From NCBI GenBank assembly GCA_029742005.1, contig GCA_029742005.1_4113.1: a stretch of DNA of 64,000 nucleotides. The stretch is one strand, 5' to 3'. Every line of letters starts with the position of its first letter. Position 1 is the first letter of the stretch. The translations under genes were made by a program, and so were the position numbers. Positions 1 through 64,000 of this stretch are shown piece by piece. This DNA is from a phage. The notes under the pieces are model-generated. The model saw nothing but the letters and a program-made list of their open reading frames with translations, was not told the origin of the DNA and did not search any database.

Positions 1-1
1 T

Positions 2-364
2 CATTCAGACGAAGAAATTGATGACATGGAAGCTGAACTGTCACAAGACCGCCAAATGACTGAAAAATCCCATAACGAACTACAGAAATTAATGCAATGG
101 GTTGCAGATGTTGGTGAAAAAGCTGGTGCTGATAAGAAGAGTATAAACCGAAATCTTAGTTGGATTAAAGATAAAGTTGGTAACAACGCTCGTAAACTAC
201 AAAAAGCGTGGACTGATGTAGTGAATGGTGCTGTTGACATTGATGTTGAATCCGGTGAGGCATATGATTATGCATTGACTACACTTGATGACTCTTTCCG
301 TGATTACGAAAATGGAAATGTAACTCCTTGGGAAAAGGATATCATGAGCAAATACGGTAAATGA
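2..364 (+). CDS. hypothetical protein (5' partial, continues upstream of window)
   Basis: Frame open to window start; stop at 362-364; hairpin + T-run terminator follows. Confidence 0.55.
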   Translation, partial: HSDEEIDDMEAELSQDRQMTEKSHNELQKLMQWVADVGEKAGADKKSINRNLSWIKDKVGNNARKLQKAWTDVVNGAVDIDVESGEAYDYALTTLDDSFRDYENGNVTPWEKDIMSKYGK

Positions 365-373
365 TAAAACAAA

Positions 374-400
374 AGGTTGACTTCGGTCAGCCTTTTTTTT
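374..400 (+). terminator. rho-independent terminator (GGTTGAC-TTCG-GTCAGCC + T8)
   Basis: Stem-loop followed by TTTTTTTT directly after stop. Confidence 0.7.
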
Positions 401-436
401 GTAAATACAAAAGAGGAATTAAGAAGAGGGATTACA

Positions 437-688
437 ATGAAAAAATATATTATATTTGGAATTGTATTATTTTCCAGTACTACTTATGGTGCAGATTATC
501 ATTGCTCCGTAGCAAGGCAGGATTTCAGAAATGGGGAGTTCTATACTACCTCATACACAAAAGGAATAATACACGACACCGACAGAACTATTGGATTTAA
601 TGCGTTTGACAACAAAGATTCATATACTTCAGGTATACTATCTGAGCGTAAGACGGATGTACTCGGAATAGAAAAAGAGTTTCGGTGA
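437..688 (+). CDS. small secreted/membrane-anchored protein (N-terminal signal-like segment)
   Basis: ATG preceded by AAGAGGG; hydrophobic N-terminus MKKYIIFGIVLFSSTTYGA. Confidence 0.55.
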   Translation: MKKYIIFGIVLFSSTTYGADYHCSVARQDFRNGEFYTTSYTKGIIHDTDRTIGFNAFDNKDSYTSGILSERKTDVLGIEKEFR

Positions 689-692
689 TTCC

Positions 693-1022
693 GTGGCAAT
701 GTGTAATGACATTGAAAGTACTAAAAAAATTTATTATAATAATGAAATAAATTATCGTTTTCATAATTTAACCACAAATAAAAGTTTACTATTTTACAAT
801 TGTAAAGAAGTAAAATTCCCACCAGACAATAGCTGTACTCCAACTAATCAACCCCCAGCACAATGTAATACTCCCTCTGAACCTGATAAAAATAAAAAAG
901 ACAAAGATAAAGATAAAAAAGAAGACAAAAAACCTTTAAAAGATAAAAAGAAAGATAAAAAACCTAATCCGTTTAAAAATAATAAACCAGCACAACCCGA
1001 TATGACGTGTAAAATAAAATAA
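693..1022 (+). CDS. hypothetical Lys/Asp-rich low-complexity protein
   Basis: 109-aa ORF with KDKDKDKK repeats and several Cys; no RBS checked. Confidence 0.4.
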   Translation: MAMCNDIESTKKIYYNNEINYRFHNLTTNKSLLFYNCKEVKFPPDNSCTPTNQPPAQCNTPSEPDKNKKDKDKDKKEDKKPLKDKKKDKKPNPFKNNKPAQPDMTCKIK

Positions 1023-1031
1023 GGATATAAA

Positions 1032-1451
1032 ATGAAAAAGATTTTTTTAAGTATTATTTTAGTACTTTTTAGTTTTAATGTATATGCAGCAGATGCTAAA
1101 CAGGTTGCTAATACAGTAAAAGATGTTATAGTAGACAATGCTCCTACCTTAGAGGAAATTGGGGTAAAAACTTGTGATATTGTAATATATAATTTAGTTA
1201 ATGATGAACGAGTTATGTTGAATACGTATGAACAAGTAGTCCCATTGGTTGAATCTGGTGCTGCTTTTAGCTTTACATATAAAGTTAAATTAACAGGAGG
1301 GGTTGAAGTTAATCTTGACATTGATACCGCTTCAGTACTAAAAGATAAACTAGGATATGTGTTCAATCGTATTCGTGAAGAAGGTCATCTTAAGTATGTT
1401 TATGAAAGTAAAATACTAAAACGTGCAATAGTTATAGAAAACTGTAAATGA
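1032..1451 (+). CDS. secreted protein with signal peptide
   Basis: RBS AAGGAT; N-terminus MKKIFLSIILVLFSFNVYAADA; terminator downstream. Confidence 0.65.
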   Translation: MKKIFLSIILVLFSFNVYAADAKQVANTVKDVIVDNAPTLEEIGVKTCDIVIYNLVNDERVMLNTYEQVVPLVESGAAFSFTYKVKLTGGVEVNLDIDTASVLKDKLGYVFNRIREEGHLKYVYESKILKRAIVIENCK

Positions 1452-1458
1452 TAATAAA

Positions 1459-1485
1459 AGGGTTGACTTCGGTCAGCCTTTTTTG
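1459..1485 (+). terminator. rho-independent terminator; stem carries TTGACT
   Basis: GGTTGACTTCGGTCAGCC hairpin + TTTTTTG. Confidence 0.65.
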
Positions 1486-1520
1486 TTATGATGTTGATAT
1501 TAACTACAGAGGATAAAGTA

Positions 1521-2162
1521 ATGACTAAGCAAGAAATATTCAAAACTTTAATTGACATTTTGCGTCCATCAAAAACTCGTTGTGCGATGGAGTTTGATAT
1601 TCCTTATGCTGAACGCGTAATCTTTCCACAAGTTAAAGCTGCTGGACTTACTTTGCTTGGAATGGGGATGTACTCTGTAGTAGTTGAACATAAAAACTAT
1701 CCTGGGCGTGCATTTAAAGTAACCACTTCACGCTGGGATGGTTTTCGTGCTTATGCAATGTACTGCATTGAAAACGCAGGAACCAAGTTTCTTCCAGTGA
1801 TCTACAGTGCAAACGAACAAGGAAACTTTGGATGGTATGAGATGGACAAGTACTATCCTATAATTAAACAAAAAAATAATTATGATGACTTTGTTAGTAC
1901 TAAAATTGGAGATTTATATTCTTATGCACATGCTGGTCAGTATGCTACTTCAGTGAATGATATGCGTGGAAATTCTGAAGAGATTGCTATTGCGACGGTC
2001 GCTGCTAACATCATGAAAGAGTTTCACGGGCGTTTTGTACCAGACATTCATTCCAGTAATGTCATGATGGATAAAGATGGCAATGTATTCATTACTGATC
2101 CTCTTTCGTGTGATGTACGTAGAGAAATACCAGTTACTGAAGAAGATCCAGTTTTTTATTGA
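1521..2162 (+). CDS. hypothetical protein, possible kinase/phosphotransferase-like fold
   Basis: RBS GAGGA before ATG; C-terminal DIHSSNVMMDKDGNVFITDP resembles a catalytic loop plus DFG-like motif. Confidence 0.45.
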   Translation: MTKQEIFKTLIDILRPSKTRCAMEFDIPYAERVIFPQVKAAGLTLLGMGMYSVVVEHKNYPGRAFKVTTSRWDGFRAYAMYCIENAGTKFLPVIYSANEQGNFGWYEMDKYYPIIKQKNNYDDFVSTKIGDLYSYAHAGQYATSVNDMRGNSEEIAIATVAANIMKEFHGRFVPDIHSSNVMMDKDGNVFITDPLSCDVRREIPVTEEDPVFY

Positions 2163-2224
2163 CAGAACTGATGTAATGAGGTATTCTTAATAAACCATTA
2201 AAAAGTGCGGTAAAGGATAAAATC

Positions 2225-2506
2225 ATGCGTTCATTTGAAAACTTAATAGGTAAGAATCTTTTATCTGAAATTGATGCAGACGTTAAAGAATTATCCAAAT
2301 CAAAAAGTTACATTCATTTGGATGAACTATTTGTTAAGTACGGTGAGATTGGTTTTAAGTCATTATTTGTTTTTACTATGAAAGTACATAGTTTAAAGTA
2401 CTTCGATTTGAGTGCTAAAGATGGTGAACCGAATCTATATTACATGTATTACCTTAAGAACAAAGATGAAGCTAATACATTACTCTCTGAATATATATTG
2501 GGGTAA
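2225..2506 (+). CDS. hypothetical protein
   Basis: RBS AAAGGATAAAATC-ATG; 93-aa ORF. Confidence 0.55.
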   Translation: MRSFENLIGKNLLSEIDADVKELSKSKSYIHLDELFVKYGEIGFKSLFVFTMKVHSLKYFDLSAKDGEPNLYYMYYLKNKDEANTLLSEYILG

Positions 2507-2508
2507 AA

Positions 2509-2847
2509 ATGGAACAATATTTTGAATTAATAAACAAAGTATCATTTTATGTAGTATCTTTGGTTTGGGTGTATTATATGTTTTGCTACATTATTGCATT
2601 CTTCCGATACACTACTTTATATGAACGTATCTACTATGATGCCCCAATTTCATTCTTGATGTTTTGTGCATGTACGTGGGGAATATTAGAAGTACTGATA
2701 TGTGGGTATAGTACTGATGAATTAAATCTGGTATCGGTGTTGACTGGGTTTTCATTTGTTGTTATGATAGCTGCCGTTCCAGTATGGTTGTTCTTTGGAC
2801 TAGTTCATCGCATTGATATATGGCGTTCTAATATCCCTGAAAAGTAA
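2509..2847 (+). CDS. small multi-pass membrane protein, family A
   Basis: Hydrophobic segments; basic C-terminus ..RSNIPEK; paralog of the 7584-10023 array. Confidence 0.55.
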   Translation: MEQYFELINKVSFYVVSLVWVYYMFCYIIAFFRYTTLYERIYYDAPISFLMFCACTWGILEVLICGYSTDELNLVSVLTGFSFVVMIAAVPVWLFFGLVHRIDIWRSNIPEK

Positions 2848-2856
2848 GGATTGGTA

Positions 2857-3198
2857 ATGATTTATTACACTAACATGTTTGCCTATGCTGTTGCTTGCAT
2901 TTACATTGTTTACTTCTTATTCGGTGGAGTACTGTGCTTCTTTAAGTACAAAACGTTGTTCAACCGAATGTACCCAAATCATCCAATTGTAGTTGTACTT
3001 TTGATTCTTTCAGTTTCTCAAATAATCGTTGAAACTACAATGGGTATCAGTAGTGTACATTATAGTTTTGGTACTATAGTAATTATTACTATGCTTATTG
3101 CATACATTTTAGTACTTGGATATGGTATCTTTGGTAATATTGGTATGAAAATGTATCATCGAATTAAAACATTACGTGATAATCTACCGGAGCGTTGA
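2857..3198 (+). CDS. small multi-pass membrane protein, family A
   Basis: RBS AAGGA; C-terminus ..LRDNLPER; table start at 2851 is TTG, ATG at 2857 used. Confidence 0.55.
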   Translation: MIYYTNMFAYAVACIYIVYFLFGGVLCFFKYKTLFNRMYPNHPIVVVLLILSVSQIIVETTMGISSVHYSFGTIVIITMLIAYILVLGYGIFGNIGMKMYHRIKTLRDNLPER

Positions 3199-3199
3199 T

Positions 3200-3544
3200 A
3201 TGTATAATTTGAACCTAATCTCATATATTATAACAACACTGTTTACATTCTATGCCTTTGTTGGTATAATCCTACTGTACTTTAAATTTTATAAAGTGTT
3301 TAACCGTTTCTATCCTTCAATGGAGAATGAGTTTTTCTTTGTGTTGTACGTATGTTACACATTCATGGCTACATGTTTCACTGTAGTCGATGGTGTCATC
3401 GGCATTAAAACTGCTGCACCAAATGGTAGTACGCTGGTTGCATTTATTCTTACCGGATTCCTTGCAACTTATATTGCCTTCATTGCAACATGGTCAGTGG
3501 TTGAATTTCTCTTGCGACTACGAAAGAATATGCCGAATCGATAG
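3200..3544 (+). CDS. small multi-pass membrane protein, family A
   Basis: RBS GGAG; C-terminus ..RKNMPNR; ATG at 3200 used instead of upstream GTG. Confidence 0.55.
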   Translation: MYNLNLISYIITTLFTFYAFVGIILLYFKFYKVFNRFYPSMENEFFFVLYVCYTFMATCFTVVDGVIGIKTAAPNGSTLVAFILTGFLATYIAFIATWSVVEFLLRLRKNMPNR

Positions 3545-3553
3545 GAGACATAT

Positions 3554-3808
3554 ATGTTTGCATTGCGTAACAAAAACACTAAAGAAATATTATGTTTAGA
3601 TACCGTATGGGATTGTGCGGGATCAACTACAGTTCTTGAAGAAGGAACTGGATATTGCGTGTTTGTTGTACATGATAGGAATGAACTCGAATTATTACTT
3701 GCTGAGTTCAATGCTGGTGGTAATCCTAACAGTACTGAATACCCTGAGATTATCAATCCAGCACCACCAGGCTCTTATGAAATTCTACAACTGTGGGAGT
3801 TGAAGTAA
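3554..3808 (+). CDS. hypothetical protein
   Basis: RBS TAGGAGA; 84 aa. Confidence 0.55.
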   Translation: MFALRNKNTKEILCLDTVWDCAGSTTVLEEGTGYCVFVVHDRNELELLLAEFNAGGNPNSTEYPEIINPAPPGSYEILQLWELK

Positions 3809-4188
3809 TGCGTCAAATGCACAAAGTAACCGAGCTAAACAAGCGTCTGGTTAAACAATCAATGTTCGAGGATAAAGAGTCTTATTATAACTTTAAACGT
3901 GCAGTAGAGGCTGCTATCCACATTCAGAAGCTTAAAGAACGTGGTTGTATTATTCTGGAAAATGGTTCGGAAGTTGTAACGGATGACTTTAGTGTAGCGT
4001 TTGATGTTTCACCTGACGGGACGCTATCAATGCCCCGCTTAGGAACTGGAAACATGACTGTTTGGGTTGGCTTCACTATGGGGAATGTACCTGGTACTGT
4101 GTACGTAGATGATGCGGAATTGAAAGACAGTTTCAAAAACTTATCTTATCTTGAACCACAATACGCACATGAAATGAATTTATTTTGA
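3808..4188 (+). CDS. hypothetical protein
   Basis: ATG overlaps preceding stop (TAATG); RBS GGGAG. Confidence 0.55.
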   Translation: MRQMHKVTELNKRLVKQSMFEDKESYYNFKRAVEAAIHIQKLKERGCIILENGSEVVTDDFSVAFDVSPDGTLSMPRLGTGNMTVWVGFTMGNVPGTVYVDDAELKDSFKNLSYLEPQYAHEMNLF

Positions 4189-4189
4189 G

Positions 4190-4218
4190 TTGACAAACAC
4201 ATTCAGTACTGTATAATG
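4190..4218 (+). promoter_or_regulatory. sigma70-like promoter (TTGACA-17-TATAAT) followed by 5' stem-loop at 4227-4246
   Basis: Exact consensus hexamers with 17-nt spacer; GGGATGA/TCATCCC hairpin downstream. Confidence 0.65.
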
Positions 4219-4264
4219 CTTATCAAGGGGATGAATTTCTCATCCCTACAATCGAGGAACTACC

Positions 4265-4819
4265 ATGATTACTTTTAAGAAAACTGCTAACCACATCCAT
4301 GAAATCTACATTAACGGTCACAAAGCTGGCCTTCTTCGTTTACTCGCCCATCATCCTGATGTTACCGTATCTGATAATGAACCTAAAGATTGGCGTGTAT
4401 TTTTCTTTGGAAAGTACAGTGATTTTCAAGTATCAAACCTGAAGAACATTCGTTCAGTATGCACGTTAACTGAAATTAAAGAAAAGTTAGAAAAAGCATT
4501 GAAAACTAATCCAGATGGTGTTCTTCCACCTGATAACTTTGTAGAGAAAGGTTATGCATTAGCTCATTTCAAAGATGGTACTATTCAATCTATCAGTACT
4601 GAATATGAATATCAATGGACTGAGTACTTCACTTATGGATCGCGTAATACATTGATGGCTTCACGTAGTAAATTGGAAGAAGTACTGACTCGTATGAATG
4701 AACGCGAACGTCAATTTTATGACAAACCAGAAATGTGGAGTTCAACTTACATTGACCGTATTGACTATGTTATTATGACTCCAATCTTTGACACTGCTTA
4801 CTATGATTCTTTGAAATAA
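4265..4819 (+). CDS. hypothetical protein
   Basis: RBS GAGGAA; 184 aa; downstream of promoter + hairpin. Confidence 0.6.
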   Translation: MITFKKTANHIHEIYINGHKAGLLRLLAHHPDVTVSDNEPKDWRVFFFGKYSDFQVSNLKNIRSVCTLTEIKEKLEKALKTNPDGVLPPDNFVEKGYALAHFKDGTIQSISTEYEYQWTEYFTYGSRNTLMASRSKLEEVLTRMNERERQFYDKPEMWSSTYIDRIDYVIMTPIFDTAYYDSLK

Positions 4820-4830
4820 GGATAACTTAT

Positions 4831-5007
4831 ATGAAACTACGTACTCGTAATCGACTGATGGATGCACTGTACCATGAACAGCTTTCACTGAATGAAGTGA
4901 AGCGACAGTTAATGTACACATATCTGTTACCCGCTCGCATTGCAAAACAACGTGCTAAAGAATTGCTGAAAGAAGCAATCGAGTACTGGGAATCTGATTC
5001 GTACTAA
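4831..5007 (+). CDS. small hypothetical protein (58 aa)
   Basis: RBS TAAGGA before ATG; absent from ORF track because under 60 aa. Confidence 0.45.
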   Translation: MKLRTRNRLMDALYHEQLSLNEVKRQLMYTYLLPARIAKQRAKELLKEAIEYWESDSY

Positions 5008-5035
5008 TTGTCACGTTAATTAAGTGAGGCGATAA

Positions 5036-5287
5036 ATGAAAATTTTATTAGTTCTAATACTACTAATTGTTTTACCATTTACGTTAGTATCCCCTGGACT
5101 TGCATGGAATGTGTTTGTGTACTTAGTATGTACTATTGTAGTAAATGGTATCTTGTTCTTAGTTCTATTCATAAATGGAATAGGACACGGTGGAGGATGG
5201 ACCAGTACTGCTGATATTGTACATAAAACCACTATGTCTTTATTTGTAGTGTGGAATTTATTCTGGACTTGGTTTGTGTTCTTCTAA
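5036..5287 (+). CDS. small membrane protein
   Basis: RBS GTGAGG; strongly hydrophobic 83 aa. Confidence 0.55.
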   Translation: MKILLVLILLIVLPFTLVSPGLAWNVFVYLVCTIVVNGILFLVLFINGIGHGGGWTSTADIVHKTTMSLFVVWNLFWTWFVFF

Positions 5288-5299
5288 TTAAAAAAAAAT

Positions 5300-5671
5300 A
5301 TGAATATAGATTTGAAAGGTGCAACCCGAACTGTCATACTCATTGGGGAATATGCTATCAAGATTCCAACCTTTAAAAGTTGGAAGCTATTCTTAACAGG
5401 GATGATAGCTAACCTCAATGAACGTTCTTGGATGCAGTACTCCAAGCGTAGTGATAGTGGTATCTGCCCTACGTTGTGGTCATCATGTACTGGACTAGTA
5501 ACTGTACAGAAACGTTGTAAGCCAGTACAACATAGGGGTTTATTTTGGGTGGAGTTGTGTGCTTTAGCATTGAATTCAGAGTTAAGTACTGACTTCTTCT
5601 ATTCAGATGCGAAGCCAGAAAACTTTGGGTATCTGGGTGGTAAGTTAGTTAAACTTGATTATGGAGATTAA
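5300..5671 (+). CDS. small protein with kinase-like motifs
   Basis: GATRTV..YAIKIP then DAKPENFG and KLDYGD, resembling Gly-loop/Lys/catalytic loop/DFG; only 123 aa. Confidence 0.4.
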   Translation: MNIDLKGATRTVILIGEYAIKIPTFKSWKLFLTGMIANLNERSWMQYSKRSDSGICPTLWSSCTGLVTVQKRCKPVQHRGLFWVELCALALNSELSTDFFYSDAKPENFGYLGGKLVKLDYGD

Positions 5672-5672
5672 T

Positions 5673-6095
5673 ATGTACGCACTGTATAATAAAGAAAAGA
5701 AACAATTTGCTAAGGTTGAAAAATCGATTGATACATTTGGCATGTTTAAGTACTGTATTGTGACGGACCCATATGCTAACTTGTATTACGTTCTTGATGA
5801 CGTATCAGTACTGCAACGATTGCTTGAACGTTCCAAAAGCCAATGCCAAGGTATCCATGATGGTTCAACTTATGAAACACCTGAGTGTTCCTATGGCTAT
5901 CTGGATGGGTATGAGATTGTGAAGTTGGGTGCATTGTTGATTAATGAGGAATTTATGAAACTATGTACATGTGATGATTGTGGTAAACAAATACCAGAAA
6001 GTGAAGTATATCGTAATGAAACTGCATTCGGTGATGATGGTGACTACTGCCAGGATTGTTTTTACGAGAACCATTATGATTTTGGCGATGATTAA
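5673..6095 (+). CDS. hypothetical protein with C-terminal Cys-rich (zinc-ribbon-like) region
   Basis: RBS GGAG; C-terminal CTCDDCGK..(21)..CQDC. Confidence 0.5.
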   Translation: MYALYNKEKKQFAKVEKSIDTFGMFKYCIVTDPYANLYYVLDDVSVLQRLLERSKSQCQGIHDGSTYETPECSYGYLDGYEIVKLGALLINEEFMKLCTCDDCGKQIPESEVYRNETAFGDDGDYCQDCFYENHYDFGDD

Positions 6096-6099
6096 AACA

Positions 6100-6127
6100 A
6101 AGGGTTGACTTCGGTCAGCCCTTTTTG
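6100..6127 (+). terminator. rho-independent terminator overlapping a promoter -35
   Basis: AGGGTTGACTTCGGTCAGCCCT hairpin + TTTTTG. Confidence 0.65.
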
Positions 6128-6134
6128 TTATAAT
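6105..6134 (+). promoter_or_regulatory. promoter TTGACT-18-TATAAT embedded in terminator
   Basis: -35 lies in hairpin stem; -10 TATAAT at 6129-6134. Confidence 0.5.
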
Positions 6135-6162
6135 CATTTCATCGAAACGAGAGGATGAATAC

Positions 6163-6678
6163 ATGACACGCATTAACTTAGTACACGTTAAAGAACTTGC
6201 TGACCAACATCTGATGGCTGAATATCGTGAACTCCCACGTGTATTTGGTGCTGTACAAAAACACGTTCAAGCACGTAAGCGTGTACGTGATTTCAAAATT
6301 AACAGTACTTACCTGTTAGGTTCAGGTCATGTAACATTCTTCTACAACAAGTTATTGTACTTACAGAAGCGTCATATTGATATTGTTAACGAATGTTTGC
6401 GTCGTGGTATGAAGATTCAAAACACTGAAGTAAACGACATTAGCGGATTCCCTGCTGAGTTTTGTAATGACTACGTACCATCGGAGTCAGAGATTAAAAT
6501 GTCTCGTGAGCGTTTGATTGAGAAGCTACAGATGAAGCCTACGTGGTATAAATTTACTGACGTTGAACGCCCACAGTATGTTAAAGATATGCAGGACGTA
6601 AGTAGTAATATAGAATCTAGTACTGATTTGTTCGACGAAATTGAAGAACAAATCAAAGATGAAATGAATAATTATTAA
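6163..6678 (+). CDS. denV: pyrimidine-dimer DNA glycosylase / endonuclease V
   Basis: N-terminal 130 aa closely match the T4 DenV sequence as recalled ([46 protein letters not shown]); acidic C-terminal extension. Confidence 0.88.
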
Positions 6679-6683
6679 AGAAA

Positions 6684-6710
6684 AGGGTTGACTTCGGTCA
6701 GCCCTTTTTG
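6684..6710 (+). terminator. rho-independent terminator overlapping a promoter -35
   Basis: GGGTTGACTTCGGTCAGCCC + TTTTTG. Confidence 0.65.
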
Positions 6711-6718
6711 CTATAATT
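6688..6718 (+). promoter_or_regulatory. promoter TTGACT-19-TATAAT embedded in terminator
   Basis: Same composite as at 6100; spacer is long (19). Confidence 0.4.
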
Positions 6719-6745
6719 ATTTCATCAACTGATGAGGATAACGAA

Positions 6746-7516
6746 ATGACCAGAGAAGCACGTAGCATTCAAATCCAGAAAAACTTCAACTCCATGATGG
6801 TTGCTCTTGAGTGTTTGCTCGATGATAGCAGTACTGTAAAAAGTATGGTTGTCAGCGGTGCACCTGGTGTTGGTAAGACTTACACCCTGTCACAACGCCT
6901 CCAGAAAGCTCATGACGCAGCAGAATGGAACGTAGCTACTATCAGTGGTAAGATGACTACTCTTGCTCTGTATGAAGTTCTGTACAAGAATCGTCACAGC
7001 ACTAACGTATTAGTACTGGATGATATGGACAGCATCTTTGATTCAGAAGACGGTATGAACCTGCTCAAAGCAGTACTGGACAGCGGTAAACGTACTGTGT
7101 CTTACATGACTAGCTCTAAGTACTTAACTACCAACGGTATCCCTAACAGCTTTGATTTTAACGGTCGTATCGTATTCATTACTAACAAAGATTTAGCACT
7201 GAATGCTAAAGCTAAAACCAAAATGTCTGCTCACTATGCTGCTCTTATGTCTCGCTCTGTGTATGTTGACTTACAGATCCAGACTAAAAGCGATATCATG
7301 ATTCACATTGAAAACGTAATGAACAAGACCAACATCCTGTCAACTAAAGGTGTTAATAGTAATGGTAGTAAAGCAATCCTGAATTGGATGCTGAAACATG
7401 AAGATGCACTTCGTGCCCCTTCACTGCGTATGCCTCTGTTGATTTCAGCAGTATACAACAACAACCCGTATGATTGGGAAGAGCAGTGCGAAAACTTGTT
7501 CCTTGAGAAAATTTAA
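6746..7516 (+). CDS. P-loop NTPase (AAA-like ATPase)
   Basis: Walker A GAPGVGKT and Walker B-like VLVLDDMD; RBS GAGGA. Confidence 0.6.
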   Translation: MTREARSIQIQKNFNSMMVALECLLDDSSTVKSMVVSGAPGVGKTYTLSQRLQKAHDAAEWNVATISGKMTTLALYEVLYKNRHSTNVLVLDDMDSIFDSEDGMNLLKAVLDSGKRTVSYMTSSKYLTTNGIPNSFDFNGRIVFITNKDLALNAKAKTKMSAHYAALMSRSVYVDLQIQTKSDIMIHIENVMNKTNILSTKGVNSNGSKAILNWMLKHEDALRAPSLRMPLLISAVYNNNPYDWEEQCENLFLEKI

Positions 7517-7525
7517 TTACATGTA

Positions 7526-7554
7526 TTGACAGTACTACACTATGGTAGTACTAT
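7526..7554 (+). promoter_or_regulatory. promoter TTGACA-17-TACTAT with inverted repeat AGTACTAC/GTAGTACT
   Basis: Consensus -35; weaker -10; palindrome spans the spacer. Confidence 0.45.
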
Positions 7555-7583
7555 AACTTAATATTCACCACCGGAGATACGAT

Positions 7584-7922
7584 ATGCTTGAGTTTTTTAA
7601 TTCAGATACAATGCTTAGTATTACTTTGATTTATCTGTTTGGTTTTTTCTTTTATCATGCACTAGTTGTAGTACTATGGTATTTTAAAAAGAAAATCGTT
7701 TTCAAACTGTATCCTGATGGAAACATTTCACTACTTCTTTTCACTATTATCCAAGGTATGTTTGCAATTGTTGGTCTTATCGCACACTTAATTTATTGTG
7801 CTAATCCACAGTTGAACTCAATATCACAATATATTGTATTCCTTGGATTACTAATTTGGGTGCTGATATACTTGTTTAATCTCATCATTAATGGTAGAGC
7901 AAAAATTCGTGGGGACTTCTAA
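7584..7922 (+). CDS. small multi-pass membrane protein, family A
   Basis: RBS GGAGA; hydrophobic; first of seven tandem paralogs. Confidence 0.55.
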   Translation: MLEFFNSDTMLSITLIYLFGFFFYHALVVVLWYFKKKIVFKLYPDGNISLLLFTIIQGMFAIVGLIAHLIYCANPQLNSISQYIVFLGLLIWVLIYLFNLIINGRAKIRGDF

Positions 7923-8269
7923 TGTTTGAATCTTATCTTGAGTTTTTAAAGAGTAGTTCTGTTGCACATTCAATTGCAGGGATTATTCTAACAGGTTATG
8001 TAACATTTTGGGTAGTTATGTTTCTAGGATGGTATTTTAAACGACAATTCTATAAGCGTAATGGTGAAGATTTTATGAATTCTTTCATTAATCAATCGTT
8101 GTTTGCATCAACATTGATAGCATGTATTGTAGCAACACTCACAGGAAAGGTACTGCCAGCATTCTCCGCAGTTTACGGTACATTGGGTATGATATGTGTA
8201 GTTTTTTACTTGACCATTAAACTTTGTTGTGTTATGATTGAACTTCGAAACAAGATACCGGAGGAATGA
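7922..8269 (+). CDS. small multi-pass membrane protein, family A
   Basis: Start overlaps previous stop; C-terminus ELRNKIPEE. Confidence 0.55.
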   Translation: MFESYLEFLKSSSVAHSIAGIILTGYVTFWVVMFLGWYFKRQFYKRNGEDFMNSFINQSLFASTLIACIVATLTGKVLPAFSAVYGTLGMICVVFYLTIKLCCVMIELRNKIPEE

Positions 8270-8604
8270 TGGAATATTTTTTACACTTACTGCCGTGGTA
8301 TATGAAAGTTAGTACTATGTACTATATTCTTAGTGCTGGATTCTACTTTCTGATGTGGTTCTTCAAACGACCAATTTCAGTATTCATCTCTGATAACATG
8401 CTGCAATTAAAATTACACGCATGGTTTTTTATGGCGATGTTTATGCCTATTATTCACTACTCAATGATTAGTAGAGGTTTACGTTCTAATGGTGAACCAA
8501 TTATATTAGTATTCTATTGGGGTTCAACTATTGCATATGTAAGTTTGTTGTTGATCCCAGCCGTTCATAAATTACGTGCTAAAGTTCCTGATGTGAGGTA
8601 CTAA
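8266..8604 (+). CDS. small multi-pass membrane protein, family A
   Basis: ATGA stop/start overlap; C-terminus KLRAKVPDVRY. Confidence 0.55.
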   Translation: MMEYFLHLLPWYMKVSTMYYILSAGFYFLMWFFKRPISVFISDNMLQLKLHAWFFMAMFMPIIHYSMISRGLRSNGEPIILVFYWGSTIAYVSLLLIPAVHKLRAKVPDVRY

Positions 8605-8918
8605 TGGATATCTTAACATTGATTTACACGTTGTATTCATTCTATTTTATTATGTGTTGGGTTGGATTTTTATTTGTACTGAAGATGTTTGATTATGTTG
8701 AAAAACAGATAAAAGAATTTTGTATTCCTTTTATTGGGTCAACCATTATTAGTATTACTTGTTTGTATTATTTGGTATGTGATCCACCTGATGATACAGC
8801 TATGATTGATTTCATGTTATTGCCAACAACTGTTATTTTTTTATGTAGTCTGATGCCACCGATTAGCCGTGGACTAACTGAATTTAGACGCAATCAAAAG
8901 CGTAAACGAGGGATGTGA
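8604..8918 (+). CDS. small multi-pass membrane protein, family A
   Basis: RBS GAGG; C-terminus EFRRNQKRKRGM. Confidence 0.55.
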   Translation: MDILTLIYTLYSFYFIMCWVGFLFVLKMFDYVEKQIKEFCIPFIGSTIISITCLYYLVCDPPDDTAMIDFMLLPTTVIFLCSLMPPISRGLTEFRRNQKRKRGM

Positions 8919-9286
8919 TGGAAATTGCACTTATTATATTAACTGCTATGTTGTTTATTAGTACAATTGTTATTATTGGCAAGTTCTTCTGTGTATCCTT
9001 CTTGGAAACCGTATACGATGAAATTGCTGATGATTATGAATTACATGCGGGATTTTTTACTACGTATTGGATTAGTTTATTACTACTTATCACTGTATGG
9101 ATTTTACATATATTCAAATGGGGTATGGTAGATGGTGATCCAGTACTGGCAATTATCTGTGTAGTGTTTGGTCTACTCGGTGGTGCTGTCCATAATCTGA
9201 TGGTAATTTGGCAAACCGTACAATATGTATTAGTTCCACATTTTCAGAGAATGCACCAAAGCATCAAATACCGCAAACGAGGATAA
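8918..9286 (+). CDS. small multi-pass membrane protein, family A
   Basis: ATG at 8918 after RBS GAGGG (ORF track starts at GTG 8915). Confidence 0.55.
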   Translation: MEIALIILTAMLFISTIVIIGKFFCVSFLETVYDEIADDYELHAGFFTTYWISLLLLITVWILHIFKWGMVDGDPVLAIICVVFGLLGGAVHNLMVIWQTVQYVLVPHFQRMHQSIKYRKRG

Positions 9287-9287
9287 C

Positions 9288-9650
9288 ATGAATAATATTG
9301 AATTATCTTTTATTGGTCAATTAATGGTAATGGCGTATACATTTATCTTCTCACTGAATGCATTCGTGTGCATTGGGAAGTACTTCCATAAGCGACCATT
9401 ATCAAATATATATGATGTAATCCAAAAGAGATATAGTCCAGCATATACTGTGTTGGGTACAGTATTCAATTTTGGTTTTATTGTATTAATAATTGGACTG
9501 TTCACATCCTCTTTGAATACAATAACCTTCGGTCTTATGATATGTTCATTGGTATTAGCCGTAATTATATGTTGTTTAGTACTACACCTTGTGATACTAT
9601 TATATATAAAGATCTCTGAAATCCACCAACGTTTGGGTATGAGGAAATAA
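9288..9650 (+). CDS. small multi-pass membrane protein, family A
   Basis: RBS GAGGA; hydrophobic. Confidence 0.55.
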   Translation: MNNIELSFIGQLMVMAYTFIFSLNAFVCIGKYFHKRPLSNIYDVIQKRYSPAYTVLGTVFNFGFIVLIIGLFTSSLNTITFGLMICSLVLAVIICCLVLHLVILLYIKISEIHQRLGMRK

Positions 9651-9651
9651 T

Positions 9652-10023
9652 ATGAGTTACCGTGAGATATTTTCCATTATTTCAATTATTATGTTCAGTA
9701 CTGGAACACTGGTATGGTTATTATATTTCTTCTGTATTAATCCAGTGTATAATATGTTATGTAATATTAAATCAAGTGCCGGATATATCACTTTTATGGT
9801 CTTTATGGGATATTATTGTCTAAGCATTTTAGGTGTTGTTTTGGTTGTTATATTTGATGTGGGGCCAAATAGTGATGGTATGGAAATACATGAATTAATA
9901 ACCATGTTTGGATGTATGATACCAACAGCACTACTGTTTGTAGCTACTGGTAGTGGATTGATAAAATTATATAATTATTTAAAATCCATTCATAATTCCA
10001 TTCATAATAAGCGTATGTCATAA
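9652..10023 (+). CDS. small multi-pass membrane protein, family A
   Basis: RBS GAGGAA; hydrophobic. Confidence 0.55.
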   Translation: MSYREIFSIISIIMFSTGTLVWLLYFFCINPVYNMLCNIKSSAGYITFMVFMGYYCLSILGVVLVVIFDVGPNSDGMEIHELITMFGCMIPTALLFVATGSGLIKLYNYLKSIHNSIHNKRMS

Positions 10024-10065
10024 TAAAAAATCCAGTACTATTAAGTACTGGATGTATAAGGAGTT

Positions 10066-10728
10066 ATGATGAAATCAAAATTAGGTTTGTTTTATAAAAA
10101 CTATTTTGTTAAACAACGTAAATTTATAAAAAAATATTTCTCTGGTGAGAAGTCTAGTCCTATAATTTTTAAAAGACCAAGTTATAATACTTACTTAGCT
10201 GGTGCTAAACAGTCTAAGAAATTTATTACTCTTTTAAATAAAAACAAAATTAAAGCTTCTTATGTTGAAACGAGAAGAAACTCATCAATAACTCCTGGTG
10301 ATTTTATTGAGTACGGATGTTTCAATATTAAGTATAATGATAATACATACTTTATGGATATTGATTGTAATACATCCAATCTTTTTAACATTGTAGTAAA
10401 TCCATTAAAACAATATAATGTTTATGGTGATTCTATTATCAAATTAATAAAAAACAAAGATGGCTTTGATTTTGAAATAAATGTTTTAGATGATAATTTT
10501 GACGAAGTACCCGTAAACCCTGAAATCTGTGATATTTTAAACAGTTTAAAAGGTAGTACCTACAATATATCATCTGATTTAATGTTTCAGTACTCATTAA
10601 TCCATAAAGATATTGAAAAGTATATTGAATGCTCCAGAATTTTGAATTTTCTCTATGATGAATTTAAAAAGAGTTCTAAAATAACTGCATACACTTTGTA
10701 CAATATTCCTAAAATGGTGAATCTTTAA
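10066..10728 (+). CDS. hypothetical protein
   Basis: RBS AAGGAG; 220 aa; converges on the minus-strand block. Confidence 0.55.
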   Translation: MMKSKLGLFYKNYFVKQRKFIKKYFSGEKSSPIIFKRPSYNTYLAGAKQSKKFITLLNKNKIKASYVETRRNSSITPGDFIEYGCFNIKYNDNTYFMDIDCNTSNLFNIVVNPLKQYNVYGDSIIKLIKNKDGFDFEINVLDDNFDEVPVNPEICDILNSLKGSTYNISSDLMFQYSLIHKDIEKYIECSRILNFLYDEFKKSSKITAYTLYNIPKMVNL

Positions 10729-11132
10729 CAAATACAGTACTGGCAACTCCACCGTCTGTAATATATTGTCCAGTACTGTAAATTTGTATACCATCGGTTA
10801 AGTAAGTTCTGTATAAAGTTGCTGTAACATATACGTTATTCATATTCATCTCTATTGGTAGTACACATTTGGTATAGGCCGACACATCTGTTTGTGTACC
10901 TATACCCAATTGACCTGCGTTATCGCCTGTGTTATTACCAGTTGCGTAAACACCCAATGAAGTTATAATATGATTAGAAAAATATGAATAACCCAAACTC
11001 TTGAGATTCTCTACTGTACAACGTACCATCTGACATAAGGGCAAAAACTGTTGTATCAGATGAAGCTATTTTTGTTACAGAAGGTTGTATGTTCTGTTTT
11101 GATGATGTGATAATTCTTCGAAAGGGTAGCAT
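10709..11132 (-). pseudogene. truncated/frameshifted RCC1-like paralog
   Basis: MLPFRR start after GGAGGA at 11132; frame breaks in 10974-11044; downstream frame has GNNTGDNAGQLGIG; total about 170 aa versus 370-395 aa for paralogs. Confidence 0.4.
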
Positions 11133-11203
11133 TGTATCCTCCAAATGTAAATCGTTATTATATTTAGGACAAAAAATGCCAGTACAAGGCACTGGCATAA
11201 AAT

Positions 11204-12373
11204 CTAAGCAGAAGGCATATCCTTCATCTTAATAAATGAAAATTGTGTACCAGTATTTGTGGTTTGATCAGTAAAATATGAATTACTACCAGCCCAGTAC
11301 AATTCATTATTAACTATACAATATATAACAGAACTCGAACTCTGTGAATACACACGACTTATATTTGATGGTTCTACTCCAGTACTGAACTGAACCGAAC
11401 CCAACTGTGAACTTGGTATCACATCAGTTGGTCTACCTAAACCATTAACACCAGCCCCACCACCACATGTATATACCCCAGTACTATCAGTTGATATATT
11501 AACATAACCATTCCCGGCATTTTCAAATAGTATTTCACTGGGAGCAACACCAAATCCTGTAAGATCTATTTTCCTGAATGTAGTGTAAACAGTAGAACCA
11601 CCAACACCTCTTCCACCATAATCATTAGAACCAGCCATATAGATACTATATCCAGAACTTCCTAAACATAATAACTGTACGTTGTCATATAATATTTGCA
11701 TAGATATAACGTTATCAGGAATACTCAATACCGTAAAAGTAGTTAAAGAAGAACTTCCAATATTACTACCAACCGATGTTCCACATCTGTAGTACTTACC
11801 GCCTTTTATATAATGGAACGATGAACCCCCTAACTTATGTGCTCCTATTGCACTTACCTCAGTATCTATGAGAATGGGAGATACAACTTTGTTATTAACA
11901 CCTAACTCAGATCTACTGTTCATACCGAACCCATATAAACGACCATCTAACATCAATATTAGTGTACTACCGGAAGTACCCGCTGACGTAAATTCTATAT
12001 TCTTTATTTGCGACACGTCAATACCTACAAATAATGAAGTTACTTCAGTCCAGTTAACATATGAACCACTAGCCCCAAAATATCCACCCATGTATAGACC
12101 TGCACAATATAATTTATTATCAACAGTCTTTATTAATGTACCGGATACACACGCCCAAAAATCATCAACTTCATAGGGTACATGTACCCAACCACCTAAT
12201 ACATCACTAGCATCCCCTGTACCTAATTTATAGTTCGAACCAGAACCACGCATGTACATATTCCCTGTACTATAAAGTAATCCGACATGTAATTGACTAC
12301 CATCCAATTTCTTTATTTCGGGAAGAGTTGGTTTAATATTTCCGTACTTTAACATTCTTCCAAAAGGTAACAT
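11204..12373 (-). CDS. RCC1-like repeat (beta-propeller) protein, MLPF family
   Basis: Start MLPFGRMLKYGN after AAAGGAGGAA; G-x-N-x-x-G-x-LG-like repeats. Confidence 0.6.
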   Translation of the reverse strand: MLPFGRMLKYGNIKPTLPEIKKLDGSQLHVGLLYSTGNMYMRGSGSNYKLGTGDASDVLGGWVHVPYEVDDFWACVSGTLIKTVDNKLYCAGLYMGGYFGASGSYVNWTEVTSLFVGIDVSQIKNIEFTSAGTSGSTLILMLDGRLYGFGMNSRSELGVNNKVVSPILIDTEVSAIGAHKLGGSSFHYIKGGKYYRCGTSVGSNIGSSSLTTFTVLSIPDNVISMQILYDNVQLLCLGSSGYSIYMAGSNDYGGRGVGGSTVYTTFRKIDLTGFGVAPSEILFENAGNGYVNISTDSTGVYTCGGGAGVNGLGRPTDVIPSSQLGSVQFSTGVEPSNISRVYSQSSSSVIYCIVNNELYWAGSNSYFTDQTTNTGTQFSFIKMKDMPSA

Positions 12374-12399
12374 AATTCCTCCTTTATTCATTATACTAT

Positions 12400-12437
12400 A
12401 TTTAATACAAAAAGAAAAGCCAGTACAGAGTACTGGC
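12400..12437 (-). terminator. terminator hairpin GCCAGTAC-N3-GTACTGGC with T-run on minus strand
   Basis: Perfect 8-bp stem; minus-strand transcript reads hairpin then TTTTCTTTTT. Confidence 0.55.
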
Positions 12438-12444
12438 CTATATT

Positions 12445-13164
12445 TTAGACTGAATTGTTAGGATAATATCTCCCACGTCCCCATATTATTCGCACAGCAC
12501 CACCACCAGCAGCCGTATAAGAAAAATTATCCCATATACTACCACCACCACCATACATCTTACCAGCACCACCACTACCAGCACCACCATTATATGAACC
12601 ATCGTATCTACCGCCAATACCATTAGCACCTTGAACAATGATACCAGTACCACCACCCGTACCAATGAACGAGGTATTATAGAATGCACCACCACCGCCG
12701 CCGCCGCCAGCACCATTTTCACCAGTGATTGCATCTCCGTTACCACCTTTACCAGTGTAGCCACCAGCACCACCACCAATGACTGCACCACCACTTACAC
12801 CAGCGTTGCCCCCATTACCACCACCATCATTAATAGCGTTAGCAGCTTTCCCACCTAGTCCACCAACCCTATATTCACCAGTGAAGCTAACACATAGTTT
12901 TTCAGTTCCACGATATAAACCGTTTTCAACTGGTGTAGTAGTGTTGGGATGTGTAAGAGAAACACTTAAGTACTCACCACTAGTAACCGGAATATTATTA
13001 CGCCACGATAAGCCGCCACCAGCACCACGTTGACCACCCGGCGAAATAACACATACTGATATTTCGGTAACGCCAGCAGGAACTGTAAATTGTGTTGTTC
13101 CTATTGTCGTGATTAATTGTTCACCATGTGGCTTATATTCAATTTTATTCCCTCCTTTATTCAT
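12445..13164 (-). CDS. glycine-rich repeat protein (possible fibre-like structural protein)
   Basis: 239 aa, long GGxGG runs in C-terminal two thirds; same upstream module as RCC1 genes. Confidence 0.55.
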   Translation of the reverse strand: MNKGGNKIEYKPHGEQLITTIGTTQFTVPAGVTEISVCVISPGGQRGAGGGLSWRNNIPVTSGEYLSVSLTHPNTTTPVENGLYRGTEKLCVSFTGEYRVGGLGGKAANAINDGGGNGGNAGVSGGAVIGGGAGGYTGKGGNGDAITGENGAGGGGGGGAFYNTSFIGTGGGTGIIVQGANGIGGRYDGSYNGGAGSGGAGKMYGGGGSIWDNFSYTAAGGGAVRIIWGRGRYYPNNSV

Positions 13165-13180
13165 TATAATATATTTAATA

Positions 13181-13211
13181 CAAAAAAGAAAAGCCAGTAC
13201 TCTGTACTGGC
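13181..13211 (-). terminator. terminator hairpin GCCAGTAC-N3-GTACTGGC with T-run
   Basis: Same hairpin as 12419-12437. Confidence 0.55.
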
Positions 13212-13218
13212 TTTTACA

Positions 13219-14409
13219 TTACAATTGTCTAGGTGTATCCAGTACATATCTATTTGTACGAGGACCACCATCATCATGCGTTCCGGTTGAATATATATTT
13301 TTCATATCAGCAGTTAGGAAAGTACGATACGAACCGCGATATATTTTAATTTTATCATACATAGAATATGTTATTCCTGACGGCAATGGACATGCAGTAA
13401 ATTTACCAATGGTAACATTAGAACCAACACCTAATGTACCAGCATAACCACTCGCATTTAAACCAGTTGCATATACACCTGTACTCGTAACTAGTATACT
13501 AGATTGTGATGCATATCCAGTATGGATTGAATAATAAGTTCCTGATGGTAATGTAGTACTATTATTCCCTAATACTGCTAGTGCTGTACTATTCGTAGTG
13601 TTATTACCCCATGCCCCATTATTAGCTAATCCACCAACTAGAAACTGACGTGCTCCTGTATTTGGATTCTCCACTAAAGCACTGACAGCACCAAATGAAC
13701 AAACAGTATATTGTAATGTTTTTGTATATGTGGTACTTGGCTTATACAAAGTATATTCATTAAATGGTGTCCATGTGGTACTAGTACTTATGCCAGATGT
13801 ACTACCACCAATATATAAATTATTTTGTGTATCAAAAAACATTGCACAGTAATTTGTTGACTGTATTTGTGCAATATCTACATCTGGTGTTACCGCTTTA
13901 ACAAATGAACCATCTGATATTTGATAAGTAGTTCCTGTACCATCTGCGAATTGTCTAGCACTATTCCACCCTGTACTCCATATTGTATTATTATCCATTA
14001 AGAAAGTAAACCATGTAGTACCTGCATACATCTGTTTAATTGAAGTACTTGAACTTTGTTTGTACAATTTTTCAATATATTGGTTATAACTTAAAAATGA
14101 TGTAGTACTAGTTTCTAAACCAATATGACTACCATATCCACAATAAAAATAATTTAAGTCCTTATCTTGAACTAACAAAGTTCCTTGTGTCATCCAGCAA
14201 TCTTTGACATTTTCTCTAATTAATGTCCACGACCTTACTGCATTATTATTTCCTCTACCAAACTTCCCAAAACTATTACTGCCTCGTGCGTATAGTTGAC
14301 CGTCGGTATAAAGTACAACAACCTCAGTATCAGTTGGTATTATTTTCTTAATTTGAAGAGGTTCAGGTGTGATATTCCCATAATCAAACATTCTAACAAA
14401 AGGTAACAT
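13219..14409 (-). CDS. RCC1-like repeat protein, MLPF family
   Basis: MLPFVRMFDYGN; RBS AAGGAGGAAAT; repeats such as YARGSNSFGKFGRGNN. Confidence 0.6.
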   Translation of the reverse strand: MLPFVRMFDYGNITPEPLQIKKIIPTDTEVVVLYTDGQLYARGSNSFGKFGRGNNNAVRSWTLIRENVKDCWMTQGTLLVQDKDLNYFYCGYGSHIGLETSTTSFLSYNQYIEKLYKQSSSTSIKQMYAGTTWFTFLMDNNTIWSTGWNSARQFADGTGTTYQISDGSFVKAVTPDVDIAQIQSTNYCAMFFDTQNNLYIGGSTSGISTSTTWTPFNEYTLYKPSTTYTKTLQYTVCSFGAVSALVENPNTGARQFLVGGLANNGAWGNNTTNSTALAVLGNNSTTLPSGTYYSIHTGYASQSSILVTSTGVYATGLNASGYAGTLGVGSNVTIGKFTACPLPSGITYSMYDKIKIYRGSYRTFLTADMKNIYSTGTHDDGGPRTNRYVLDTPRQL

Positions 14410-14478
14410 ATTTCCTCCTTATTCATTATACTATATTTAATACAAATAAGAATGCCAGTATCAAGTACTGGCATTATG

Positions 14479-15588
14479 TTATTTTGGTAAATCAATTTTA
14501 GTAAAGACTGCAACATCCTCGATTGCACCTGGAATGGCGTAATACGATCCAGTACTATACACATCTCCATTTTTGGTTAATATCGATGTCAAACCATCAC
14601 TAAAAAGAACATCCCTAATCTCACTAACTTCAACGGGTAATTGTAAATTGGTAGCACTATATATAGCACCAGTTTGAGAATTGTTTAATCCCAAACCACG
14701 GTTCGCCCCAACACCCTTCTGATATGTACTAGTAATTACCATTTGTGTAGCAGTATTTAAGGCAGGTGAATTCGTCATAAACAACGGAGAACTATTAGGC
14801 AAAGTACTTACAGGAACGGCACGGAATGTAGTCGTGCCTGAACTAAGAAAGTTTGGAGTTTGACCACATACGAAATATGATGTACCATTATAGTAATTGA
14901 ATGCATTACCACCAATGGCTGCATCGATTACACCAGAACTACGCAATCCCCAAGTGTTAATTTGTGTTTGGTTCCCCGTACCATGCTGTCCACTACTATT
15001 CCATCCAGAACTATATAGCTTATTATCTAATGTAAGATACATACTATCATTCGCATTGGTCATTACTTTACGAACGTTCGTAGCACATTGAGTTAATGTG
15101 TAAATTGATGAGGAACCAATACCCAAAGAACCACGATATCCATTATCTCCTGCACCATAGAGTACTGAATTAGTGCTAAGTACAAATATTAAACCATTTG
15201 TACATACAATATTAGCAATTTCACTTACTGGTATAGCATTGGTAAACCAATTAGTCCTTTCAACTAATACAGTACTGTAAGAAGTAGTTGTAGAAGATGA
15301 GAACCAGTACGTTTGACCTGATGTCCATATCGTATTATCATTTTTAATAATAACAAGTGTACGATCACCCACGAAAAAATTAGAAACATCTGCACTTACT
15401 AATATCCATGAAGATACCGTGTTGGTATTACCATTTCCAGATTCACCACCTTGATTTCTACCTATGTAATATAAATCATGTGAATCAGTCAATAAGAATT
15501 GACCTTGTGTAGAAGCACCAACTTTAATTATATTTTTAGGACCAGGTACAATATTTCCGTACTTAACCATTCTTGCAAAAGGTAACAT
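14479..15588 (-). CDS. RCC1-like repeat protein, MLPF family
   Basis: MLPFARMVKYGN start; 369 aa. Confidence 0.6.
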   Translation of the reverse strand: MLPFARMVKYGNIVPGPKNIIKVGASTQGQFLLTDSHDLYYIGRNQGGESGNGNTNTVSSWILVSADVSNFFVGDRTLVIIKNDNTIWTSGQTYWFSSSTTTSYSTVLVERTNWFTNAIPVSEIANIVCTNGLIFVLSTNSVLYGAGDNGYRGSLGIGSSSIYTLTQCATNVRKVMTNANDSMYLTLDNKLYSSGWNSSGQHGTGNQTQINTWGLRSSGVIDAAIGGNAFNYYNGTSYFVCGQTPNFLSSGTTTFRAVPVSTLPNSSPLFMTNSPALNTATQMVITSTYQKGVGANRGLGLNNSQTGAIYSATNLQLPVEVSEIRDVLFSDGLTSILTKNGDVYSTGSYYAIPGAIEDVAVFTKIDLPK

Positions 15589-15598
15589 AATTCTCTCC

Positions 15599-16729
15599 TT
15601 AATTTAATAATGCCCCTGGCAAATCCACTTTGACGAATTGTGCATATGCTGAGGAATTTTGATCAAAGTTTGGTCCCAATCCATAAAATGAGCTAATGCC
15701 GTCTTCATTTGTGTATATGATATAAACGTTCTTTACATCATTTCCGCATATAAATCGAATGTCTTTCGTTTGTGTTCCCGCTGGAACATTACGAAGGTTC
15801 ACAACGCCATTACTTGCATTGTTATCAGCCGACGCAATTGGTAATTGATTTTGACCATATTGACCACGCATATTTTTTGCATCTAAACCAAACACAGTAT
15901 TTGATACCGCACCAACTTTCAAAAATGAACCAAAACTATTATTGAATGACTTTGGAAATGTACCACTATAAACACTTCTCCCATCTGATAATACCGCTGA
16001 ACTGAATTTCCCGTTATTCGATATGGCAAATTCATTGTAAGGAAGTGTACCCATTTTGGTATATACAGAATATGAATTAGTGGAAGTATTATCAATAATC
16101 TTATTACCATTATATCCAATACCATACTGGTATCCGTCTGCATCTTGAACTATACACAAAGGACCACTTGGGGTTTGTGTCAACGAAACAACACGTTCAA
16201 CTTGTATATCACCAAATGTATTTCTTCGCCATGTTCTATCTATTATAGTACTAGTATTACCCAAAGATAATTCCACACTATATAATAGATTGTTTTCAGT
16301 AAAAATGGCAACATAATATGCGTGGTTAATAACTTGCTTCATCCCAGCATCAATAACTTCCTGTGGAATATGATCAGTAACATCCAACCAATCAAGGTTA
16401 GATGATGCAATATCTGGAGTACTGAATTTGTCAAATCTAGTTGAGCCACAAACTAGCACTCTATCATCATTTGTCAAAGCCACTGTGCTAGTCTGCATAT
16501 TAGAACTGAATGATTTAACATTACTAATGTTAGACTTGTACCAACCCTTATCAGCAGCACCCACCGTGAATCCGGTTCCCATTGATCCACTTGTACTTGT
16601 ACCATAAGCCCACATCTCACCACTATATGTTAGTGCCATACAGTGGCTTCCATTTGCTTGGAAATCCTTTATACCAGTGGGAGCAACCACTGTATTCCCA
16701 TAATCAAACATTCTAACAAAAGGTAACAT
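15599..16729 (-). CDS. RCC1-like repeat protein, MLPF family
   Basis: MLPFVRMFDYGN after GGAGAT; track start MEILV is the SD region. Confidence 0.6.
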   Translation of the reverse strand: MLPFVRMFDYGNTVVAPTGIKDFQANGSHCMALTYSGEMWAYGTSTSGSMGTGFTVGAADKGWYKSNISNVKSFSSNMQTSTVALTNDDRVLVCGSTRFDKFSTPDIASSNLDWLDVTDHIPQEVIDAGMKQVINHAYYVAIFTENNLLYSVELSLGNTSTIIDRTWRRNTFGDIQVERVVSLTQTPSGPLCIVQDADGYQYGIGYNGNKIIDNTSTNSYSVYTKMGTLPYNEFAISNNGKFSSAVLSDGRSVYSGTFPKSFNNSFGSFLKVGAVSNTVFGLDAKNMRGQYGQNQLPIASADNNASNGVVNLRNVPAGTQTKDIRFICGNDVKNVYIIYTNEDGISSFYGLGPNFDQNSSAYAQFVKVDLPGALLN

Positions 16730-16804
16730 AACTAAAATCTCCATATAATAATTATAATGTATTTACAAAAAAATACCAGTACATATTTCAGTACTGGCAT
16801 TTTG

Positions 16805-17932
16805 TTAAAATGGTAAATCTATTTGTTTAGTAAATGTCATACTTAGTGGTATTGAACACATTGACGCATTTCTCCCATTTAAATTGGACGGAGGCTGTCC
16901 GTTCATCCATATATTGGTATCGTCGTAAAAAGTACTCCACCACGTAGAACCTTCCGTATGAAGATTAATATTAAAATCAGGGAATTGACATTCTTGAAAA
17001 ACATCAAAAAACGGGATAGATGATACACTACTACCAGTAAATGGAGTGTAGCCTGTTGACATTAATTTATTAGTATCCGAATTTACCAAAAAGATAACAG
17101 AACCAGTATTGAATGGTGAATATTTTGGATACAAATTACTCATATCACCGATAGTGAAGTTGATATCAAATATTTTACTATGCTTACCAGTTCCTGAAAG
17201 TGTAGTACCAGTTACATATATTTTATTATCAGTTGTTCCCATGACAAACCCAATTCCAAATCCCACACAAAATGTTATGTCATATGGTATATTATCAAAG
17301 AGTGGGACAAACGTTGTGGCATCACCAGTAGTAGCTTTTATTTGATAGCTATTATTTGCCCCAGCACCCCAAACAGTACCATTTGATTTCACTTTGAATA
17401 TACTATCTCCTATGTAGTGACCGTATATACTATCAACTTCAGTATCAAGTTTTGTCCATTGTGATACAAAGTTTTTATGCCCTAAACCTAAACAACCATT
17501 GCGGTTTAGTCCCCTGCCGTATAGTGTACCATCATTCATCAGTACAAATGTTGTGTATCCACAAAGCATTTTTTTGATTTGTGTAACATCAATACCAGCA
17601 AAAAAACCACTCCAATCAGTATATCCTTGTTGGATTGCGTTTGATTTGGTGAATGACATAGTTGGTCCTGAACCATATATTTTACCATCTTTTATAATCA
17701 CTGAATAAGAACCTAACCATACATCTTGAACATTCTCACTAATTGTTTTCAATTCACCATATGCAGAGAATGGAGTACTTTGCCCTGCACTATATGATGA
17801 ATCTTCACCGTGTGCATATAATGTTCCATTTTCTGTTAGAATCATTTCCAAATATACACAATTGACAATTTTCTTTATTTTATTAACTTCTATTTTATTT
17901 CCGTACGCTAACATCCTTGCAAAAGGTAACAT
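16805..17932 (-). CDS. RCC1-like repeat protein, MLPF family
   Basis: MLPFARMLAYGN; YGRGLNRNGCLGLGH repeat. Confidence 0.6.
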   Translation of the reverse strand: MLPFARMLAYGNKIEVNKIKKIVNCVYLEMILTENGTLYAHGEDSSYSAGQSTPFSAYGELKTISENVQDVWLGSYSVIIKDGKIYGSGPTMSFTKSNAIQQGYTDWSGFFAGIDVTQIKKMLCGYTTFVLMNDGTLYGRGLNRNGCLGLGHKNFVSQWTKLDTEVDSIYGHYIGDSIFKVKSNGTVWGAGANNSYQIKATTGDATTFVPLFDNIPYDITFCVGFGIGFVMGTTDNKIYVTGTTLSGTGKHSKIFDINFTIGDMSNLYPKYSPFNTGSVIFLVNSDTNKLMSTGYTPFTGSSVSSIPFFDVFQECQFPDFNINLHTEGSTWWSTFYDDTNIWMNGQPPSNLNGRNASMCSIPLSMTFTKQIDLPF

Positions 17933-18007
17933 AACTAAAATCTCCATATAATAATTATAATGTATTTACAAAAAAATACCAGCACATATTTCAGTACTGG
18001 TATAATG

Positions 18008-19180
18008 TTATGGTAAAATAATAGCTTGTAACGAACTCATACCCAATGTTGGAACACTCGCCTGTGGTGCTGGTGCATTCACTTTTGGTGATGAAACCGC
18101 ATAAGTCATTCCTGTACCCAAATCTGGATCAAAAACTACAGAACAATAATCCCCATTGTATATAAGTCCATTAGTATATCCTTGTACACTTTGAATGCAT
18201 TTCGTGAACGTACCAATGTCAGTAGTGGCATTTATTAAGTTCCTCCCACGGTAGCCACATGTGTATATGAAATTATCATCACCTATGTACATACTCGCAT
18301 TCCCAGAAGAACTACATAGATAAGACATATAAGCACGCATGTTTTTAGGAGCAACTGACAATGTACCAGCATAGAATTTATTATTCATACCCGAAATATC
18401 ACCATCACCCAAAGCACCAAAACTCCCCCAACCAGTACCATAATATCTCTTATCACTCAAGAATATAATACAGTTGTTATTACACATCTTGACTTGATAT
18501 ATCAATGAAGGATCAACCCCAGGGAATGATTCAGTGTATGTTAGAACAGCCAGATCAGTACTGGCATTACATTGATGATATGTATTAGTACCAGCGGACA
18601 ATATTGTACCATCAACTAATAGAATCCTCGAAGTGCCAGTACCAGCAATACAAGCAACAGCATTACCTGTATATATTTTTCTGAAAGTAAAGAAACCAAC
18701 AGTCTTACTCCCCTGTCCACTCCAACCAGTATTATCAACACCACATGCCCATACTGAACCATCTTGCATGATCATCATTACACCATAGCGTTCTATCGAA
18801 ATATAGACAATCTTCGTAGTATCAACTGCACTAAATCTAGAAGTTATATCAGTCCAAACCTTTACACTCACCGCCGTCGCACCGAAAGTAGGATCTTCCC
18901 CTGCTATCATTATCCTACCATTGTTAGTCAGATACATTGTCTGACTATAACCAGTACTACAAAACTTAACACTATCAGTCTCTGGAACTTTTAACCACTC
19001 GTTGTAACGTGTTACGTTAGTGTTATTATCTAACTGATAATAGTTATTCATCCCAGATACATATAACACACCATCCTTTATTAAACTATAAGTCGCACTA
19101 TAGTCACTACAGGTATAACGTGTACCCACAGGTCGCTCAACGACGTTCCCATATTCTAACATCCTTACAAAAGGCAACAT
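18008..19180 (-). CDS. RCC1-like repeat protein, MLPF family
   Basis: MLPFVRMLEYGN; no clear SD; start uncertain. Confidence 0.5.
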   Translation of the reverse strand: MLPFVRMLEYGNVVERPVGTRYTCSDYSATYSLIKDGVLYVSGMNNYYQLDNNTNVTRYNEWLKVPETDSVKFCSTGYSQTMYLTNNGRIMIAGEDPTFGATAVSVKVWTDITSRFSAVDTTKIVYISIERYGVMMIMQDGSVWACGVDNTGWSGQGSKTVGFFTFRKIYTGNAVACIAGTGTSRILLVDGTILSAGTNTYHQCNASTDLAVLTYTESFPGVDPSLIYQVKMCNNNCIIFLSDKRYYGTGWGSFGALGDGDISGMNNKFYAGTLSVAPKNMRAYMSYLCSSSGNASMYIGDDNFIYTCGYRGRNLINATTDIGTFTKCIQSVQGYTNGLIYNGDYCSVVFDPDLGTGMTYAVSSPKVNAPAPQASVPTLGMSSLQAIILP

Positions 19181-19221
19181 AACTAAATACCAGAACATAT
19201 TTCAGTACTGGTATCGTAGCG

Positions 19222-20364
19222 TTAAAATGGCATCTTAACCTCTTTATATACTAATATATCACCGGATAAACCAGGAAACGCAGAACCATTACCACATGCA
19301 TATATAGTACTGTCATTCCACGCCGCTTGATGGTAATTACCTATAGTACATTTATAATTCGATAAATCAGTCACACCAGGTGTTAGTACATAATATACTG
19401 GTCCACTAGGTAAATTAAAATCAAATCTACCAAAGTAGTTCAAACCAGATGAATAGGACTTGTCATTAGCAAATATTACAGTACCATCTTCTGTAAAAGA
19501 ACTGTGAGAAATGTCTTTGAGATTGTTCACAACACCAGACGGTATTGATGTATTCAACGTAAAGGACGTCAATGGTGCTGCACTCGGTGTGTTGTTCGCC
19601 GTGTAACCATAATATGCATAACCAGCTACATATACACTCGAATCTGAACAAAATAAAAATGCACTCCTATAACCCAACCTAATACTCTCTATAGTCTTAC
19701 TAAAAGTAACTTTAGTAAAGGTAGGAACTAAACCACTATATCCTACCCCACATGTACCAAAATCATTCTTCCCAGTACTGTACAATTCGTTATTATTTGT
19801 AAGGTAAAATGACGCAGCAGCACCGCTATCTAAAGTACTGTAAACGTCTTTTACATTACTCGCAATCAATTTAAATGCACTCAATACGGTAGCCGAACCA
19901 TTGTTAGACAGCGTTGTTGAATCCGTGCCTTGTCCTATTGTATATAAATCTCCAGTACTAGTCAAAACAAATATACCATTAGTCGCCATAACAATTCTGT
20001 CATTCTTTAAATTAAATGAACTAAAAAGTGTACTTATATCAGTAAAGGTAGTATAACGCCCACTCTGCCCTATACTCGATAAATTCCCACTCAAATAAAC
20101 CTTATTATCATTACCAACAGCTACATAACAACCCCACCCAGCATATATCTGATCAATGCCTTGTATCGGTATTTGTAACCATTCACTACCAGTTACCGAA
20201 GCAGTACTTCCAGTTCCAAGTTCACCAGAGTTATTAGCTCCGAATACATATAAATTCCCACTATCCGATAAAACAACTGTATTACCAACTCCAGTTTTTA
20301 TATCCTTGATACCATTCTTAGGAGCAACATTCCCATAATCAAACATTCTAACAAAAGGTAACAT
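19222..20364 (-). CDS. RCC1-like repeat protein, MLPF family
   Basis: MLPFVRMFDYGN; RBS GGAGGGAAAT. Confidence 0.6.
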   Translation of the reverse strand: MLPFVRMFDYGNVAPKNGIKDIKTGVGNTVVLSDSGNLYVFGANNSGELGTGSTASVTGSEWLQIPIQGIDQIYAGWGCYVAVGNDNKVYLSGNLSSIGQSGRYTTFTDISTLFSSFNLKNDRIVMATNGIFVLTSTGDLYTIGQGTDSTTLSNNGSATVLSAFKLIASNVKDVYSTLDSGAAASFYLTNNNELYSTGKNDFGTCGVGYSGLVPTFTKVTFSKTIESIRLGYRSAFLFCSDSSVYVAGYAYYGYTANNTPSAAPLTSFTLNTSIPSGVVNNLKDISHSSFTEDGTVIFANDKSYSSGLNYFGRFDFNLPSGPVYYVLTPGVTDLSNYKCTIGNYHQAAWNDSTIYACGNGSAFPGLSGDILVYKEVKMPF

Positions 20365-20436
20365 ATTTCCCTCCTTTATTCATTATACTATATTTAATCA
20401 AAAATAAAAGCCAGTACTTGAGTACTGGCATAGTAT

Positions 20437-21564
20437 TCAAAAAGGTAAATCAATTTGCTTAGTAATAATAGTATCTAACGGTATTGAACACAATGAGAAA
20501 TTCTTTCCACCCGTATTTTCAGGATTATATCCATTCATCCATACATTATTACCTTCGTAAAATGTATTCCAGTATAAAGCCCCACTATATCGTGTATTCG
20601 AATTGAACGATGGAAAGTTGAATTCTTGGAATGATGTAAAATATGGAATGGAACTTGAACTACTTCCCGTAAATGGGGTATACCCAGTTGCTATTAGTTT
20701 GTTTGTATCTGCATTAATTAAAAATACAACACTAGTCGAATAGTCCAACGAATCAGGATGATATATATTACTCATATCACCTATAGTAAAACCAACATCA
20801 AAAACTTTACTATGTGCACCACTACCAGCAAAAGTAGTTCCAGTTGCATATATTTTATTATCAGATGTTATCATTACAAAACCAACACCAGAAACAAAAC
20901 TGCATTTTATATCATAAGATATATCATCAAACAACGGAACAAATGTGGTTGCATCACCCGATGTTGCTTTAACTTGAAAGCTGTTATTTGAACCTGAACC
21001 ATATACAGTTCCATCGTTTTTAATCTTAAACAATGTATCGCCAAGGTAACCGCCAAATATATTATCCACATTAGTGTCAAGTACAGTCCACGCTGAAACA
21101 TAATTTTTATGTCCTAAACCTAATGCACCACTTCGATTCCATCCTCTTCCATAAAGTGTTCCGTCTTTCATTAATATAAATGCTGTATAACCACATAACA
21201 TTTTTTTAATTTGGGTAACATCTATACCAGTGAAATACACAGCCCAGTCAGTATATCCTTGTTGGAAAGTATCAGAATTCGTGAATGCATATGTTGGACC
21301 TGAACCATATATTTTATCACCTTTAATAACAACGGAAAACAATCCTAACCATAAGTCATCAACTTCAGTTGTGATTTGTTGAACTGCTCCTAACGATACA
21401 AACTTTGTACTTAAACCCGCATTATAGTTTGAATCTTCACCGTGTGCATATACAGTGCCATCTTGCATTAGAAACATTTCAAGAGTGCCACTAACAACAC
21501 TTTTCTTTATATTATTAACTTCGATTATATTCCCATAATCAAACATTCTAACAAAAGGTAACAT
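20437..21564 (-). CDS. RCC1-like repeat protein, MLPF family
   Basis: MLPFVRMFDYGN; YGRGWNRSGALGLGH repeat; closest paralog of 16805-17932. Confidence 0.6.
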   Translation of the reverse strand: MLPFVRMFDYGNIIEVNNIKKSVVSGTLEMFLMQDGTVYAHGEDSNYNAGLSTKFVSLGAVQQITTEVDDLWLGLFSVVIKGDKIYGSGPTYAFTNSDTFQQGYTDWAVYFTGIDVTQIKKMLCGYTAFILMKDGTLYGRGWNRSGALGLGHKNYVSAWTVLDTNVDNIFGGYLGDTLFKIKNDGTVYGSGSNNSFQVKATSGDATTFVPLFDDISYDIKCSFVSGVGFVMITSDNKIYATGTTFAGSGAHSKVFDVGFTIGDMSNIYHPDSLDYSTSVVFLINADTNKLIATGYTPFTGSSSSSIPYFTSFQEFNFPSFNSNTRYSGALYWNTFYEGNNVWMNGYNPENTGGKNFSLCSIPLDTIITKQIDLPF

Positions 21565-21636
21565 AATTCCCTCCTTTATTCATTATACTTTATTTAATAC
21601 AAATAAGAATTCCTGTATCGAGTACTGGCATTCAAT

Positions 21637-22785
21637 TTATTGTAAAAAGGACATATCTACTTCTGTATAACTAAGAATGTTTTGACCAGCAATTCCACCC
21701 ATTACTACTATTGCATACCCACAATAATATAATTTCCCAGTGTCCGTAAGTATAAGTGAACCAGAAGGTGTTCTTACCAAATTACACGAACTATTAAAAG
21801 AAGTATACGAAGGAGTATAGGAGTACTGATTAATATTATTACCAACACCTAATTGACCACCCCTATTCGAACCAGATGCATAAAGTACTTCATCTGCTTT
21901 GACAATATGTGATGCCATGTTAGCAACACATGCATATACACCATATACCCCTGTACTCAATAATGTAGGAGTCTTGTATTGAATATCAGTACTAGTAGAT
22001 GTTCCACCTGTGCCAAATTCATTACCATATTGTGCTCCGTACTGCTTCCCACATGCGTACAAATTATTATCCGATTTGATAAAAAATGTACTCTGATAAC
22101 TTACATCAAAATCTATAACATCCGAAGAAATCATCGTTACCCCAGTAATCGAAGTTTGATTACCAGTACCCAACTGGTAGTAATAGTTAAAACCACAACC
22201 CCATAAAGTATTATCTTCTTTTAGGTATATGTTACCAACTGCCTTTTTAACCGAAGTTATAGTATCTACCCTTTTGAATGTGTTAAAAGAATTAATGTTT
22301 GTACCATCACCAAATGATGATAGGTTCGAGTTATTGTTAACTCCACAACAATACAACGTACCATCGTTTGTTATCAAATTCACCTTCATATCATTAAAAC
22401 TACTCATGTATTTTATATCAGAAACATTAATACCACCTGATGTTATCCATGTAGTACAGTCCGTCCATAACGTCTTCCTATCAGTTACCCCAGTAAATGC
22501 CTTCGTGTTACCAGTGATAAACACTTTACCAGTACCCTTTTCTTCATACAATTGACAATCACTACTGTTATCTTCCAATAAAACCCTCTGTACATTCTCT
22601 GCACAAAGAATAAATTTACTCGATGCTACACCTGTTCCAGTACCCCAATTCGTCGCAGAAGATGCATACAACTTATGTGTTAGTGTATCATGCAAATACA
22701 TAGAACCACTAGAATATATTTTAAAACGCCCAGAGTTGGTAGGTGCTTCATTCCCATAATCAAACATTCTAACAAAAGGTAACAT
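21637..22785 (-). CDS. RCC1-like repeat protein, MLPF family
   Basis: MLPFVRMFDYGN after AAAGGAGGAAAT; track start MNKGGN covers the SD. Confidence 0.6.
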   Translation of the reverse strand: MLPFVRMFDYGNEAPTNSGRFKIYSSGSMYLHDTLTHKLYASSATNWGTGTGVASSKFILCAENVQRVLLEDNSSDCQLYEEKGTGKVFITGNTKAFTGVTDRKTLWTDCTTWITSGGINVSDIKYMSSFNDMKVNLITNDGTLYCCGVNNNSNLSSFGDGTNINSFNTFKRVDTITSVKKAVGNIYLKEDNTLWGCGFNYYYQLGTGNQTSITGVTMISSDVIDFDVSYQSTFFIKSDNNLYACGKQYGAQYGNEFGTGGTSTSTDIQYKTPTLLSTGVYGVYACVANMASHIVKADEVLYASGSNRGGQLGVGNNINQYSYTPSYTSFNSSCNLVRTPSGSLILTDTGKLYYCGYAIVVMGGIAGQNILSYTEVDMSFLQ

Positions 22786-22827
22786 ATTTCCTCCTTTATT
22801 CATTATATCATATTTACCCCATAACCC

Positions 22828-22856
22828 TTGACATCCTTTCAGTACTGGTGTACTAT
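22828..22856 (+). promoter_or_regulatory. promoter TTGACA-17-TACTAT heading the 22.9-26.9 kb array
   Basis: Consensus -35, 17-nt spacer containing CAGTACTG. Confidence 0.5.
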
Positions 22857-22881
22857 AGAAGGAATATAAGGAGAACTACAC

Positions 22882-23109
22882 ATGACAGCTACACTTAAGT
22901 ACTACATTAATACTCTAAATGAACTAGAGTACGGTAAGTTTCTCGCGGATTGTTCGTGGCTAATAGAGCTAAAAACACATAACAGTACTGGATGTAACCT
23001 TATGCTGAACAATGCACTTGATACCCTTGTAGTGAGTATTTTACACAGCAACATCTGCGGGAATAGCAATAAACAATTATCAAAAATCTTAGTACTGGTA
23101 GCTATATGA
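22882..23109 (+). CDS. small hypothetical protein (family B-like)
   Basis: RBS TAAGGAG; 75 aa. Confidence 0.5.
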   Translation: MTATLKYYINTLNELEYGKFLADCSWLIELKTHNSTGCNLMLNNALDTLVVSILHSNICGNSNKQLSKILVLVAI

Positions 23110-23318
23110 ACACTATGAACATTAAACAGTACTACATCGATGCACTACCAACAAAAGGTCTACGAGAAAGCCTACTGTATACACAAAATAATTTTATACA
23201 CTACAAACGTTATCCTAAACTCCTGAACTCGTACAGGAATAATAACATAAGAAATGCTTTACAAGGGGTAGAAAGTATGCAATACTATTACATCCTTACC
23301 CTTTTAATCGAGTACTAA
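23106..23318 (+). CDS. small protein, family B
   Basis: ATGA overlap; MNTMNIKQYY.., C-terminus LTLLIEY. Confidence 0.5.
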   Translation: MNTMNIKQYYIDALPTKGLRESLLYTQNNFIHYKRYPKLLNSYRNNNIRNALQGVESMQYYYILTLLIEY

Positions 23319-23319
23319 T

Positions 23320-23505
23320 ATGTATAAAGAATTCTACTGTAGTAAGCTGCACAAGCAATACCGAGATTCATTCCCCAATGAACCTATGGACATGAATAGT
23401 CCATTTTATAAATTTGACTTCAGACTGGAGACACGTTATGCAATAGAACATCAATTTCCTGAAACTAAGTACTTATCTATCATGAACCTCATCTTTAAGT
23501 TCTAA
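23320..23505 (+). CDS. small protein, family B
   Basis: 61 aa, tightly packed. Confidence 0.45.
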   Translation: MYKEFYCSKLHKQYRDSFPNEPMDMNSPFYKFDFRLETRYAIEHQFPETKYLSIMNLIFKF

Positions 23506-23516
23506 AAGAGTACTAT

Positions 23517-23729
23517 ATGAAAACTATGAACATTCATCAGTACTACTTAGATATTCTCCCTAAAGATGTGCAGAACATCCTTAAACAAGAATTCAGTACT
23601 TTAAAAAACCTTAAAAGATCCGCACCGAATGTACTCATCCTGCACCAAATAAATGTAGTTGATAATATTCTACAAGGTGTACCAGGAACCGAGTACTTTA
23701 ATATAGTAAGGCTAATTACATTACAATGA
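23517..23729 (+). CDS. small protein, family B
   Basis: MKTMNIHQYY.., paralog of 23106. Confidence 0.5.
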   Translation: MKTMNIHQYYLDILPKDVQNILKQEFSTLKNLKRSAPNVLILHQINVVDNILQGVPGTEYFNIVRLITLQ

Positions 23730-23911
23730 ATCATATAAGCTACTATTACCAAAAACTATCCGACCGAGACAAGTACAGCCACAACTCCCATGTATGGTAC
23801 TACAAACGCGGTAGTATAAGGGACAAACAACATTACTTCTGTACTGCTATAAAAGAAAAACTAACAACTAAGTACACGTACAGAGCAGTACTGAAACTTA
23901 TTGATATGTAA
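23726..23911 (+). CDS. small protein, family B
   Basis: ATGA overlap; C-terminus KYTYRAVLKLIDM. Confidence 0.5.
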   Translation: MNHISYYYQKLSDRDKYSHNSHVWYYKRGSIRDKQHYFCTAIKEKLTTKYTYRAVLKLIDM

Positions 23912-23921
23912 AGAGAATACT

Positions 23922-24107
23922 ATGAATACATTTGAGTACTATACAAATAAACTATCTATGCCAGAAAGATCTCATCTCTATGTGTGGAGAAATGCGTATA
24001 AAAGCGGCAATAAACTTATACAAAGAAATTCCCTTACAGTGTGTACAAATTTAATTAAAGCAGAGTACCGCACATATATTGAAGTACTGAAACTAATCTC
24101 TATCTAA
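23922..24107 (+). CDS. small protein, family B
   Basis: RBS AAGAGA; C-terminus EYRTYIEVLKLISI. Confidence 0.5.
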   Translation: MNTFEYYTNKLSMPERSHLYVWRNAYKSGNKLIQRNSLTVCTNLIKAEYRTYIEVLKLISI

Positions 24108-24115
24108 GGTACTCT

Positions 24116-24295
24116 ATGCAAGAATTCTATATCTATAAACTTCAGCACAAAGATAGATACAACTATAATAAATTCCAAAGGTACTACACAGTCGGGAACA
24201 AAAGAGATAAAAAACGATACTTTCTATCATGTACAGTAGAAGCACAAAACGAAAAGTACACGTACAGAGAAGTACTGAAACTCATCTCAATCTAA
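24116..24295 (+). CDS. small protein, family B (59 aa)
   Basis: RBS TAAGG; C-terminus KYTYREVLKLISI; missing from ORF track. Confidence 0.5.
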   Translation: MQEFYIYKLQHKDRYNYNKFQRYYTVGNKRDKKRYFLSCTVEAQNEKYTYREVLKLISI

Positions 24296-24303
24296 GGAAT
24301 AAT

Positions 24304-24483
24304 ATGCAAGAATACTATATAGAACACATAAGCATTAAAGACCGTTTCATGTACGACACCTTCGTGAAGTACTACAACCTGGCAACTAACAGTACTAAAA
24401 ATATTAATCTCAATAGCTGCATTCATCAGGCACTAACAAAAGATAATCCCTTCAGGGAAATCCTCGCTCTCGCATCTGTATAA
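24304..24483 (+). CDS. small protein, family B
   Basis: RBS TAAGGAA; MQEYYIEH.. Confidence 0.5.
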   Translation: MQEYYIEHISIKDRFMYDTFVKYYNLATNSTKNINLNSCIHQALTKDNPFREILALASV

Positions 24484-24494
24484 AGGAATCTAAT

Positions 24495-25154
24495 ATGAAA
24501 CTTAATGCACACAGTAAACAATACCTTAAGCACTTTAAGTACCTCAACAGTATTCAAGCAGAATCTTTTACACCAACATATACTTACGACCCGTGTGTAC
24601 TAAAGAAACGAAATAAAAAGAAAAAATCCAGAAATGTTCTCGTATCTAAGAACCTCAAATCGTACTTGAAGAAAAATAATATAGCTCTTGCTTTTATTAA
24701 TATCTATAATACTGATTTAAAAGTATTGAGTACTAATACCAGCACAAAAGCACTAAAGAATGCATCTATCTATATACACATGGATAATATCCCGTGTACT
24801 ATAATTCTATCTTTCGGGAATGTATACTTCTTCGGGAATTGTAATAGCACCCATGATATCAGTACTGCACAATTCCAAATCGGCGATATGTACTGCATGG
24901 GTTCAGAAAAAATACACGATAACATGCACTTCTTCCAAAAGCAACGTACTAACGAAACTGATACAGTACTGCAATTCCTCAAAGAATTACAAGGCAAAGA
25001 ATTATCAGAAGAAGATCTATTCATGTACAGTACTGTAATCGATAATCCAGAACTCTATAAAAACGCGTACAATCTAACAAAACATGTACAGGAACTTATC
25101 AGTACTGATAAGAAATTTCATCACCTCATTACGTATATTTCAAACTATGTATAA
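24495..25154 (+). CDS. hypothetical protein (219 aa) inside small-gene array
   Basis: RBS AAAGGAA; Lys-rich N-terminal region. Confidence 0.55.
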   Translation: MKLNAHSKQYLKHFKYLNSIQAESFTPTYTYDPCVLKKRNKKKKSRNVLVSKNLKSYLKKNNIALAFINIYNTDLKVLSTNTSTKALKNASIYIHMDNIPCTIILSFGNVYFFGNCNSTHDISTAQFQIGDMYCMGSEKIHDNMHFFQKQRTNETDTVLQFLKELQGKELSEEDLFMYSTVIDNPELYKNAYNLTKHVQELISTDKKFHHLITYISNYV

Positions 25155-25329
25155 AGAATACTACAAAGATAAAATCCCAATGCATCTACAACACCATATA
25201 CCAAACGTTGCATTGGGTATCAAAGATCACGCAAAGATAATGTTCCAACAATGTACTAAGTACACGCTCATATACGATGATAATCCATATATGCTGTACT
25301 ACGTAGTAATGCTAACATTCAGGTACTAA
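25147..25329 (+). CDS. small protein, family B
   Basis: MYKEYYKD.., C-terminus VVMLTFRY. Confidence 0.5.
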   Translation: MYKEYYKDKIPMHLQHHIPNVALGIKDHAKIMFQQCTKYTLIYDDNPYMLYYVVMLTFRY

Positions 25330-25330
25330 T

Positions 25331-25510
25331 ATGAATACTTATAAAGAATTCTACCTCTCGTACCTTAATTCCGATATAGTAACATCCAATACATTCAGTA
25401 CTAAAATTATCTATAATGAATTAATGAAAGAATGTATTAACGGTGCTATTAACCCTAAAGATACGTATGACTTGTACTATGCAGTACTAACCCTTGTTTT
25501 CACGAAATAA
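25331..25510 (+). CDS. small protein, family B (59 aa)
   Basis: MNTYKEFY.., C-terminus LTLVFTK; missing from ORF track. Confidence 0.5.
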   Translation: MNTYKEFYLSYLNSDIVTSNTFSTKIIYNELMKECINGAINPKDTYDLYYAVLTLVFTK

Positions 25511-25518
25511 CACATAAT

Positions 25519-25710
25519 ATGAATAACCACAAAGAATACTACATAGAGAAACTCCCAATGTATCTCCAACACCTTGTACCAACAGAACCATTGGGTATAG
25601 AAAAAAACTACGAAAAAGACTACTTCATTCAGTGCACTAAATCCTCGATATATATTGAAGACTATAATCGAGTACTGTATCACATCCTTTTACTAATATA
25701 TAGGTACTAA
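25519..25710 (+). CDS. small protein, family B
   Basis: MNNHKEYYIEKLPMYLQH.., C-terminus LLLIYRY. Confidence 0.5.
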   Translation: MNNHKEYYIEKLPMYLQHLVPTEPLGIEKNYEKDYFIQCTKSSIYIEDYNRVLYHILLLIYRY

Positions 25711-25711
25711 T

Positions 25712-25894
25712 ATGCACAAAGAATACTACACACAATTTCTCCCCAGCATTTTTGAACACTACGCCAGATACAAAGTCCCTATGGATAACGATTTGGCAGT
25801 ACTGGGATTCAATAACTGCATAGAACGAAGTATAGAAAATAGTAGTAGTTATGACCAGCTATATAACACTATCCTACTTATATTCAGGTACTAA
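25712..25894 (+). CDS. small protein, family B
   Basis: MHKEYYTQF.., C-terminus ILLIFRY. Confidence 0.5.
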   Translation: MHKEYYTQFLPSIFEHYARYKVPMDNDLAVLGFNNCIERSIENSSSYDQLYNTILLIFRY

Positions 25895-25895
25895 T

Positions 25896-26081
25896 ATGCA
25901 TAAAGAATACTACACACAATTTGTTAAAGGGAACTACAAACATGCCGTACCCAGAACCCCTTTAAATTCTCATGACCCAAGTACTATATTCTTGTTTAAT
26001 GACGCAATACGTACAGTACTCAATACTAAAGATGAAGATGTGCAGTACGTATTCTTACTATTACTTATATACAGACACTAA
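25896..26081 (+). CDS. small protein, family B
   Basis: MHKEYYTQF.., C-terminus LLLLIYRH. Confidence 0.5.
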   Translation: MHKEYYTQFVKGNYKHAVPRTPLNSHDPSTIFLFNDAIRTVLNTKDEDVQYVFLLLLIYRH

Positions 26082-26086
26082 CTAAT

Positions 26087-26296
26087 ATGAATAAAGAACA
26101 TAAAGAATTCTACTCCAAATACATAAGCCCCTCAGAACAAATGTTTCTAAGGACTACTCCACCTTTAAGTACTAATACATTTTTCGGCAGAGTATGCTAC
26201 AATAATTGTATTCAAATGACTTTAAACGCAAACGAAGATGGTAACAGTACTAACCTGTACTCAGGTATCATAGGTATACTATTCCTGTATGAATAA
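26087..26296 (+). CDS. small protein, family B
   Basis: MNKEHKEFY.. Confidence 0.5.
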   Translation: MNKEHKEFYSKYISPSEQMFLRTTPPLSTNTFFGRVCYNNCIQMTLNANEDGNSTNLYSGIIGILFLYE

Positions 26297-26477
26297 TTAC
26301 AAAGACTTCTATTTGAATACACTACCTACTGTACTTTCTCTAAGTGCTCAATGTAAAATCCCGCTGGATAATGCTTACGCCAGATATAGCTATTCCATAA
26401 CTGTTAATCGATGTATAGAGAATCATTGCAGTACTAACCAGTACTATAACATAATCCTACTTATATTCAGGTACTAA
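26289..26477 (+). CDS. small protein, family B
   Basis: MNNYKDFY.., C-terminus ILLIFRY. Confidence 0.5.
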   Translation: MNNYKDFYLNTLPTVLSLSAQCKIPLDNAYARYSYSITVNRCIENHCSTNQYYNIILLIFRY

Positions 26478-26478
26478 T

Positions 26479-26625
26479 ATGAATAAAGAACATAAAGAAT
26501 TCTATATACGAAAACTAACATTCGTCCCCGTAAGAATATATAAAGAATGCGACCCAAGATTATACCTATGGCACTTCAATGAGTGCATAAAAGATTCTAT
26601 ATACCATAAGAACTATAAAGAATAA
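26479..26625 (+). CDS. small protein, family B (48 aa, possibly truncated)
   Basis: MNKEHKEFY.. N-terminus; short; missing from ORF track. Confidence 0.35.
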   Translation: MNKEHKEFYIRKLTFVPVRIYKECDPRLYLWHFNECIKDSIYHKNYKE

Positions 26626-26676
26626 TTGTGCTCAGTACTAACACTAGTACTATCATATTAATTAATAGAGAATACT

Positions 26677-26868
26677 ATGTATAAAAACTTCTATATAAGT
26701 AAACTAAAAGAAAATGAACAAGTATGGATTAGATCTATAATTCCACTGGCATTTAATAGATATGCATTTAACAGATGTACCGAGATTGCTATAGACCCTT
26801 ATAATATTAAAGAGAATGTACAGTATAATCAGTACTACTATATCTTAATGCTTATATATAGAAAGTAA
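26677..26868 (+). CDS. small protein, family B
   Basis: MYKNFYISKL.., C-terminus LMLIYRK. Confidence 0.5.
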   Translation: MYKNFYISKLKENEQVWIRSIIPLAFNRYAFNRCTEIAIDPYNIKENVQYNQYYYILMLIYRK

Positions 26869-27506
26869 TTAAACACAAGTAGACAGGGGAAGCTCCTAGT
26901 GAACAACCTTTATGTACAGGCGAATTGTTAAAATTCAGCCTGGACAAATGCGATCACTAGGATTCTCCCCAGGCTAAACCCCGTAATCATAGGTAGTCAT
27001 AAGTAATCATATATAAACATTTATATGAGCACCGTAGAATCACAGAATGATTATATATGATTCAGTACTGATTAGTATAGACAAGATTGCTCAAGAATGC
27101 ACGGAAATGTGTGTGAATGATTCAGTACTGATATCCCACTAAGTAGGCAGAGGAAGTCTGCCGTACTTTTTAGTTTCCAAGCTCCTTTTCCATTTTTCAA
27201 ATTACATCAAATGTAATCAAAAGTAATCACGCAATGATTAGTACTGAATTATTACTTTCACCTTAATTTCAATGACCCCTTTACCCTTCGGGGTAAAATT
27301 CCATTACCCCTTGAGGCTCCAGCAAAAAGTTGGTTAGTACTCCATCCTAAATCTCGATCCTAAAAATTTTGGAGTACCTATGAAATAAAAGTTGGATCTT
27401 CGAAAGTTGAAATTTACGTTGGGACGTTTATGATTTGTGGGATATAATGATGTTTGTAGTCGGGTAGTTCTCAAGAATATCAGTACTGAATAATGAAAGA
27501 AAGCTA

Positions 27507-27534
27507 TTGACATTATGATTCAGTACTGTATAAT
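27507..27534 (+). promoter_or_regulatory. promoter TTGACA-16-TATAAT in non-coding region
   Basis: Consensus hexamers; no protein ORF downstream. Confidence 0.5.
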
Positions 27535-27540
27535 GTTCTA

Positions 27541-27655
27541 CATAGCTTCAAGGGGTGATGAGTTGCTGCGAACAATTCATTTACTCTACCTCCTGTCGTG
27601 AGACAGTACAGAAAAGATAGTTCCTCCTGTGGTGGTACATCTTTTTGAACCTCAT
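27541..27655 (+). ncRNA. candidate small non-coding transcript
   Basis: Promoter upstream, no credible ORF, T-run near 27650. Confidence 0.25.
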
Positions 27656-27726
27656 ATGAAAATCGTAATAACAGTACTGATATTAACAGAATGGTGTCAG
27701 TACTGATTTTAATCTAAAGCATTATG

Positions 27727-27746
27727 CCACCAGCACAAGCTGGTGG
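27727..27746 (+). repeat. inverted Chi octamers forming hairpin CCACCAGC-ACAA-GCTGGTGG
   Basis: Perfect 8-bp inverted repeat whose arms are the E. coli Chi octamer and its complement. Confidence 0.6.
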
Positions 27747-27889
27747 ATTCCCTCTAACAGTATTCAGTACTACATGATAGTCTTCATCCTCCTAGGGTAA
27801 CATAGTGAGGGCTATGATGGCAGTACTGAATACTCCCTTTCAAAAGATAGATCTATGGTATAGTACTGACGGATTTTGGGCGTAGTTAC

Positions 27890-28060
27890 CCTGGATGGAT
27901 TTTGGACGTAGATATGTCTAGCCCTCCAGAAGTCTGGAAGTAAAGATGGCTATCCATCTAGACGGCTAAACGGCTAGATTTCTGGATGGCTGGATGGCTA
28001 GACGTTTGGACGGCTAAACGGCTAGATGGTTACACGTCTGGAAGTATAGACGGCTAAATC
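27890..28060. repeat. iteron-like direct repeat cluster
   Basis: GACGGCTAAACGGCTAGAT at 27961 and 28009, partial at 28049; TCTGGAAGTA twice; palindrome AGATGGCTATCCATCT. Confidence 0.6.
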
Positions 28061-28816
28061 AAAATTTTATTTTGTTTTTTCCAATAGTTCCCCTACCGCG
28101 TGGGGATAGTTTCCCCGCAGTATCTGGAGTTAGATTTTTCTGAATCTGGAATCATTATCTTATAAACTGGGGGCAATGTCAACCGCCTGGACGGATATTT
28201 TTAAAAATTTTTTCAGTACTGAATTTTGGGCGTAACTATGCACCCGGTGGGCTATAGTCTTTCTCGACTTGATGGAACTATTATACAGTACTGAAAAAAT
28301 AAAGCAATACCCTGGAAGCAAAAAAGTTTTAATTAATTTGCTTGCCATCCTGGGCCGTACTATGGTACTATATTTCAGTACTGAGAAAGTGCGTTTACCT
28401 GCTAGGGTGCGGGAGTGTATCCTTTTTTTATATCTTGAATTTTGGGCGTAATTCCGCACCCTCTGGGGTTTCCGCTTTCTCGCGTCTATGTAGTAATTAT
28501 ACGCTTTTTCAGGATCAAGTCAATACCTAAAAACAAAATAATTGAAAATAATTTAACGCGTTTAAACGGCCCGTAACGCCCTGGAATGATTGGAATGGTG
28601 CAAATGTATAGCTTAGGTGTATTAATGCGTTAGAATGCGTCTGAGGCCGTTTTACGGGGTATGGGGATGATTTAGTGGATTGATTCAGTACTGAATGATA
28701 GTACTACTATATAGAAAGATAGTTCCCCTGGATGGTTGCAGTACTGAATGATAGTACTGAATAATAGTTCCCCTATATAGAAAGAAAACTATTTTAAAAG
28801 TATTTGTAGAAAGTAC

Positions 28817-28844
28817 TTGCAAACTATGTTTAACGGCGTATAAT
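28817..28844 (+). promoter_or_regulatory. promoter TTGCAA-16-TATAAT followed by 5' stem-loop at 28856-28877
   Basis: First PeSL-like unit of the 28.8-45.3 kb region. Confidence 0.6.
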
Positions 28845-28899
28845 GTTTTACATCGAGAGCGGGAACACTTCCCGCTACACTTTAAGAGAGATTAATACG

Positions 28900-29262
28900 A
28901 TGGCGACTCAAATCACTAAAATCATGCTTAACCTGGTAAACTTCCGCGATGAGATGAAAGGTCTTCCGGCTGAAACTGTAAAAATTCACATTGCAGCTTA
29001 TCGGGAACTTATTGCAATGTTGCCGCTTAAGCGTGAACAATACGCCGCTACTTTGATGCTTGATTCAATGATCCATATAATGATCTCAAATGATTTAACG
29101 ATGGTTTATCAGTATATGGGTGAATTGTTCGCGGTGTATAGTAAACCAGTACCAGGAATGGAAAGTACAGAAGTATTACACGGTTTAAATTTAAAACAAG
29201 ATGCATGGGATAATATGCCTCGTTTCCTGGTATGGGCTGACAGTGGCAAGATTTACGAATAA
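28900..29262 (+). CDS. hypothetical protein
   Basis: ATG after RBS and hairpin; track start 28843 lies in the promoter. Confidence 0.55.
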   Translation: MATQITKIMLNLVNFRDEMKGLPAETVKIHIAAYRELIAMLPLKREQYAATLMLDSMIHIMISNDLTMVYQYMGELFAVYSKPVPGMESTEVLHGLNLKQDAWDNMPRFLVWADSGKIYE

Positions 29263-29276
29263 GTTTTAGAAAGTAC

Positions 29277-29304
29277 TTGCAAACTAAGTTTAAAAGCGTA
29301 TAAT
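29277..29304 (+). promoter_or_regulatory. promoter TTGCAA-16-TATAAT followed by stem-loop GTGGGGAATAGTTCCCCAC
   Basis: Same architecture as 28817. Confidence 0.6.
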
Positions 29305-29355
29305 GTTTTACATCAGGTGGGGAATAGTTCCCCACTATATAAGAGGATTAAAAAA

Positions 29356-29595
29356 ATGGCTAAATCAAAAATGTTCTTGGGTCACAAAAACAAAACTCAT
29401 TGGAATGTAAGCCTTTGGATTAATAACGATGAGTCATTGTACCGGTTGGCCCAGGACTTTATTGCCGCCAATACTAATCGCAATGATGCGGCCCGTCATA
29501 TGATGTTATTTTTAGAACAGACTGGACAATATAAAACACCGGACGGATTCAAATATAGCACTACTGCGATCCGTGCGGCGATGGTTGGAATGTAA
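29356..29595 (+). CDS. hypothetical protein
   Basis: RBS AAGAGGA; MAKSKMF.. Confidence 0.55.
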   Translation: MAKSKMFLGHKNKTHWNVSLWINNDESLYRLAQDFIAANTNRNDAARHMMLFLEQTGQYKTPDGFKYSTTAIRAAMVGM

Positions 29596-29609
29596 TAGAA
29601 TTTATTTAA

Positions 29610-29643
29610 AGTACTATCGCAAAAAATGATAGTACTTTATAAT
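29610..29643 (+). promoter_or_regulatory. promoter with operator-like inverted repeat AGTACTATC-N9-GATAGTACT before TATAAT
   Basis: Perfect 9-bp arms; -10 at 29638-29643; weak -35. Confidence 0.45.
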
Positions 29644-29680
29644 AGTGTTTTATTCATACACCAACGATAAGGGCAACAGC

Positions 29681-29947
29681 ATGAATATTAAGTATTTTGC
29701 GACGCGTGAACAAGCTCGGATCGCCGCACGCCAGGACGGGGCAACGTTTAAAGATATGGGCGTACAATCGGAACGTGGTAAACGTTGGGCCATTATAAAG
29801 CGTAGTACCGCCAGATCATTACAGTACTGGCTATCTGCTTTAAAGCGTCCTGATAGTGTATCGCGTCGCGTGGTAGAAATAAAGCACGACCGCAAGGGCA
29901 ACCGCGTTACTGTGTACAGTACTAAAAAGATAGCAGTACTTGAATAA
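29681..29947 (+). CDS. hypothetical protein, KYFATREQAR family
   Basis: Paralog of 40678-41073 (shared ..FATREQARI.AR..G.TFKDMG.. and ..HDRKGNRVTVYS..). Confidence 0.55.
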   Translation: MNIKYFATREQARIAARQDGATFKDMGVQSERGKRWAIIKRSTARSLQYWLSALKRPDSVSRRVVEIKHDRKGNRVTVYSTKKIAVLE

Positions 29948-30131
29948 AAGTACTTGCATACTATGTTTAAAGGCGTATAATGTTTTACATCAGGACGGGG
30001 AACGAAATAAGTAACTTCCCGTTAAGTAGCCCAGGAGTAAGGCACACGAAAAACTCCCCTGATAAAATAGTTTGACAAATGTTTTTAAAAGCGTATAATA
30101 CTTACATCAACTACTGAATGAGGGTTACAAA
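29946..30131 (+). repeat. dual-promoter repeat unit, copy 1
   Basis: Near-identical to 39417-39601; promoters at 29954-29981 and 30072-30099. Confidence 0.6.
29988..30070 (+). ncRNA. candidate small RNA between tandem promoters
   Basis: Hairpin ACGGGGAA..CTTCCCCGT; no ATG-initiated ORF; conserved in second copy. Confidence 0.3.
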
Positions 30132-30743
30132 ATGAAAACTATCACTACTACTACTTTCGTTATGGCTTTTTCTGAATTGAACGCAGAACAACAAACGTCA
30201 GCTATCGAACTGGTTCGGGATCGGGAACGTTCAAGCGGTGATGATTTCTTTTCTGAGTCAGTGATCGAGTACTATAAAGAAACAGTACTACCAGAATATG
30301 GAATTGATGACGCTGATTTGCAATTCAGTGGTTTTTGGTCGCAGGGTGACGGTGCATCAATCAGTACTGACCACGTTGACGCAGTGAAGTTTTTACGCAA
30401 GATTAAAGCATTAACTAAGTATCGTTCTATCCGTCACCTGCTGAATGAAGATGATTTGGCGATGAGTGTAAAGCGTTCTCACTCCCACTACTCGCATGAA
30501 AACACTGTAAGCGGGTACATTGAATCGGGGTACACTGATTTAACCGCAAAACAAGAAACGTTAGTTAATGAGCTTGAGGAACTACTCACTGAAACTATTC
30601 GTGAATTATCCCGCAAGTTGTACCGTGATTTAGAGAATGCATATGAGGATCAATTCACTACTGAAAACATTACGGCACTGATTGAGGGTAACGAATATCA
30701 ATTCAATGTTATTGATGGCGTAGTAGAATCTATCGAATATTAA
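30132..30743 (+). CDS. hypothetical protein
   Basis: 203 aa after promoter 30072-30099. Confidence 0.6.
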   Translation: MKTITTTTFVMAFSELNAEQQTSAIELVRDRERSSGDDFFSESVIEYYKETVLPEYGIDDADLQFSGFWSQGDGASISTDHVDAVKFLRKIKALTKYRSIRHLLNEDDLAMSVKRSHSHYSHENTVSGYIESGYTDLTAKQETLVNELEELLTETIRELSRKLYRDLENAYEDQFTTENITALIEGNEYQFNVIDGVVESIEY

Positions 30744-30799
30744 TTCAGTACTGAATCAATGGCGGGAGTGGTTCCCGCCTATAACCAGGAGTAAGCATC

Positions 30800-31033
30800 A
30801 TGTTCGAACAAATTCAAACGACCACAAGCCGGAGCGGAACGAAAGTACATTACATCGCTGATACTGATAAAGGTGTACCCTATTGTGCTGTACACGTAAA
30901 TACTGACGGTGACTATTGGTTAACTGTATACGGGCGTTACTCGTTTGCTTTTAGTGCACATTGTAAGATCCTGGAAGTAGTGAAGCCTACCGGTAAGAAT
31001 ATCACGCCGGGAAAATGTTTTACTAAGCACTAA
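30800..31033 (+). CDS. hypothetical protein, family with 31955-32191
   Basis: RBS AGGAG; shares GVPYCAVHVNT..YW.TVYG.YSF and ..PTGKNIT. Confidence 0.55.
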   Translation: MFEQIQTTTSRSGTKVHYIADTDKGVPYCAVHVNTDGDYWLTVYGRYSFAFSAHCKILEVVKPTGKNITPGKCFTKH

Positions 31034-31119
31034 AAAGTACTTGCATACTAAGTTTAAAAGCGTATAATACTTTATATCGAGGCGGGGGAATGGTTCCCGC
31101 CTTTACTGAGGATTATCTA

Positions 31120-31407
31120 ATGAGCAAAGTAATTAACTATACAGTACTAAGCAAGTCATTATCTATTAGCCAGTGCACCGATGGTTTTTGGCTGTACGAT
31201 GAAACGCGTGGCATGAATTTAGCTATGCGGGAGAAAACTGCTGAGGCGGCGTATTTACAAGCCCTGGAATACTACCAGGAACGTTTAAAGGAAGTAGAAA
31301 ACAATTATCAAAATTTAAAAGAGAAAGTAGATAATTTCGTTGGTCAATTCGTTGACGATGACGAGGAAGACGGGCACTACTGCAACCGTTGCGGATCTTA
31401 CAATTAA
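31120..31407 (+). CDS. hypothetical protein with C-terminal CxxC
   Basis: Promoter + hairpin GGCGGGGGAATGGTTCCCGCC upstream; RBS GAGGA. Confidence 0.55.
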   Translation: MSKVINYTVLSKSLSISQCTDGFWLYDETRGMNLAMREKTAEAAYLQALEYYQERLKEVENNYQNLKEKVDNFVGQFVDDDEEDGHYCNRCGSYN

Positions 31408-31489
31408 GTACTTGCAATTAGTTTTCAGTACTGTATAATGGTTTACATCAAAGGGAGAAATGGTTCTCCCTGGTAATGAGGAAAATAAA

Positions 31490-31711
31490 ATGGCTAATAT
31501 CACTACTCTTTCCCAACTGGAAGCACTGGTTAAATCTATGCGGGAACATGCCGACAAAATCGGCGTACAAGATCCAGCCGTTTGCTTTTGCGACGAATTG
31601 AATGATGATACCCTGGTAATAGCAGAAGTCCAGGACGTTTCTAACTATTCCTCGCGTTACACTGGCGGCGTAGCAAATAAAGGTGACTTCTGTTTATACC
31701 TTACAAAATAA
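31490..31711 (+). CDS. hypothetical protein
   Basis: Promoter + hairpin GGGAGAAATGGTTCTCCC upstream; RBS GAGGAA. Confidence 0.55.
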   Translation: MANITTLSQLEALVKSMREHADKIGVQDPAVCFCDELNDDTLVIAEVQDVSNYSSRYTGGVANKGDFCLYLTK

Positions 31712-31714
31712 CAA

Positions 31715-31747
31715 CGCGGGGAGATAATAACTCCCCGTTACTTTTTC
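31715..31747 (+). terminator. rho-independent terminator
   Basis: CGCGGGGAG..CTCCCCGT hairpin + TTACTTTTTC. Confidence 0.6.
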
Positions 31748-31954
31748 AGTACTGAATCATTTAATAGACGGATCTATGCACCCGGTGGGTTAGTGACTGT
31801 TTCGTCTTGATGTAGTAATTATGCCAGTACTGGATGCACTTGTCAACAATTATTTTTCAAATACTTTTTATTAAAATACTTGCAATTAGTTTTTAAACGC
31901 GTATAATGTTTTGCATAGGGGGAGCGGTTCCCCTGGTAACTAAGGAATAATAAA

Positions 31955-32191
31955 ATGCTTGAACAAATCAAATCAACGTCTTCGAATGTAACGGGAACGG
32001 TAGCACACTTTACTAGTGATGAATCGCGGGGCGTTCCCTATTGTGCTGTACATGTAAACACTGAGGGTAACTACTGGTTTACGGTTTACGGTTCATATTC
32101 ATTTGGACGGCCAGGGCATCAAAAAATTCTGGATAAAGTACAGCCAACGGGTAAAAATATCACTGCTGAAATGTTTTATAAAAAATCATAA
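31955..32191 (+). CDS. hypothetical protein, paralog of 30800-31033
   Basis: Promoter + hairpin upstream; RBS TAAGGAA. Confidence 0.55.
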   Translation: MLEQIKSTSSNVTGTVAHFTSDESRGVPYCAVHVNTEGNYWFTVYGSYSFGRPGHQKILDKVQPTGKNITAEMFYKKS

Positions 32192-32275
32192 AGTACTTGC
32201 AATTAGTTTTTAGTACTGTATAATATTTTACATCGCAAGGGGGAGCGGTTCCCCCTGGTAACTAAGGATAATCAA

Positions 32276-32575
32276 ATGAAAATTGCAATCATCGCCCTGG
32301 CTTTATCTGTTTCCTCTTTCGCTGTTAATGCGTCATTAGATGTAAGTAGTGAAAAATTCATTCAGTGCACTGTTGCAATGACCGATGAAAGTACTGGCGA
32401 GATTGTTTTAAAGGATTTAGAGATCCAGCCGGAAGCATTTAAAAACGGGCCGTTCCATGAAGAAGACGAAAAAGGTAGCACGACAATTTATTACGATGCA
32501 AGTACTAAACGCGGTTCGGTCACTGTTATGGATACTGAGAAAGTAACTCATACTGGCGTTATTAATTGCCGTTGA
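32276..32575 (+). CDS. secreted protein with signal peptide
   Basis: MKIAIIALALSVSSFAVNA; promoter + hairpin upstream. Confidence 0.6.
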   Translation: MKIAIIALALSVSSFAVNASLDVSSEKFIQCTVAMTDESTGEIVLKDLEIQPEAFKNGPFHEEDEKGSTTIYYDASTKRGSVTVMDTEKVTHTGVINCR

Positions 32576-32596
32576 TAGATACTACGGGGTAACATC

Positions 32597-32827
32597 ATGA
32601 CTAAGCGAATTGTTTTACTTAACGAAAGCAGTACTACACAACTACTTAACGCCGTGCATTATGATATTGAAACGAGCGTTAATCTTATCAGTACTGTCGT
32701 ACTGTTGGACACTGGAAAGGTCGCCAATGATAAAGCGATTGCAGGTATACTAACGGATCTTGAGCCTGGTAGCAGTGCACCAATAACGTTAAATGGTAAA
32801 GTGTTTAACATTTTACTTACTGATTAA
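32597..32827 (+). CDS. hypothetical protein
   Basis: 76-aa ORF, terminator immediately downstream. Confidence 0.5.
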   Translation: MTKRIVLLNESSTTQLLNAVHYDIETSVNLISTVVLLDTGKVANDKAIAGILTDLEPGSSAPITLNGKVFNILLTD

Positions 32828-32833
32828 GTACAT

Positions 32834-32856
32834 AGCCCACCCGGTGGGCTTTTTTG
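32834..32856 (+). terminator. rho-independent terminator AGCCCACC-CGGTGGGCT + T-run
   Basis: Perfect stem + TTTTTTG. Confidence 0.7.
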
Positions 32857-33059
32857 TTTTTGTAGTATCGTAGTACTGAGATACTTTGAAAATAGTTTTA
32901 AAAAATAGTTGACATTACCGCAGAAAAGCGTAGAATGTATTACATCAAGACGGGGAGCACTAAGTAGACCGCCAGTAAGTCGAACGAAAAACTGGACACG
33001 TCGAGAAAACTTTGATACACTAATAAACGTAAACTAAACTTTAATTGAGGATTTATAAA

Positions 33060-33542
33060 ATGGCTAATGTAAAATCATTCATCAAAGCACTGGTAGCAAA
33101 TGAAACTAACGTCGCGGCAGAGATCCTGGCTGATCTGGATAACGATACCATGAAAGCGGTACGCAATAATTTTAACATCGCTTATAGTACTGCGAAAGAA
33201 CTACAAGCAAATAAAGCGGCAGAAATTGAAGCGGCAAAGGCGGCCCGTGAAGCAGAACTACAAGCAACAATTGAAAGTATCCAGGCGGCAGTAGTTGGAT
33301 TGGATCTGGAAGTAGTTACAGAGATGGCACAAAAAGCCCTGGCGGTTAAGTATGGGGAAGATAAGCCGGAATCTAAGCCTAAAAAATGGATTCAAAAACG
33401 TGTAGCGGTAGTACTGGACAACGGGGAAGAATATCTGATTCCGGTGCGTGGTAACTGCATTGCGGTAGTACTGGATGCGATTAACTCCAGTGGTATGACT
33501 CGCGAGGAATGGATCGAAGCTCATCGCAAAGTGGAAGCATAA
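33060..33542 (+). CDS. hypothetical Ala-rich protein
   Basis: RBS GAGGA; long 5' UTR after promoter TTGACA..TAGAAT near 32909. Confidence 0.55.
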   Translation: MANVKSFIKALVANETNVAAEILADLDNDTMKAVRNNFNIAYSTAKELQANKAAEIEAAKAAREAELQATIESIQAAVVGLDLEVVTEMAQKALAVKYGEDKPESKPKKWIQKRVAVVLDNGEEYLIPVRGNCIAVVLDAINSSGMTREEWIEAHRKVEA

Positions 33543-33563
33543 CAATTAAAGTACTGAATCACT

Positions 33564-33590
33564 AGCCCACCTTAAACGGTGGGCTTTTTT
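33564..33590 (+). terminator. rho-independent terminator AGCCCACC-TTAAAC-GGTGGGCT + T-run
   Basis: Stem + TTTTTTG. Confidence 0.7.
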
Positions 33591-33609
33591 GTGTTTATCG
33601 TTTACCAGG

Positions 33610-33679
33610 CCACCAGCACCGCCTAGAAACGATTCTAACGCATTAAACTGATTATCTGATGCATTGCCCTAGCTGGTGG
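33610..33679 (+). repeat. inverted Chi octamers separated by about 55 nt
   Basis: CCACCAGC at 33610-33617 and GCTGGTGG at 33672-33679. Confidence 0.5.
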
Positions 33680-33827
33680 CGTTAAGGCTGTAAGAACGCG
33701 ATTGAGAGCGTTTAAAGTATTTTGCAAAAAGTAATAAAAAGTACTTGCACGATTAAGAGATTAGCGTATAATGTTTTACATCGAGAGGGGGAAACGGTTC
33801 TCCTTCCAAATCAAAGGAATTAAAACA

Positions 33828-34055
33828 ATGGCTATCGTAATCACTCGCGTAACTGGTACTACTGGCAATTCTTCTACTGTTGCTGTAATTACTAATAAGA
33901 AAGGTGCGGAATTGCATTTTGCAATGGATAAATGGGCCGTTAATGAGTTCGGTCAGTGGGCAAGTGTAGCATACATTGAAACCTATCAAGTGCCGTCAAT
34001 TAGTTTAACTGATTTGGGCGTTGAGCGTATCCTTTGCCTGGATGAATTAAATTAA
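33828..34055 (+). CDS. hypothetical protein
   Basis: Promoter + hairpin upstream; RBS AAAGGAA. Confidence 0.55.
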   Translation: MAIVITRVTGTTGNSSTVAVITNKKGAELHFAMDKWAVNEFGQWASVAYIETYQVPSISLTDLGVERILCLDELN

Positions 34056-34141
34056 AAAAGTACTTGCAAAGTAAATCAGATAAAGTATAATACATTACAT
34101 CAAGGGGAGAAATGGTTCTCCCTGATAATGAGGAAACTAAT

Positions 34142-34285
34142 ATGAAAACTTGTCAATGTGGTAAAAAATCTATTACTGGTTTAAAGCGGGGCGTTGCACT
34201 TTGCCAGTACCATTATAATTTACAAGTATGGGGTAAAGAATGGGCCGACCAGGTGGAAGCAGCAAAGAAAGCAAAAAGTAAGTAA
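34142..34285 (+). CDS. small Cys-containing protein (47 aa)
   Basis: Promoter + hairpin upstream; RBS GAGGAA; CQCG..CQYH. Confidence 0.45.
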   Translation: MKTCQCGKKSITGLKRGVALCQYHYNLQVWGKEWADQVEAAKKAKSK

Positions 34286-34297
34286 AAATATTATCAC

Positions 34298-34333
34298 AGT
34301 ACTATTGACATAGTTTGATAGTACTGGCATAAT
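34298..34333 (+). promoter_or_regulatory. promoter TTGACA-17-CATAAT bracketed by inverted repeat CAGTACTAT/ATAGTACTG
   Basis: IR arms flank -35 and fill the spacer; same unit at 37151, 40593, 43371. Confidence 0.55.
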
Positions 34334-34366
34334 AGATTTTATCAAGACAACTAAGAGGAAATTAAA

Positions 34367-34711
34367 ATGGCTAATATCAACACTATCGCAAAACAAAATA
34401 TCAACCTGTCTTCTGTTGAAGTTGTACATATTGCCGCTCGGCGTTGGTTCCAGGCTTCATATGGTAACACTTATTTCTCTTTAAGTGTAGACGTAGAAAT
34501 TGATGGTAATTTTATTGAAGTAGTAAACGTGCCGTTCCAATATGGATACGGGGATCACTTTGACACTGTAGCAATGGAAGAATTTAGCAAGGTTATTAAT
34601 ATGGAAGATAAGGAGTTTACACGCGGAACGTACCTTTCACGTTTTTGCCGTGATAATAATATCACTGTTTATAGTTCTGTTAGTGATGTTAAACGCAAAA
34701 AAGATCTTTAA
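34367..34711 (+). CDS. hypothetical protein, paralog of 40255-40578
   Basis: Shared ..GNTY.S..V..YGYG.. and C-terminal VKRKKD. Confidence 0.55.
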   Translation: MANINTIAKQNINLSSVEVVHIAARRWFQASYGNTYFSLSVDVEIDGNFIEVVNVPFQYGYGDHFDTVAMEEFSKVINMEDKEFTRGTYLSRFCRDNNITVYSSVSDVKRKKDL

Positions 34712-34791
34712 TTAGCTTTACTTTATGCAGATACTTTGATATAGTGTCTGCATAGGGGAAAGAAATTAAATTAACTTAAGAGGATAGTATA

Positions 34792-35061
34792 ATGAAAAAT
34801 ATCAGTACTTTAATCGATGCAGGTACACATGTTCGGCGGTCAATGGTTGCAACCAGTACTACAAAACAAGTAGCGAGCGGTTATCTTGTATTTGTGCACG
34901 ATGGTAAACTCCTGGAACGTTCAATCAATTTTGATGTTAAAAACAATTGCCGTTTTATTATCTTTCGCCGTGAACAATATAAGATCGACATTCCAGCGAA
35001 GCCCATTAGCGGGGCGTATAACGTCTATTCATTGTTTGAGCGTCAACCATACACCTATTAA
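34792..35061 (+). CDS. hypothetical protein
   Basis: RBS AAGAGGA. Confidence 0.5.
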   Translation: MKNISTLIDAGTHVRRSMVATSTTKQVASGYLVFVHDGKLLERSINFDVKNNCRFIIFRREQYKIDIPAKPISGAYNVYSLFERQPYTY

Positions 35062-35112
35062 TCAAAACATCGTTAGCGGTTGATTTAGGCCGCTTATATT
35101 GAGGATTATACC

Positions 35113-35385
35113 ATGAACGTTAATCAAGTACTGAATGAGATCGAAAGCATCATTAAACCGATGAAGCGTACTGATGCTATGTTAACACCGGAAGAATGCC
35201 GCCTATATGAGCGTTATAGCGTCGAACAAGTCCAGGCAATGGCTATGGCTACCCCAGCCGTTAAACCGCCTGAGAATGCGTTACAGGACGTTACAGGGGA
35301 TTATATCATCAATCCAGTACTAGGGAAGATGGCTGCAATCACCGAAGATCAACAAGACTACTTAAGCCAGTACTTAAAAGGTTAA
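35113..35385 (+). CDS. hypothetical protein
   Basis: RBS GAGGA. Confidence 0.5.
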   Translation: MNVNQVLNEIESIIKPMKRTDAMLTPEECRLYERYSVEQVQAMAMATPAVKPPENALQDVTGDYIINPVLGKMAAITEDQQDYLSQYLKG

Positions 35386-35390
35386 TTAAT

Positions 35391-35600
35391 ATGCTTACTG
35401 TACAGGATAAGATCGACATCTTAAAGGTTAATATGTATGTGATTGATGCCGTACCTGGTAAAGTATTTGCATACGATGATAGTACTGTAAGCGATTTCTA
35501 CTATAGCCAGGACGTGGGGGATCTTTCTGTACAGTCGGTTATTGAAAACGTAGTTAATGCAGCGTATGAGCATTTACTTTCAAATAGTACTTGCAATTAG
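35391..35600 (+). CDS. hypothetical protein
   Basis: 69-aa ORF; weak RBS. Confidence 0.4.
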   Translation: MLTVQDKIDILKVNMYVIDAVPGKVFAYDDSTVSDFYYSQDVGDLSVQSVIENVVNAAYEHLLSNSTCN

Positions 35601-35669
35601 TTTTTAAACGCGTATAATGTTTTACATGAAGGGGAGAAATGATTCTCCCCACTAATTAAGGAATATGAA

Positions 35670-35816
35670 ATGAAAGCATCAAAAAAGAGTAATACCAAGA
35701 AAGCATGTTCACCTTTCGCTGGGGTATTCCCTTTACGTTTCGTTGATGAAGTAGTTTCCTACCCGCCGGGCCTTACTCCTGAGATGGTAGAAAGTTTGCG
35801 TAAATCTAAAAAATAG
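35670..35816 (+). CDS. small hypothetical protein (48 aa)
   Basis: Promoter + hairpin GGGGAGAAATGATTCTCCCC upstream; RBS TAAGGAA. Confidence 0.45.
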   Translation: MKASKKSNTKKACSPFAGVFPLRFVDEVVSYPPGLTPEMVESLRKSKK

Positions 35817-35897
35817 TACTTGCAATTAGTTTTTAGTACTGTATAATAGTTTACATGAAGGGGAGAAATGGTTCTCCCCAATAACAGGAGAATCAAA

Positions 35898-36050
35898 ATG
35901 AAACAATACAACGCTCGGTTTGATGTTACTATCGGTAACGGCAAAGGTCAATTCTCTTTCAGTACTCGCAAAAGTTATACAGAAAACTTCCTGCGTAATT
36001 GTGCACTGACCGCCGCACAAATTAAACATTATTTTCAGGCTAAAAAATGA
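35898..36050 (+). CDS. small hypothetical protein (50 aa)
   Basis: Promoter + hairpin upstream; RBS AGGAGAA. Confidence 0.5.
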   Translation: MKQYNARFDVTIGNGKGQFSFSTRKSYTENFLRNCALTAAQIKHYFQAKK

Positions 36051-36136
36051 AAACATTAGCTTACTATAGTTCGGCCCTGGTCGGTGCATTGATCGCGGCG
36101 TTGTTAGTAACCTATCTATTCTTTATGGTGATTTAA
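36047..36136 (+). CDS. tiny hydrophobic peptide (29 aa)
   Basis: ATGA overlap with upstream gene; one predicted TM helix. Confidence 0.3.
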   Translation: MKTLAYYSSALVGALIAALLVTYLFFMVI

Positions 36137-36280
36137 ATGAATCCAACAGGTTTAAACTATAAAAGTTGTTCGGCGTTTACGAAAGCAAATAAAGCGAATG
36201 CACGTAAAGCGAAAGTACAGGAATACATCAAGCAAGGCATGACGCGAAAGGCGGCGATTCTAAAAGCTAAAAATAAATGA
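36137..36280 (+). CDS. small basic protein (47 aa)
   Basis: Starts right after previous stop; Lys/Ala-rich; terminator follows. Confidence 0.35.
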   Translation: MNPTGLNYKSCSAFTKANKANARKAKVQEYIKQGMTRKAAILKAKNK

Positions 36281-36285
36281 AAAAA

Positions 36286-36319
36286 GTGGTTGACTCCGGT
36301 CAGCCATTTTGCTATTATA
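36286..36319 (+). terminator. terminator-promoter composite (hairpin with TTGACT, then TATTAT)
   Basis: TGGTTGACTCCGGTCAGCCA hairpin; -35 36290-36295; -10 36314-36319. Confidence 0.55.
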
Positions 36320-36490
36320 TATTCATTGAGAGATAGCTCACTAGCCCACAGGGTGCATAAGTGTATCTATTATATAAGTATTGAGTACTGAAAACTATTT
36401 TTAAAAAGTACTTGCAAACTATCTCAATTGGCGTATAATGTTTTACATCGCAAGGGGAAACGGTTTCCCCTGGTAATAAGGAAACGAATC

Positions 36491-36832
36491 ATGACTATCT
36501 CAATTGCTCAATCTAACTTTGAAAACGAAATCATCGCCCAGGCACTGCGTTTAAATGATGGTCGGGCCGAAATTAATTACGGTTTCAATTCAGGCGGTTG
36601 CGAAAAATATCAGTACTTTGTAACGGCTGATGGCGGTGTCCTGGGGATCAATACAGTTATTGTAAACATTCAGAAAATTAATTTCAATGATCCAGAAGAT
36701 AGCCAGTTTTACATCACGGGTGTGAACGTGAACTATGAGGATGATTATCTAACTGATGATCACACTGGCGAGAAGTTAGAAAGTGCATACGGTGAAGATG
36801 ATTATCAGTCCGGTCCAGAAGATTTTGAATAA
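36491..36832 (+). CDS. hypothetical acidic protein
   Basis: Promoter + hairpin upstream; RBS AAGGAAA. Confidence 0.55.
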   Translation: MTISIAQSNFENEIIAQALRLNDGRAEINYGFNSGGCEKYQYFVTADGGVLGINTVIVNIQKINFNDPEDSQFYITGVNVNYEDDYLTDDHTGEKLESAYGEDDYQSGPEDFE

Positions 36833-36927
36833 TATTAAAAAATAGTTTGACAATAGATTATAGTACTGTATAATAAGTTACATCAAGGGGAGAAATGATT
36901 CTCCCCCACTAACAAAGAGAAAACAAA

Positions 36928-37140
36928 ATGGCTAATATCTGCACTGTACTGAAAAATGCAAAACAAGTTTTATTTTCTGATCATGAAAATTTCAACAAGG
37001 ATATTACGGGCGTTCGGAATATCAAAGATGTAAAAAGTGTTATGGGTATCTATTGCAATATGAAACGTGTTGGTACGTTCGGCGACAAAGTACTATACCA
37101 GGCAGGGGATTATAACTTTACATTAACCATTATCAATTAA
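36928..37140 (+). CDS. hypothetical protein
   Basis: Promoter + hairpin upstream. Confidence 0.5.
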   Translation: MANICTVLKNAKQVLFSDHENFNKDITGVRNIKDVKSVMGIYCNMKRVGTFGDKVLYQAGDYNFTLTIIN

Positions 37141-37150
37141 AATATATTAC

Positions 37151-37187
37151 CAGTACTATTGACAATGATTGATAGTACTGGCATAAT
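37151..37187 (+). promoter_or_regulatory. promoter TTGACA-17-CATAAT bracketed by IR CAGTACTAT/ATAGTACTG
   Basis: -35 37159-37164; -10 37182-37187. Confidence 0.55.
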
Positions 37188-37231
37188 AACTTTTATCAAC
37201 AGTAGTTAACTTAACAAAAGAGAGAAACAAA

Positions 37232-37375
37232 ATGATCGCACTAGATTCATTCATCGACGCAGTACTGGCAAAAACTGGCGAGGATCTGACCGCAGAACAA
37301 TACGCGATGATCGAACAATGTCAGCAAAACGGTAAATCGGTGAAAGATACTGTTAAGATTATCCGCAAGATGTAA
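37232..37375 (+). CDS. small hypothetical protein (47 aa)
   Basis: RBS AGAGAGAAA; hairpin with Chi octamer downstream. Confidence 0.45.
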   Translation: MIALDSFIDAVLAKTGEDLTAEQYAMIEQCQQNGKSVKDTVKIIRKM

Positions 37376-37474
37376 GATTATAGCCCACTGGTTAACGCTG
37401 GTGGGCTATAATTCATTACCCTATACAATGCCAGTACTAAACCGTTTATCTCGTTAGAATGCGTTACAGGACGT

Positions 37475-37678
37475 TTGACAATGATTAGCATGAAATCAGT
37501 ACAAAAACAAATAGAAACATTATCAAAAATTAAACGTAAACAATACTCCTTAGAATATAATATCAATGGTAACTATCATCTAATGAAAGAAAATAATTTT
37601 ATAGTCATTGATGAATCATTGCAAATTATTAGTATAGTACTGAAAGCATTAATCAATGACAGAAAAAAGTTAAAATAA
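37475..37678 (+). CDS. hypothetical protein
   Basis: ORF only; start uncertain (alternative ATG at 37490). Confidence 0.4.
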   Translation: MTMISMKSVQKQIETLSKIKRKQYSLEYNINGNYHLMKENNFIVIDESLQIISIVLKALINDRKKLK

Positions 37679-37935
37679 TGGCTGTAGGATTCGCGAAAGA
37701 CGGGGCCGAGCAAGACGAGATTAACGCAGTGATTCAGGCCGCCGTAAACCACGCTAGAAAGCAAATTAACGCACAAATAGAATCACTGATACATTGCCGC
37801 GACTGCGGCGATATAATCCCTGAGAAACGACGCCAGGCCGTTAAGGGATGTAAGTACTGCATAACTTGCCAGGAGGATCATGATAGTACTTTTAAACGTC
37901 CCCCGCGTAATTGTTGGCATAGATCTATGAGATAA
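37678..37935 (+). CDS. TraR/DksA-type C4 zinc-finger protein
   Basis: CRDCGDIIPEKRRQAVKGCKYCITCQ = CxxC-N17-CxxC typical of the family. Confidence 0.55.
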   Translation: MAVGFAKDGAEQDEINAVIQAAVNHARKQINAQIESLIHCRDCGDIIPEKRRQAVKGCKYCITCQEDHDSTFKRPPRNCWHRSMR

Positions 37936-38016
37936 AAAGTATTGACAGTACTATCCAGTAGTGTTATAGTACTTACATCAAGGGGAAACATCTTCCCCTA
38001 CTAAGAGGAAATGAAA

Positions 38017-38205
38017 ATGGAAAACTTATCAAGTATTTTAGTACAAGATGATTTCGGTAATCCTGGAAGTGCTATCATTGTTCGGGGTAATAAAGCAACA
38101 TTTGTTATTGCTGGTGGACCTGTACAGCGTAGCATTAAAAACAATGCCGTTACTATTAATAATGTACGCTATCGCTTAGATAAAGAATTGATTCATAAAC
38201 TGTAA
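38017..38205 (+). CDS. hypothetical protein
   Basis: Promoter + hairpin upstream; RBS AAGAGGAAA. Confidence 0.5.
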   Translation: MENLSSILVQDDFGNPGSAIIVRGNKATFVIAGGPVQRSIKNNAVTINNVRYRLDKELIHKL

Positions 38206-38232
38206 TATTAATTTAATAGAGGATAACAATAA

Positions 38233-38556
38233 ATGTACATTCATACTACTATCACAAAGGAAGTCCGTTGCCAGTTCGAAAGTATTCCGGGCGTATGTTT
38301 CATCACTGGTACGTTTTCCCCTGGTGATCGTGATAATCCAGTACTGTTACAATTACGCCATCCATCATGGGATAAAGCATTTGATCTACCGTTGAATGAA
38401 TTCGCAACTACTGCTGAAAAGTACATTAAAAATATTCGCGAGAATGATCGACTATTCATTAATGCTTTTAGTGATTCCGCGTTAAGCGAGATCCACGGCG
38501 TATTGGTTGCAATCATGGAATCAATGGAGAAAACTAAATTCAAACAAGGTGAATAA
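38233..38556 (+). CDS. hypothetical protein
   Basis: RBS TAGAGGA. Confidence 0.55.
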   Translation: MYIHTTITKEVRCQFESIPGVCFITGTFSPGDRDNPVLLQLRHPSWDKAFDLPLNEFATTAEKYIKNIRENDRLFINAFSDSALSEIHGVLVAIMESMEKTKFKQGE

Positions 38557-38639
38557 AAACTATTGACAATGTAATCTAGTACTGTATAATAAGTTACATG
38601 AAGGGGAGAAATGATTCTCCCCACTGAGAGGAAAGAAAA

Positions 38640-38852
38640 ATGCAAGGTCAACTAATCGTTCGTAAATGGTCTGATACTAACGAAAAACCGTGGGATGTAC
38701 AATACATCGGACCGGACGGTGTTTCACGTTATCAACCTGGCGTAACGCATAGTACTGAGCAATATGCCGCCGCTCACCGCGAACGCCTGTTAGAATCCAT
38801 GAAACAGGGATTCTGTGAAAAATTCATTCAAGATCATTGGCTGAAAGATTAA
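38640..38852 (+). CDS. hypothetical protein
   Basis: Promoter TTGACA-16-TATAAT + hairpin upstream; RBS GAGAGGAAA. Confidence 0.55.
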   Translation: MQGQLIVRKWSDTNEKPWDVQYIGPDGVSRYQPGVTHSTEQYAAAHRERLLESMKQGFCEKFIQDHWLKD

Positions 38853-38869
38853 TATAAGGAGTACAGCTT

Positions 38870-38962
38870 ATGCAAATGAATCCGATGATTATTGTTTTAG
38901 CTGTACTTATGATCATTCATGCAATTGTAGAAGTATTAACGCAATCAGGAGTAATAAAATGA
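38870..38962 (+). CDS. tiny hydrophobic peptide (30 aa)
   Basis: RBS TAAGGAG; one TM-like segment. Confidence 0.35.
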   Translation: MQMNPMIIVLAVLMIIHAIVEVLTQSGVIK

Positions 38963-39132
38963 TTCAAGTAGAATTATCAGTACTGAAAGATCTGTTTTAT
39001 CGGATTGGTACTACTGGCGAATATCCGAAGGGTGATAATGCAAAACTTTACGTATCACTCGACTTATGGCAACGCGAACAATTAGCAACAGCGTGGCGTA
39101 AAGGTAAAGCAGATCGCGAGGTGAAAGCATGA
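38959..39132 (+). CDS. small hypothetical protein (57 aa)
   Basis: ATGA overlap with upstream ORF. Confidence 0.4.
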   Translation: MIQVELSVLKDLFYRIGTTGEYPKGDNAKLYVSLDLWQREQLATAWRKGKADREVKA

Positions 39133-39278
39133 AAGAATTCTTATTCGAAGTAGTGTTCCAGGGCGTAGGAAGTAACCAACTGATTCGATCAAGTGGTTAC
39201 AATGTTAACCAGGCATGGAATAACATTAAACAAATGTACCCGAACGCTATCACCTATCGCAACCCAAAACAAGTTTAA
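39129..39278 (+). CDS. small hypothetical protein (49 aa)
   Basis: ATGA overlap; terminator-promoter follows. Confidence 0.4.
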   Translation: MKEFLFEVVFQGVGSNQLIRSSGYNVNQAWNNIKQMYPNAITYRNPKQV

Positions 39279-39292
39279 AAAGAATTGAAAAA

Positions 39293-39325
39293 GGGATTGA
39301 CTCCGGTCAGTCCCTTTGCTATTAT
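39293..39325 (+). terminator. terminator-promoter composite
   Basis: GGGATTGACTCCGGTCAGTCCC hairpin; TTGACT-17-TATTAT. Confidence 0.6.
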
Positions 39326-39416
39326 ATATTCATTGAAACAATCTAGCCCACAGGGTGCATAAATGTATCTATTGTTTGCTGGTGGCTAGTACTATCAAGT
39401 ACTGAAAACTATTTTT

Positions 39417-39601
39417 AAAAAGTACTTGCAAAGTATCACGATAAGCGTATAATGTTTTACATCAGGACGGGGAACGAAACAAGTAACTCCCCGTTAAGTA
39501 GTCCAGGAGTAAGACATACGAAAACCTCCCCTGATAAAATAGTTTGACAATAGAAATTAAACGAGTATAATACTTACATCAACCACAAAGAGGAATACAA
39601 A
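39417..39601 (+). repeat. dual-promoter repeat unit, copy 2
   Basis: Near-identical to 29946-30131. Confidence 0.6.
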
Positions 39602-39802
39602 ATGAAACATTTTACTTTCGGTGTAGTAGGCTTTACAGTATCCAGCGGCGTTTATAAATCAGAACGCGGTGCTAAAAATGCAGCAAGTCGGGCGTATGGT
39701 TCACAGCGTGACTTACAGGTCGGTTATATTAGTAACATTAATAACATGTTTATTCCTGTTTCACAGCGTAAAGCGGGTAACATGAAATGGGAAACAATTT
39801 GA
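39602..39802 (+). CDS. hypothetical protein
   Basis: RBS AAGAGGAA. Confidence 0.5.
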   Translation: MKHFTFGVVGFTVSSGVYKSERGAKNAASRAYGSQRDLQVGYISNINNMFIPVSQRKAGNMKWETI

Positions 39803-39891
39803 TAAAATAGTTTGACAATAGTTTTTAGTACTGTATAATAGTTTACATCAAGTGGGGAATAGTTCCCCACCTAACAAAGAGAGAAATTAAA

Positions 39892-40167
39892 ATGCGGATT
39901 CTACTGACAGCTAACGAAATCGAGCAAGTACTGACTACTAACCTGGAAGACTGGAAACGTGATGCAGATATCCAGGCGGTTCAATGCCTTAACGATAAGT
40001 TAACGCCAGATGACTTAAGCACGATTGTTGATCCACAATTTTATGAAGATATTCACGACATGGATTTAAGCGTAGAGGATGTACTTGATAAGCACTACAT
40101 TGATACTGATTTACAGGTTTACGGTCGTAAAAACTTTATCACTATTCACGACATTTACAATACTTAA
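39892..40167 (+). CDS. hypothetical acidic protein
   Basis: Promoter + hairpin GTGGGGAATAGTTCCCCAC upstream. Confidence 0.55.
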   Translation: MRILLTANEIEQVLTTNLEDWKRDADIQAVQCLNDKLTPDDLSTIVDPQFYEDIHDMDLSVEDVLDKHYIDTDLQVYGRKNFITIHDIYNT

Positions 40168-40254
40168 GTATTGACAAAGTATCTTAGTACTGTATAATAG
40201 TTTACATCAAGTGAGGGGAATGGTTCCCCTCCTAACAAAAAGAGAGAAATTAAA

Positions 40255-40578
40255 ATGGCTATGATCCTTACCCAGAAAGTAGAAATGAAAATTGTAACTT
40301 CCTTTGACATTAAAGTTAATCGGTGGACTGATAGCCACGGCAATACTTACCACTCATGCTACGTGTCTGCATTGATTGGTGACCGCTGGGAAGACCTGGG
40401 ACATGAAACCTTTACTTACGGTTACGGTACACAAGGCGAATACACGGGCTTGGAGATCATTAAAGAAACTGTAATAGGTTTCAACCCGAAAGAGAAAGTA
40501 CTACACAGAATTGAGGATGAGATCAACAAAGAAATTACAGTTCGTTACTACGATGTAAAACGTAAGAAAGACATGTAA
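40255..40578 (+). CDS. hypothetical protein, paralog of 34367-34711
   Basis: Promoter + hairpin upstream; C-terminus VKRKKDM. Confidence 0.55.
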   Translation: MAMILTQKVEMKIVTSFDIKVNRWTDSHGNTYHSCYVSALIGDRWEDLGHETFTYGYGTQGEYTGLEIIKETVIGFNPKEKVLHRIEDEINKEITVRYYDVKRKKDM

Positions 40579-40592
40579 TAGAATCCATTTAA

Positions 40593-40629
40593 AGTACTAT
40601 TTGACATTACCCAGATAGTACTTTATAAT
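40593..40629 (+). promoter_or_regulatory. promoter TTGACA-17-TATAAT bracketed by IR AGTACTAT/ATAGTACT
   Basis: -35 40601-40606; -10 40624-40629. Confidence 0.6.
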
Positions 40630-40677
40630 AGACTCTAACTTGTAGTACTAATTAACTTAACTAATAGGATGTACACC

Positions 40678-41073
40678 ATGATTACTAAATTCTTCGCTAC
40701 CCGTGAACAAGCTCGCATCGTTGCCCGTGAAGAAGGTGAAACATTTAAAGACATGGGCAAAGATGCACCGAAAGGACAACGCTGGGCGGTACAGTTCAAA
40801 GAGATCTCTGATATTGTGAATTCACCTGAACCAGTACTTACTGAAGCAGAACTAAAGCAAGCTCAAGAACTGGCTGAAGTACTGAACGCTCAAGATGACT
40901 TCTTGGAAGGTTCTGATATTCAAGTACAAGTGAATAGTAATGCATGGACTCACGCGGATCACCTGGCAAACCTTAAGCGTCCAAGTGAACTGATTCGTAA
41001 CCAGAAAGAGATCCGTCATGACCGTAAAGGAAACCGTGTAACAGTATACAGTAAACGCCGCCAGGTTATCTAA
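40678..41073 (+). CDS. hypothetical protein, KFFATREQAR family
   Basis: Paralog of 29681-29947. Confidence 0.55.
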   Translation: MITKFFATREQARIVAREEGETFKDMGKDAPKGQRWAVQFKEISDIVNSPEPVLTEAELKQAQELAEVLNAQDDFLEGSDIQVQVNSNAWTHADHLANLKRPSELIRNQKEIRHDRKGNRVTVYSKRRQVI

Positions 41074-41095
41074 TAACTTGCAGTACTAACAACAC

Positions 41096-41120
41096 GGCGG
41101 GTTCAGTTCCCGCCTTTTTT
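41096..41120 (+). terminator. rho-independent terminator
   Basis: GGCGGG-TTCAGTT-CCCGCC + TTTTTT. Confidence 0.7.
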
Positions 41121-41135
41121 ATAGGATAAACTAAA

Positions 41136-41390
41136 ATGATGAAGGTACAACTATCTAAAGATAATATCTTGCGGGTACACTATAAAGCACCACAGAGAAT
41201 CATCACAAAGGCCGTACAGCTTGCTAATGAGTTTATTAATGGTAGTCTATTACCCAGGAAGTTAAGCAACGGAAAACTACGTGTTATCGATGTAGACACT
41301 AACAATAGAATAGTAATTGAGAGTACTGGAAAAATTAATCTATATGAACACCAACAATACAATAAAAAAATAAAACTAATATCACGTTGA
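41136..41390 (+). CDS. hypothetical protein
   Basis: RBS TAGGATAAA. Confidence 0.5.
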   Translation: MMKVQLSKDNILRVHYKAPQRIITKAVQLANEFINGSLLPRKLSNGKLRVIDVDTNNRIVIESTGKINLYEHQQYNKKIKLISR

Positions 41391-41446
41391 CAGTACTCAA
41401 TTGTTTTAGTATTATGTATCTATACCAACACAGAGAGAGAAACAAA

Positions 41447-41665
41447 ATGAAATTATCTAAAATCGAAAAGAAAACTATTGATGAAGCAGTGAAGCACGGT
41501 TATACCTTTCGTAATGATTCACATTTTACCAATTTTCAACAAGGGTATCGTACTATTAAAAAACTAATTGACAAAGGTTTATTAGTTGAAGTCAATAACG
41601 GCAATGGCATTGAGTATCAACCAACACAAGACGCATTATCACTAAAGAAATATTCTATTATCTAA
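41447..41665 (+). CDS. hypothetical protein
   Basis: Promoter TTGACAGTACTCAATTGTTTTAG-TATTAT upstream. Confidence 0.5.
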   Translation: MKLSKIEKKTIDEAVKHGYTFRNDSHFTNFQQGYRTIKKLIDKGLLVEVNNGNGIEYQPTQDALSLKKYSII

Positions 41666-41722
41666 TTGACAGTACTCAAATGTTTTAGTACTATGTACGC
41701 ATACCAACACGGGGAAAACAAA

Positions 41723-41950
41723 ATGATTACTTTAGAAAAACGTATCAAAGAGACTACAACGCTGGTGGAACTGTTAACCGTTCTTAAATGCCGGGTAACT
41801 CCATTCAGTACACCGGACTTTATCAACATGGTGGACGTTAACGGTCGATATCGTATTGCGGTCGAACAAGGTACGGCAAAAGTATTCAGTACTAAAAATA
41901 CGCGTGAAGTATTCCACGCAGTTCAAGTAAAAAAAAGTAGTTGCCATTGA
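41723..41950 (+). CDS. hypothetical protein
   Basis: Near-identical duplicated promoter upstream. Confidence 0.5.
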   Translation: MITLEKRIKETTTLVELLTVLKCRVTPFSTPDFINMVDVNGRYRIAVEQGTAKVFSTKNTREVFHAVQVKKSSCH

Positions 41951-41997
41951 TAGTAAAGTACTGTAATATAGTTTCATTAACTCAAGGAGTCAACACA

Positions 41998-42582
41998 ATG
42001 CGTAACTATACTAAATTCATCCGTTCACTTCATGCAATGGAAACCAACAAAGAGATCCTTTCAGCTTGTCGGTTAGCTGGACTGGAGATCGTCGGTGCGG
42101 GTTCTTCCCGTATTGTATTCGCTTTAAATGATCGGTTAGTGATTAAGGTCGCGAATTGTGATGCGGGTGTAGAACAAAATGAAACTGAATGTAAGGTATG
42201 GAATTTTTTAGATTATGACCGTCCGCACCTTAAACAGTTCTTTGCCAAGGTGCATATGCATTTATGCGATCCTGATAATCTGTTTATTGTTATGGATCGT
42301 TTGAGTACTGCAAGCAAAGGCAGTGTAAAGCATGTAAACGCGTGCAATGAGTTAAAGTACAATATTAAACGTAATACGGTAGAACGCCAACACCATTTCG
42401 CTGATGCTCTCAATCACGTTGATGATACATTATCCACACTAACGATAAGAGATATCAGAAAACAGAATATCGGCCAGGATCGCAACGGCTTGATTAAAGT
42501 ACTTGATTACGGTTTAACCCGCAATATCTGGAATCAGTACTATAAAAAACGTGATGTTAACGCGATAACTATAACACGATAA
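41998..42582 (+). CDS. protein kinase-like protein
   Basis: GAGSSRIVF (Gly loop), VIKVA (Lys), IRDIRKQN (catalytic loop), KVLDYG (DFG-like); RBS AAGGAG. Confidence 0.5.
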   Translation: MRNYTKFIRSLHAMETNKEILSACRLAGLEIVGAGSSRIVFALNDRLVIKVANCDAGVEQNETECKVWNFLDYDRPHLKQFFAKVHMHLCDPDNLFIVMDRLSTASKGSVKHVNACNELKYNIKRNTVERQHHFADALNHVDDTLSTLTIRDIRKQNIGQDRNGLIKVLDYGLTRNIWNQYYKKRDVNAITITR

Positions 42583-42596
42583 AAAAGATTAAAAAA

Positions 42597-42629
42597 GGGA
42601 TTGACTCCAGTCAGTCCCTTTGCTATTAT
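42597..42629 (+). terminator. terminator-promoter composite
   Basis: GGGATTGACTCCAGTCAGTCCC hairpin; TTGACT-17-TATTAT. Confidence 0.6.
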
Positions 42630-42803
42630 ATATTCATTGAGAGATAACTCACTGACCCATAGGGTGCGGAAGTGTATCTATTATATAAGTATTCAGTACT
42701 GAAAACTATTTGATAAAAAGTACTTGCAAACTATCTCAAAGAGCGTATAATGTTTTATATCGAGAGGGGGAAATGGTTTCCCCTCAAGTCCAGGAGATAC
42801 ACC

Positions 42804-43067
42804 ATGAACACTATCGAAATCACTATCAATGCACACGTATACGACAACGTAGTACTGCAAACTACTATGACCGCTAACGATACCAGTACTTTGCGGAATA
42901 CTGTTATTAGTGCTGTATGTGCCGCTATCGGTGATGTCGCCCTGGAAAATGCAAAACACGTAAACGATGGTTTCACTATGTGCAAACGTGATAACGCAAA
43001 ACATATCATCGTAGAAGGTTACGGCGGTGTAGAATATAATGTTTATATGAAAAAAGTACTTGCATAG
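42804..43067 (+). CDS. hypothetical protein
   Basis: Promoter + hairpin GAGAGGGGGAAATGGTTTCCCCTC upstream. Confidence 0.55.
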   Translation: MNTIEITINAHVYDNVVLQTTMTANDTSTLRNTVISAVCAAIGDVALENAKHVNDGFTMCKRDNAKHIIVEGYGGVEYNVYMKKVLA

Positions 43068-43134
43068 TACTGAATAAAGCGTATAATGTTTTGCATAGGG
43101 GGAGATATCCTCCCCCACTAAAAGGAGTATTAAA

Positions 43135-43359
43135 ATGGCTAACTTTGATGAACTGATGCGGGAAGTAGCTAACCTGGCAGAAGAGAAGAAATCATTCGAT
43201 TCTATCTATAACACCGCTCACCGTGATTCAGTACTGGCATGTAACCAGGATCAAAAAGATGAACTAATCGCCACATATCATGAAGCATGGAAGTACTACC
43301 GACAATGGGAGAAAGAAGAAAGCGAGTCTACCATCGAAGGTATCAATAATCTAATCTAA
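43135..43359 (+). CDS. hypothetical protein
   Basis: Promoter + hairpin upstream; RBS AAGGAG. Confidence 0.55.
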   Translation: MANFDELMREVANLAEEKKSFDSIYNTAHRDSVLACNQDQKDELIATYHEAWKYYRQWEKEESESTIEGINNLI

Positions 43360-43370
43360 AAGTTTTATTT

Positions 43371-43407
43371 CAGTACTATTGACATAGCTTGATAGTACTG
43401 ATATGAT
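43371..43407 (+). promoter_or_regulatory. promoter TTGACA-17-TATGAT bracketed by IR CAGTACTAT/ATAGTACTG
   Basis: -35 43379-43384; -10 43402-43407. Confidence 0.55.
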
Positions 43408-43434
43408 AACTTTACTAACTAAAGGGGAAACATA

Positions 43435-43692
43435 ATGGAACAGTTCACACAATATCGGGTAAATCCTCAAGCGATGGCCTACGTAGAAGACCATAAAACG
43501 TTACCAGTACTGCAACCAGTTAAAGGCCATATCTATCGTGCAATGTCGTGGAGTGCGGCCCAGGATGGATATAAAACCGTCGCCGTGGGGATGTATTGCG
43601 GGAATGGTGAATGGTTTGATCCTAACAATCCGATTGCACTTGACAGTACTGAAAAAATGAAATGGGCCGACTACATCGAAGATATTTCATAA
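43435..43692 (+). CDS. hypothetical protein
   Basis: RBS AAAGGGGAAA. Confidence 0.55.
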   Translation: MEQFTQYRVNPQAMAYVEDHKTLPVLQPVKGHIYRAMSWSAAQDGYKTVAVGMYCGNGEWFDPNNPIALDSTEKMKWADYIEDIS

Positions 43693-43782
43693 AAACTATT
43701 TGACAGTACTAACCAGTAATGTATAATGTTTTACATAGAGCGGGGGAATAGTTCTCCCGCCAATAGTTTGGAGTAAAACATT

Positions 43783-43983
43783 ATGTCTATCGCTATCGCC
43801 CTGGTTGAAGTACTGAAAGAAGCTAAAGCCAACCTTATCGATGTACAGATTAAGGAATTGCAAAACGGCTTAATCGGCTGTACTTGTACCGCTGGTGGAG
43901 CGGCAGACTATCGAGAACACGAATCACTCGAATCACTGGTTCGGTATCTTACCATGATCGTTGATGATTGGAGAATCATCTAA
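43783..43983 (+). CDS. hypothetical protein
   Basis: Promoter + hairpin GCGGGGGAATAGTTCTCCCGC upstream. Confidence 0.55.
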   Translation: MSIAIALVEVLKEAKANLIDVQIKELQNGLIGCTCTAGGAADYREHESLESLVRYLTMIVDDWRII

Positions 43984-44000
43984 CAAAAAAGAATAAAAAA

Positions 44001-44033
44001 GGGATTGACTCCGGTCAGTCCCTTTGCTATTAT
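44001..44033 (+). terminator. terminator-promoter composite
   Basis: GGGATTGACTCCGGTCAGTCCC hairpin; TTGACT-17-TATTAT. Confidence 0.6.
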
Positions 44034-44228
44034 ATACGCATAGACAAAAACTAGCCCACTGGGTGCATAAGTGTATCCAAAATATATAGTTAATAACGGT
44101 GAGTAACTATCTGCTGGTGGAGTGAAAACTATTAATAAAAAAAGTATTGACAAAGTATATCAGTACTGCGATAATGTATCTCGTAGGGCGGCAATGGTGC
44201 GACGGCCCACAAAGTTAGGAGATTCAAA

Positions 44229-44561
44229 ATGACTACTTCAATCGCTATCGTTAAAGCTTTCATCCGTACTAATGTTTCCTCTGTATTCATCGACGGCCTC
44301 GACCGTAACGTAGAATACTCAATCATTATCGCACAAACGGCAAACGGTTCTCGGTACATCCTGAATGATAGTGAAGCAAATCACTACTACTTCACTAAAG
44401 CCACTGGCTTTAAACGCATCGATGCTGATGTAGTATACGCTAAGATGAATAAGCTGGTAGATAAGATTAACGCTAAAGGTACTATAGATTTACAGTACTG
44501 GACCGAAACCGATCCAGAATATGGATCTCACCGCTACCTGAATCCAGGTATTAAAATGTAA
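44229..44561 (+). CDS. hypothetical protein
   Basis: RBS TAGGAGA. Confidence 0.55.
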   Translation: MTTSIAIVKAFIRTNVSSVFIDGLDRNVEYSIIIAQTANGSRYILNDSEANHYYFTKATGFKRIDADVVYAKMNKLVDKINAKGTIDLQYWTETDPEYGSHRYLNPGIKM

Positions 44562-44650
44562 AAAGTACTTGCATAGTACTTAGATTCATGTATAATGTTT
44601 TACATAGAGAGGGGGAAATGGTTCTCCCTCCTAAATTAAGGAGTTTTATC

Positions 44651-45052
44651 ATGACCTTCTCAATCACTTCCTTCGCTGACGTTTTAGTACTGGCTCGGAC
44701 TTTTGGTAAAGATGCACTGGAGTACGCTGTAAGTAATGGCACTATCCAACCGGAACAGTGCCGCATCATTGGAAACTGCAAACGTTGGGCGGTATCCAAT
44801 ACTATTGCACTGGAAAACTTCAACGATGGCAACAATGAATATTCTGTTGATGCAGTATTCGAAGCCGTAGACCTGGGCGGTATCTATAACACTAACCTGA
44901 ATGATGTGCGTATCGTTCGCACTGGCTTCGGTGCTTATGATGTATCTATCCGTGAAGCTATGGACAAGGGATACATTAGCAAGGACCAGTTAGCTTACAT
45001 CATGCAGCAAACTAAGGAGCGTAACGAAGCCCGTACTATCTTAGGGTTGTAA
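44651..45052 (+). CDS. hypothetical protein
   Basis: Promoter + hairpin GAGAGGGGGAAATGGTTCTCCCTC upstream; RBS AAGGAG. Confidence 0.55.
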   Translation: MTFSITSFADVLVLARTFGKDALEYAVSNGTIQPEQCRIIGNCKRWAVSNTIALENFNDGNNEYSVDAVFEAVDLGGIYNTNLNDVRIVRTGFGAYDVSIREAMDKGYISKDQLAYIMQQTKERNEARTILGL

Positions 45053-45120
45053 GCGTTACACATCACCAAACATCATAGGCCGCCTTGTAGCGGCCTTAAC
45101 TATATCAGGAGTACATACAC

Positions 45121-45330
45121 ATGATCTATACAGTATATAGCGTTCTAGGTACTATTGCAGGCGTACACGATAACGTCGATAGTGCTATGCGTACAGTACT
45201 GCAACAGGTTCCACTAAAGCCTAAGACCATTAAGCAGATGACAGCACGATTAACCAGGGCGACGGCTGGCGTGGAAGTATGGCAGGACTATGGGGATACA
45301 CAGATAATCGTAAGCGTAACGAAGGATTAA
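45121..45330 (+). CDS. hypothetical protein
   Basis: RBS TCAGGAG. Confidence 0.5.
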   Translation: MIYTVYSVLGTIAGVHDNVDSAMRTVLQQVPLKPKTIKQMTARLTRATAGVEVWQDYGDTQIIVSVTKD

Positions 45331-45561
45331 TGCGTAAAAGGATTTAGTACTGAATCAAAAAAAAGTCAAGGCATTTTTTTCATGCGTCGAAAAAAAACTT
45401 AACCAGTACACTATCACGCATGAAATAATTTTGACCAGTGATTATATCTCTTGCCCTAAAGGGCGGGTAATGTCTTAGCGAGCATATTGGAGTTCTTGGG
45501 TAGGACAAAATTATTTCTTGTGCTATAATTATATCGAATGTAATCATAGAAAGGAGTCCCT

Positions 45562-45759
45562 ATGCGTATTTTAACTGAAGAAGAGCACAACCACACACTC
45601 ATATCCAACATGGCATATATCCTACATATGTCACATATCCGTGGTATTGCATATAAGCGTGAATTGGTTATGAAACTTTTCATAGGAACTAACTATCAAG
45701 AAAAGTATATCGAACTATACTTACAAGAATTACGAAGGGACATAAAAGGAAGACGATGA
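45562..45759 (+). CDS. small protein, LGTNYQ-motif family C
   Basis: RBS AAAGGAG; ..FIGTNYQEKY.. Confidence 0.55.
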   Translation: MRILTEEEHNHTLISNMAYILHMSHIRGIAYKRELVMKLFIGTNYQEKYIELYLQELRRDIKGRR

Positions 45760-45956
45760 AAATGCGTATTTTAAATAAAGAAGATTATCAAGAACTGTTA
45801 TGTAAAAACATGGTAAAGATTTATAACACAGACACAAACTTAGAACGAATTGAGTTATACCTTTTGATTACATTGGGAACAAGCTATCAGAGAAGATGGG
45901 TGATTCAATATATGGATGCATTGAAAAATGAAATATTGTCCACGAGGAAACAATGA
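45756..45956 (+). CDS. small protein, family C
   Basis: ATGA overlap; ..LGTSYQRR.. Confidence 0.5.
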   Translation: MKMRILNKEDYQELLCKNMVKIYNTDTNLERIELYLLITLGTSYQRRWVIQYMDALKNEILSTRKQ

Positions 45957-46162
45957 AAACTATAACACGAACCCAATCATACGGTCTTATCTTGAGATAC
46001 ATGGACTTAATGTTGGATATCAGCAAAGACCTTCCTAAAACTGCAATTGAAGTTACAAGAGCAGAGATCCGCATGTTGGCTGTACTGAACACAAACCATC
46101 AGGAAGAGTATGTTGATGATTGGATTAATTTTTTAATTCAAGATATAAAGAGTAAACTATGA
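45953..46162 (+). CDS. small protein, family C
   Basis: ATGA overlap; ..LNTNHQEEY.. Confidence 0.5.
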   Translation: MKTITRTQSYGLILRYMDLMLDISKDLPKTAIEVTRAEIRMLAVLNTNHQEEYVDDWINFLIQDIKSKL

Positions 46163-46371
46163 TTTTTTTAACACCAGAAGAATATAAGATACGTTTTGTT
46201 TCTGTCCAGAATAAAATCTTAATTATATACAATTCAAATGCAGACCTTAACTTATCAAGGGTATTAGAAAAAGATTTACTTATGGGTGCATTTTTGGATA
46301 CAGACTTTCAGGAGTATTATGTAGGGGAATACTTAATTGCACTCAAGAATTATATTAAGAGTAAACTATGA
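46159..46371 (+). CDS. small protein, family C
   Basis: ATGA overlap; ..LDTDFQEYY.. Confidence 0.5.
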   Translation: MIFLTPEEYKIRFVSVQNKILIIYNSNADLNLSRVLEKDLLMGAFLDTDFQEYYVGEYLIALKNYIKSKL

Positions 46372-46583
46372 ATATCATTGCAAACTCAAATCAATATACC
46401 GAACGCGTCGCTGCAAGACAACTTGAAATTCTCATAGTATACGAAGAGACTTCTGATTTAAACTTAGCCGAGGTATTGGAAAATGATATACTATTGGGTG
46501 CATTCCTCGGCACAGACTATCAGGAGCACTTCTTGAATGAGTATATAATTGCACTCCAGAAATACATTAAGAGCAAACTATGA
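46368..46583 (+). CDS. small protein, family C
   Basis: ATGA overlap; ..LGTDYQEHF.. Confidence 0.5.
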   Translation: MNIIANSNQYTERVAARQLEILIVYEETSDLNLAEVLENDILLGAFLGTDYQEHFLNEYIIALQKYIKSKL

Positions 46584-46816
46584 AACATTTAAGTAACTCC
46601 GAGAAGAATAAAATTATCGTTGCTGCAATAAACAAATATTTTACACTTCCTCACACAGAAGGTTTATGTGTAAGAGAACACAGGATAAACACCACCGATA
46701 TACGCATGATGGCTGTACTGGGGACTAACTTTCAGAAGGAGTATGTTGATGCACACATTACCGCACTGATGAACTTTATAATGGGAAAGGTAAATGAAAC
46801 ACTTAACACTAGATGA
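46580..46816 (+). CDS. small protein, family C
   Basis: ATGA overlap; ..LGTNFQKEY.. Confidence 0.5.
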   Translation: MKHLSNSEKNKIIVAAINKYFTLPHTEGLCVREHRINTTDIRMMAVLGTNFQKEYVDAHITALMNFIMGKVNETLNTR

Positions 46817-47051
46817 ATATGAAACTATAGTCCGTAAACTAACCCCTATAGCAAGGATAGTCTACGATGACCCCAGCCTTACATGGAACCAAATGCGAGC
46901 TAAAGTTAATGAGCTATGGTTGCTGTACTTTATGGGAACGCAATATCAAGATAAGTTTTGCACAGAATATGTCGAACAATTAATGAATGTTATACAGGAT
47001 AAACTAGATGATTATTGGCTCGCAAAACATGAAGACTTTATCAGGAGTTGA
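46794..47051 (+). CDS. small protein, family C
   Basis: ..MGTQYQDKF.. Confidence 0.5.
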   Translation: MKHLTLDEYETIVRKLTPIARIVYDDPSLTWNQMRAKVNELWLLYFMGTQYQDKFCTEYVEQLMNVIQDKLDDYWLAKHEDFIRS

Positions 47052-47280
47052 GTATCAAACTGCCCTATTCTCTTTAATCCATACCCTTAGAAAAAACAAT
47101 GCCTTACATGGTGCACCTGAAGTGGATGTTATCAACGGTGAACTTTATCTGATGAAATTCATTGGAACAAACTATCAAGATCTGTTCATTCAACGATACC
47201 TATCAGCATTAAGAAACCAAATCCAATATAAAACCATCAAGGCCAAAAAAGAATGGAATAAACAATGCGACACAGACTAA
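47029..47280 (+). CDS. small protein, family C
   Basis: ..IGTNYQDLF..; start uncertain. Confidence 0.45.
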   Translation: MKTLSGVEYQTALFSLIHTLRKNNALHGAPEVDVINGELYLMKFIGTNYQDLFIQRYLSALRNQIQYKTIKAKKEWNKQCDTD

Positions 47281-47516
47281 ATCACAAAATGTATTGTAAA
47301 CTATTGCAGACACTGGCACAGAAACACTATGACACGGTATCTGAAATATTACCCTATGATATCATGCGTTTACTTCACTGTGAGGCCGAGATGCTTGTAC
47401 TGATGACAGGCACAGATAAAAAAGCAATTGCCAAATCAATAGATATGTTCATCGAAGCACAATGTCAACACATTAGAACCGAGATATGGAGGCGAGAGAA
47501 TGATAACCCTAAATGA
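47265..47516 (+). CDS. small protein, family C (divergent)
   Basis: ..MTGTDKKAI.. Confidence 0.45.
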   Translation: MRHRLNHKMYCKLLQTLAQKHYDTVSEILPYDIMRLLHCEAEMLVLMTGTDKKAIAKSIDMFIEAQCQHIRTEIWRRENDNPK

Positions 47517-47715
47517 GTATCAGTATCATTGGAGGTTACAAGCTATAAGAAGGAAAGTTGTTAGTATTTCTTTAGACAAGTCTATTGCACAAGAGGACAA
47601 ATGTGTTATAATAGCTGAAATGAAGTTGGGTGTTTTCGTAGGGACAAACTATCAAAACATCTACACTGACGTATTGTTAAGTGTCTTACGTAACAAGGTG
47701 ATATCAAAAGAATGA
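47500..47715 (+). CDS. small protein, family C
   Basis: ..VGTNYQNIY.. Confidence 0.5.
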   Translation: MITLNEYQYHWRLQAIRRKVVSISLDKSIAQEDKCVIIAEMKLGVFVGTNYQNIYTDVLLSVLRNKVISKE

Positions 47716-47930
47716 GAAAATTACAAGGCTTTGAATACATCAGGCTCCTGAAAACATGTGGCAGCAGAAGGAGAATGATATCAAGCGATAAGAGCATCTC
47801 TATTGACCTGAAGCACGCAATGAAAGCTGAACTCTATGTATGAGCACTATTGGGGACAAACTATCAACAAATGTATGTAGACCTATGGATTGATGCATTA
47901 GTCAAGGAGGTCCAAAGTAAATGCAAATGA
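47712..47930 (+). pseudogene. family C member interrupted by in-frame TGA at 47841-47843
   Basis: ATGA overlap start; 43 codons, TGA, then ALLGTNYQQMYVDLWIDALVKEVQSKCK in the same frame. Confidence 0.5.
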
Positions 47931-48139
47931 TTAATTTAAGTAAAGATGAATTTTATGTTCTACTGGCGAAAACTTATTCATTACGCAAGGCCGTTTATGA
48001 TAGTCACATTATTGAACCAACAAAGAAGTTGATTTTAGTATCTGAGATAAAGATGCTTTCAGTCTTAGGAACAAACTACCAAGAGAATGCTGTACTGTTG
48101 TTAATTGATGCCCTCAAGAGAGAGATACAAAGTAAATGA
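47927..48139 (+). CDS. small protein, family C
   Basis: ATGA overlap; ..LGTNYQENA.. Confidence 0.5.
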   Translation: MINLSKDEFYVLLAKTYSLRKAVYDSHIIEPTKKLILVSEIKMLSVLGTNYQENAVLLLIDALKREIQSK

Positions 48140-48375
48140 TTCATTTATCTTACCATGATTATCAAAAACGTTTAAATGCATCAAGGGATATAAGAATTCA
48201 AATCTTCAATAACAAAAAATTGAAACCTGACACCAGAAGAATCAAAATAATCGAAGCAGAGTTATGCAACTTCCTGGGGACGAACTATCAGGCAGGTAAG
48301 GTAAAAAACTATCTTAGAGAACTCATGAATTGTATCGAAAATAAATGCGATGCTTTGGAGGATAAAAATGATTAA
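48136..48375 (+). CDS. small protein, family C
   Basis: ATGA overlap; ..LGTNYQAGK.. Confidence 0.5.
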   Translation: MIHLSYHDYQKRLNASRDIRIQIFNNKKLKPDTRRIKIIEAELCNFLGTNYQAGKVKNYLRELMNCIENKCDALEDKND

Positions 48376-48625
48376 TTTAAATTCTGATGAATATCATGAA
48401 CGCATGGCTAAAATCTCAACTAAACGAAATGAAATCTATCACAACCCAGAAATTCAACACAGTAAGAAAATGATTATGATGCGTGAGTTAAAGTTGGGTG
48501 TATTCTTAGGAACAAACTATCAAGAACCAGAGGTCCAACGCGTATTAAATGAATTACTAATGGAAATCAGAGGTAAGCTTTACTTTCATCAAATGACCCA
48601 ACCACTGAGGTGTACTGTGAAATGA
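48368..48625 (+). CDS. small protein, family C
   Basis: RBS GGAGGA; ..LGTNYQEPE.. Confidence 0.5.
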   Translation: MINLNSDEYHERMAKISTKRNEIYHNPEIQHSKKMIMMRELKLGVFLGTNYQEPEVQRVLNELLMEIRGKLYFHQMTQPLRCTVK

Positions 48626-48837
48626 TCAACATCACATTACAAGAAAGATTCATCCGAATCAACTATGCAATTTCCAAATTAGATGCTACAATAGGATTTC
48701 AAAGTCTACCGTTCAAAACCAGAATGATATTAGAGTGCGAAGCCAGGTTAGGTGTACTGTTAGGGACGCAACACCAACAACGATATGTGGAAATCTGGAT
48801 TGATCTTTTAACCCAAAATGCACATGAGAGAATGTAA
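48622..48837 (+). CDS. small protein, family C
   Basis: ..LGTQHQQRY.. Confidence 0.5.
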   Translation: MINITLQERFIRINYAISKLDATIGFQSLPFKTRMILECEARLGVLLGTQHQQRYVEIWIDLLTQNAHERM

Positions 48838-49068
48838 ATGCAAAATGAAATGATATACTTAACACATGATGAATTTCAAGAGAAGATGTTAAAAGCCAAT
48901 AACATTACTCTTAAGTTCGTTCCAAATCAATCAATATATGAAATGTCTGCGAATGTATTGTTTGAGAAGCTACCATACGTTCTTGGAACTGATAAACAAG
49001 AATTTATGGTTCAAAATATGATTGAGCATCTTGCAATGAGTATTATGGAAAAAGTAAATGCAAAATGA
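48838..49068 (+). CDS. small protein, family C (divergent)
   Basis: ..LGTDKQEFM..; start may be 48850. Confidence 0.45.
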   Translation: MQNEMIYLTHDEFQEKMLKANNITLKFVPNQSIYEMSANVLFEKLPYVLGTDKQEFMVQNMIEHLAMSIMEKVNAK

Positions 49069-49318
49069 AATGAAATACTTAACATATAATGAATACGTCG
49101 AGAGATTAGTTAGTGCCAAGAGATATGCCAATCAACTTCCTAATGATCCAAACCAAACCCCAGAGGAAAAGAATGCGGAAGCTCTATTCCAAGCACTACC
49201 ATACCTTCTTGGAACTGATAGGCAGGAGTATCACGTTGAACGTATAATTAAATCTCTTAAAATCACTATTAAGGAAAAAGTAAATGCAAAAGGAAATGAT
49301 ATACTTAACAGACGATGA
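49058..49318 (+). CDS. small protein, family C (divergent)
   Basis: ..LGTDRQEYH..; start may be 49070. Confidence 0.45.
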   Translation: MQNEMKYLTYNEYVERLVSAKRYANQLPNDPNQTPEEKNAEALFQALPYLLGTDRQEYHVERIIKSLKITIKEKVNAKGNDILNRR

Positions 49319-49541
49319 GTTAAAAGAACGATTAATTAAATCCAGAAAACTTACAAATCAACTTCCAAACGACACAAACAAGTCACCTGCCGAAAGGAGT
49401 GCAGAAGTTTTATACATTCAACTCATGTACTTTCTTGGAACTGACAGACAAGAGTATTACATTGAAAGTATGCTTCGATATCTTAAATTCTCTATAAAGG
49501 AAAAGATACATGCTCAAGAATTTAAAAATCCTAACAGCTAA
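49284..49541 (+). CDS. small protein, family C (divergent)
   Basis: ..LGTDRQEYY..; start may be 49296. Confidence 0.45.
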   Translation: MQKEMIYLTDDELKERLIKSRKLTNQLPNDTNKSPAERSAEVLYIQLMYFLGTDRQEYYIESMLRYLKFSIKEKIHAQEFKNPNS

Positions 49542-49767
49542 TGAATATCATAAGATTGTAATGGAAACTAATAGTGCTTACGCTAAAAAATCAAACCCAA
49601 AGTATATACTGGAACACACATTTGAAGAACGTCAATTAGCTCTAGTTGAAGCAAAACTTCTTGCACTATTAGGAACAAACTATCAGGAAGAATACAATAG
49701 AAAACTAATATACCTTTTAACTAAACACATCAGGAAAAGAAAAAAGCATGAAACACTTGACAGATGA
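49510..49767 (+). CDS. small protein, family C
   Basis: ..LGTNYQEEY.. Confidence 0.5.
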   Translation: MLKNLKILTANEYHKIVMETNSAYAKKSNPKYILEHTFEERQLALVEAKLLALLGTNYQEEYNRKLIYLLTKHIRKRKKHETLDR

Positions 49768-49978
49768 TGAACATGGGCTTATAGTAATGGATGTAATCAA
49801 CATCGAATTCAAAAAGTTGATACGCTACCGTTGTTATGAAGATAAGCAACTCGTTCTAGCAGAACAGAAGTTGTTTCGACTCTTAAACACAAACTACCAA
49901 GCACAATACGAAGAATCGTATATGTACCTTTTGGCGAGGAAAGCAAAAAGAGATTATGAAAATTTTAAGCCACGATAA
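49748..49978 (+). CDS. small protein, family C
   Basis: ..LNTNYQAQY.. Confidence 0.5.
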   Translation: MKHLTDDEHGLIVMDVINIEFKKLIRYRCYEDKQLVLAEQKLFRLLNTNYQAQYEESYMYLLARKAKRDYENFKPR

Positions 49979-50171
49979 ACAAACAGAATTGTTAATCTTT
50001 AATACAAGTAAATTCTTAAACATAACATTGTCTGATATAGATGAGGATGAAAAAGAGTTACTTAGAGCAGATTTAAGAGTTCTTTTATATATTGGAACTA
50101 ACTTCCAAGAGCAATTCGTTGAGGACTACATCGATGAACTTAAAGAATCTGTACTGAGAACATGCAAATGA
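49956..50171 (+). CDS. small protein, family C
   Basis: ..IGTNFQEQF.. Confidence 0.5.
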   Translation: MKILSHDKQTELLIFNTSKFLNITLSDIDEDEKELLRADLRVLLYIGTNFQEQFVEDYIDELKESVLRTCK

Positions 50172-50413
50172 AAATCCTTTCACCAAGTGAATACCACGAA
50201 CTATTAAGTAGTTTAATTCTAAAATTGTATATAGCAAAGACCACAGATTTACCAGATGAAGAAAAAAATATTCTAATGAGTGAAATCTATGTTAATTCTA
50301 CCCTAGGGACTAACTATCAAGAATGTAATATTAATGATTACATCAAAGAACTAAAAAGGTTTATCCAATGCAAATGCGAATCATTACCGGAGAAGAATAC
50401 CGAACAATCATAA
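50168..50413 (+). CDS. small protein, family C
   Basis: ATGA overlap; ..LGTNYQECN..; 3' end runs into next gene. Confidence 0.5.
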   Translation: MKILSPSEYHELLSSLILKLYIAKTTDLPDEEKNILMSEIYVNSTLGTNYQECNINDYIKELKRFIQCKCESLPEKNTEQS

Positions 50414-50610
50414 ATGGACTGTTTTTGAAGTTATTTGCCATTAACACATCAAAACTACCAGATACGGATAAAATTATTAAGTTAAATGAAATCTACGTTC
50501 AAGCTACTCTAGGAACTAACTATCAAGAAGCCAATGTGTATAATTACATTAATACACTTAAAAGGGTAATACAATTAAAATGCACAGACAGCACATACAC
50601 AAACCCCTAG
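50374..50610 (+). CDS. small protein, family C
   Basis: ..LGTNYQEAN..; near-duplicate of 50168. Confidence 0.5.
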   Translation: MRIITGEEYRTIINGLFLKLFAINTSKLPDTDKIIKLNEIYVQATLGTNYQEANVYNYINTLKRVIQLKCTDSTYTNP

Positions 50611-50810
50611 GAACAGCAGAATACATTGAACTAATGGCAGCAAACTTCTCATCCTTTCAGAAACTGATGCAAGAATCAAATAATGATTTAGAATATCATA
50701 TCAAAAGTTCAGATTTAAGATTGTTACTCACTCTAGGAACAGACAGTCAGTACAAATTCGTACAGGAGCATATTAGAGCACTTTTAAATGGCATCAGGAA
50801 TAAACTATGA
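50580..50810 (+). CDS. small protein, family C (divergent)
   Basis: ..LGTDSQYKF.. Confidence 0.45.
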   Translation: MHRQHIHKPLGTAEYIELMAANFSSFQKLMQESNNDLEYHIKSSDLRLLLTLGTDSQYKFVQEHIRALLNGIRNKL

Positions 50811-51022
50811 AGGTAATATCAAACCAAGAGTACTTGGCACTATTCAGAAAAAATAGTCAAGAATTTCTGAATCTTGATACAAGAACTGATATAAGTGAAC
50901 TTGAAAAAAATCTTTTGCGTTCAGAGATGATAGTACTGACACTCTTAGGAACACAGCACCAAGAGAGAACTGTTAATTCACACATAGGGATTCTTATACA
51001 GATAGTACAGGAAAAGATATGA
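50807..51022 (+). CDS. small protein, family C (divergent)
   Basis: ATGA overlap; ..LGTQHQERT.. Confidence 0.5.
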   Translation: MKVISNQEYLALFRKNSQEFLNLDTRTDISELEKNLLRSEMIVLTLLGTQHQERTVNSHIGILIQIVQEKI

Positions 51023-51240
51023 GAATCATAACACAACAAGATATTCTTAAGTTCACAAGGGTTCATGCATCTGAATTTGATGCTATATTATCAAAAAGTT
51101 ACAACAACCCTTATACAGAAGATGTACACTACAGTGAATTATGGGTGTATATACTTTTAGGTACAGATCATCAAGAGCAAGCAGTACAGAAGTATTTGTT
51201 AGCGTTAAGTACTGCTACTGCTAATGGAGTATGTGTTTAA
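51019..51240 (+). CDS. small protein, family C (divergent)
   Basis: ATGA overlap; ..LGTDHQEQA.. Confidence 0.5.
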   Translation: MRIITQQDILKFTRVHASEFDAILSKSYNNPYTEDVHYSELWVYILLGTDHQEQAVQKYLLALSTATANGVCV

Positions 51241-51241
51241 T

Positions 51242-51484
51242 ATGAAAGTACTGACAGAATTAGAAATGTATCATAGATTTAATAAGTACTATCATTTACT
51301 TAAACCTATACAGAGGATTAAGTGTCCCTTTGTAGTGAAACAGGTATTAATTTATGAGCATAAGTTATTTGTATCATTAGGTACGAATGAACAAGAGTAT
51401 TATTTGAAGTTGTACTTAATTACTTTAATTGAATTGATTAATTACAAAACTCAGAAAGCGAAGAAATCTAAAAATGAAAACTAA
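51242..51484 (+). CDS. small protein, family C (divergent)
   Basis: RBS GGAG; ..LGTNEQEYY.. Confidence 0.5.
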   Translation: MKVLTELEMYHRFNKYYHLLKPIQRIKCPFVVKQVLIYEHKLFVSLGTNEQEYYLKLYLITLIELINYKTQKAKKSKNEN

Positions 51485-51815
51485 AATTCAACTCAGGGTA
51501 TACATATCGTATGAAAATATATACGTTAAAAGTAGTCTATGTAAAGATGTAATGGACTACAAAGGTAAACCATTCACAGTTACTTACAGTTTAACAGGAG
51601 GTTTATATATCTCTTTTGCTAATTACGAAAATAATATGTACGAACACATTGACATTGAAGATTTAAGTACTTTATCACCAGAGGAATACTTCCAGGAATC
51701 ATTAGTATGGGATTTAGAGTTCCCTATGCCATTAGTACATAAGATGATAGTACTAATGAAAGAATCTAAACAGGAGCCTAATAGTGCTTATGAAGAACAC
51801 ATTATTGAGTATTAA
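51474..51815 (+). CDS. FQ-motif family D protein inside family C array
   Basis: ..SPEEYFQESLVWDLEF.. Confidence 0.5.
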   Translation: MKTKIQLRVYISYENIYVKSSLCKDVMDYKGKPFTVTYSLTGGLYISFANYENNMYEHIDIEDLSTLSPEEYFQESLVWDLEFPMPLVHKMIVLMKESKQEPNSAYEEHIIEY

Positions 51816-51827
51816 GAGTACTGATAT

Positions 51828-52043
51828 ATGAAAAGATTATCATACAAAGATTACAGTAAACTTATCAGTACTTTACAACCAGAAATTAGAAGAATTAATT
51901 ATCTTCCTATATCTAACGAAGAACGTGTAGTACTGAAAAATGAGTTAATCTTAAAACGCACAGTAGGTACTAACTATCAAGATAATAGTGTTCGCGATTT
52001 AATTAGAGGGTTAATGATCACAATAAAGGCCAAGTGCTATTGA
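51828..52043 (+). CDS. small protein, family C
   Basis: ..VGTNYQDNS.. Confidence 0.5.
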   Translation: MKRLSYKDYSKLISTLQPEIRRINYLPISNEERVVLKNELILKRTVGTNYQDNSVRDLIRGLMITIKAKCY

Positions 52044-52107
52044 CAGTACTTGACGGAGCTTTTCATTACTGATATAGTGCATCAACGTTAATCATAGGGT
52101 ACAGATT

Positions 52108-52353
52108 ATGTTAAAATTTTTAAATTTCCTTATCGTCTTGTGTATTGTTCTTGGAATTGCACCGTTTGTATTAGCGTATCTGGATTCAGATGAAATGCAG
52201 AAGATGAATTGCACAAAGACAGGACAGAGTAGAGAAGAGACGGTTATGATGCCTGTAACGGTTATTGTGAATAACATACCAATTACGAACATGATTCCTA
52301 CCCTAACGACAACGTACCAGTACTCTTGTGCTGACGGAGAGAGGTGGAGATGA
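52108..52353 (+). CDS. small membrane protein
   Basis: Hydrophobic N-terminus; RBS ATAGGG weak. Confidence 0.45.
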   Translation: MLKFLNFLIVLCIVLGIAPFVLAYLDSDEMQKMNCTKTGQSREETVMMPVTVIVNNIPITNMIPTLTTTYQYSCADGERWR

Positions 52354-52661
52354 AATTTAATATAGCAAAAACATCGAGTATATGTATTTTTGGTTATTCC
52401 TATGAATTGGGTGATATTGACATTCTATTGTACAAAACGAATGGTGTTATGCATTTCAAGTACCAGGATGAAGAGGCAGACAATTATCTTTTACCTAATT
52501 TAGTACAAATGCAGGAAGAGGAATTATTCCAGTACAGCTTAATATACGACATTGATATTTGCACGATGCCAGTATTAATTAGTATTCAAAAAGTGATGCT
52601 CGATATGTATGATAAGCTAATACAAGGTATGTCAGGGAGGATCATTGAAATCGATATATAA
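52344..52661 (+). CDS. FQ-motif family D protein
   Basis: ..QEEELFQYSLIYDIDI.. Confidence 0.5.
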   Translation: MEMKFNIAKTSSICIFGYSYELGDIDILLYKTNGVMHFKYQDEEADNYLLPNLVQMQEEELFQYSLIYDIDICTMPVLISIQKVMLDMYDKLIQGMSGRIIEIDI

Positions 52662-52857
52662 GAATTTACCTAATGAATATTTGTTGAAGTACAAAGAGTT
52701 TATTAAAGATGTATATGTAGATCCTTTTAATATCAAATTTGCAGAGTTCGAAGTATCATTTTATCTAGGGACAATAGTACAGGACCAATACGTTGATAAT
52801 CTAATAAGGTGTTTGAAAAAGGAGATACAATGCAGACCCAAATGTACAAAAAAATAA
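52645..52857 (+). CDS. small protein, family C (divergent)
   Basis: ..LGTIVQDQY.. Confidence 0.45.
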   Translation: MKSIYKNLPNEYLLKYKEFIKDVYVDPFNIKFAEFEVSFYLGTIVQDQYVDNLIRCLKKEIQCRPKCTKK

Positions 52858-53093
52858 ACTGTTATTTGTATGCATCAAAGTACAGGGATTTTTGTTTACG
52901 AGGGGGAGAGGAAGATTTTGCTCTGAGATTATCGGAATTTAATATGTTATTTTATCTTGGTACATCAGTACAAGAAGAAATGGTACAGAAATTTATCAAT
53001 CACCTTGTACAAAAAATTAATATGCAAATTTTGATGCTTGAGTTACAGAATGAGATAAACAAATATGAACCCAACAATAGTACAGGATCTTAA
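52830..53093 (+). CDS. small protein, family C (divergent)
   Basis: RBS AGGAGA; ..LGTSVQEEM.. Confidence 0.45.
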   Translation: MQTQMYKKINCYLYASKYRDFCLRGGEEDFALRLSEFNMLFYLGTSVQEEMVQKFINHLVQKINMQILMLELQNEINKYEPNNSTGS

Positions 53094-53454
53094 ACAAGTA
53101 ATATTCCTTTTGAATACAAGAAGTGAAATGTATACAGAGTTTAAAGAGATTAATGCATTTTATCAGAATTTTGTAATTCAAGAGTTCAGTGATTTAATTA
53201 CAGATGCATTATTTGAATTATCGGAAAAATACAAAGGAACAGAGTTCAGTGTTAAAAATGTATTACGTTCTTTATCAACGCGTATAATAAAATTAGATCA
53301 TTTCAAATTTGAAAATAAAGATTTATTCAGTCACAATCCAAGTACAGCTTTATATTTTATTCCTGATTCAGACAAAAATCATCCTATTCATTACGGATGG
53401 ATTTTGTCGTACATAGTACAAGGAAAGGAGTATCCTATTAAATGGAACGATTAG
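53065..53454 (+). CDS. hypothetical protein
   Basis: 129-aa ORF. Confidence 0.45.
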   Translation: MNPTIVQDLKQVIFLLNTRSEMYTEFKEINAFYQNFVIQEFSDLITDALFELSEKYKGTEFSVKNVLRSLSTRIIKLDHFKFENKDLFSHNPSTALYFIPDSDKNHPIHYGWILSYIVQGKEYPIKWND

Positions 53455-53602
53455 GGCGATTAGATTATTACACAATTAATACAAATTATTTGTTGCGTAA
53501 TATAAAATCCGATTACAAAATATGGATAAAGAACAGAGATAGTATGTGTTATGAATTTTATTTAGATTATGCCATCAAACGCTTTTTAAGAGAAGAACAT
53601 TA

Positions 53603-53794
53603 ATGCACACACCGCACAAAGAGCACAAAAATACAAAAACGATAAATGTTTTAAATGATTCTTTATTGGTGAGTATAAATTTATATTATAAAATTCATTT
53701 AAATGGTGGTATTGAAAATTTTAGTTATTATTTGAGTGCAATATCGCAAGAGCATTTAATATACCAAGATCATTTATTGCACCCGAATCCATAA
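53603..53794 (+). CDS. hypothetical small protein (doubtful)
   Basis: ORF only; no RBS; AT-rich. Confidence 0.25.
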   Translation: MHTPHKEHKNTKTINVLNDSLLVSINLYYKIHLNGGIENFSYYLSAISQEHLIYQDHLLHPNP

Positions 53795-53802
53795 GGCGAA
53801 TT

Positions 53803-54348
53803 ATGAATGAGATAGAATTATTAGCACACAAGATTAGTACAATAATGCTTATCCTAAATAACAACCATCCTATATCGCAGATAGATGGAATCCTGAGTCA
53901 GAGGACAGGTGGTAGTTTATATTTGACATTAACAGAGGTTATCGCAAGGAATTACATTGATATTGAAATCGAGAACAGTGATGCATCAGGAAAGGTTGAT
54001 GTAGGTGCATTAATCAGTTCAAATCCAGTATCAGCATCCCCATTGACCAAAGGTGTTAGTACAGGATTCGAAGGGTATTTGTGGTACAATACCAATGATG
54101 ATTATTTTATATATCAGCATTCCAATACAAATTATGATGAAGACAAATTTCAGTTCATAGACCCTTATGATGAAGCTGAAGTATTTCAAAAATCATTAAT
54201 CACAAAACCGCATGAGATGATGTATCTAATGTTATTCAGTACAATGCATTTGAATCCATTAATTAAAGGTTTAAAATTTTATATTCAATTGAAATTAGTC
54301 CATGTAGTTTATGATTTATTAATGCAAGGATATAGTTATGAAGTATAA
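53803..54348 (+). CDS. FQ-motif family D protein
   Basis: ..YDEAEVFQKSLITKP.. Confidence 0.5.
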   Translation: MNEIELLAHKISTIMLILNNNHPISQIDGILSQRTGGSLYLTLTEVIARNYIDIEIENSDASGKVDVGALISSNPVSASPLTKGVSTGFEGYLWYNTNDDYFIYQHSNTNYDEDKFQFIDPYDEAEVFQKSLITKPHEMMYLMLFSTMHLNPLIKGLKFYIQLKLVHVVYDLLMQGYSYEV

Positions 54349-54655
54349 AATGCTTAATACAGTATCAGGGATATATGTAGAATTAGAATCCGATTATTCA
54401 GATGGATGGAATTTTATTAAACGACACGATAGAAATACATGGTACATGGCACATTTGGATAATGACGTAATAATAGATAATTTTGTCGATTTTAATACAT
54501 TATCAGAAGAAGAATTTTTCCAAATGCAATTTGTGCTTGATACAAATGGATTTGATTTGCTATTATTAAGGAATATTCAGAAAGCGGTTAATGAATTCAT
54601 AATCCAAAATAATTCAGGTAAAATGGGGATGTTCCATGATCTGGAAGTACAATGA
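54338..54655 (+). CDS. FQ-motif family D protein
   Basis: ..LSEEEFFQMQFVLDT.. Confidence 0.5.
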   Translation: MKYKMLNTVSGIYVELESDYSDGWNFIKRHDRNTWYMAHLDNDVIIDNFVDFNTLSEEEFFQMQFVLDTNGFDLLLLRNIQKAVNEFIIQNNSGKMGMFHDLEVQ

Positions 54656-55193
54656 AATTCAGTACACCTACGCTAATGCAATCCTTATGGGACAAAAGTT
54701 AGCTTGTATTGTTGCAGCCTTATATAATGCACAGAAAGATTACAAGCGTCATATCCACAAATGTATTGGTATTATTCCATCGAAGTACAATACATATATT
54801 GCGTGCACGAGTCATTTTGATAAACGATTCAATACACCTGATACCCCAAATGCCAGTAGTGTTATTGGTCTTTTGGATTTCGCACCTGGTGCTGTTATTG
54901 GAAAGAATGATTTAGAGTACACATGGTATAATAAAAATGCCCCGTTAGTAATGGGAAAATATGATACAGAAACGAACAAAACAATAGAGTACAATACATA
55001 TAAATCAGAGGAAGAATTTTTCCAAGGTTCATTGCTTGTACCAGTGCGTTTGTTGTTTTATAATGTCCTTATTAGTACAGTACACAATAGTCCATTACAC
55101 AAGAATCACAAAATTAATTTCAATTTTTGTGCTTATGCGATTGATGGTGTGTATGAGTGTTTAATGGAGGTATTGAGTTATGAAGCTGAATAA
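54636..55193 (+). CDS. FQ-motif family D protein
   Basis: ..KSEEEFFQGSLLVP.. Confidence 0.5.
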   Translation: MIWKYNEIQYTYANAILMGQKLACIVAALYNAQKDYKRHIHKCIGIIPSKYNTYIACTSHFDKRFNTPDTPNASSVIGLLDFAPGAVIGKNDLEYTWYNKNAPLVMGKYDTETNKTIEYNTYKSEEEFFQGSLLVPVRLLFYNVLISTVHNSPLHKNHKINFNFCAYAIDGVYECLMEVLSYEAE

Positions 55194-55521
55194 TACATTT
55201 GATATTAATAAGTTAAGAGAATGGTTTTATAGTATTGAAATTGAAGCCATCCCGTATCATAGATATGAACAATATAATTTAACCAGTATTGATATCCGTG
55301 AGTTGTACGCGTATTATCAAAGTGCATTAGAGATGCATAAGTTATTTTTGAGTACAGATTTTGTTATAAATTACAATTTTGAGGAATTTAATAATTATAA
55401 TTTAGTACAGAAATATGTAGTAGCAAAGTACATGTACCTTCAAGGAATTACAAGTAATTTGGAATTCAATACAGTCCTGGCTTTAGTTGAGGTAATTTTA
55501 TGCAGTACATGTATGATTTAG
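55180..55521 (+). CDS. hypothetical protein (array member, motif not evident)
   Basis: RBS GGAGG. Confidence 0.45.
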   Translation: MKLNNTFDINKLREWFYSIEIEAIPYHRYEQYNLTSIDIRELYAYYQSALEMHKLFLSTDFVINYNFEEFNNYNLVQKYVVAKYMYLQGITSNLEFNTVLALVEVILCSTCMI

Positions 55522-55895
55522 AGTTTAGTTTAGATGCTGCCTTTAAATTTGTTCACAAGATAGAAACAATATACAGTACATTATGTGCAATACAATCAGT
55601 ATCATCTGAGTTTGATGTTGGTGAAAAATATCAGGTATGGAATAATACATTTCTAAACAAAGAACGTTGCTCTACGGGGTTTAATATTTTAACATTTAAT
55701 CCCAGCAATTGTTACCCAGAGAAGCATGAACGTTATCCGAATGACGACATGTGGTTTGATTACACAAAAGATGGTGATATGTCATCCCTTGTAGTTCCTG
55801 ATGATTTTAATGCCGAAGATTTAACGGAAGAGTGGTGGTTTCAACAGAATTTAGTTCACGATGATATTGATTTATTTTTTTTATGTAGTATTTAA
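55500..55895 (+). CDS. FQ-motif family D protein
   Basis: ..LTEEWWFQQNLVHDDIDL.. Confidence 0.5.
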   Translation: MQYMYDLEFSLDAAFKFVHKIETIYSTLCAIQSVSSEFDVGEKYQVWNNTFLNKERCSTGFNILTFNPSNCYPEKHERYPNDDMWFDYTKDGDMSSLVVPDDFNAEDLTEEWWFQQNLVHDDIDLFFLCSI

Positions 55896-56022
55896 AATGC
55901 TTTATCACAACAATATATTAAAAGATAGTGTGTTTTTTTCATGTCTATATATTGATGATTTGTACAATGAAATCCAAATCAACATTCCCAGCACGCCTGT
56001 ATCGTAAGATATGGGCTTTTTT

Positions 56023-56050
56023 CGTTTTGGTATTGACAAAGAAGTGCAAA
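56023..56050 (+). promoter_or_regulatory. internal promoter TTGACA-16-TATCAT
   Basis: Consensus -35; precedes RBS AAAGGAGAA and GTG start. Confidence 0.45.
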
Positions 56051-56089
56051 GCTGTTATCATGTGTAATCATTTTAAAGGAGAACATATA

Positions 56090-56602
56090 GTGAGTTTCAT
56101 AATCCCAAGTACATACGAAGATGCATCAAGTGCAGTTCATAAGATTCATTATATTTTTAATTTAATTATTAGATCTGCAAAAATTAAAATGTATGCACCT
56201 CTTGTGGAATACGATAAAAATGAGGAAATTTTTGTTAGCACAGACCAAATTATTTTTCCATATTTCAATGAAGATAGATTGTGGTTCATGCATTTAGCTG
56301 CATTACAAAAATATAAAATGTCAATTCGTAATAATTTGGATATACCGTTATATCATCCTGATATTGGAGAGGATGAATATTTTCAGTACAGTACAGTACA
56401 CCGCCATGAAGATATCTTTGTTGCTATGCTTATTGCTAAATTGAATACCGTTGATTTGGAGCAGTACAAATACAATAATAAATCATGTAAGATCATAATC
56501 CCTGCATTCATAGCTCTTTATGATTATGTGGTGCATAACAAAAAAGATGATACATATGCTTTCAATGAAGAGTATTTGAATTTTTTTAAGGAGAACATAT
56601 GA
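56090..56602 (+). CDS. FQ-motif family D protein
   Basis: GTG start after AAAGGAGAA; ..IGEDEYFQYSTVHRHED.. Confidence 0.5.
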   Translation: MSFIIPSTYEDASSAVHKIHYIFNLIIRSAKIKMYAPLVEYDKNEEIFVSTDQIIFPYFNEDRLWFMHLAALQKYKMSIRNNLDIPLYHPDIGEDEYFQYSTVHRHEDIFVAMLIAKLNTVDLEQYKYNNKSCKIIIPAFIALYDYVVHNKKDDTYAFNEEYLNFFKENI

Positions 56603-57126
56603 GCAGTGAAGTGCTGAAATCAATGACATTCAATGAAATTGGTGCATTTAAAGATAAGATCATTGATTGCATTGAATACATGATTTGTAGTAATATCGAA
56701 AGTATTGAGATATTTAACAAGACAAATCGCTCTTACCATATGATGTACATTGCAAACAATAATGGTATCATTCCATTTATTTCGGATAGTACAATATGGT
56801 ACGCATGTGATACGAAAAAAACCACAATAGGTTTACATTCATTTGAGACACATTATGATCTAATTATTCCTGAACATTGTATGCAAGAAGAAGAATATTT
56901 TCAAATGCAATGTATACATTCACCATTAGTGTTGTTTAGTTTATATATTATACCTTATATCACCAAATGTGTTCATGAGAATAAAGCTCCGTGGAATCAT
57001 GAATTTGTATCGTTGAAGTTATTGTATAATGTATTAGTAGAATATTATGATTACAGGCACAATGGTACAATCAGTGATGTATGGGATTTTGAATCGCTAA
57101 GGGTGAAAACATACACAGGTGAATGA
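56599..57126 (+). CDS. FQ-motif family D protein
   Basis: ..MQEEEYFQMQCIHSP.. Confidence 0.5.
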   Translation: MSSEVLKSMTFNEIGAFKDKIIDCIEYMICSNIESIEIFNKTNRSYHMMYIANNNGIIPFISDSTIWYACDTKKTTIGLHSFETHYDLIIPEHCMQEEEYFQMQCIHSPLVLFSLYIIPYITKCVHENKAPWNHEFVSLKLLYNVLVEYYDYRHNGTISDVWDFESLRVKTYTGE

Positions 57127-57742
57127 TATGACCAGAATTAAAATGTATGATTTGATGCAGTACAGTAAAATTGCCATTCCAGTGCTTAATAAAGTGCTGG
57201 ATGCATTCATTGCCAAATACCCTGAGAATTCAGTGTTATGTATTCCATTTAGTGTTCCAGATAAAGATGATATATTCCAAGTGAATGTCAGTACACGTGG
57301 TATTACATTGCAGCAGAAATACATGGATACGGAATATTATGGAATAAAGTTGGATTCAGTACAGGGTTCAAAATCAGCCTATGATTTTTTTGTTCCTAAT
57401 AATATAGAGTCATGGGAAACAAACATTTCAAAGAAAGATGAAAATGATGTTCCTATTAGTGGTGTGTTCAACAATAAAGTTTTTTATTATTACGAAACCG
57501 ACAAATTCCCTGAAGAGTTATATTACAATTCAGAAATGATTGAAGATGTAGATGCATTCATGTTTCAATTATCGTTAGTACATGATATCATTGATGTTCA
57601 AGAGTTAAGAGCAGAAATCAATTTAGCTAAAGAGTTATCGGACATGCTGCCACCGTTTAGTATGCTTTTTTGTGAAGGAGGTTATTTTTCAAAAGAAGTG
57701 TTTGAACATTTCGTAGATGTTGTAAAAGGGTTGGATATATAG
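57119..57742 (+). CDS. FQ-motif family D protein (divergent)
   Basis: ..EDVDAFMFQLSLVHDIIDV.. Confidence 0.5.
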   Translation: MNDMTRIKMYDLMQYSKIAIPVLNKVLDAFIAKYPENSVLCIPFSVPDKDDIFQVNVSTRGITLQQKYMDTEYYGIKLDSVQGSKSAYDFFVPNNIESWETNISKKDENDVPISGVFNNKVFYYYETDKFPEELYYNSEMIEDVDAFMFQLSLVHDIIDVQELRAEINLAKELSDMLPPFSMLFCEGGYFSKEVFEHFVDVVKGLDI

Positions 57743-57743
57743 T

Positions 57744-57938
57744 ATGCTTACAGTTGATGTTAAACAAAAATACCGTAAGTTTGATTGGTTCACCGACAGT
57801 TTCCAGCTTGAATTATTACATTTGAATATCTGTGAAACATTATGTGCAGAAACACAAGATGAATTTGATGATAGAGTGCTTCACATCGTAGTTCTTTCTT
57901 GCTTTAAACATTTTGGTTATTTTTTCGGACAGAATTGA
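57744..57938 (+). CDS. small hypothetical protein
   Basis: 64-aa ORF. Confidence 0.4.
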   Translation: MLTVDVKQKYRKFDWFTDSFQLELLHLNICETLCAETQDEFDDRVLHIVVLSCFKHFGYFFGQN

Positions 57939-57946
57939 GGTAAAAA

Positions 57947-58465
57947 ATGCATCAACACAAGCATCATTCATATGATTTTGCAATTAACATTATGAAGTTC
58001 ATTCGAGCGTTGGAGGATGGGAAGCTTAGTCATAAGTACACCAAAGTGGGTGACAATTGGTTCAGAAATGATGATGATGAGTTCAGAAGTCATAAGATTG
58101 TTTACAGCAATAATTACAGTGCCAATTACCTACAAGATGTAGTGATGTGTTTTGAATACGTGTTACAGTTCAGGGGTTCCATCAGTCCTGAGCTAAGAGA
58201 ACACATGTACATTCGATACCTACCAATGCTTAAGGATGAGAAATCAATATTCAATTCAGTACACCACAGAGTACGAGAGAGAACATTCAGAGATATTTTG
58301 GAAGATGAAGCTGCCTATTTTCAGCAATCATTGATTGATGCTCCTGATGTGTTACAGATGCAGAATTTGTATAATGTATTAGATGCGAACATCGATACGG
58401 ATATCTTTTTTTCCTTAAGTGATTATGAAACATTTTTGGAAGATTTAAAGGAAATAGGATTATGA
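57947..58465 (+). CDS. FQ-motif family D protein
   Basis: RBS GAGGT; ..EDEAAYFQQSLIDAPD.. Confidence 0.5.
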   Translation: MHQHKHHSYDFAINIMKFIRALEDGKLSHKYTKVGDNWFRNDDDEFRSHKIVYSNNYSANYLQDVVMCFEYVLQFRGSISPELREHMYIRYLPMLKDEKSIFNSVHHRVRERTFRDILEDEAAYFQQSLIDAPDVLQMQNLYNVLDANIDTDIFFSLSDYETFLEDLKEIGL

Positions 58466-58806
58466 GTAGATTTTCAGTTTATATAGTAAACGTCAGTAAA
58501 GATGGTAGTTTAATTGAATTTGATGTAGTTGATAACAATGATAATTCATATGGTATTAAGGTACAGGACAATGATGTACAGTTCAGTACAAGGACAAATT
58601 TTGAGAATCCAGTCCAAGTTCCGAATTTCATAGAAGATGAAGCTGCACGATTCCAATACGAAACGGCCTTTGATAATTTAGCGATGCATATTATTATGCA
58701 AGAAAGTTTAGTTCAATTGCTTCAGGTATTCAGACAAAATATATATGTACATGAAGTGTCGATTAATGGCATTCAAAGTTCCGTTTTGTTCGGTACAAAT
58801 ATGTAA
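58462..58806 (+). CDS. FQ-motif family D protein
   Basis: ATGA overlap; ..EDEAARFQYETAFD.. Confidence 0.5.
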   Translation: MSRFSVYIVNVSKDGSLIEFDVVDNNDNSYGIKVQDNDVQFSTRTNFENPVQVPNFIEDEAARFQYETAFDNLAMHIIMQESLVQLLQVFRQNIYVHEVSINGIQSSVLFGTNM

Positions 58807-58816
58807 GGAAAGTACA

Positions 58817-59371
58817 ATGAGTTCAATGAGTTTATTAGATACATTAGAAAAAGACAGAAGTGCCATTAAGAGATTAAAAAATCTTGTCCAGAGCATTGCG
58901 AACAACGCTGAGAAGTTCAGTGACAATCTTAGTATAGGTGATATAACCAGTACAGGAATAAAATCCCTGAAGTCAGATTTATTAATTCATAAGGAAGATA
59001 AATTATTATTTGTATTGAGTTCAGATTTAATGGTTGCAAGTAATGGTTTCAATTCGATATCAACACAAGATGGTAGCACAGGATTATATCTATCACAGGG
59101 TGTCCAGACGAACGAACAGAAGTGTTTTAGTTCAGGAGTACAGAATCCCTTTAAGTTCAGTACAGAACAAGCTACAGAGCTTTTAGAGGCTTCAGAAGAG
59201 ATGTTATTTCAGTACAAAACGGTTCATACAGATTTTGAATTACGATGCATGTACGCTGTTAAGCATTATGTTCAGGAGTTCGAGGATTTAAGTTATCTTT
59301 TAGTTCGAACGAATACAAAGAACATTGGTGCATTAGAAGATTACATTTCAAAAGTTGTTAAAGGTTGTTAA
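58817..59371 (+). CDS. FQ-motif family D protein
   Basis: RBS AAGGAAAG; ..SEEMLFQYKTVHTDF.. Confidence 0.5.
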   Translation: MSSMSLLDTLEKDRSAIKRLKNLVQSIANNAEKFSDNLSIGDITSTGIKSLKSDLLIHKEDKLLFVLSSDLMVASNGFNSISTQDGSTGLYLSQGVQTNEQKCFSSGVQNPFKFSTEQATELLEASEEMLFQYKTVHTDFELRCMYAVKHYVQEFEDLSYLLVRTNTKNIGALEDYISKVVKGC

Positions 59372-59380
59372 AGGGTGCTG

Positions 59381-59542
59381 ATGAAAGAGTTATTTGAAGA
59401 ACAGTTCGATACATATGTGGATAATATTCTTTATTCTAGCCGTGCTAGTCAACGAGGAAATCGTGCTTACAACATAGATTACCTATTAACGGTGCTGAGT
59501 TCACAGTACACCTACGCTGTACAGAGGACATATTATGAATAA
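59381..59542 (+). CDS. small hypothetical protein (53 aa)
   Basis: ORF overlapping next start; weak RBS. Confidence 0.3.
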   Translation: MKELFEEQFDTYVDNILYSSRASQRGNRAYNIDYLLTVLSSQYTYAVQRTYYE

Positions 59543-59738
59543 TTTTAGAGATGTTGCAAAGGAGAAGTTCAAGTGCAGTTTAGATTACGGTTTAAATGAT
59601 TTTCTTACATGCACAATGTACAGGAATGATGATTATGAGCAATCCGTAATTTCGTTGCACAGATATTTCGAAATAATTTACGCAAGATATCTTAGAAGGT
59701 TAGAGGGAATAGGGGATTGGAATTATGATTACGTTTGA
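59535..59738 (+). CDS. small hypothetical protein
   Basis: 67-aa ORF. Confidence 0.4.
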   Translation: MNNFRDVAKEKFKCSLDYGLNDFLTCTMYRNDDYEQSVISLHRYFEIIYARYLRRLEGIGDWNYDYV

Positions 59739-59949
59739 AGAGCCGGAAGTGGTATATTGCTTTAGTGTGAAAGGTTTTGAATACATGATGGATTCGATTT
59801 TGAAGGATACATATTTGGTTCAGATTGCAGTTACAGATAATACAGATAATGCATTACAGCGTGTAATGAATATGTACGAGAAGACAAGTCGAAGGCTTTG
59901 TGCAATGAAAAGGATTGAAGAAATCAAGGTTTCTAGGCTGAATAAATAG
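59725..59949 (+). CDS. small hypothetical protein
   Basis: 74-aa ORF, RBS GGAATT weak. Confidence 0.4.
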   Translation: MITFEEPEVVYCFSVKGFEYMMDSILKDTYLVQIAVTDNTDNALQRVMNMYEKTSRRLCAMKRIEEIKVSRLNK

Positions 59950-60147
59950 AGACGTTTCATTTTGACAGGCCGCAGGGGGGTCAAAAAAATTTCCGCTGAA
60001 AAACATGCTAAGGTATATGTTTAATATAAAGTTTTATATTGTGTTTTTCAGAGTACAGTTCATGTTTCCTGAAACAAAAAAAATACCCCGCCACCGAACG
60101 TGCTCCTTATATTGGAGTTTACCTTATTAATTATAGTAGAGATTAAG

Positions 60148-60525
60148 ATGGAAATAAAATATAATGAATTTTGTGCAAGGACATGGATGTACACTGGTGA
60201 GTTAGTTACGCACTCTAACTTATACAAGGGTGATTTAAACTACGCTAGGGACAAGATTTTAAAGTACTGGAATGCTGACTTTTATTTGATGGATTTTAGT
60301 ACTGGGTTTAGGGGTAAAGCAACCGAGATGTTGGACTATACAGTACTTGATGATGCTGCACTGTTTCAGGAGGCATTAGTATTTGATAAGAAGTACATCT
60401 GTACATTAGAAGAGATGATTGAATTACAGCGTAGAATTAAATGTATTCACAGGGAATGTATAGATATCTGGTGCAGTACTGGTGAAGTTGATTTTTGTAA
60501 TCATTTCAATCTAGGGGAAGTGTGA
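60148..60525 (+). CDS. FQ-motif family D protein (LFQEALVFDKKYICT subgroup)
   Basis: ..DDAALFQEALVFDKKYICTLEEMIELQ.. Confidence 0.5.
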   Translation: MEIKYNEFCARTWMYTGELVTHSNLYKGDLNYARDKILKYWNADFYLMDFSTGFRGKATEMLDYTVLDDAALFQEALVFDKKYICTLEEMIELQRRIKCIHRECIDIWCSTGEVDFCNHFNLGEV

Positions 60526-60881
60526 TGGAATTTGATTTTTTAATATCAGTACATTCTTTTAAGCACAGTTTTCAGTACTTTTGTAATTTAAACAAAGGTG
60601 ATTTAATGCACAGTGCGAATGAGTATATTCATTTTACTGATGGTAAATTCTCATTTATTGATTACAGTTCATTAGATTTTCCATACACTGATATGCCGGA
60701 CTATACATTGATGGATGCTGGTGAACTATTTCAAGCTGCATTAGTATTTGACAAGAAGTACATCTGTACATTTGAAGAAGTAATTACTATACAAAATGAA
60801 ATGAAGGTGTATGCATCGTTGAATAAACCTAATGAATGTATTAATCAAGAATACAAATTCAATATAGGAATTCCAAAATGA
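60522..60881 (+). CDS. FQ-motif family D protein (same subgroup)
   Basis: ATGA overlap; ..DAGELFQAALVFDKKYICTFEEVITIQ.. Confidence 0.55.
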   Translation: MMEFDFLISVHSFKHSFQYFCNLNKGDLMHSANEYIHFTDGKFSFIDYSSLDFPYTDMPDYTLMDAGELFQAALVFDKKYICTFEEVITIQNEMKVYASLNKPNECINQEYKFNIGIPK

Positions 60882-61237
60882 CATATGATTATTCTATGTA
60901 CTATTATAAGTTACCTAAAGGATGGGACTTGTGCTGTAATCTTATTAAGGGAGACTCGGAACATGAGTTGAGTTTATATATGCACTACAAAGATTCTTGT
61001 TTTAAATTTATTCATGTATTACATGATGGCTATGACTATGAATCTGAGAGTCTTATAGATTATACAGTACTGGACGATGGTGAACTATTTCAGGAAGCAT
61101 TAGTGTTTGATAAGAATAAGTACTCCTGTACATTTGAAGAAATGGTTTCTTTGCAAAATGAAATGAAGAGATTTGAAAAAGAAAACGTATTTAATCCATC
61201 CCCATCAAGAACGAATAATTATTATTTCAATATATGA
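60878..61237 (+). CDS. FQ-motif family D protein (same subgroup)
   Basis: ATGA overlap; ..DDGELFQEALVFDKNKYSCTFEEMVSLQ.. Confidence 0.55.
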   Translation: MTYDYSMYYYKLPKGWDLCCNLIKGDSEHELSLYMHYKDSCFKFIHVLHDGYDYESESLIDYTVLDDGELFQEALVFDKNKYSCTFEEMVSLQNEMKRFEKENVFNPSPSRTNNYYFNI

Positions 61238-61246
61238 GATTATAAA

Positions 61247-61741
61247 ATGACATTACAGAGTTCATTGGAAAAAGCAAAGAAGATTCATGAGTACATGAAT
61301 ATGGCAAAAGAAGGTTCAGTTTACGGTGTTTTCAAAGACACAAGTACTCAATATTATGTGCCAGATAACCTCCTTTATAATGACTGCTCAGATACAGAAA
61401 CGTGCGTACTGGATACAGAAACGTGCATACTAGATACCGACCCTAATGATTATGAATGTTTCATTGATATGCATAATGAGTACATGGTCTATATTAATGA
61501 TGCAGATATTACCATATACAGTACTGACTGCGATTCCGATGACATTATAATTCCGAGTGAAGTACTAGAAGGTCAGTGGGATAGTGAAGAGTATTACTTC
61601 CAACAAAGTACTGTTTACGATGATGAAGTACTTGAAGTATTAGTTATTATGTGGTACTTTAAAAGTATTGGTTCTGGGAACTTCTATTTCGATTACAGAT
61701 ACGTAACGAAAACTGTAGATAACGGTATTAACAGGGGTTGA
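61247..61741 (+). CDS. FQ-motif family D protein (EEYYFQ/WYFK subgroup)
   Basis: RBS GAGATT; ..WDSEEYYFQQSTVYDDEVLEVLVIMWYFKSI.. Confidence 0.55.
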   Translation: MTLQSSLEKAKKIHEYMNMAKEGSVYGVFKDTSTQYYVPDNLLYNDCSDTETCVLDTETCILDTDPNDYECFIDMHNEYMVYINDADITIYSTDCDSDDIIIPSEVLEGQWDSEEYYFQQSTVYDDEVLEVLVIMWYFKSIGSGNFYFDYRYVTKTVDNGINRG

Positions 61742-61742
61742 A

Positions 61743-62213
61743 ATGAGTTTAGAAAGAGCATTAGAGATTGCGAAGTTAATTGATTTATGCAGCAAAGAAA
61801 TTGTATCAAATTGTCTCAATGGATATCTATTCAAGGAAGGTAAATCATATTGTCGAATGATATACGATGACAGTAGTGAATATATCCATATGTATGAAGA
61901 AAACTTAGATGATTCTGACATAGTACTCACAGGATGTGATGTTAATTTGGAAGATAATTACATGTACTTCTGCCGTGATGCTGATATTTTAATCCAAGAT
62001 TCATTAATTCAAACAGGTGCACCAGAGGTATATCTTCCGTATTCAGTACTGGATAATAACTGGGGTAGTGAAGATTACTATTTCCAGCAGAGTACTATAT
62101 ATAATGAAGATATACTTGACAAACTTGTTATTTCGTGGTACTTTCATAACACGGATTATAGTAGCTTCTACATAGACTTGGATCTACTAAGAGTACTTAA
62201 AGAGGATATATGA
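61743..62213 (+). CDS. FQ-motif family D protein (same subgroup)
   Basis: ..WGSEDYYFQQSTIYNEDILDKLVISWYFH.. Confidence 0.55.
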   Translation: MSLERALEIAKLIDLCSKEIVSNCLNGYLFKEGKSYCRMIYDDSSEYIHMYEENLDDSDIVLTGCDVNLEDNYMYFCRDADILIQDSLIQTGAPEVYLPYSVLDNNWGSEDYYFQQSTIYNEDILDKLVISWYFHNTDYSSFYIDLDLLRVLKEDI

Positions 62214-62650
62214 GTTTAGAAAGAGCACTAGAACTAGCCAACAAAATACATCAGTACTACGATAAAATAAAAAGTGGGTTCTATGGTGATAAAGTACATG
62301 CATATGGGAATGAATATTACCTCACAGGAGTAAAGAGATACTCTAATGATATTTTACTTATGGGTCATGATAAAGACTATACTATACAGTACTCTTCATG
62401 TAGTCAATATACTAGTTTTATGGTATATATTCCTGGTACTAAGATTACTTTTGACACATCAAATACACCTGTTGACTTTGAAGTGTTGGAAGGACCGTGG
62501 GGTACTGAAGAATATTACTTCCAACAGAGTCTCATTTTTAACCAAGAAATGCTTGATTCCTTGGTTGTGTTGTGGTACTTTAAGGAATTGAATTTTGAAC
62601 CATTCTTTCTTGACTGGGGATCATGTGAGTATTTAATTTCAGGGGAATAA
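62210..62650 (+). CDS. FQ-motif family D protein (same subgroup)
   Basis: ATGA overlap; ..WGTEEYYFQQSLIFNQEMLDSLVVLWYFK.. Confidence 0.55.
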   Translation: MSLERALELANKIHQYYDKIKSGFYGDKVHAYGNEYYLTGVKRYSNDILLMGHDKDYTIQYSSCSQYTSFMVYIPGTKITFDTSNTPVDFEVLEGPWGTEEYYFQQSLIFNQEMLDSLVVLWYFKELNFEPFFLDWGSCEYLISGE

Positions 62651-62652
62651 TA

Positions 62653-63141
62653 ATGTCATTACAAAGTGCATTGAAAGAAGCAAAGAAAATTCATGAGTTC
62701 ATGATTATGGTACAGGAAGGTTCAGTACCAGGTGTATACAAAACATCAGATACGGAATTCTTCGTTAAGGATAGAGATGATTATGACGATTCAGAGGTAT
62801 GTGCAGAAACATTAGTACTGCACACTGATACTGGTGACAGTGATAACTGTGAATATCATATGTACAATCAGTACATTAGTTATTGCCGTAATGAAGATAT
62901 TACCATCTACAACACAGATAGTGATGCTGATGACACTATCATTCCTTATTCAGTACTGGAAGGTCCGTGGGATAGTGAAGAATATTACTTCCAGAATAGT
63001 ACTATCTACAATGAAGAAGAACTGGATGTTATTGTGATTATGTGGTATTTCAAAAGTATTGACTCCAGTAGTTTCTATTTTGATTATGAATATGTAGAGA
63101 ATACAGTAGGAGAAGGTAATGTCATTACAAAGTGCTCTTGA
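62653..63141 (+). CDS. FQ-motif family D protein (same subgroup)
   Basis: ..WDSEEYYFQNSTIYNEEELDVIVIMWYFKSI.. Confidence 0.55.
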   Translation: MSLQSALKEAKKIHEFMIMVQEGSVPGVYKTSDTEFFVKDRDDYDDSEVCAETLVLHTDTGDSDNCEYHMYNQYISYCRNEDITIYNTDSDADDTIIPYSVLEGPWDSEEYYFQNSTIYNEEELDVIVIMWYFKSIDSSSFYFDYEYVENTVGEGNVITKCS

Positions 63142-63571
63142 AAAAGCAAAAGAACTACATGGATACTTTGAAGATATAAAGGCCGGAAAGTTCAAAGAAG
63201 TGTACAAAGCCGAGAACGGTAACTACTACAAAGATGAAATGTATAATAACTCCGTTGGTGTAAGGGTTATTCTTGGGTTGAATTCCAATAGTCCTATATC
63301 GTTTTCTGAATACAATAGAGATGCAGAATTTATTAGTTATGTTGAAAATGGTAGCATTCGTTTTATTAATAGACAAAAACCATTAATTTTGAATTATGAA
63401 GTACTGGATGGACAGTGGAATAGTGAAGAGTATTACTTCCAAAACAGTACTGTATATGATGATGAAGTACTTGAAGCATTAGTTATTATGTGGTACTTCA
63501 AGAGTGTTAGCTGTCCTCGATTTTATTTGGATTTCGAAGATCTTCGTAAAGATCCAGAAGGTATAGAATGA
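63119..63571 (+). CDS. FQ-motif family D protein (same subgroup)
   Basis: ..WNSEEYYFQNSTVYDDEVLEALVIMWYFKSV.. Confidence 0.55.
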   Translation: MSLQSALEKAKELHGYFEDIKAGKFKEVYKAENGNYYKDEMYNNSVGVRVILGLNSNSPISFSEYNRDAEFISYVENGSIRFINRQKPLILNYEVLDGQWNSEEYYFQNSTVYDDEVLEALVIMWYFKSVSCPRFYLDFEDLRKDPEGIE

Positions 63572-63882
63572 AAAACTTATTCAGTGTTCAGTACGTTCCT
63601 GGTGAAATTGGTTTATTGTATCTATTTGACCATGATAATTCATTATTACTAGTAGTGAAGAAATGCCAAGCTAGTTCGTTTGTTGAATACATTCACGATA
63701 GTGAATACATTCCTGATTTCCTAGAGTGTGATTATCACGATGAACATGAATCATTTATTTTTCAGGAATCACTCGTTTGGGATAAGTCTATTAACTTCTT
63801 TACGTTAATTGAATTACAAAAGCAGGTGAAGTATCATTGGGATTACTTAATTACACAGGATTACATTGAGATAGAAATATAA
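63568..63882 (+). CDS. FQ-motif family D protein
   Basis: ATGA overlap; ..HESFIFQESLVWDKSINFF.. Confidence 0.5.
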   Translation: MKNLFSVQYVPGEIGLLYLFDHDNSLLLVVKKCQASSFVEYIHDSEYIPDFLECDYHDEHESFIFQESLVWDKSINFFTLIELQKQVKYHWDYLITQDYIEIEI

Positions 63883-64000
63883 TGACTAAAAATGAATTTG
63901 ATTCACTTTGTACGGTTTATAATTCATTGACAGAAATACCTGACTTTATTAATTACATTTCAGCTTTAAATCAAATTATGCATAGTTTTGAACAATCGTT
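63882..64000 (+). CDS. hypothetical protein (3' partial, continues past window end)
   Basis: ATG overlapping previous stop (TAATG); open to window end. Confidence 0.4.
   Translation, partial: MTKNEFDSLCTVYNSLTEIPDFINYISALNQIMHSFEQS

What the first reader, a model, noticed from the sequence alone, without database searches (positions are those of the whole stretch)
12445..13164. Glycine-rich low-complexity protein embedded in the RCC1 array
A 239-aa protein whose C-terminal two thirds is dominated by GGxGG runs sits among the propeller genes with the same upstream module. Glycine-rich repeats are typical of fibre-like or flexible-linker structural proteins, which fits a structural role for the whole block.
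Basis: inference. Interest (0 to 1): 0.4.

Follow-up and report, generated by a model that had tools for sequence, protein, structure and literature searches.

The report
Glycine-rich binding domain, start codon deleted
The glycine-rich ORF is not a floppy linker or fibre but a compact binding domain of a known, widespread family found at phage tail-fibre tips, and this phage's copy has lost its normal start codon and the short N-terminal tag it shares with the neighbouring propeller genes.

Summary
The ORF is real: 12445-13164, minus strand, 239 aa, 29% Gly. It lies between RCC1-like genes and has the same upstream cassette. The window is an Asteriusvirus (121Q/PBECO4-like jumbo coliphage), and the gene is the ortholog of 121Q gp243.

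It is not low-complexity filler. AlphaFold gives one compact domain (pLDDT 93.5), a beta-sandwich plus a glycine lattice. Its profile retrieves thousands of PF21722 "Gly_rich_2" proteins. The best solved-structure match is the receptor-binding tail fibre gp24 of cyanophage Pam3, followed weakly by the ALK glycine-rich domain.

In relatives (121Q, Serratia phage BF, GAP32, a metagenomic contig) this domain, the RCC1-like propellers and a third "virion structural protein" fold all begin with a conserved MLPF... leader. Published mass spectrometry found the glycine-rich homolog and RCC1-like proteins in Eneladusvirus particles.

Best reading: a minor virion-associated ligand-binding protein that is targeted or anchored by the leader.

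This window's allele has a 36-bp deletion between two GGGAAT repeats. The deletion removes the native ATG and the whole leader. The listed ATG sits inside the promoter-like TATAATG box with no ribosome-binding site before it. This copy is probably crippled.

The domain is ordinary. The shared leader is the more interesting lead.

The parts
12445..13164 (-). ORF as listed (239 aa, stop included). The body from K7 onward is 100% identical in protein to the Escherichia phage ECO103 4-12-1 ortholog.
12883..13125 (-). Residues 14-94: predicted beta-sandwich (TNF-like) part, strands E14-18 to E88-94.
   Evidence: AF2 model; fold matches
12550..12882 (-). Residues 95-205: glycine-rich lattice part. 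It has almost no DSSP secondary structure yet pLDDT 90-99. It holds the invariant GGGAGGYxGxGG core.
12448..12549 (-). Residues 206-239: C-terminal strands returning to the sandwich, with the conserved AVRIIWGxGRxYP motif.
13147..13152 (-). GGGAAT: junction of the 36-bp deletion. Orthologs have two GGGAAT copies 36 bp apart. The lost segment held the ATG and the codons for MLPFGRMVKYGN.
13150..13158 (-). Shine-Dalgarno-like AAAGGAGGG, now lying inside the listed ORF (codons 3-5).
13141..13143 (-). In-frame ATT (Ile8), 7 nt after GGAGG. It is the only in-frame codon placed where the paralogs have their ATG.
   Evidence: read from sequence
13153..13177 (-). Conserved AT-rich promoter-like box TAAATATATTATAATGAATAAAGGA. 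The ORF's ATG (13162-13164) is part of TATAATG.
   Evidence: 6 matches, 0 expected
13189..13215 (-). Terminator-like hairpin ending the upstream RCC1-like gene; first element of the cassette.
12417..12439 (-). Terminator-like hairpin just after the stop codon of the glycine-rich gene.
13219..14409 (-). Upstream neighbour: RCC1-like propeller paralog starting MLPFVRMFDYGN.
11204..12373 (-). Downstream neighbour: RCC1-like propeller paralog starting MLPFGRMLKYGN.
14479..22785 (-). Rest of the array: seven more RCC1-like paralogs. They are about 20% identical overall, but the first 12 residues are nearly invariant.

Best explanation
The gene encodes a stand-alone TNF-like beta-sandwich plus glycine-rich lattice domain of the PF21722 'Gly_rich_2' superfamily. 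The same module forms the receptor-binding tip of cyanophage Pam3 tail fibre gp24 and, per that literature, resembles the ligand-binding domain of ALK.

In Asteriusvirus and related RaK2-like jumbo phages it is one of several interchangeable 'bodies': RCC1-like propeller, this glycine-rich domain, and a PHROG 6011 fold. Each is fused to a conserved N-terminal leader, M[LI]PFxR[MI]xxYGN or MLPFPIIS. In Asteriusvirus each is expressed from an identical cassette of hairpin, AT-rich box and SD.

Inferred mechanism: the leader targets or anchors the body to the phage particle, and the body binds a ligand, most likely a host surface structure. The array would then be a set of alternative accessory adhesins.

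Shown: domain identity, the cassette, the leader and its conservation, and the deletion. Taken from papers: virion presence of homologs. Inferred: the leader's role, the ligand, and the location on the particle.

In this window a 36-bp deletion between GGGAAT repeats removed the native ATG and the whole leader. This copy is therefore probably poorly translated and/or not incorporated, making it a very recent hypomorphic or dead allele.
For: Domain identity:
- PHROG 4474, E 2e-65.
- 113 homologs found, the distant ones carrying PF21722.
- 17 of 41 aligned members hit PF21722.
- The family profile hits 6781 clusters, and PF21722 is found in 8 of 10 top hits checked.
- AF2 pLDDT 93.5.
- Foldseek PDB top hit is 7ypx_A, the Pam3 fibre, at E 7e-4 and prob 0.99; the ALK GRD entry 7lir follows.
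- 86 BFVD hits, TMq up to 0.76, to 'glycine-rich domain' proteins including tail-fibre and baseplate proteins.

Function of the module:
- Pam3 gp24 is described as TNF-like plus glycine-rich domains that recognise the receptor (PMC9608196).
- Host-range mutations map to the glycine-rich domain of a Klebsiella phage fibre that binds LPS (PMC12671077).

Leader:
- It is present on all 9 RCC1 paralogs in the window.
- It is present on 121Q gp243.
- It is present on the glycine-rich gene and the RCC1 neighbour in contig L014.
- It is present on 8 genes of three folds in Serratia phage BF.
- It is present on GAP32 gp1 and gp2.
- Leader codons vary synonymously while the residues stay fixed.
- The paralogs are about 20% identical overall, yet M1 L2 P3 F4 R6 M7 Y10 G11 N12 are invariant.

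Virion presence: MS data.

Deletion:
- Shown by alignment to 10 orthologs.
- No GenBank record reaches 100% identity; the best is 99.2%.
- The same allele occurs in an independent SRA contig, where a second in-frame 99-bp deletion removes the invariant core.
Against: - The window protein itself does not reach any Pfam, NCBIfam or PDB sequence threshold.
- TM-scores to solved structures are low: 0.30 for Pam3 gp24 and 0.23 for ALK.
- There is no helical docking or trimerisation domain and no fibre-chaperone gene.
- Stand-alone homologs in other phages sit in non-structural neighbourhoods: PVP-SE1 gp19 next to DNA polymerase and NAD genes, and L020 next to DHFR and TK.
- The role of the leader is pure inference. 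The RCC1 model that might have shown whether it is free is poor (pLDDT 59.7).
- The body of the window allele differs from ECO103 by only 2 synonymous bases, so there is no decay signal in this genome.
- Translation from the upstream ATG or from ATT cannot be excluded.
- dN/dS among orthologs is 0.3-0.8 on very few substitutions.
Confidence: 0.55

Rival explanations
1. Internal head or ejected protein. On this reading the MLPF leader is a capsid-targeting sequence like the N-terminal CTS of the T4 internal proteins. The RCC1-like and glycine-rich proteins would be packed into the prohead core or inner body and perhaps injected.
For: - RaK2-like phages have T4-type prohead core, scaffold and protease genes (listed).
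- The phAPEC6 authors proposed the RCC1-like proteins as inner-body candidates.
- PHROG 6011, the third leader-bearing fold, is filed under 'head and packaging'.
- A hypervariable array with a conserved 5' cassette resembles the T4 internal-protein loci (my own knowledge).
Against: - The leader has no conserved Glu or L/I-x-E cleavage site.
- The paralogs are mostly acidic, pI 4.7-6.7, unlike DNA-associated core proteins.
- All known roles of the TNF-like/glycine-rich module are extracellular ligand binding.
- The homologs were detected in freeze-thaw 'ghost' preparations; this is weak evidence.
Confidence: 0.17
2. The deletion allele is still functional. The leader would be a dispensable relic of the cassette in which the domain was inserted, and translation would start at the upstream ATG (possibly on a leaderless mRNA) or at ATT.
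For: - The reading frame is intact and identical in protein to ECO103 from K7 onward.
- The upstream ATG is in frame.
- The junction regenerates GGAGGG 7 nt before an in-frame ATT.
- The AF2 model does not need residues 1-13.
- The allele is found in two distinct phages.
Against: - The leader is the most conserved part of about 25 proteins of three folds in four phage lineages, with synonymous codon variation.
- No SD precedes the upstream ATG.
- ATT is a very weak start codon in E. coli (my own knowledge).
- The only other carrier of the allele has lost 33 residues including the invariant core.
- None of the 18 GenBank Asteriusvirus hits matches the deletion allele.
Confidence: 0.25
3. One reading: a glycine-rich fibre or flexible linker with a purely architectural role.
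For: High glycine content. Some database records call homologs 'collagen-like' or 'PE-PGRS'.
Against: - The predicted domain is confident and compact.
- There is no tandem repeat or G-X-Y periodicity.
- Non-glycine positions are conserved.
- There is no PE or collagen Pfam hit.
Confidence: 0.04
4. A non-virion, intracellular or lysis-associated role.
For: Homolog contexts: directly after a muramidase (L013); followed by a small membrane protein (L011 and L016); among replication and nucleotide-metabolism genes.
Against: The closest arrangement, Eneladusvirus with the same RCC1 array and the same leader, gives virion MS detection. No enzymatic or defence-related family was hit.
Confidence: 0.1

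Closest known systems
Cyanophage Pam3 tail fibre gp24 (PDB 7ypx/7yfw)
   Same: A TNF-like beta-sandwich followed by a domain with about 39% glycine built of stacked glycine-rich motifs. It is the best solved-structure match (Foldseek E 7e-4, prob 0.99). Its described role is receptor recognition.
   Different: gp24 has a long N-terminal helical bundle that trimerises and docks to the baseplate, and a dedicated chaperone gp25. Here there is only a 12-residue leader (deleted in this window), no helix and no chaperone gene. There is no detectable sequence similarity, and TM is 0.30.
Pfam PF21722 Gly_rich_2, and by the literature the ALK/LTK glycine-rich ligand-binding domain
   Same: The family profile retrieves PF21722 proteins at E down to 1e-129, and the Pfam model is matched end to end in homologs of similar length. 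ALK GRD (7lir) is the second PDB fold hit.
   Different: The window protein itself scores below Pfam detection. Most family members are long multi-copy proteins of 500-5000 aa, whereas this one is a single stand-alone domain. The ALK hit is weak (E 0.17).
[quoted passage not shown]
   Same: The same PHROG 4474. It is also embedded in an RCC1-like array, also starts with an MLPF leader, and is detected in virions by LC-MS/MS. The BFVD model matches at TMq 0.72.
   Different: It has leader subtype MLPFPIIS rather than MLPFxRMxxYGN, operon-like spacing without the hairpin/promoter cassette, and two copies per genome. The 'PE-PGRS' name is a compositional artefact.
Salmonella phage S16 / T2-type gp38 adhesin
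   Same: A small adhesin of about 250 aa whose glycine-rich motifs form a lattice presenting variable loops, attached to a fibre tip through its N-terminus (as described).
   Different: It has a beta-helix rather than a TNF-like middle domain. It is not among the fold or sequence hits here.
T4 internal proteins with a capsid-targeting sequence; adenovirus fibre N-terminal penton-binding motif (my own knowledge)
   Same: A short conserved N-terminal peptide shared by otherwise unrelated or divergent proteins, which directs them to a place in the particle.
   Different: There is no sequence relation. No cleavage motif is seen in the MLPF leader. The role of the leader is untested.

Membership tests
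PF21722 Gly_rich_2 superfamily | Direct match of the protein to the Pfam HMM above the gathering score | tested here: not met
   0 Pfam families at E<=1 for the window protein.
PF21722 Gly_rich_2 superfamily | Homology by profile or transitive search | tested here: met
   17 of 41 aligned homologs hit PF21722, best E 8e-13. The profile finds 6781 clusters, and 8 of 10 top hits carry PF21722 across positions 1-225 of 226. BF_0541 and BF_0543 hit it weakly.
TNF-like + glycine-rich module (Pam3 gp24 / ALK GRD type) | Beta-sandwich followed by, and closed around, a glycine lattice lacking regular secondary structure | tested here: met
   In the AF2 model, strands lie at residues 14-94 and 209-228. 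Residues 95-205 are almost free of DSSP elements at pLDDT 90-99. The top PDB hits are 7ypx_A and 7lir. This is prediction-level evidence only, and the TM-scores are low.
TNF-like + glycine-rich module (Pam3 gp24 / ALK GRD type) | Polyglycine-II backbone geometry and hexagonal packing of the glycine motifs | not testable with these tools
Phage tail fibre (Pam3 gp24-like) | N-terminal helical trimerisation or baseplate-docking domain | tested here: not met
   No helix precedes the sandwich; only 13 residues, of low confidence, come before the first strand.
Phage tail fibre (Pam3 gp24-like) | Adjacent fibre chaperone (Tfa/gp25-like) gene | tested here: not met
   Both neighbours are RCC1-like genes with their own cassettes.
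PE-PGRS (the label used in some phage records) | N-terminal PE domain | tested here: not met
   No PE-domain or any other Pfam hit.
Collagen-like or tandem-repeat fibre | Periodic G-X-Y or tandem repeat units | tested here: not met
   TRF finds only a 49-nt imperfect ACC run. Glycine runs are irregular.
MLPF-leader cassette family of RaK2-like jumbo phages (not a named family) | N-terminal M[LI]PF leader | tested here: not met
   The leader is present in all 10 orthologs whose 5' ends were read, but deleted in the window allele.
MLPF-leader cassette family of RaK2-like jumbo phages (not a named family) | Shared hairpin + AT-rich box + SD cassette, and position inside the RCC1-like array | tested here: met
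   Array membership is conserved in L014 and Serratia phage BF.
Virion structural protein | Detection in purified particles | not testable with these tools
   The only evidence is on a homolog, in the Eneladusvirus MS data. In phAPEC6 the gene was mis-annotated as an alternative-frame ORF, so that MS search could not find it.

The most novel reading that the evidence does not exclude
The 8-12-residue MLPF leader is a portable virion-targeting or docking signal. It would let RaK2-like jumbo phages (Asteriusvirus, Eneladusvirus, Mimasvirus) load a changing repertoire of unrelated binding folds onto the particle: RCC1-like propellers, the TNF-like/glycine-rich domain, and the PHROG 6011 fold. The window phage would then be a natural leader knock-out of one member, paired with a near-isogenic leader-bearing relative (ECO103 4-12-1, whose body differs by 2 synonymous bases).
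Probability: 0.4. Interest if true: 0.6.

Novelty: new member of a known kind. Interest (0 to 1): 0.35.

Why it matters
The protein itself is an ordinary member of a large, already catalogued domain family. Three corrections are useful.

1. The "PE-PGRS", "collagen-like" and "hypothetical" labels on this gene in jumbo-phage records hide a recognisable receptor-binding-type module.
2. The "DNA condensation" label on the surrounding RCC1-like array is not supported by charge. The shared leader and the published virion MS point to a family of exchangeable particle-associated binding proteins.
3. The phAPEC6 annotation replaces this gene with a spurious alternative-frame ORF, so existing virion proteomics could not have seen it.

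If the leader is a general virion-loading tag, it would give a handle for displaying foreign domains on jumbo phages. It could also explain how these phages diversify surface binders.

Tried and rejected
- Direct sequence searches of the window protein found nothing: Pfam, NCBIfam, PADLOC and PDB.
- A PDB search with the family profile found nothing. Searches with three PF21722-bearing homologs gave only chance-level hits.
- I tried to link Pam3 gp24 by sequence, but no accession was found in the paper, so the link rests on Foldseek alone.
- The AF2 model of an RCC1 paralog, meant to show whether the leader is a propeller strand, was too poor to decide (pLDDT 59.7).
- dN/dS among Asteriusvirus orthologs rests on too few substitutions to be informative.
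- The Sharanji and fEgEco12 papers contain nothing on this gene. The CB7 paper does not mention it.
- A search for 'MLPF' in the literature gave no relevant paper.
- The idea that the RCC1/glycine-rich set forms the 'hairy' whiskers is rejected as a general explanation. Phage CBB has whiskers but no RCC1-like gene.
- General co-occurrence with RCC1 genes is rejected. It holds for Asteriusvirus, Eneladusvirus and contig L014, but not for phiTE-like, PVP-SE1-like or other large phages.
- A PHROG 6011 body is absent from the window; only the leaders match.

Full report
**Source and observation**

The window is an Asteriusvirus, a 121Q/PBECO4-like jumbo coliphage. The ORF's protein matches 18 Escherichia phage genomes at 84-99% identity and corresponds to 121Q gp243, annotated as a hypothetical protein.

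The ORF at 12445-13164 (minus strand, 239 aa) exists as described.
- It has 70 glycines (29%), and 39% in residues 96-239.
- The average over 73 window ORFs is 6.6%, giving a binomial P of about 1e-26.
- It lies between two RCC1-like genes (PF25390, PHROG 4219), inside an array of nine intact paralogs.

The "same upstream module" is real.
- It consists of a terminator-like hairpin (13189-13215) followed by TTGTATTAAATATAnTATAATGAATAAAGGAGG.
- The box occurs six times in the window against none expected.
- A second hairpin follows the stop codon (12417-12439).

**What the protein is**

Direct searches of Pfam, NCBIfam, PADLOC and PDB sequences give nothing. PHROG 4474, of unknown function, matches at E 2e-65.

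A database search found 113 homologs. The distant ones carry Pfam PF21722, Gly_rich_2.
- In a 41-sequence alignment, 17 columns are invariant. They include GGGAGGYxGxGG and a C-terminal W-G...P motif.
- 17 of the 41 members hit PF21722 on their own.
- The profile of that alignment finds 6781 clusters at 50% identity, 1777 of them at E<=1e-30.
- Many of those are proteins of 500-5000 aa with several copies of the domain.
- PF21722 covers the matched stretches end to end in 8 of 10 checked.

AlphaFold2 with this alignment gives a single compact domain, pLDDT 93.5 and pTM 0.90.
- Beta strands lie at residues 14-94 and 209-228.
- Residues 95-205 have almost no DSSP elements yet are very confident.

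Foldseek results point the same way.
- The best solved match is the cyanophage Pam3 fibre (7ypx_A, E 7e-4, prob 0.99, but TM only 0.30). The invertebrate ALK glycine-rich domain follows (7lir, E 0.17).
- Among predicted viral structures there are 86 matches at E<=1e-3, with TMq up to 0.76. They are 'glycine-rich domain-containing' proteins, tail-fibre and baseplate proteins, and megavirus 'collagen-like' proteins.

[quoted passage not shown] That glycine-rich domain is 39% Gly over 125 residues. The paper notes its resemblance to S16 gp38 and to C. elegans ALK (PMC9608196). In a Klebsiella phage fibre of the same type, host-range mutations map to the glycine-rich domain and the protein binds LPS (PMC12671077).

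TRF finds no real tandem repeat. The glycines therefore build a defined binding domain, not a linker, a fibre shaft or low-complexity filler.

**The 5' end is abnormal in this window**

121Q gp243 and its cluster (P0001, 245 aa) begin MLPFGRMVKYGNKIEY.... The window ORF begins MNKGGNKIEY....

I aligned the window with ten orthologs: 121Q, phAPEC6, ECO103 4-12-1, UB, JP4, ELP-22, Sharanji, Turkey3, fEgEco12 and CMSTMSU.
- The alignments show a 36-bp deletion in the window, between two GGGAAT direct repeats.
- It removes the native ATG and the twelve leader codons.
- None of the 18 GenBank hits is 100% identical. The best, at 99.2%, differ from the window only where MNKGGN aligns with MVKYGN.

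What remains for translation is poor.
- The ORF's ATG is the G-terminal part of the conserved TATAATG box and has no SD before it.
- The SD (GGAGGG, regenerated at the junction) is now followed 7 nt later by an in-frame ATT.
- ATT is a very weak initiator in E. coli (my own knowledge).

From K7 onward the protein is identical to that of ECO103 4-12-1, with two synonymous base differences, so the deletion is very recent.

The same allele occurs in a Logan contig from SRR12907740.
- That contig is a different phage: 99.8% identical upstream of the gene and 96.6% downstream.
- There, a further in-frame 99-bp deletion between GGTGGTGCA repeats removes 33 residues, including the invariant core.
- This is consistent with relaxed selection after loss of the start codon. 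Assembly error cannot be fully excluded.

**The leader is the key to the block**

All nine RCC1-like paralogs in the window start MLPF[VAG]RMxxYGN. They are only about 20% identical overall, yet nine of the first twelve residues are invariant.

The leader recurs in other phages and on other folds.
- In contig L014, whose glycine-rich protein is 57% identical to the window's, the gene is again flanked by RCC1-like genes. It and the next gene share MIPFARIVKYGN.
- In Serratia phage BF (Eneladusvirus), the array BF_0540-0549 contains RCC1-like genes, two glycine-rich genes (BF_0541 'PE-PGRS family protein' and BF_0543) and BF_0548. All start MLPFPIIS... or MLPFARIVEYGN.
- BF_0548 and GAP32_002 belong to PHROG 6011, 'virion structural protein'.
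- GAP32 gp1 (RCC1-like) and gp2 start MLPFSRIIQYGN and MLPFARIFRYGD.

Leader codons vary synonymously (TTA/TTG/CTA, CCT/CCA/CCC, AGA/AGG, TAT/TAC, GGG/GGA/GGT). The constraint therefore acts on the peptide, not only on the DNA. I found no paper describing this leader.

**Virion association**

- phAPEC6 MS found six RCC1-like paralogs, with 1-4 peptides each (PMC7247149).
- The glycine-rich gene could not be found there, because the record annotates a spurious alternative-frame ORF (gp004, VVQSLVVV...) in its place.
- GAP32 gp1 was identified by MS according to the CBB paper. That paper also shows that CBB has tail whiskers but no RCC1-like gene, so these proteins are not the whiskers as such (PMC5259590).
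- In Erwinia phages pEa_SNUABM_12/47/50, LC-MS/MS of particle preparations detected four RCC1-like 'DNA condensation proteins'. It also detected the 25.9-kDa 'PE-PGRS family protein', with 1/6/13 peptides and 10/18/28% coverage (PMC7760394).
- The RCC1 paralogs here are mostly acidic (pI 4.7-6.7), which does not fit a DNA-condensing role.

**Mechanism proposed**

The domain identity, the cassette, the leader and the deletion are shown. The virion presence of homologs comes from papers.

The rest is inferred. The leader would target or anchor each body to the particle. The bodies are all binding-type folds, and would act as alternative accessory adhesins. The window allele, lacking its start codon and leader, would be hypomorphic or dead.

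The main rival is a T4-like capsid-targeting role for the leader, which would make these internal or ejected proteins. Another rival concerns only this allele: that the deletion copy is still functional. It is compatible with either view of what the family does. I cannot separate these with the tools at hand. The RCC1 model that might have shown whether the leader is free was too poor.

**Limits**

- Stand-alone homologs in other large phages sit in varied neighbourhoods: before the terminase, after a muramidase, and among replication or nucleotide-metabolism genes. The link to RCC1 arrays is therefore lineage-specific, and a structural role is not universal.
- Those homologs carry a different short N-terminal motif, M-x-E-[LM]-[LM].

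**Verdict**

The protein is a new member of a known domain family. The shared MLPF leader is the lead worth following.

Noticed in passing
window 10709-11198 (-): A degenerate RCC1-like paralog at the end of the array. It is split into two short ORFs (74 and 111 aa) and still shows an MLPFRRIITSS leader variant and a GQLGIG RCC1 motif.
   Followed up: partly
L002 (phAPEC6 MK817115) 7716-8018: The annotated gp004 is a spurious alternative-frame ORF (VVQSLVVV...) inside the glycine-rich gene. The real 245-aa ORF is not annotated there, so the published virion MS could not detect it. The window has the same alternative-frame ORF at 12486-12794 (-).
   Followed up: yes
window 11204-22785 (-); L022; L023: A conserved N-terminal MLPF leader is shared by three unrelated body folds (RCC1-like, PF21722 glycine-rich, PHROG 6011) in Asteriusvirus, Eneladusvirus and Mimasvirus. 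There are two subtypes, MLPFxR[MI]xxYGN and MLPFPIIS. It appears to be undescribed.
   Followed up: partly
window 23000-27000: A family of small ORFs with repeated 5' modules (AGGTACTAATATG[A/C]A[T/C]AAAGAATACTAC...; repeat families D10-D12). It corresponds to the run of roughly 60-aa paralogs gp249-265 in 121Q.
   Followed up: no
window 7584-10023 (+): A run of seven back-to-back ORFs of 104-123 aa. Those whose translations were read are hydrophobic and look like another tandemly duplicated family.
   Followed up: no
window 11204-22785 (-): The RCC1-like paralogs are mostly acidic (pI 4.7-6.7, one at 8.4). The usual 'DNA condensation protein' annotation has no support from charge.
   Followed up: partly
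L015 (SRR12907740) 1238-1858: A second phage carries the same 36-bp start/leader deletion. It also has an in-frame 99-bp deletion between GGTGGTGCA repeats that removes the invariant GGGAGGYxGxGG core.
   Followed up: partly
L016 7879-9746; L011 10001-11118; L013 9162-10783: In phiTE-like contigs the stand-alone glycine-rich gene (a tandem pair in L016) is followed by a 123-aa gene. The L016 copy, the only one read, starts MLEFM and has a hydrophobic, transmembrane-like stretch. In a 216-kb contig the glycine-rich gene directly follows a muramidase. A lysis-region association is possible.
   Followed up: no
L010 (CMSTMSU MH494197) 301-1014: The ortholog is frameshifted after about 36 codons counted from the KIEY anchor (K7). 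The record is flagged UNVERIFIED, so this is likely a sequencing error.
   Followed up: no

What the first reader, a model, noticed from the sequence alone, without database searches (positions are those of the whole stretch)
22882..26868. Tandem array of 18 ORFs, 17 of them small (48-75 aa), forming a divergent family
Seventeen small ORFs plus one 219-aa ORF are packed head-to-tail, often with ATGA stop/start overlaps. Many share an N-terminal M-x-K-E-[YF]-Y and a hydrophobic C-terminus ending LLIFRY, LLIYRH, MLIYRK or VLKLISI. Three members under 60 aa (24116-24295, 25331-25510, 26479-26625) are missing from the ORF track and were found by reading the sequence. A 4 kb run of ORFan paralogs with no recognisable domain is typical of a hyperplastic accessory locus.
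Basis: seen in the sequence. Interest (0 to 1): 0.55.

Follow-up and report, generated by a model that had tools for sequence, protein, structure and literature searches.

The report
Variable small-protein gene array, jumbo coliphage
This is a real, tightly packed operon of about 17 tiny, related but highly diverged helical-protein genes in a 121Q-like giant E. coli phage; related phages carry different subsets of the same gene cassettes, which fits a variable host-interaction locus, but the proteins' function is unknown.

Summary
ORFs cover 97% of the + strand of 22882-26868 (shuffles: 4%), and substitutions against orthologues show purifying selection (pN/pS 0.35). The window is an Asteriusvirus (121Q/PBECO4-like) jumbo phage.

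Sixteen of the 17 small ORFs form one superfamily with three subfamilies: A (2 genes), B (4) and C (10, = phrog_11711, function unknown). o01 is a borderline member. The 219-aa o09 is unrelated. o17 is truncated by a single CAA>TAA change.

The C-type model is a confident soluble four-helix domain with no informative fold match. No member has a membrane segment.

The array has one conserved sigma70-like promoter and one terminator, and the cistrons are translationally coupled. The conserved C-terminal Arg-Tyr-stop (AGG TAC TAA) also supplies the next gene's Shine-Dalgarno.

Nine relatives keep the same architecture but carry 16-23 genes, drawn from at least 29 orthologue groups, none duplicated within a genome. 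Cassette indels break inside conserved junction repeats. The family occurs only in this phage lineage.

Best reading: an early, non-virion battery of diversified small binders, shuffled by unequal recombination. The function is inferred, not shown. This is a new member of a known kind, of moderate-low interest.

The parts
22828..22856 (+). Sigma70-like promoter of the array: TTGACA, 17-nt spacer containing the palindrome CAGTACTG, then TACTAT
   Evidence: Consensus scan, 10 of 12 matches. Sequence read. Nearly invariant in 8 relatives. Same class as the promoters at 4190, 27507, 31412 and 44147.
22868..22873 (+). AAGGAG Shine-Dalgarno of the first cistron (o01)
   Evidence: Sequence. Conserved in 8 relatives.
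22882..23109 (+). o01, 75 aa. First gene, universal in relatives. A borderline distant member of the family.
   Evidence: Present in 9 of 9 phages. hhalign A versus o01: P 1.6e-3 over 61 columns, score 20.9 against shuffled 9.9 +/- 1.9.
23106..23318 (+). o02, 70 aa, subfamily A (group A1). ATGA overlap with o01.
   Evidence: blastp against o04: 1.6e-9. Orthologue-group map.
23320..23505 (+). o03, 61 aa, subfamily C (group C1, universal)
   Evidence: phrog_11711, 2e-15. Orthologue-group map.
23517..23729 (+). o04, 70 aa, subfamily A (group A2)
23726..23911 (+). o05, 61 aa, subfamily B (group B1, universal). Basic, pI 9.6.
   Evidence: blastp against o07: 3.6e-13..
23922..24107 (+). o06, 61 aa, subfamily B (group B2). 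The start is revised from the TTG at 23901.
24116..24295 (+). o07, 59 aa, subfamily B (group B3)
24304..24483 (+). o08, 59 aa, subfamily B (group B4, universal). The start is revised from 24229.
24495..25154 (+). o09, 219 aa. An unrelated ORFan (phrog_29152) at a fixed position between the B block and the distal C block in every relative.
   Evidence: phrog_29152, 1e-113. Homologues only in this phage group. No profile similarity to A, B or C. The AlphaFold2 model is unusable, pLDDT 37.
25147..25329 (+). o10, 60 aa, subfamily C (group C2). The start is revised from 25084. 8-nt overlap with o09.
   Evidence: phrog_11711, 3e-22..
25331..25510 (+). o11, 59 aa, subfamily C (group C3)
   Evidence: phrog_11711, 2.4e-5..
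25519..25710 (+). o12, 63 aa, subfamily C (group C4)
   Evidence: phrog_11711, 6e-28.
25712..25894 (+). o13, 60 aa, subfamily C (group C5). This is the protein that was modelled.
   Evidence: phrog_11711, 2e-24. AlphaFold2 pLDDT 89.5, four helices.
25896..26081 (+). o14, 61 aa, subfamily C (group C6, universal). The start is revised from 25851. Groups C11-C13, present in most relatives, are missing between o13 and o14.
   Evidence: The indel breakpoint lies in the junction repeat.
26087..26296 (+). o15, 69 aa, subfamily C (group C7)
26289..26477 (+). o16, 62 aa, subfamily C (group C8). 8-nt overlap with o15.
   Evidence: Whole-cassette indel relative to BF17.
26479..26661 (+). o17 (group C9). 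It is 48 aa as read (26479-26625) because of a CAA>TAA change at 26623. The remnant 26626-26661 still encodes the lost last helix, LCSVLTLVLSY*. Probably a pseudogene or a sequencing error.
   Evidence: The orthologue is 60 aa in the 7 other phages that carry it. Nucleotide alignment.
26677..26868 (+). o18, 63 aa, subfamily C (group C10, universal). Last gene of the array.
   Evidence: phrog_11711, 7e-24..
26885..27020 (+). Conserved non-coding 3' block, including a long predicted hairpin at about 26886-26971
   Evidence: A 54-nt core is identical in 8 relatives. The fold of 26869-27175 has z = -5.0. No Rfam match.
27146..27172 (+). Intrinsic-terminator-like hairpin GGCAGAGGAAGTCTGCC followed by a T-run. 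The likely 3' end of the operon.
   Evidence: The hairpin is conserved in 8 of the 9 aligned relatives and degraded in A4.

Best explanation
SHOWN.
- The region is one translationally coupled operon in an Asteriusvirus (121Q/PBECO4-like) jumbo phage. It has one conserved sigma70-type promoter, 18 cistrons spaced -8 to +11 nt apart (plus a 51-nt spacing created by the o17 truncation), and one terminator.
- Sixteen cistrons encode members of a single lineage-restricted superfamily of proteins about 60 aa long, with three subfamilies (A, B, C).
- For the C type the predicted structure is a soluble four-helix domain. The scaffold is conserved (N-terminal KEYY, hydrophobic core, C-terminal L-x-LI-x-x-Y) and nearly every other position is hypervariable.
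- Each paralog is old (25-45% identity to its neighbours) and is kept under purifying selection.
- Related phages carry different subsets (16-23 genes) of a pan-repertoire of at least 29 cassettes, in the same order.
- Gain and loss occur as whole cassettes, in register. The breakpoints lie in the conserved junction DNA, that is, the end of one gene plus the start of the next. This indicates unequal homologous recombination.
- The junctions are dual-use: the C-terminal Arg-Tyr-stop (AGG TAC TAA) supplies an AGGT Shine-Dalgarno 6 nt before the next ATG.

INFERRED.
- The operon is transcribed early by host RNA polymerase.
- Its products are non-structural.
- They act as a battery of small protein binders, each aimed at a different host target or target variant (host takeover or counter-defence). 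The cassette repertoire would then be an adaptive, strain-specific trait.
For: Coding and selection: ORF coverage 97% against 4% in shuffles. Substitutions by codon position 345/233/490 and pN/pS 0.35.

Homology: (A-C and B-C P about 1e-5, scores about 11 sd above column-shuffled controls).

Structure: AlphaFold2 pLDDT 89.5, four helices. No 19-residue stretch hydrophobic enough for a membrane segment. Conserved scaffold with a hypervariable surface.

Operon: the promoter, SD and terminator are conserved. Intergenic distances across nine genomes. AGG is used for the C-terminal Arg in 39 of 51 genes (7 of 8 orthologue groups), against 15% elsewhere in the same genes and 11% in the window's long ORFs, Fisher p = 4e-19.

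Variability: architecture and orthologue-group map. The window is a mosaic, with its left half BF17/EcMJ-like and its right half JP4/phAPEC6/SD15-like. It is a divergence hotspot relative to its flanks. Junction repeats include a perfect 32-mer. Four indels (385, 191, 196 and 190 nt) all break in junction repeats.

Early and non-structural: the array promoter is of the same sigma70-type class that precedes other small-gene clusters. Most of the neighbouring virion-associated RCC1-like genes instead carry their own terminator hairpin and a T4-late-like TATTAAATA / TGTAAATA box. The phAPEC6 virion mass spectrometry lists the flanking gp549 and gp551 but none of gp540c-548c, although it did detect a 4.7-kDa protein (PMC7247149).

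Against: There is no direct evidence of expression, timing, target or phenotype.
- The promoter is only a consensus match. Such matches are not enriched in this region overall (32 found, 36 expected).
- The palindrome in its spacer also occurs upstream of late-looking RCC1-like genes and inside coding regions, so the regulation may not be simply 'early'.
- Only one C-type member was modelled. The folds of A and B are inferred from profile homology.
- Small proteins are easily missed by virion mass spectrometry.
- Five small groups are universal in the nine phages, which would also fit a conserved housekeeping role.
Confidence: 0.5

Rival explanations
1. The small proteins bind nucleic acid or act as regulators, for example as nucleoid or DNA-compaction factors or as modulators of transcription or translation, and are not binders of diverse host proteins.
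For: Three of the four B-subfamily members are strongly basic (pI 9.6, net charge +5 to +7; B4 is near neutral, pI 6.7). Subfamily A is basic (pI 9.2-9.4) and o09 is basic (pI 9.2, +9). The array lies next to a conserved, ORF-poor control region dense in promoters and palindromes.
Confidence: 0.15
2. The small proteins are chaperones, adaptors or partner subunits for the adjacent RCC1-like beta-propeller proteins, which are virion-associated. The two neighbouring arrays would then co-evolve as a host-range module.
For: The two arrays are divergently arranged and share a 78-bp control region. Together they form one divergence island at 19.4-26.6 kb relative to JNE01. RCC1-like gp549 and gp551 are virion proteins (PMC7247149).
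Against: The promoter types differ: sigma70-like for the array, and terminator plus late-like box for most RCC1-like genes. The numbers do not pair up (10 RCC1-like genes against 16-17 small genes in this window). The small proteins were not detected in virions. Co-variation between the two arrays is confounded by physical linkage and was not tested independently.
Confidence: 0.1
3. The array is functionless filler left by tandem duplication during genome expansion of a jumbo phage, tolerated because the capsid has spare capacity.
For: Hua et al. proposed tandem duplication as a route of jumbo-phage genome growth and noted a large tandem array in 121Q (PMC5646251). The window has three tandem arrays. 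One member (o17) carries a nonsense mutation.
Against: Purifying selection acts on the genes (pN/pS 0.35, third-position excess). Reading frames are intact across nine or more genomes despite 25-45% divergence between paralogs. No group is recently duplicated within a genome. The promoter, SD and coupling signals are conserved.
Confidence: 0.07
4. The ORFs are spurious and the region is non-coding repeat DNA or an RNA locus.
For: GC skew on the putative coding strand is atypical: -0.32 at third positions, against about 0 to +0.2 in other genes. Many public annotations omit many of these ORFs.
Against: ORF coverage is 97% against 4% in shuffles. The substitution pattern follows codon positions. 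Homology is detectable at protein level where DNA no longer aligns. The structure prediction is confident. There are no Rfam hits.
Confidence: 0.01

Closest known systems
PHROG family phrog_11711 (function unknown)
   Same: The ten C-type ORFs of the window match this profile over its full length, with E-values from 6e-28 to 9.5e-4.
   Different: The PHROG has no functional annotation. At E <= 0.01 it does not capture subfamilies A or B, or o01. Profile-profile comparison here links A and B to C.
Hyperplastic regions (HPRs) of T4-type phages, with PeSL-mediated modular shuffling (Arbiol et al. 2010, PMC2839356; Comeau et al. 2014, PMC4122927)
   Same: Clusters of small, mostly ORFan genes whose content differs between close relatives. 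Indels and replacements arise by homologous recombination between short repeated motifs that flank the variable modules. Sigma70-like early promoters are involved (compared).
   Different: In HPRs the repeats are non-coding promoter plus stem-loop cassettes (PeSLs) between unrelated genes. Here there is one promoter and one terminator for the whole array. The genes are paralogs, and the recombination substrates are the coding termini plus the SD junction itself.
[quoted passage not shown]
   Same: A contiguous block of about two dozen small genes with features of highly expressed early genes, thought to act on diverse host processes.
   Different: The SPO1 genes are organised in several operons within the terminal region of the genome, and the paper read does not describe them as one paralogous family. 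Here the genes form one paralogous superfamily in a single operon. No toxicity or target data exist for this array.
Lineage-specific tandem expansions in jumbo phages (about 35 zinc-ribbon copies in phage G, PMC7824862; arrays of more than 30 genes in phages G and 121Q, PMC5646251)
   Same: A tandem array of paralogous small genes confined to one jumbo-phage lineage.
   Different: [quoted passage not shown] The present family is far more diverged, and I found no description of it in the papers searched.

Membership tests
phrog_11711 | Significant full-length match to the family profile HMM | tested here: met
   Met for o03 and o10-o18, with E-values from 6e-28 to 9.5e-4. Not met at E <= 0.01 for o01, o02, o04 and o05-o08.
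Single homologous superfamily comprising subfamilies A, B and C | Full-length, collinear profile-profile similarity well above composition-matched controls | tested here: met
   hhalign A-C: P 1.3e-5 over 61 columns. B-C: P 1.2e-5 over 53 columns. A-B: P 1.2e-3. Real scores are 29.8, 29.1 and 20.4, against about 9 +/- 1.8 for column-shuffled controls, with 0 of 60 shuffles reaching the real score.
Single homologous superfamily comprising subfamilies A, B and C | Inclusion of o01 (75 aa) and o09 (219 aa) | tested here: inconclusive
   o01 versus A: P 1.6e-3 over 61 columns, score 20.9 against 9.9 +/- 1.9. o01 versus B and versus C are at background level. o09 has no significant match to any subfamily, so o09 is excluded.
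T4-type hyperplastic region (HPR) | Gene content varies between closely related phages while the flanks are conserved | tested here: met
   16-23 genes in nine relatives, from at least 29 small orthologue groups, of which only 5 are universal. Against JNE01 only 19% of the array aligns, compared with 97% of the adjacent gap at 88.5% identity.
T4-type hyperplastic region (HPR) | PeSL cassettes (sigma70 promoter plus terminator stem-loop) between the variable genes, acting as recombination points | tested here: not met
   There is one promoter (22828-22856) and one terminator (27146-27162) for the whole array. No strong internal promoter or terminator pairs were found. Breakpoints lie in coding and SD junction repeats instead.
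Host-takeover / early-gene module (SPO1-type) | Expression early in infection from strong host-type promoters | tested here: inconclusive
   A conserved sigma70-like promoter and strong SD are present, and they contrast with the late-like boxes upstream of most RCC1-like genes. No transcriptomic data were found for this genus.
Host-takeover / early-gene module (SPO1-type) | Products inhibit or redirect host processes (toxicity, defined host target) | not testable with these tools
   This needs expression, toxicity and interaction experiments.
Anti-defence (anti-CRISPR-type) locus | Homology to a known anti-defence protein, or an associated HTH regulator (aca-like) | tested here: not met
   No Pfam or NCBIfam domain, including HTH, in any member or in o09. 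PADLOC, which covers defence systems and not anti-defence proteins, gave no hits. No dedicated anti-defence library was available, so homology to known anti-defence proteins was only indirectly excluded.
Small membrane proteins (holin, spanin or superinfection-exclusion type) | At least one transmembrane-length hydrophobic segment | tested here: not met
   The maximum 19-residue Kyte-Doolittle mean is <= 1.13 for every member. In the model the hydrophobic C-terminus is helix 4 of the predicted four-helix domain.
Virion structural proteins | Detection in purified virions | tested here: not met
   The phAPEC6 virion ESI-MS/MS table lists gp549 and gp551 (RCC1-like) but none of gp540c-548c (PMC7247149). 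The caveat is that small proteins are hard to detect.

The most novel reading that the evidence does not exclude
The array is a population-level cassette library. The conserved, dual-coding junctions (protein termini plus Shine-Dalgarno plus start codon) would be maintained partly because they allow in-register recombination, so that co-infecting phages can shuffle a pan-repertoire of dozens of hypervariable four-helix binders. Each cassette would neutralise a different host defence or surface-independent restriction factor. On this reading it is a coding-sequence analogue of PeSL shuffling and a phage counterpart of variable-effector arrays.
Probability: 0.15. Interest if true: 0.6.

Novelty: new member of a known kind. 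Interest (0 to 1): 0.35.

Why it matters
If the inferred role is right, this locus is a ready-made natural library of more than 29 tiny, stably folded, hypervariable proteins that a therapeutically relevant group of E. coli and Salmonella jumbo phages uses against its hosts. Each cassette would be a candidate inhibitor of a bacterial process or defence system, and the repertoire could help explain host-range differences between near-identical phages.

There are also two practical points. Public annotations miss many of these genes: BF17 and vB_Ec-M-J annotate about 11 of 23, and phAPEC6 9 of 19. And part of an apparent protein motif (the C-terminal Arg-Tyr) is actually a nucleotide-level signal for translational coupling, which is a caution for motif-based inference on overlapping or coupled small genes.

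Tried and rejected
- Pfam, NCBIfam, PADLOC and sequence searches of the PDB gave nothing for any member or for o09.
- The AlphaFold2 model of o09 was unusable (pLDDT 37), so o09 gave no functional clue.
- A possible family-like C-terminus in o09 was tested by hhalign and rejected.
- A single-sequence search of the 5.8-billion-protein database found only near-identical orthologues.
- No other family members exist elsewhere in the window (six-frame HMM search).
- The window has no tRNA or Rfam features.
- Literature searches found no description, transcriptomics or proteomics of this array.
- A membrane-protein reading was rejected: no transmembrane segment.
- A RiPP-precursor reading was considered and rejected, because both termini are conserved and the whole chain is predicted to fold.
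- A covariation test of the conserved 3' hairpin was inconclusive: only one G-C to G-U change in JNE01.

Full report
IDENTITY OF THE WINDOW. The region 22000-28000 matches 37 phage records at about 86-98% identity. Most of the listed records are complete genomes of 310-386 kb from Escherichia or Salmonella phages of the genus Asteriusvirus (121Q, PBECO4, BF17, JP4, phAPEC6 and others). The finding lies between ten tandem RCC1-like genes on the - strand (11204-22803) and an ORF-poor gap of about 2 kb (26869-28842).

CHECK OF THE OBSERVATION. All 18 ORFs are present as described. ATG-initiated ORFs of >=48 aa cover 97.3% of the + strand of 22882-26868. In 300 dinucleotide shuffles the figure is 3.9 +/- 4.1%, and on the - strand it is 15%. 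The paralog alignment shows that four longest-ORF starts are artefacts; the family-consistent starts are 23922, 24304, 25147 and 25896.

Comparison with orthologues in eight relatives gives 345, 233 and 490 substitutions at codon positions 1, 2 and 3, and a pooled pN/pS of 0.35. These are therefore real coding sequences under purifying selection, even though GC skew on the coding strand is unusual (third-position skew -0.32) and the composition is extreme (Tyr 10.8%, Gly 1.8%).

FAMILY STRUCTURE. All-against-all blastp resolves three subfamilies.
- A: o02 and o04 (E = 1.6e-9).
- B: o05-o08 (E down to 3.6e-13; C-terminus ...VLKLISI).
- C: o03 and o10-o18 (E down to 4e-15; MxKEYY ... LLIYRY).

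C corresponds to phrog_11711, function unknown; A, B and o01 have no PHROG match at E <= 0.01. I pooled members from nine genomes (11 unique A, 25 B and 66 C sequences). Profile-profile alignment then links A-C (P = 1.3e-5, 61 columns) and B-C (P = 1.2e-5) over the full length, and A-B more weakly (P = 1.2e-3). Real scores of 29.8, 29.1 and 20.4 compare with about 9 +/- 1.8 for column-shuffled profiles, with 0 of 60 shuffles reaching the real score, and with reversed profiles at background.

So 16 of the 17 small ORFs belong to one superfamily. o01 is a borderline relative of A (score 20.9 against 9.9 +/- 1.9). The 219-aa o09 (phrog_29152) is unrelated. o17 is 48 aa only because of a C>T change at 26623 (CAA>TAA). 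The downstream bases still encode the missing helix, and the orthologue is 60 aa in the seven other phages that carry it.

THE PROTEINS. AlphaFold2 on o13, with eight window paralogs as the alignment, gives a confident model (pLDDT 89.5) with helices at 2-7, 12-18, 27-42 and 47-59. No member has a hydrophobic stretch long enough to span a membrane, so the 'hydrophobic C-terminus' is a helix of the domain and not a membrane anchor.

Across the 66 unique C sequences the conserved positions are the N-terminal KEYY, a set of hydrophobic core positions, Pro23, the Cys/Thr in helix 3, and the C-terminal L-x-LI-x-x-Y. Most other positions approach 3 bits of entropy. Three of the four B members are basic (pI 9.6), and C members range from pI 5.0 to 9.3.

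OPERON ANATOMY. A sigma70-like promoter, TTGACA-tccttt-CAGTACTG-gtg-TACTAT (22828-22856), and an AAGGAG SD precede o01. Both are almost invariant in eight relatives. A terminator-like hairpin with a T-run at 27146-27172 follows the last gene, and the hairpin is conserved in 8 of the 9 aligned relatives.

Across nine genomes the distance between one gene's stop and the next gene's start is almost always -8 to +19 nt. The commonest arrangement is TAA-T-ATG. An SD-like AGGT or TAAGG(A) lies 5-7 nt upstream of most starts.

The conserved C-terminal Arg-Tyr-stop reads AGG TAC TAA, which places AGGT six nt before the next ATG. The terminal Arg is AGG in 39 of 51 genes (7 of 8 orthologue groups). AGG accounts for 15% of Arg codons elsewhere in the same genes and 11% in the window's long ORFs (Fisher p = 4e-19). 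Part of the apparent protein signature is therefore a nucleotide-level signal for translational coupling.

COMPARATIVE GENOMICS. Nine relatives share the architecture o01-A-C-(A or C)-Bn-o09-Cn, but total gene number is 16-23. B ranges from 2 to 6 copies and the distal C run from 8 to 12. The more divergent JNE01 has the same layout with 17 genes.

Clustering at 65% identity gives 29 small orthologue groups. None is duplicated within a genome, the order is collinear, and only five small groups plus o01 and o09 are universal. This window lacks B5, B6 and C11-C13.

The nearest relative changes along the array. o01-o08 are 97-99% identical to BF17/EcMJ, and o12-o18 are 99-100% identical to SD15/phAPEC6/JP4. 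The array is therefore a recombinant mosaic.

The best-conserved DNA between paralogs is at the gene junctions, including a perfect 32-mer at 26081-26112 and 26473-26504. All four indels examined (385, 191, 196 and 190 nt) are whole cassettes whose breakpoints fall inside these junction repeats. This is direct evidence for unequal homologous recombination.

Against JNE01 only 19% of the array aligns at the DNA level (72% identity), whereas the adjacent non-coding gap aligns over 97% of its length at 88.5%. A sliding comparison shows a divergence island from about 19.4 to 26.6 kb. It covers the proximal RCC1-like genes and the whole array, and is flanked by DNA that is 80-99% identical.

DISTRIBUTION. 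An exhaustive profile search of 1.84 billion representative proteins found only 24 clusters, all about 60 aa long apart from one 41-aa fragment. The two most divergent clusters that I traced lie in the same syntenic array of JNE01-type phages. tblastn with A, B and C queries each hits 36 of 50,697 phage records, 32 Escherichia and 4 Salmonella phages in every case, and the listed hits are all 121Q/PBECO4-like jumbo phages. The hits often fall on stretches with no annotated gene. Public records annotate only part of the array, for example 11 of 23 genes in BF17 and 9 of 19 in phAPEC6.

EXPRESSION CLASS AND LOCATION OF THE PRODUCTS (INFERRED). Most of the ten RCC1-like genes are preceded by their own terminator hairpin (GCCAGTACT...AGTACTGGC plus a T-run). 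Eight of the ten carry a T4-late-like TATTAAATA / TGTAAATA-type box. The array has a single -35/-10 promoter of the class also found at 4190, 27507, 31412 and 44147, ahead of other small-gene clusters.

The phAPEC6 virion proteome lists the flanking RCC1-like gp549 and gp551 but none of the array products gp540c-548c (PMC7247149). Together these points suggest early, non-structural expression. I found no transcriptomic data for this genus.

INTERPRETATION. The following are well supported: a translationally coupled operon, one diverged superfamily of about 60-aa proteins (four-helix in the one C-type member modelled), cassette-wise variation by recombination at junctions, and restriction to one phage lineage.

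The function is inferred by analogy. Small, early, non-virion, hypervariable-surface proteins in a locus that diverges faster than its flanks are what is expected of host-takeover or counter-defence effectors. The comparisons are the SPO1 host-takeover module (PMC6873191) and T4-type hyperplastic regions, where indels arise by recombination between repeated PeSL motifs (PMC2839356, PMC4122927).

The differences from those systems are that the genes here are paralogs, they share one promoter, and the recombination substrates are coding and SD junctions, not promoter-terminator cassettes. The rival readings (nucleic-acid binders, partners of the RCC1-like proteins, functionless filler, non-coding DNA) are less well supported, for the reasons given under each.

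VERDICT. This is an uncharacterised family within a known kind of phage locus: scientifically useful but not surprising. Interest 0.35.

Noticed in passing
window, whole; dense at 27063-28746: The palindrome CAGTACTG occurs 61 times in 64 kb, against 0.83 expected, usually as TCAGTACTGA. It sits in the spacer of several sigma70-like promoters (4190, 22828, 27507, 31412, 44147, and 28307 on the - strand) and about 45 nt upstream of some RCC1-like genes, but it is also common inside coding regions. GTACT itself occurs at 5.7 per kb, about 5 times my own estimate from base composition. Possibly an operator, a modification site or a recombination-related site.
   Followed up: partly
window 26869-28842: An ORF-poor gap of about 2 kb that is better conserved than the neighbouring genes (88.5% identity to JNE01, against 19% alignable for the array). 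It contains a perfect sigma70 promoter (27507-27534) followed by a hairpin at 27672-27705, which would give a possible ncRNA of about 170 nt. It also has two strong - strand promoters (28523, 28182), 12 CAGTACTG copies, and iteron-like 8/16/24-nt tandem repeats at 27957-28056. The cumulative GC-skew minimum lies here. It is a candidate replication origin or regulatory hub. No Rfam match.
   Followed up: partly
window 26885-27020: A non-coding block immediately 3' of the array, with a 54-nt core identical in 8 relatives. It is predicted to form a long hairpin at about 26886-26971; the fold of 26869-27175 has z = -5.0. Only one G-C to G-U change was seen in JNE01, so covariation is untested.
   Followed up: partly
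window 45562-52043: A second, unrelated tandem array of 26 paralogous small genes (65-91 aa, + strand, frequent 4-nt overlaps, conserved G-T-N-Y-Q motif). [quoted passage not shown] 2017 (PMC5646251).
   Followed up: partly
window 11204-22803 (- strand): Ten tandem RCC1-like (WD40_RLD) paralogs. Most are preceded by a terminator hairpin GCCAGTACT-loop-AGTACTGGC plus a T-run, and eight of the ten by a T4-late-like TATTAAATA / TGTAAATA-type box. Homologues gp549 and gp551 are virion proteins in phAPEC6. The paralogs nearest the small-ORF array (19.4-22.8 kb) belong to the same divergence island relative to JNE01.
   Followed up: partly
window 22882-26868 compared with L001-L009: Public annotations of the same array are very uneven. 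JP4, 121Q, G17 and SD-15 annotate nearly all genes. BF17 and vB_Ec-M-J annotate about 11 of 23, phAPEC6 9 of 19, and CMSTMSU is riddled with frameshifts.
   Followed up: yes
window 22882-26868: The coding strand of the array has a strongly C-biased third codon position (GC skew -0.32), unlike other + strand genes (about 0). The proteins are 10.8% Tyr and only 1.8% Gly. On the + strand the sign of the skew matches that of the adjacent - strand RCC1-like genes, which hints at a regional mutational bias.
   Followed up: partly
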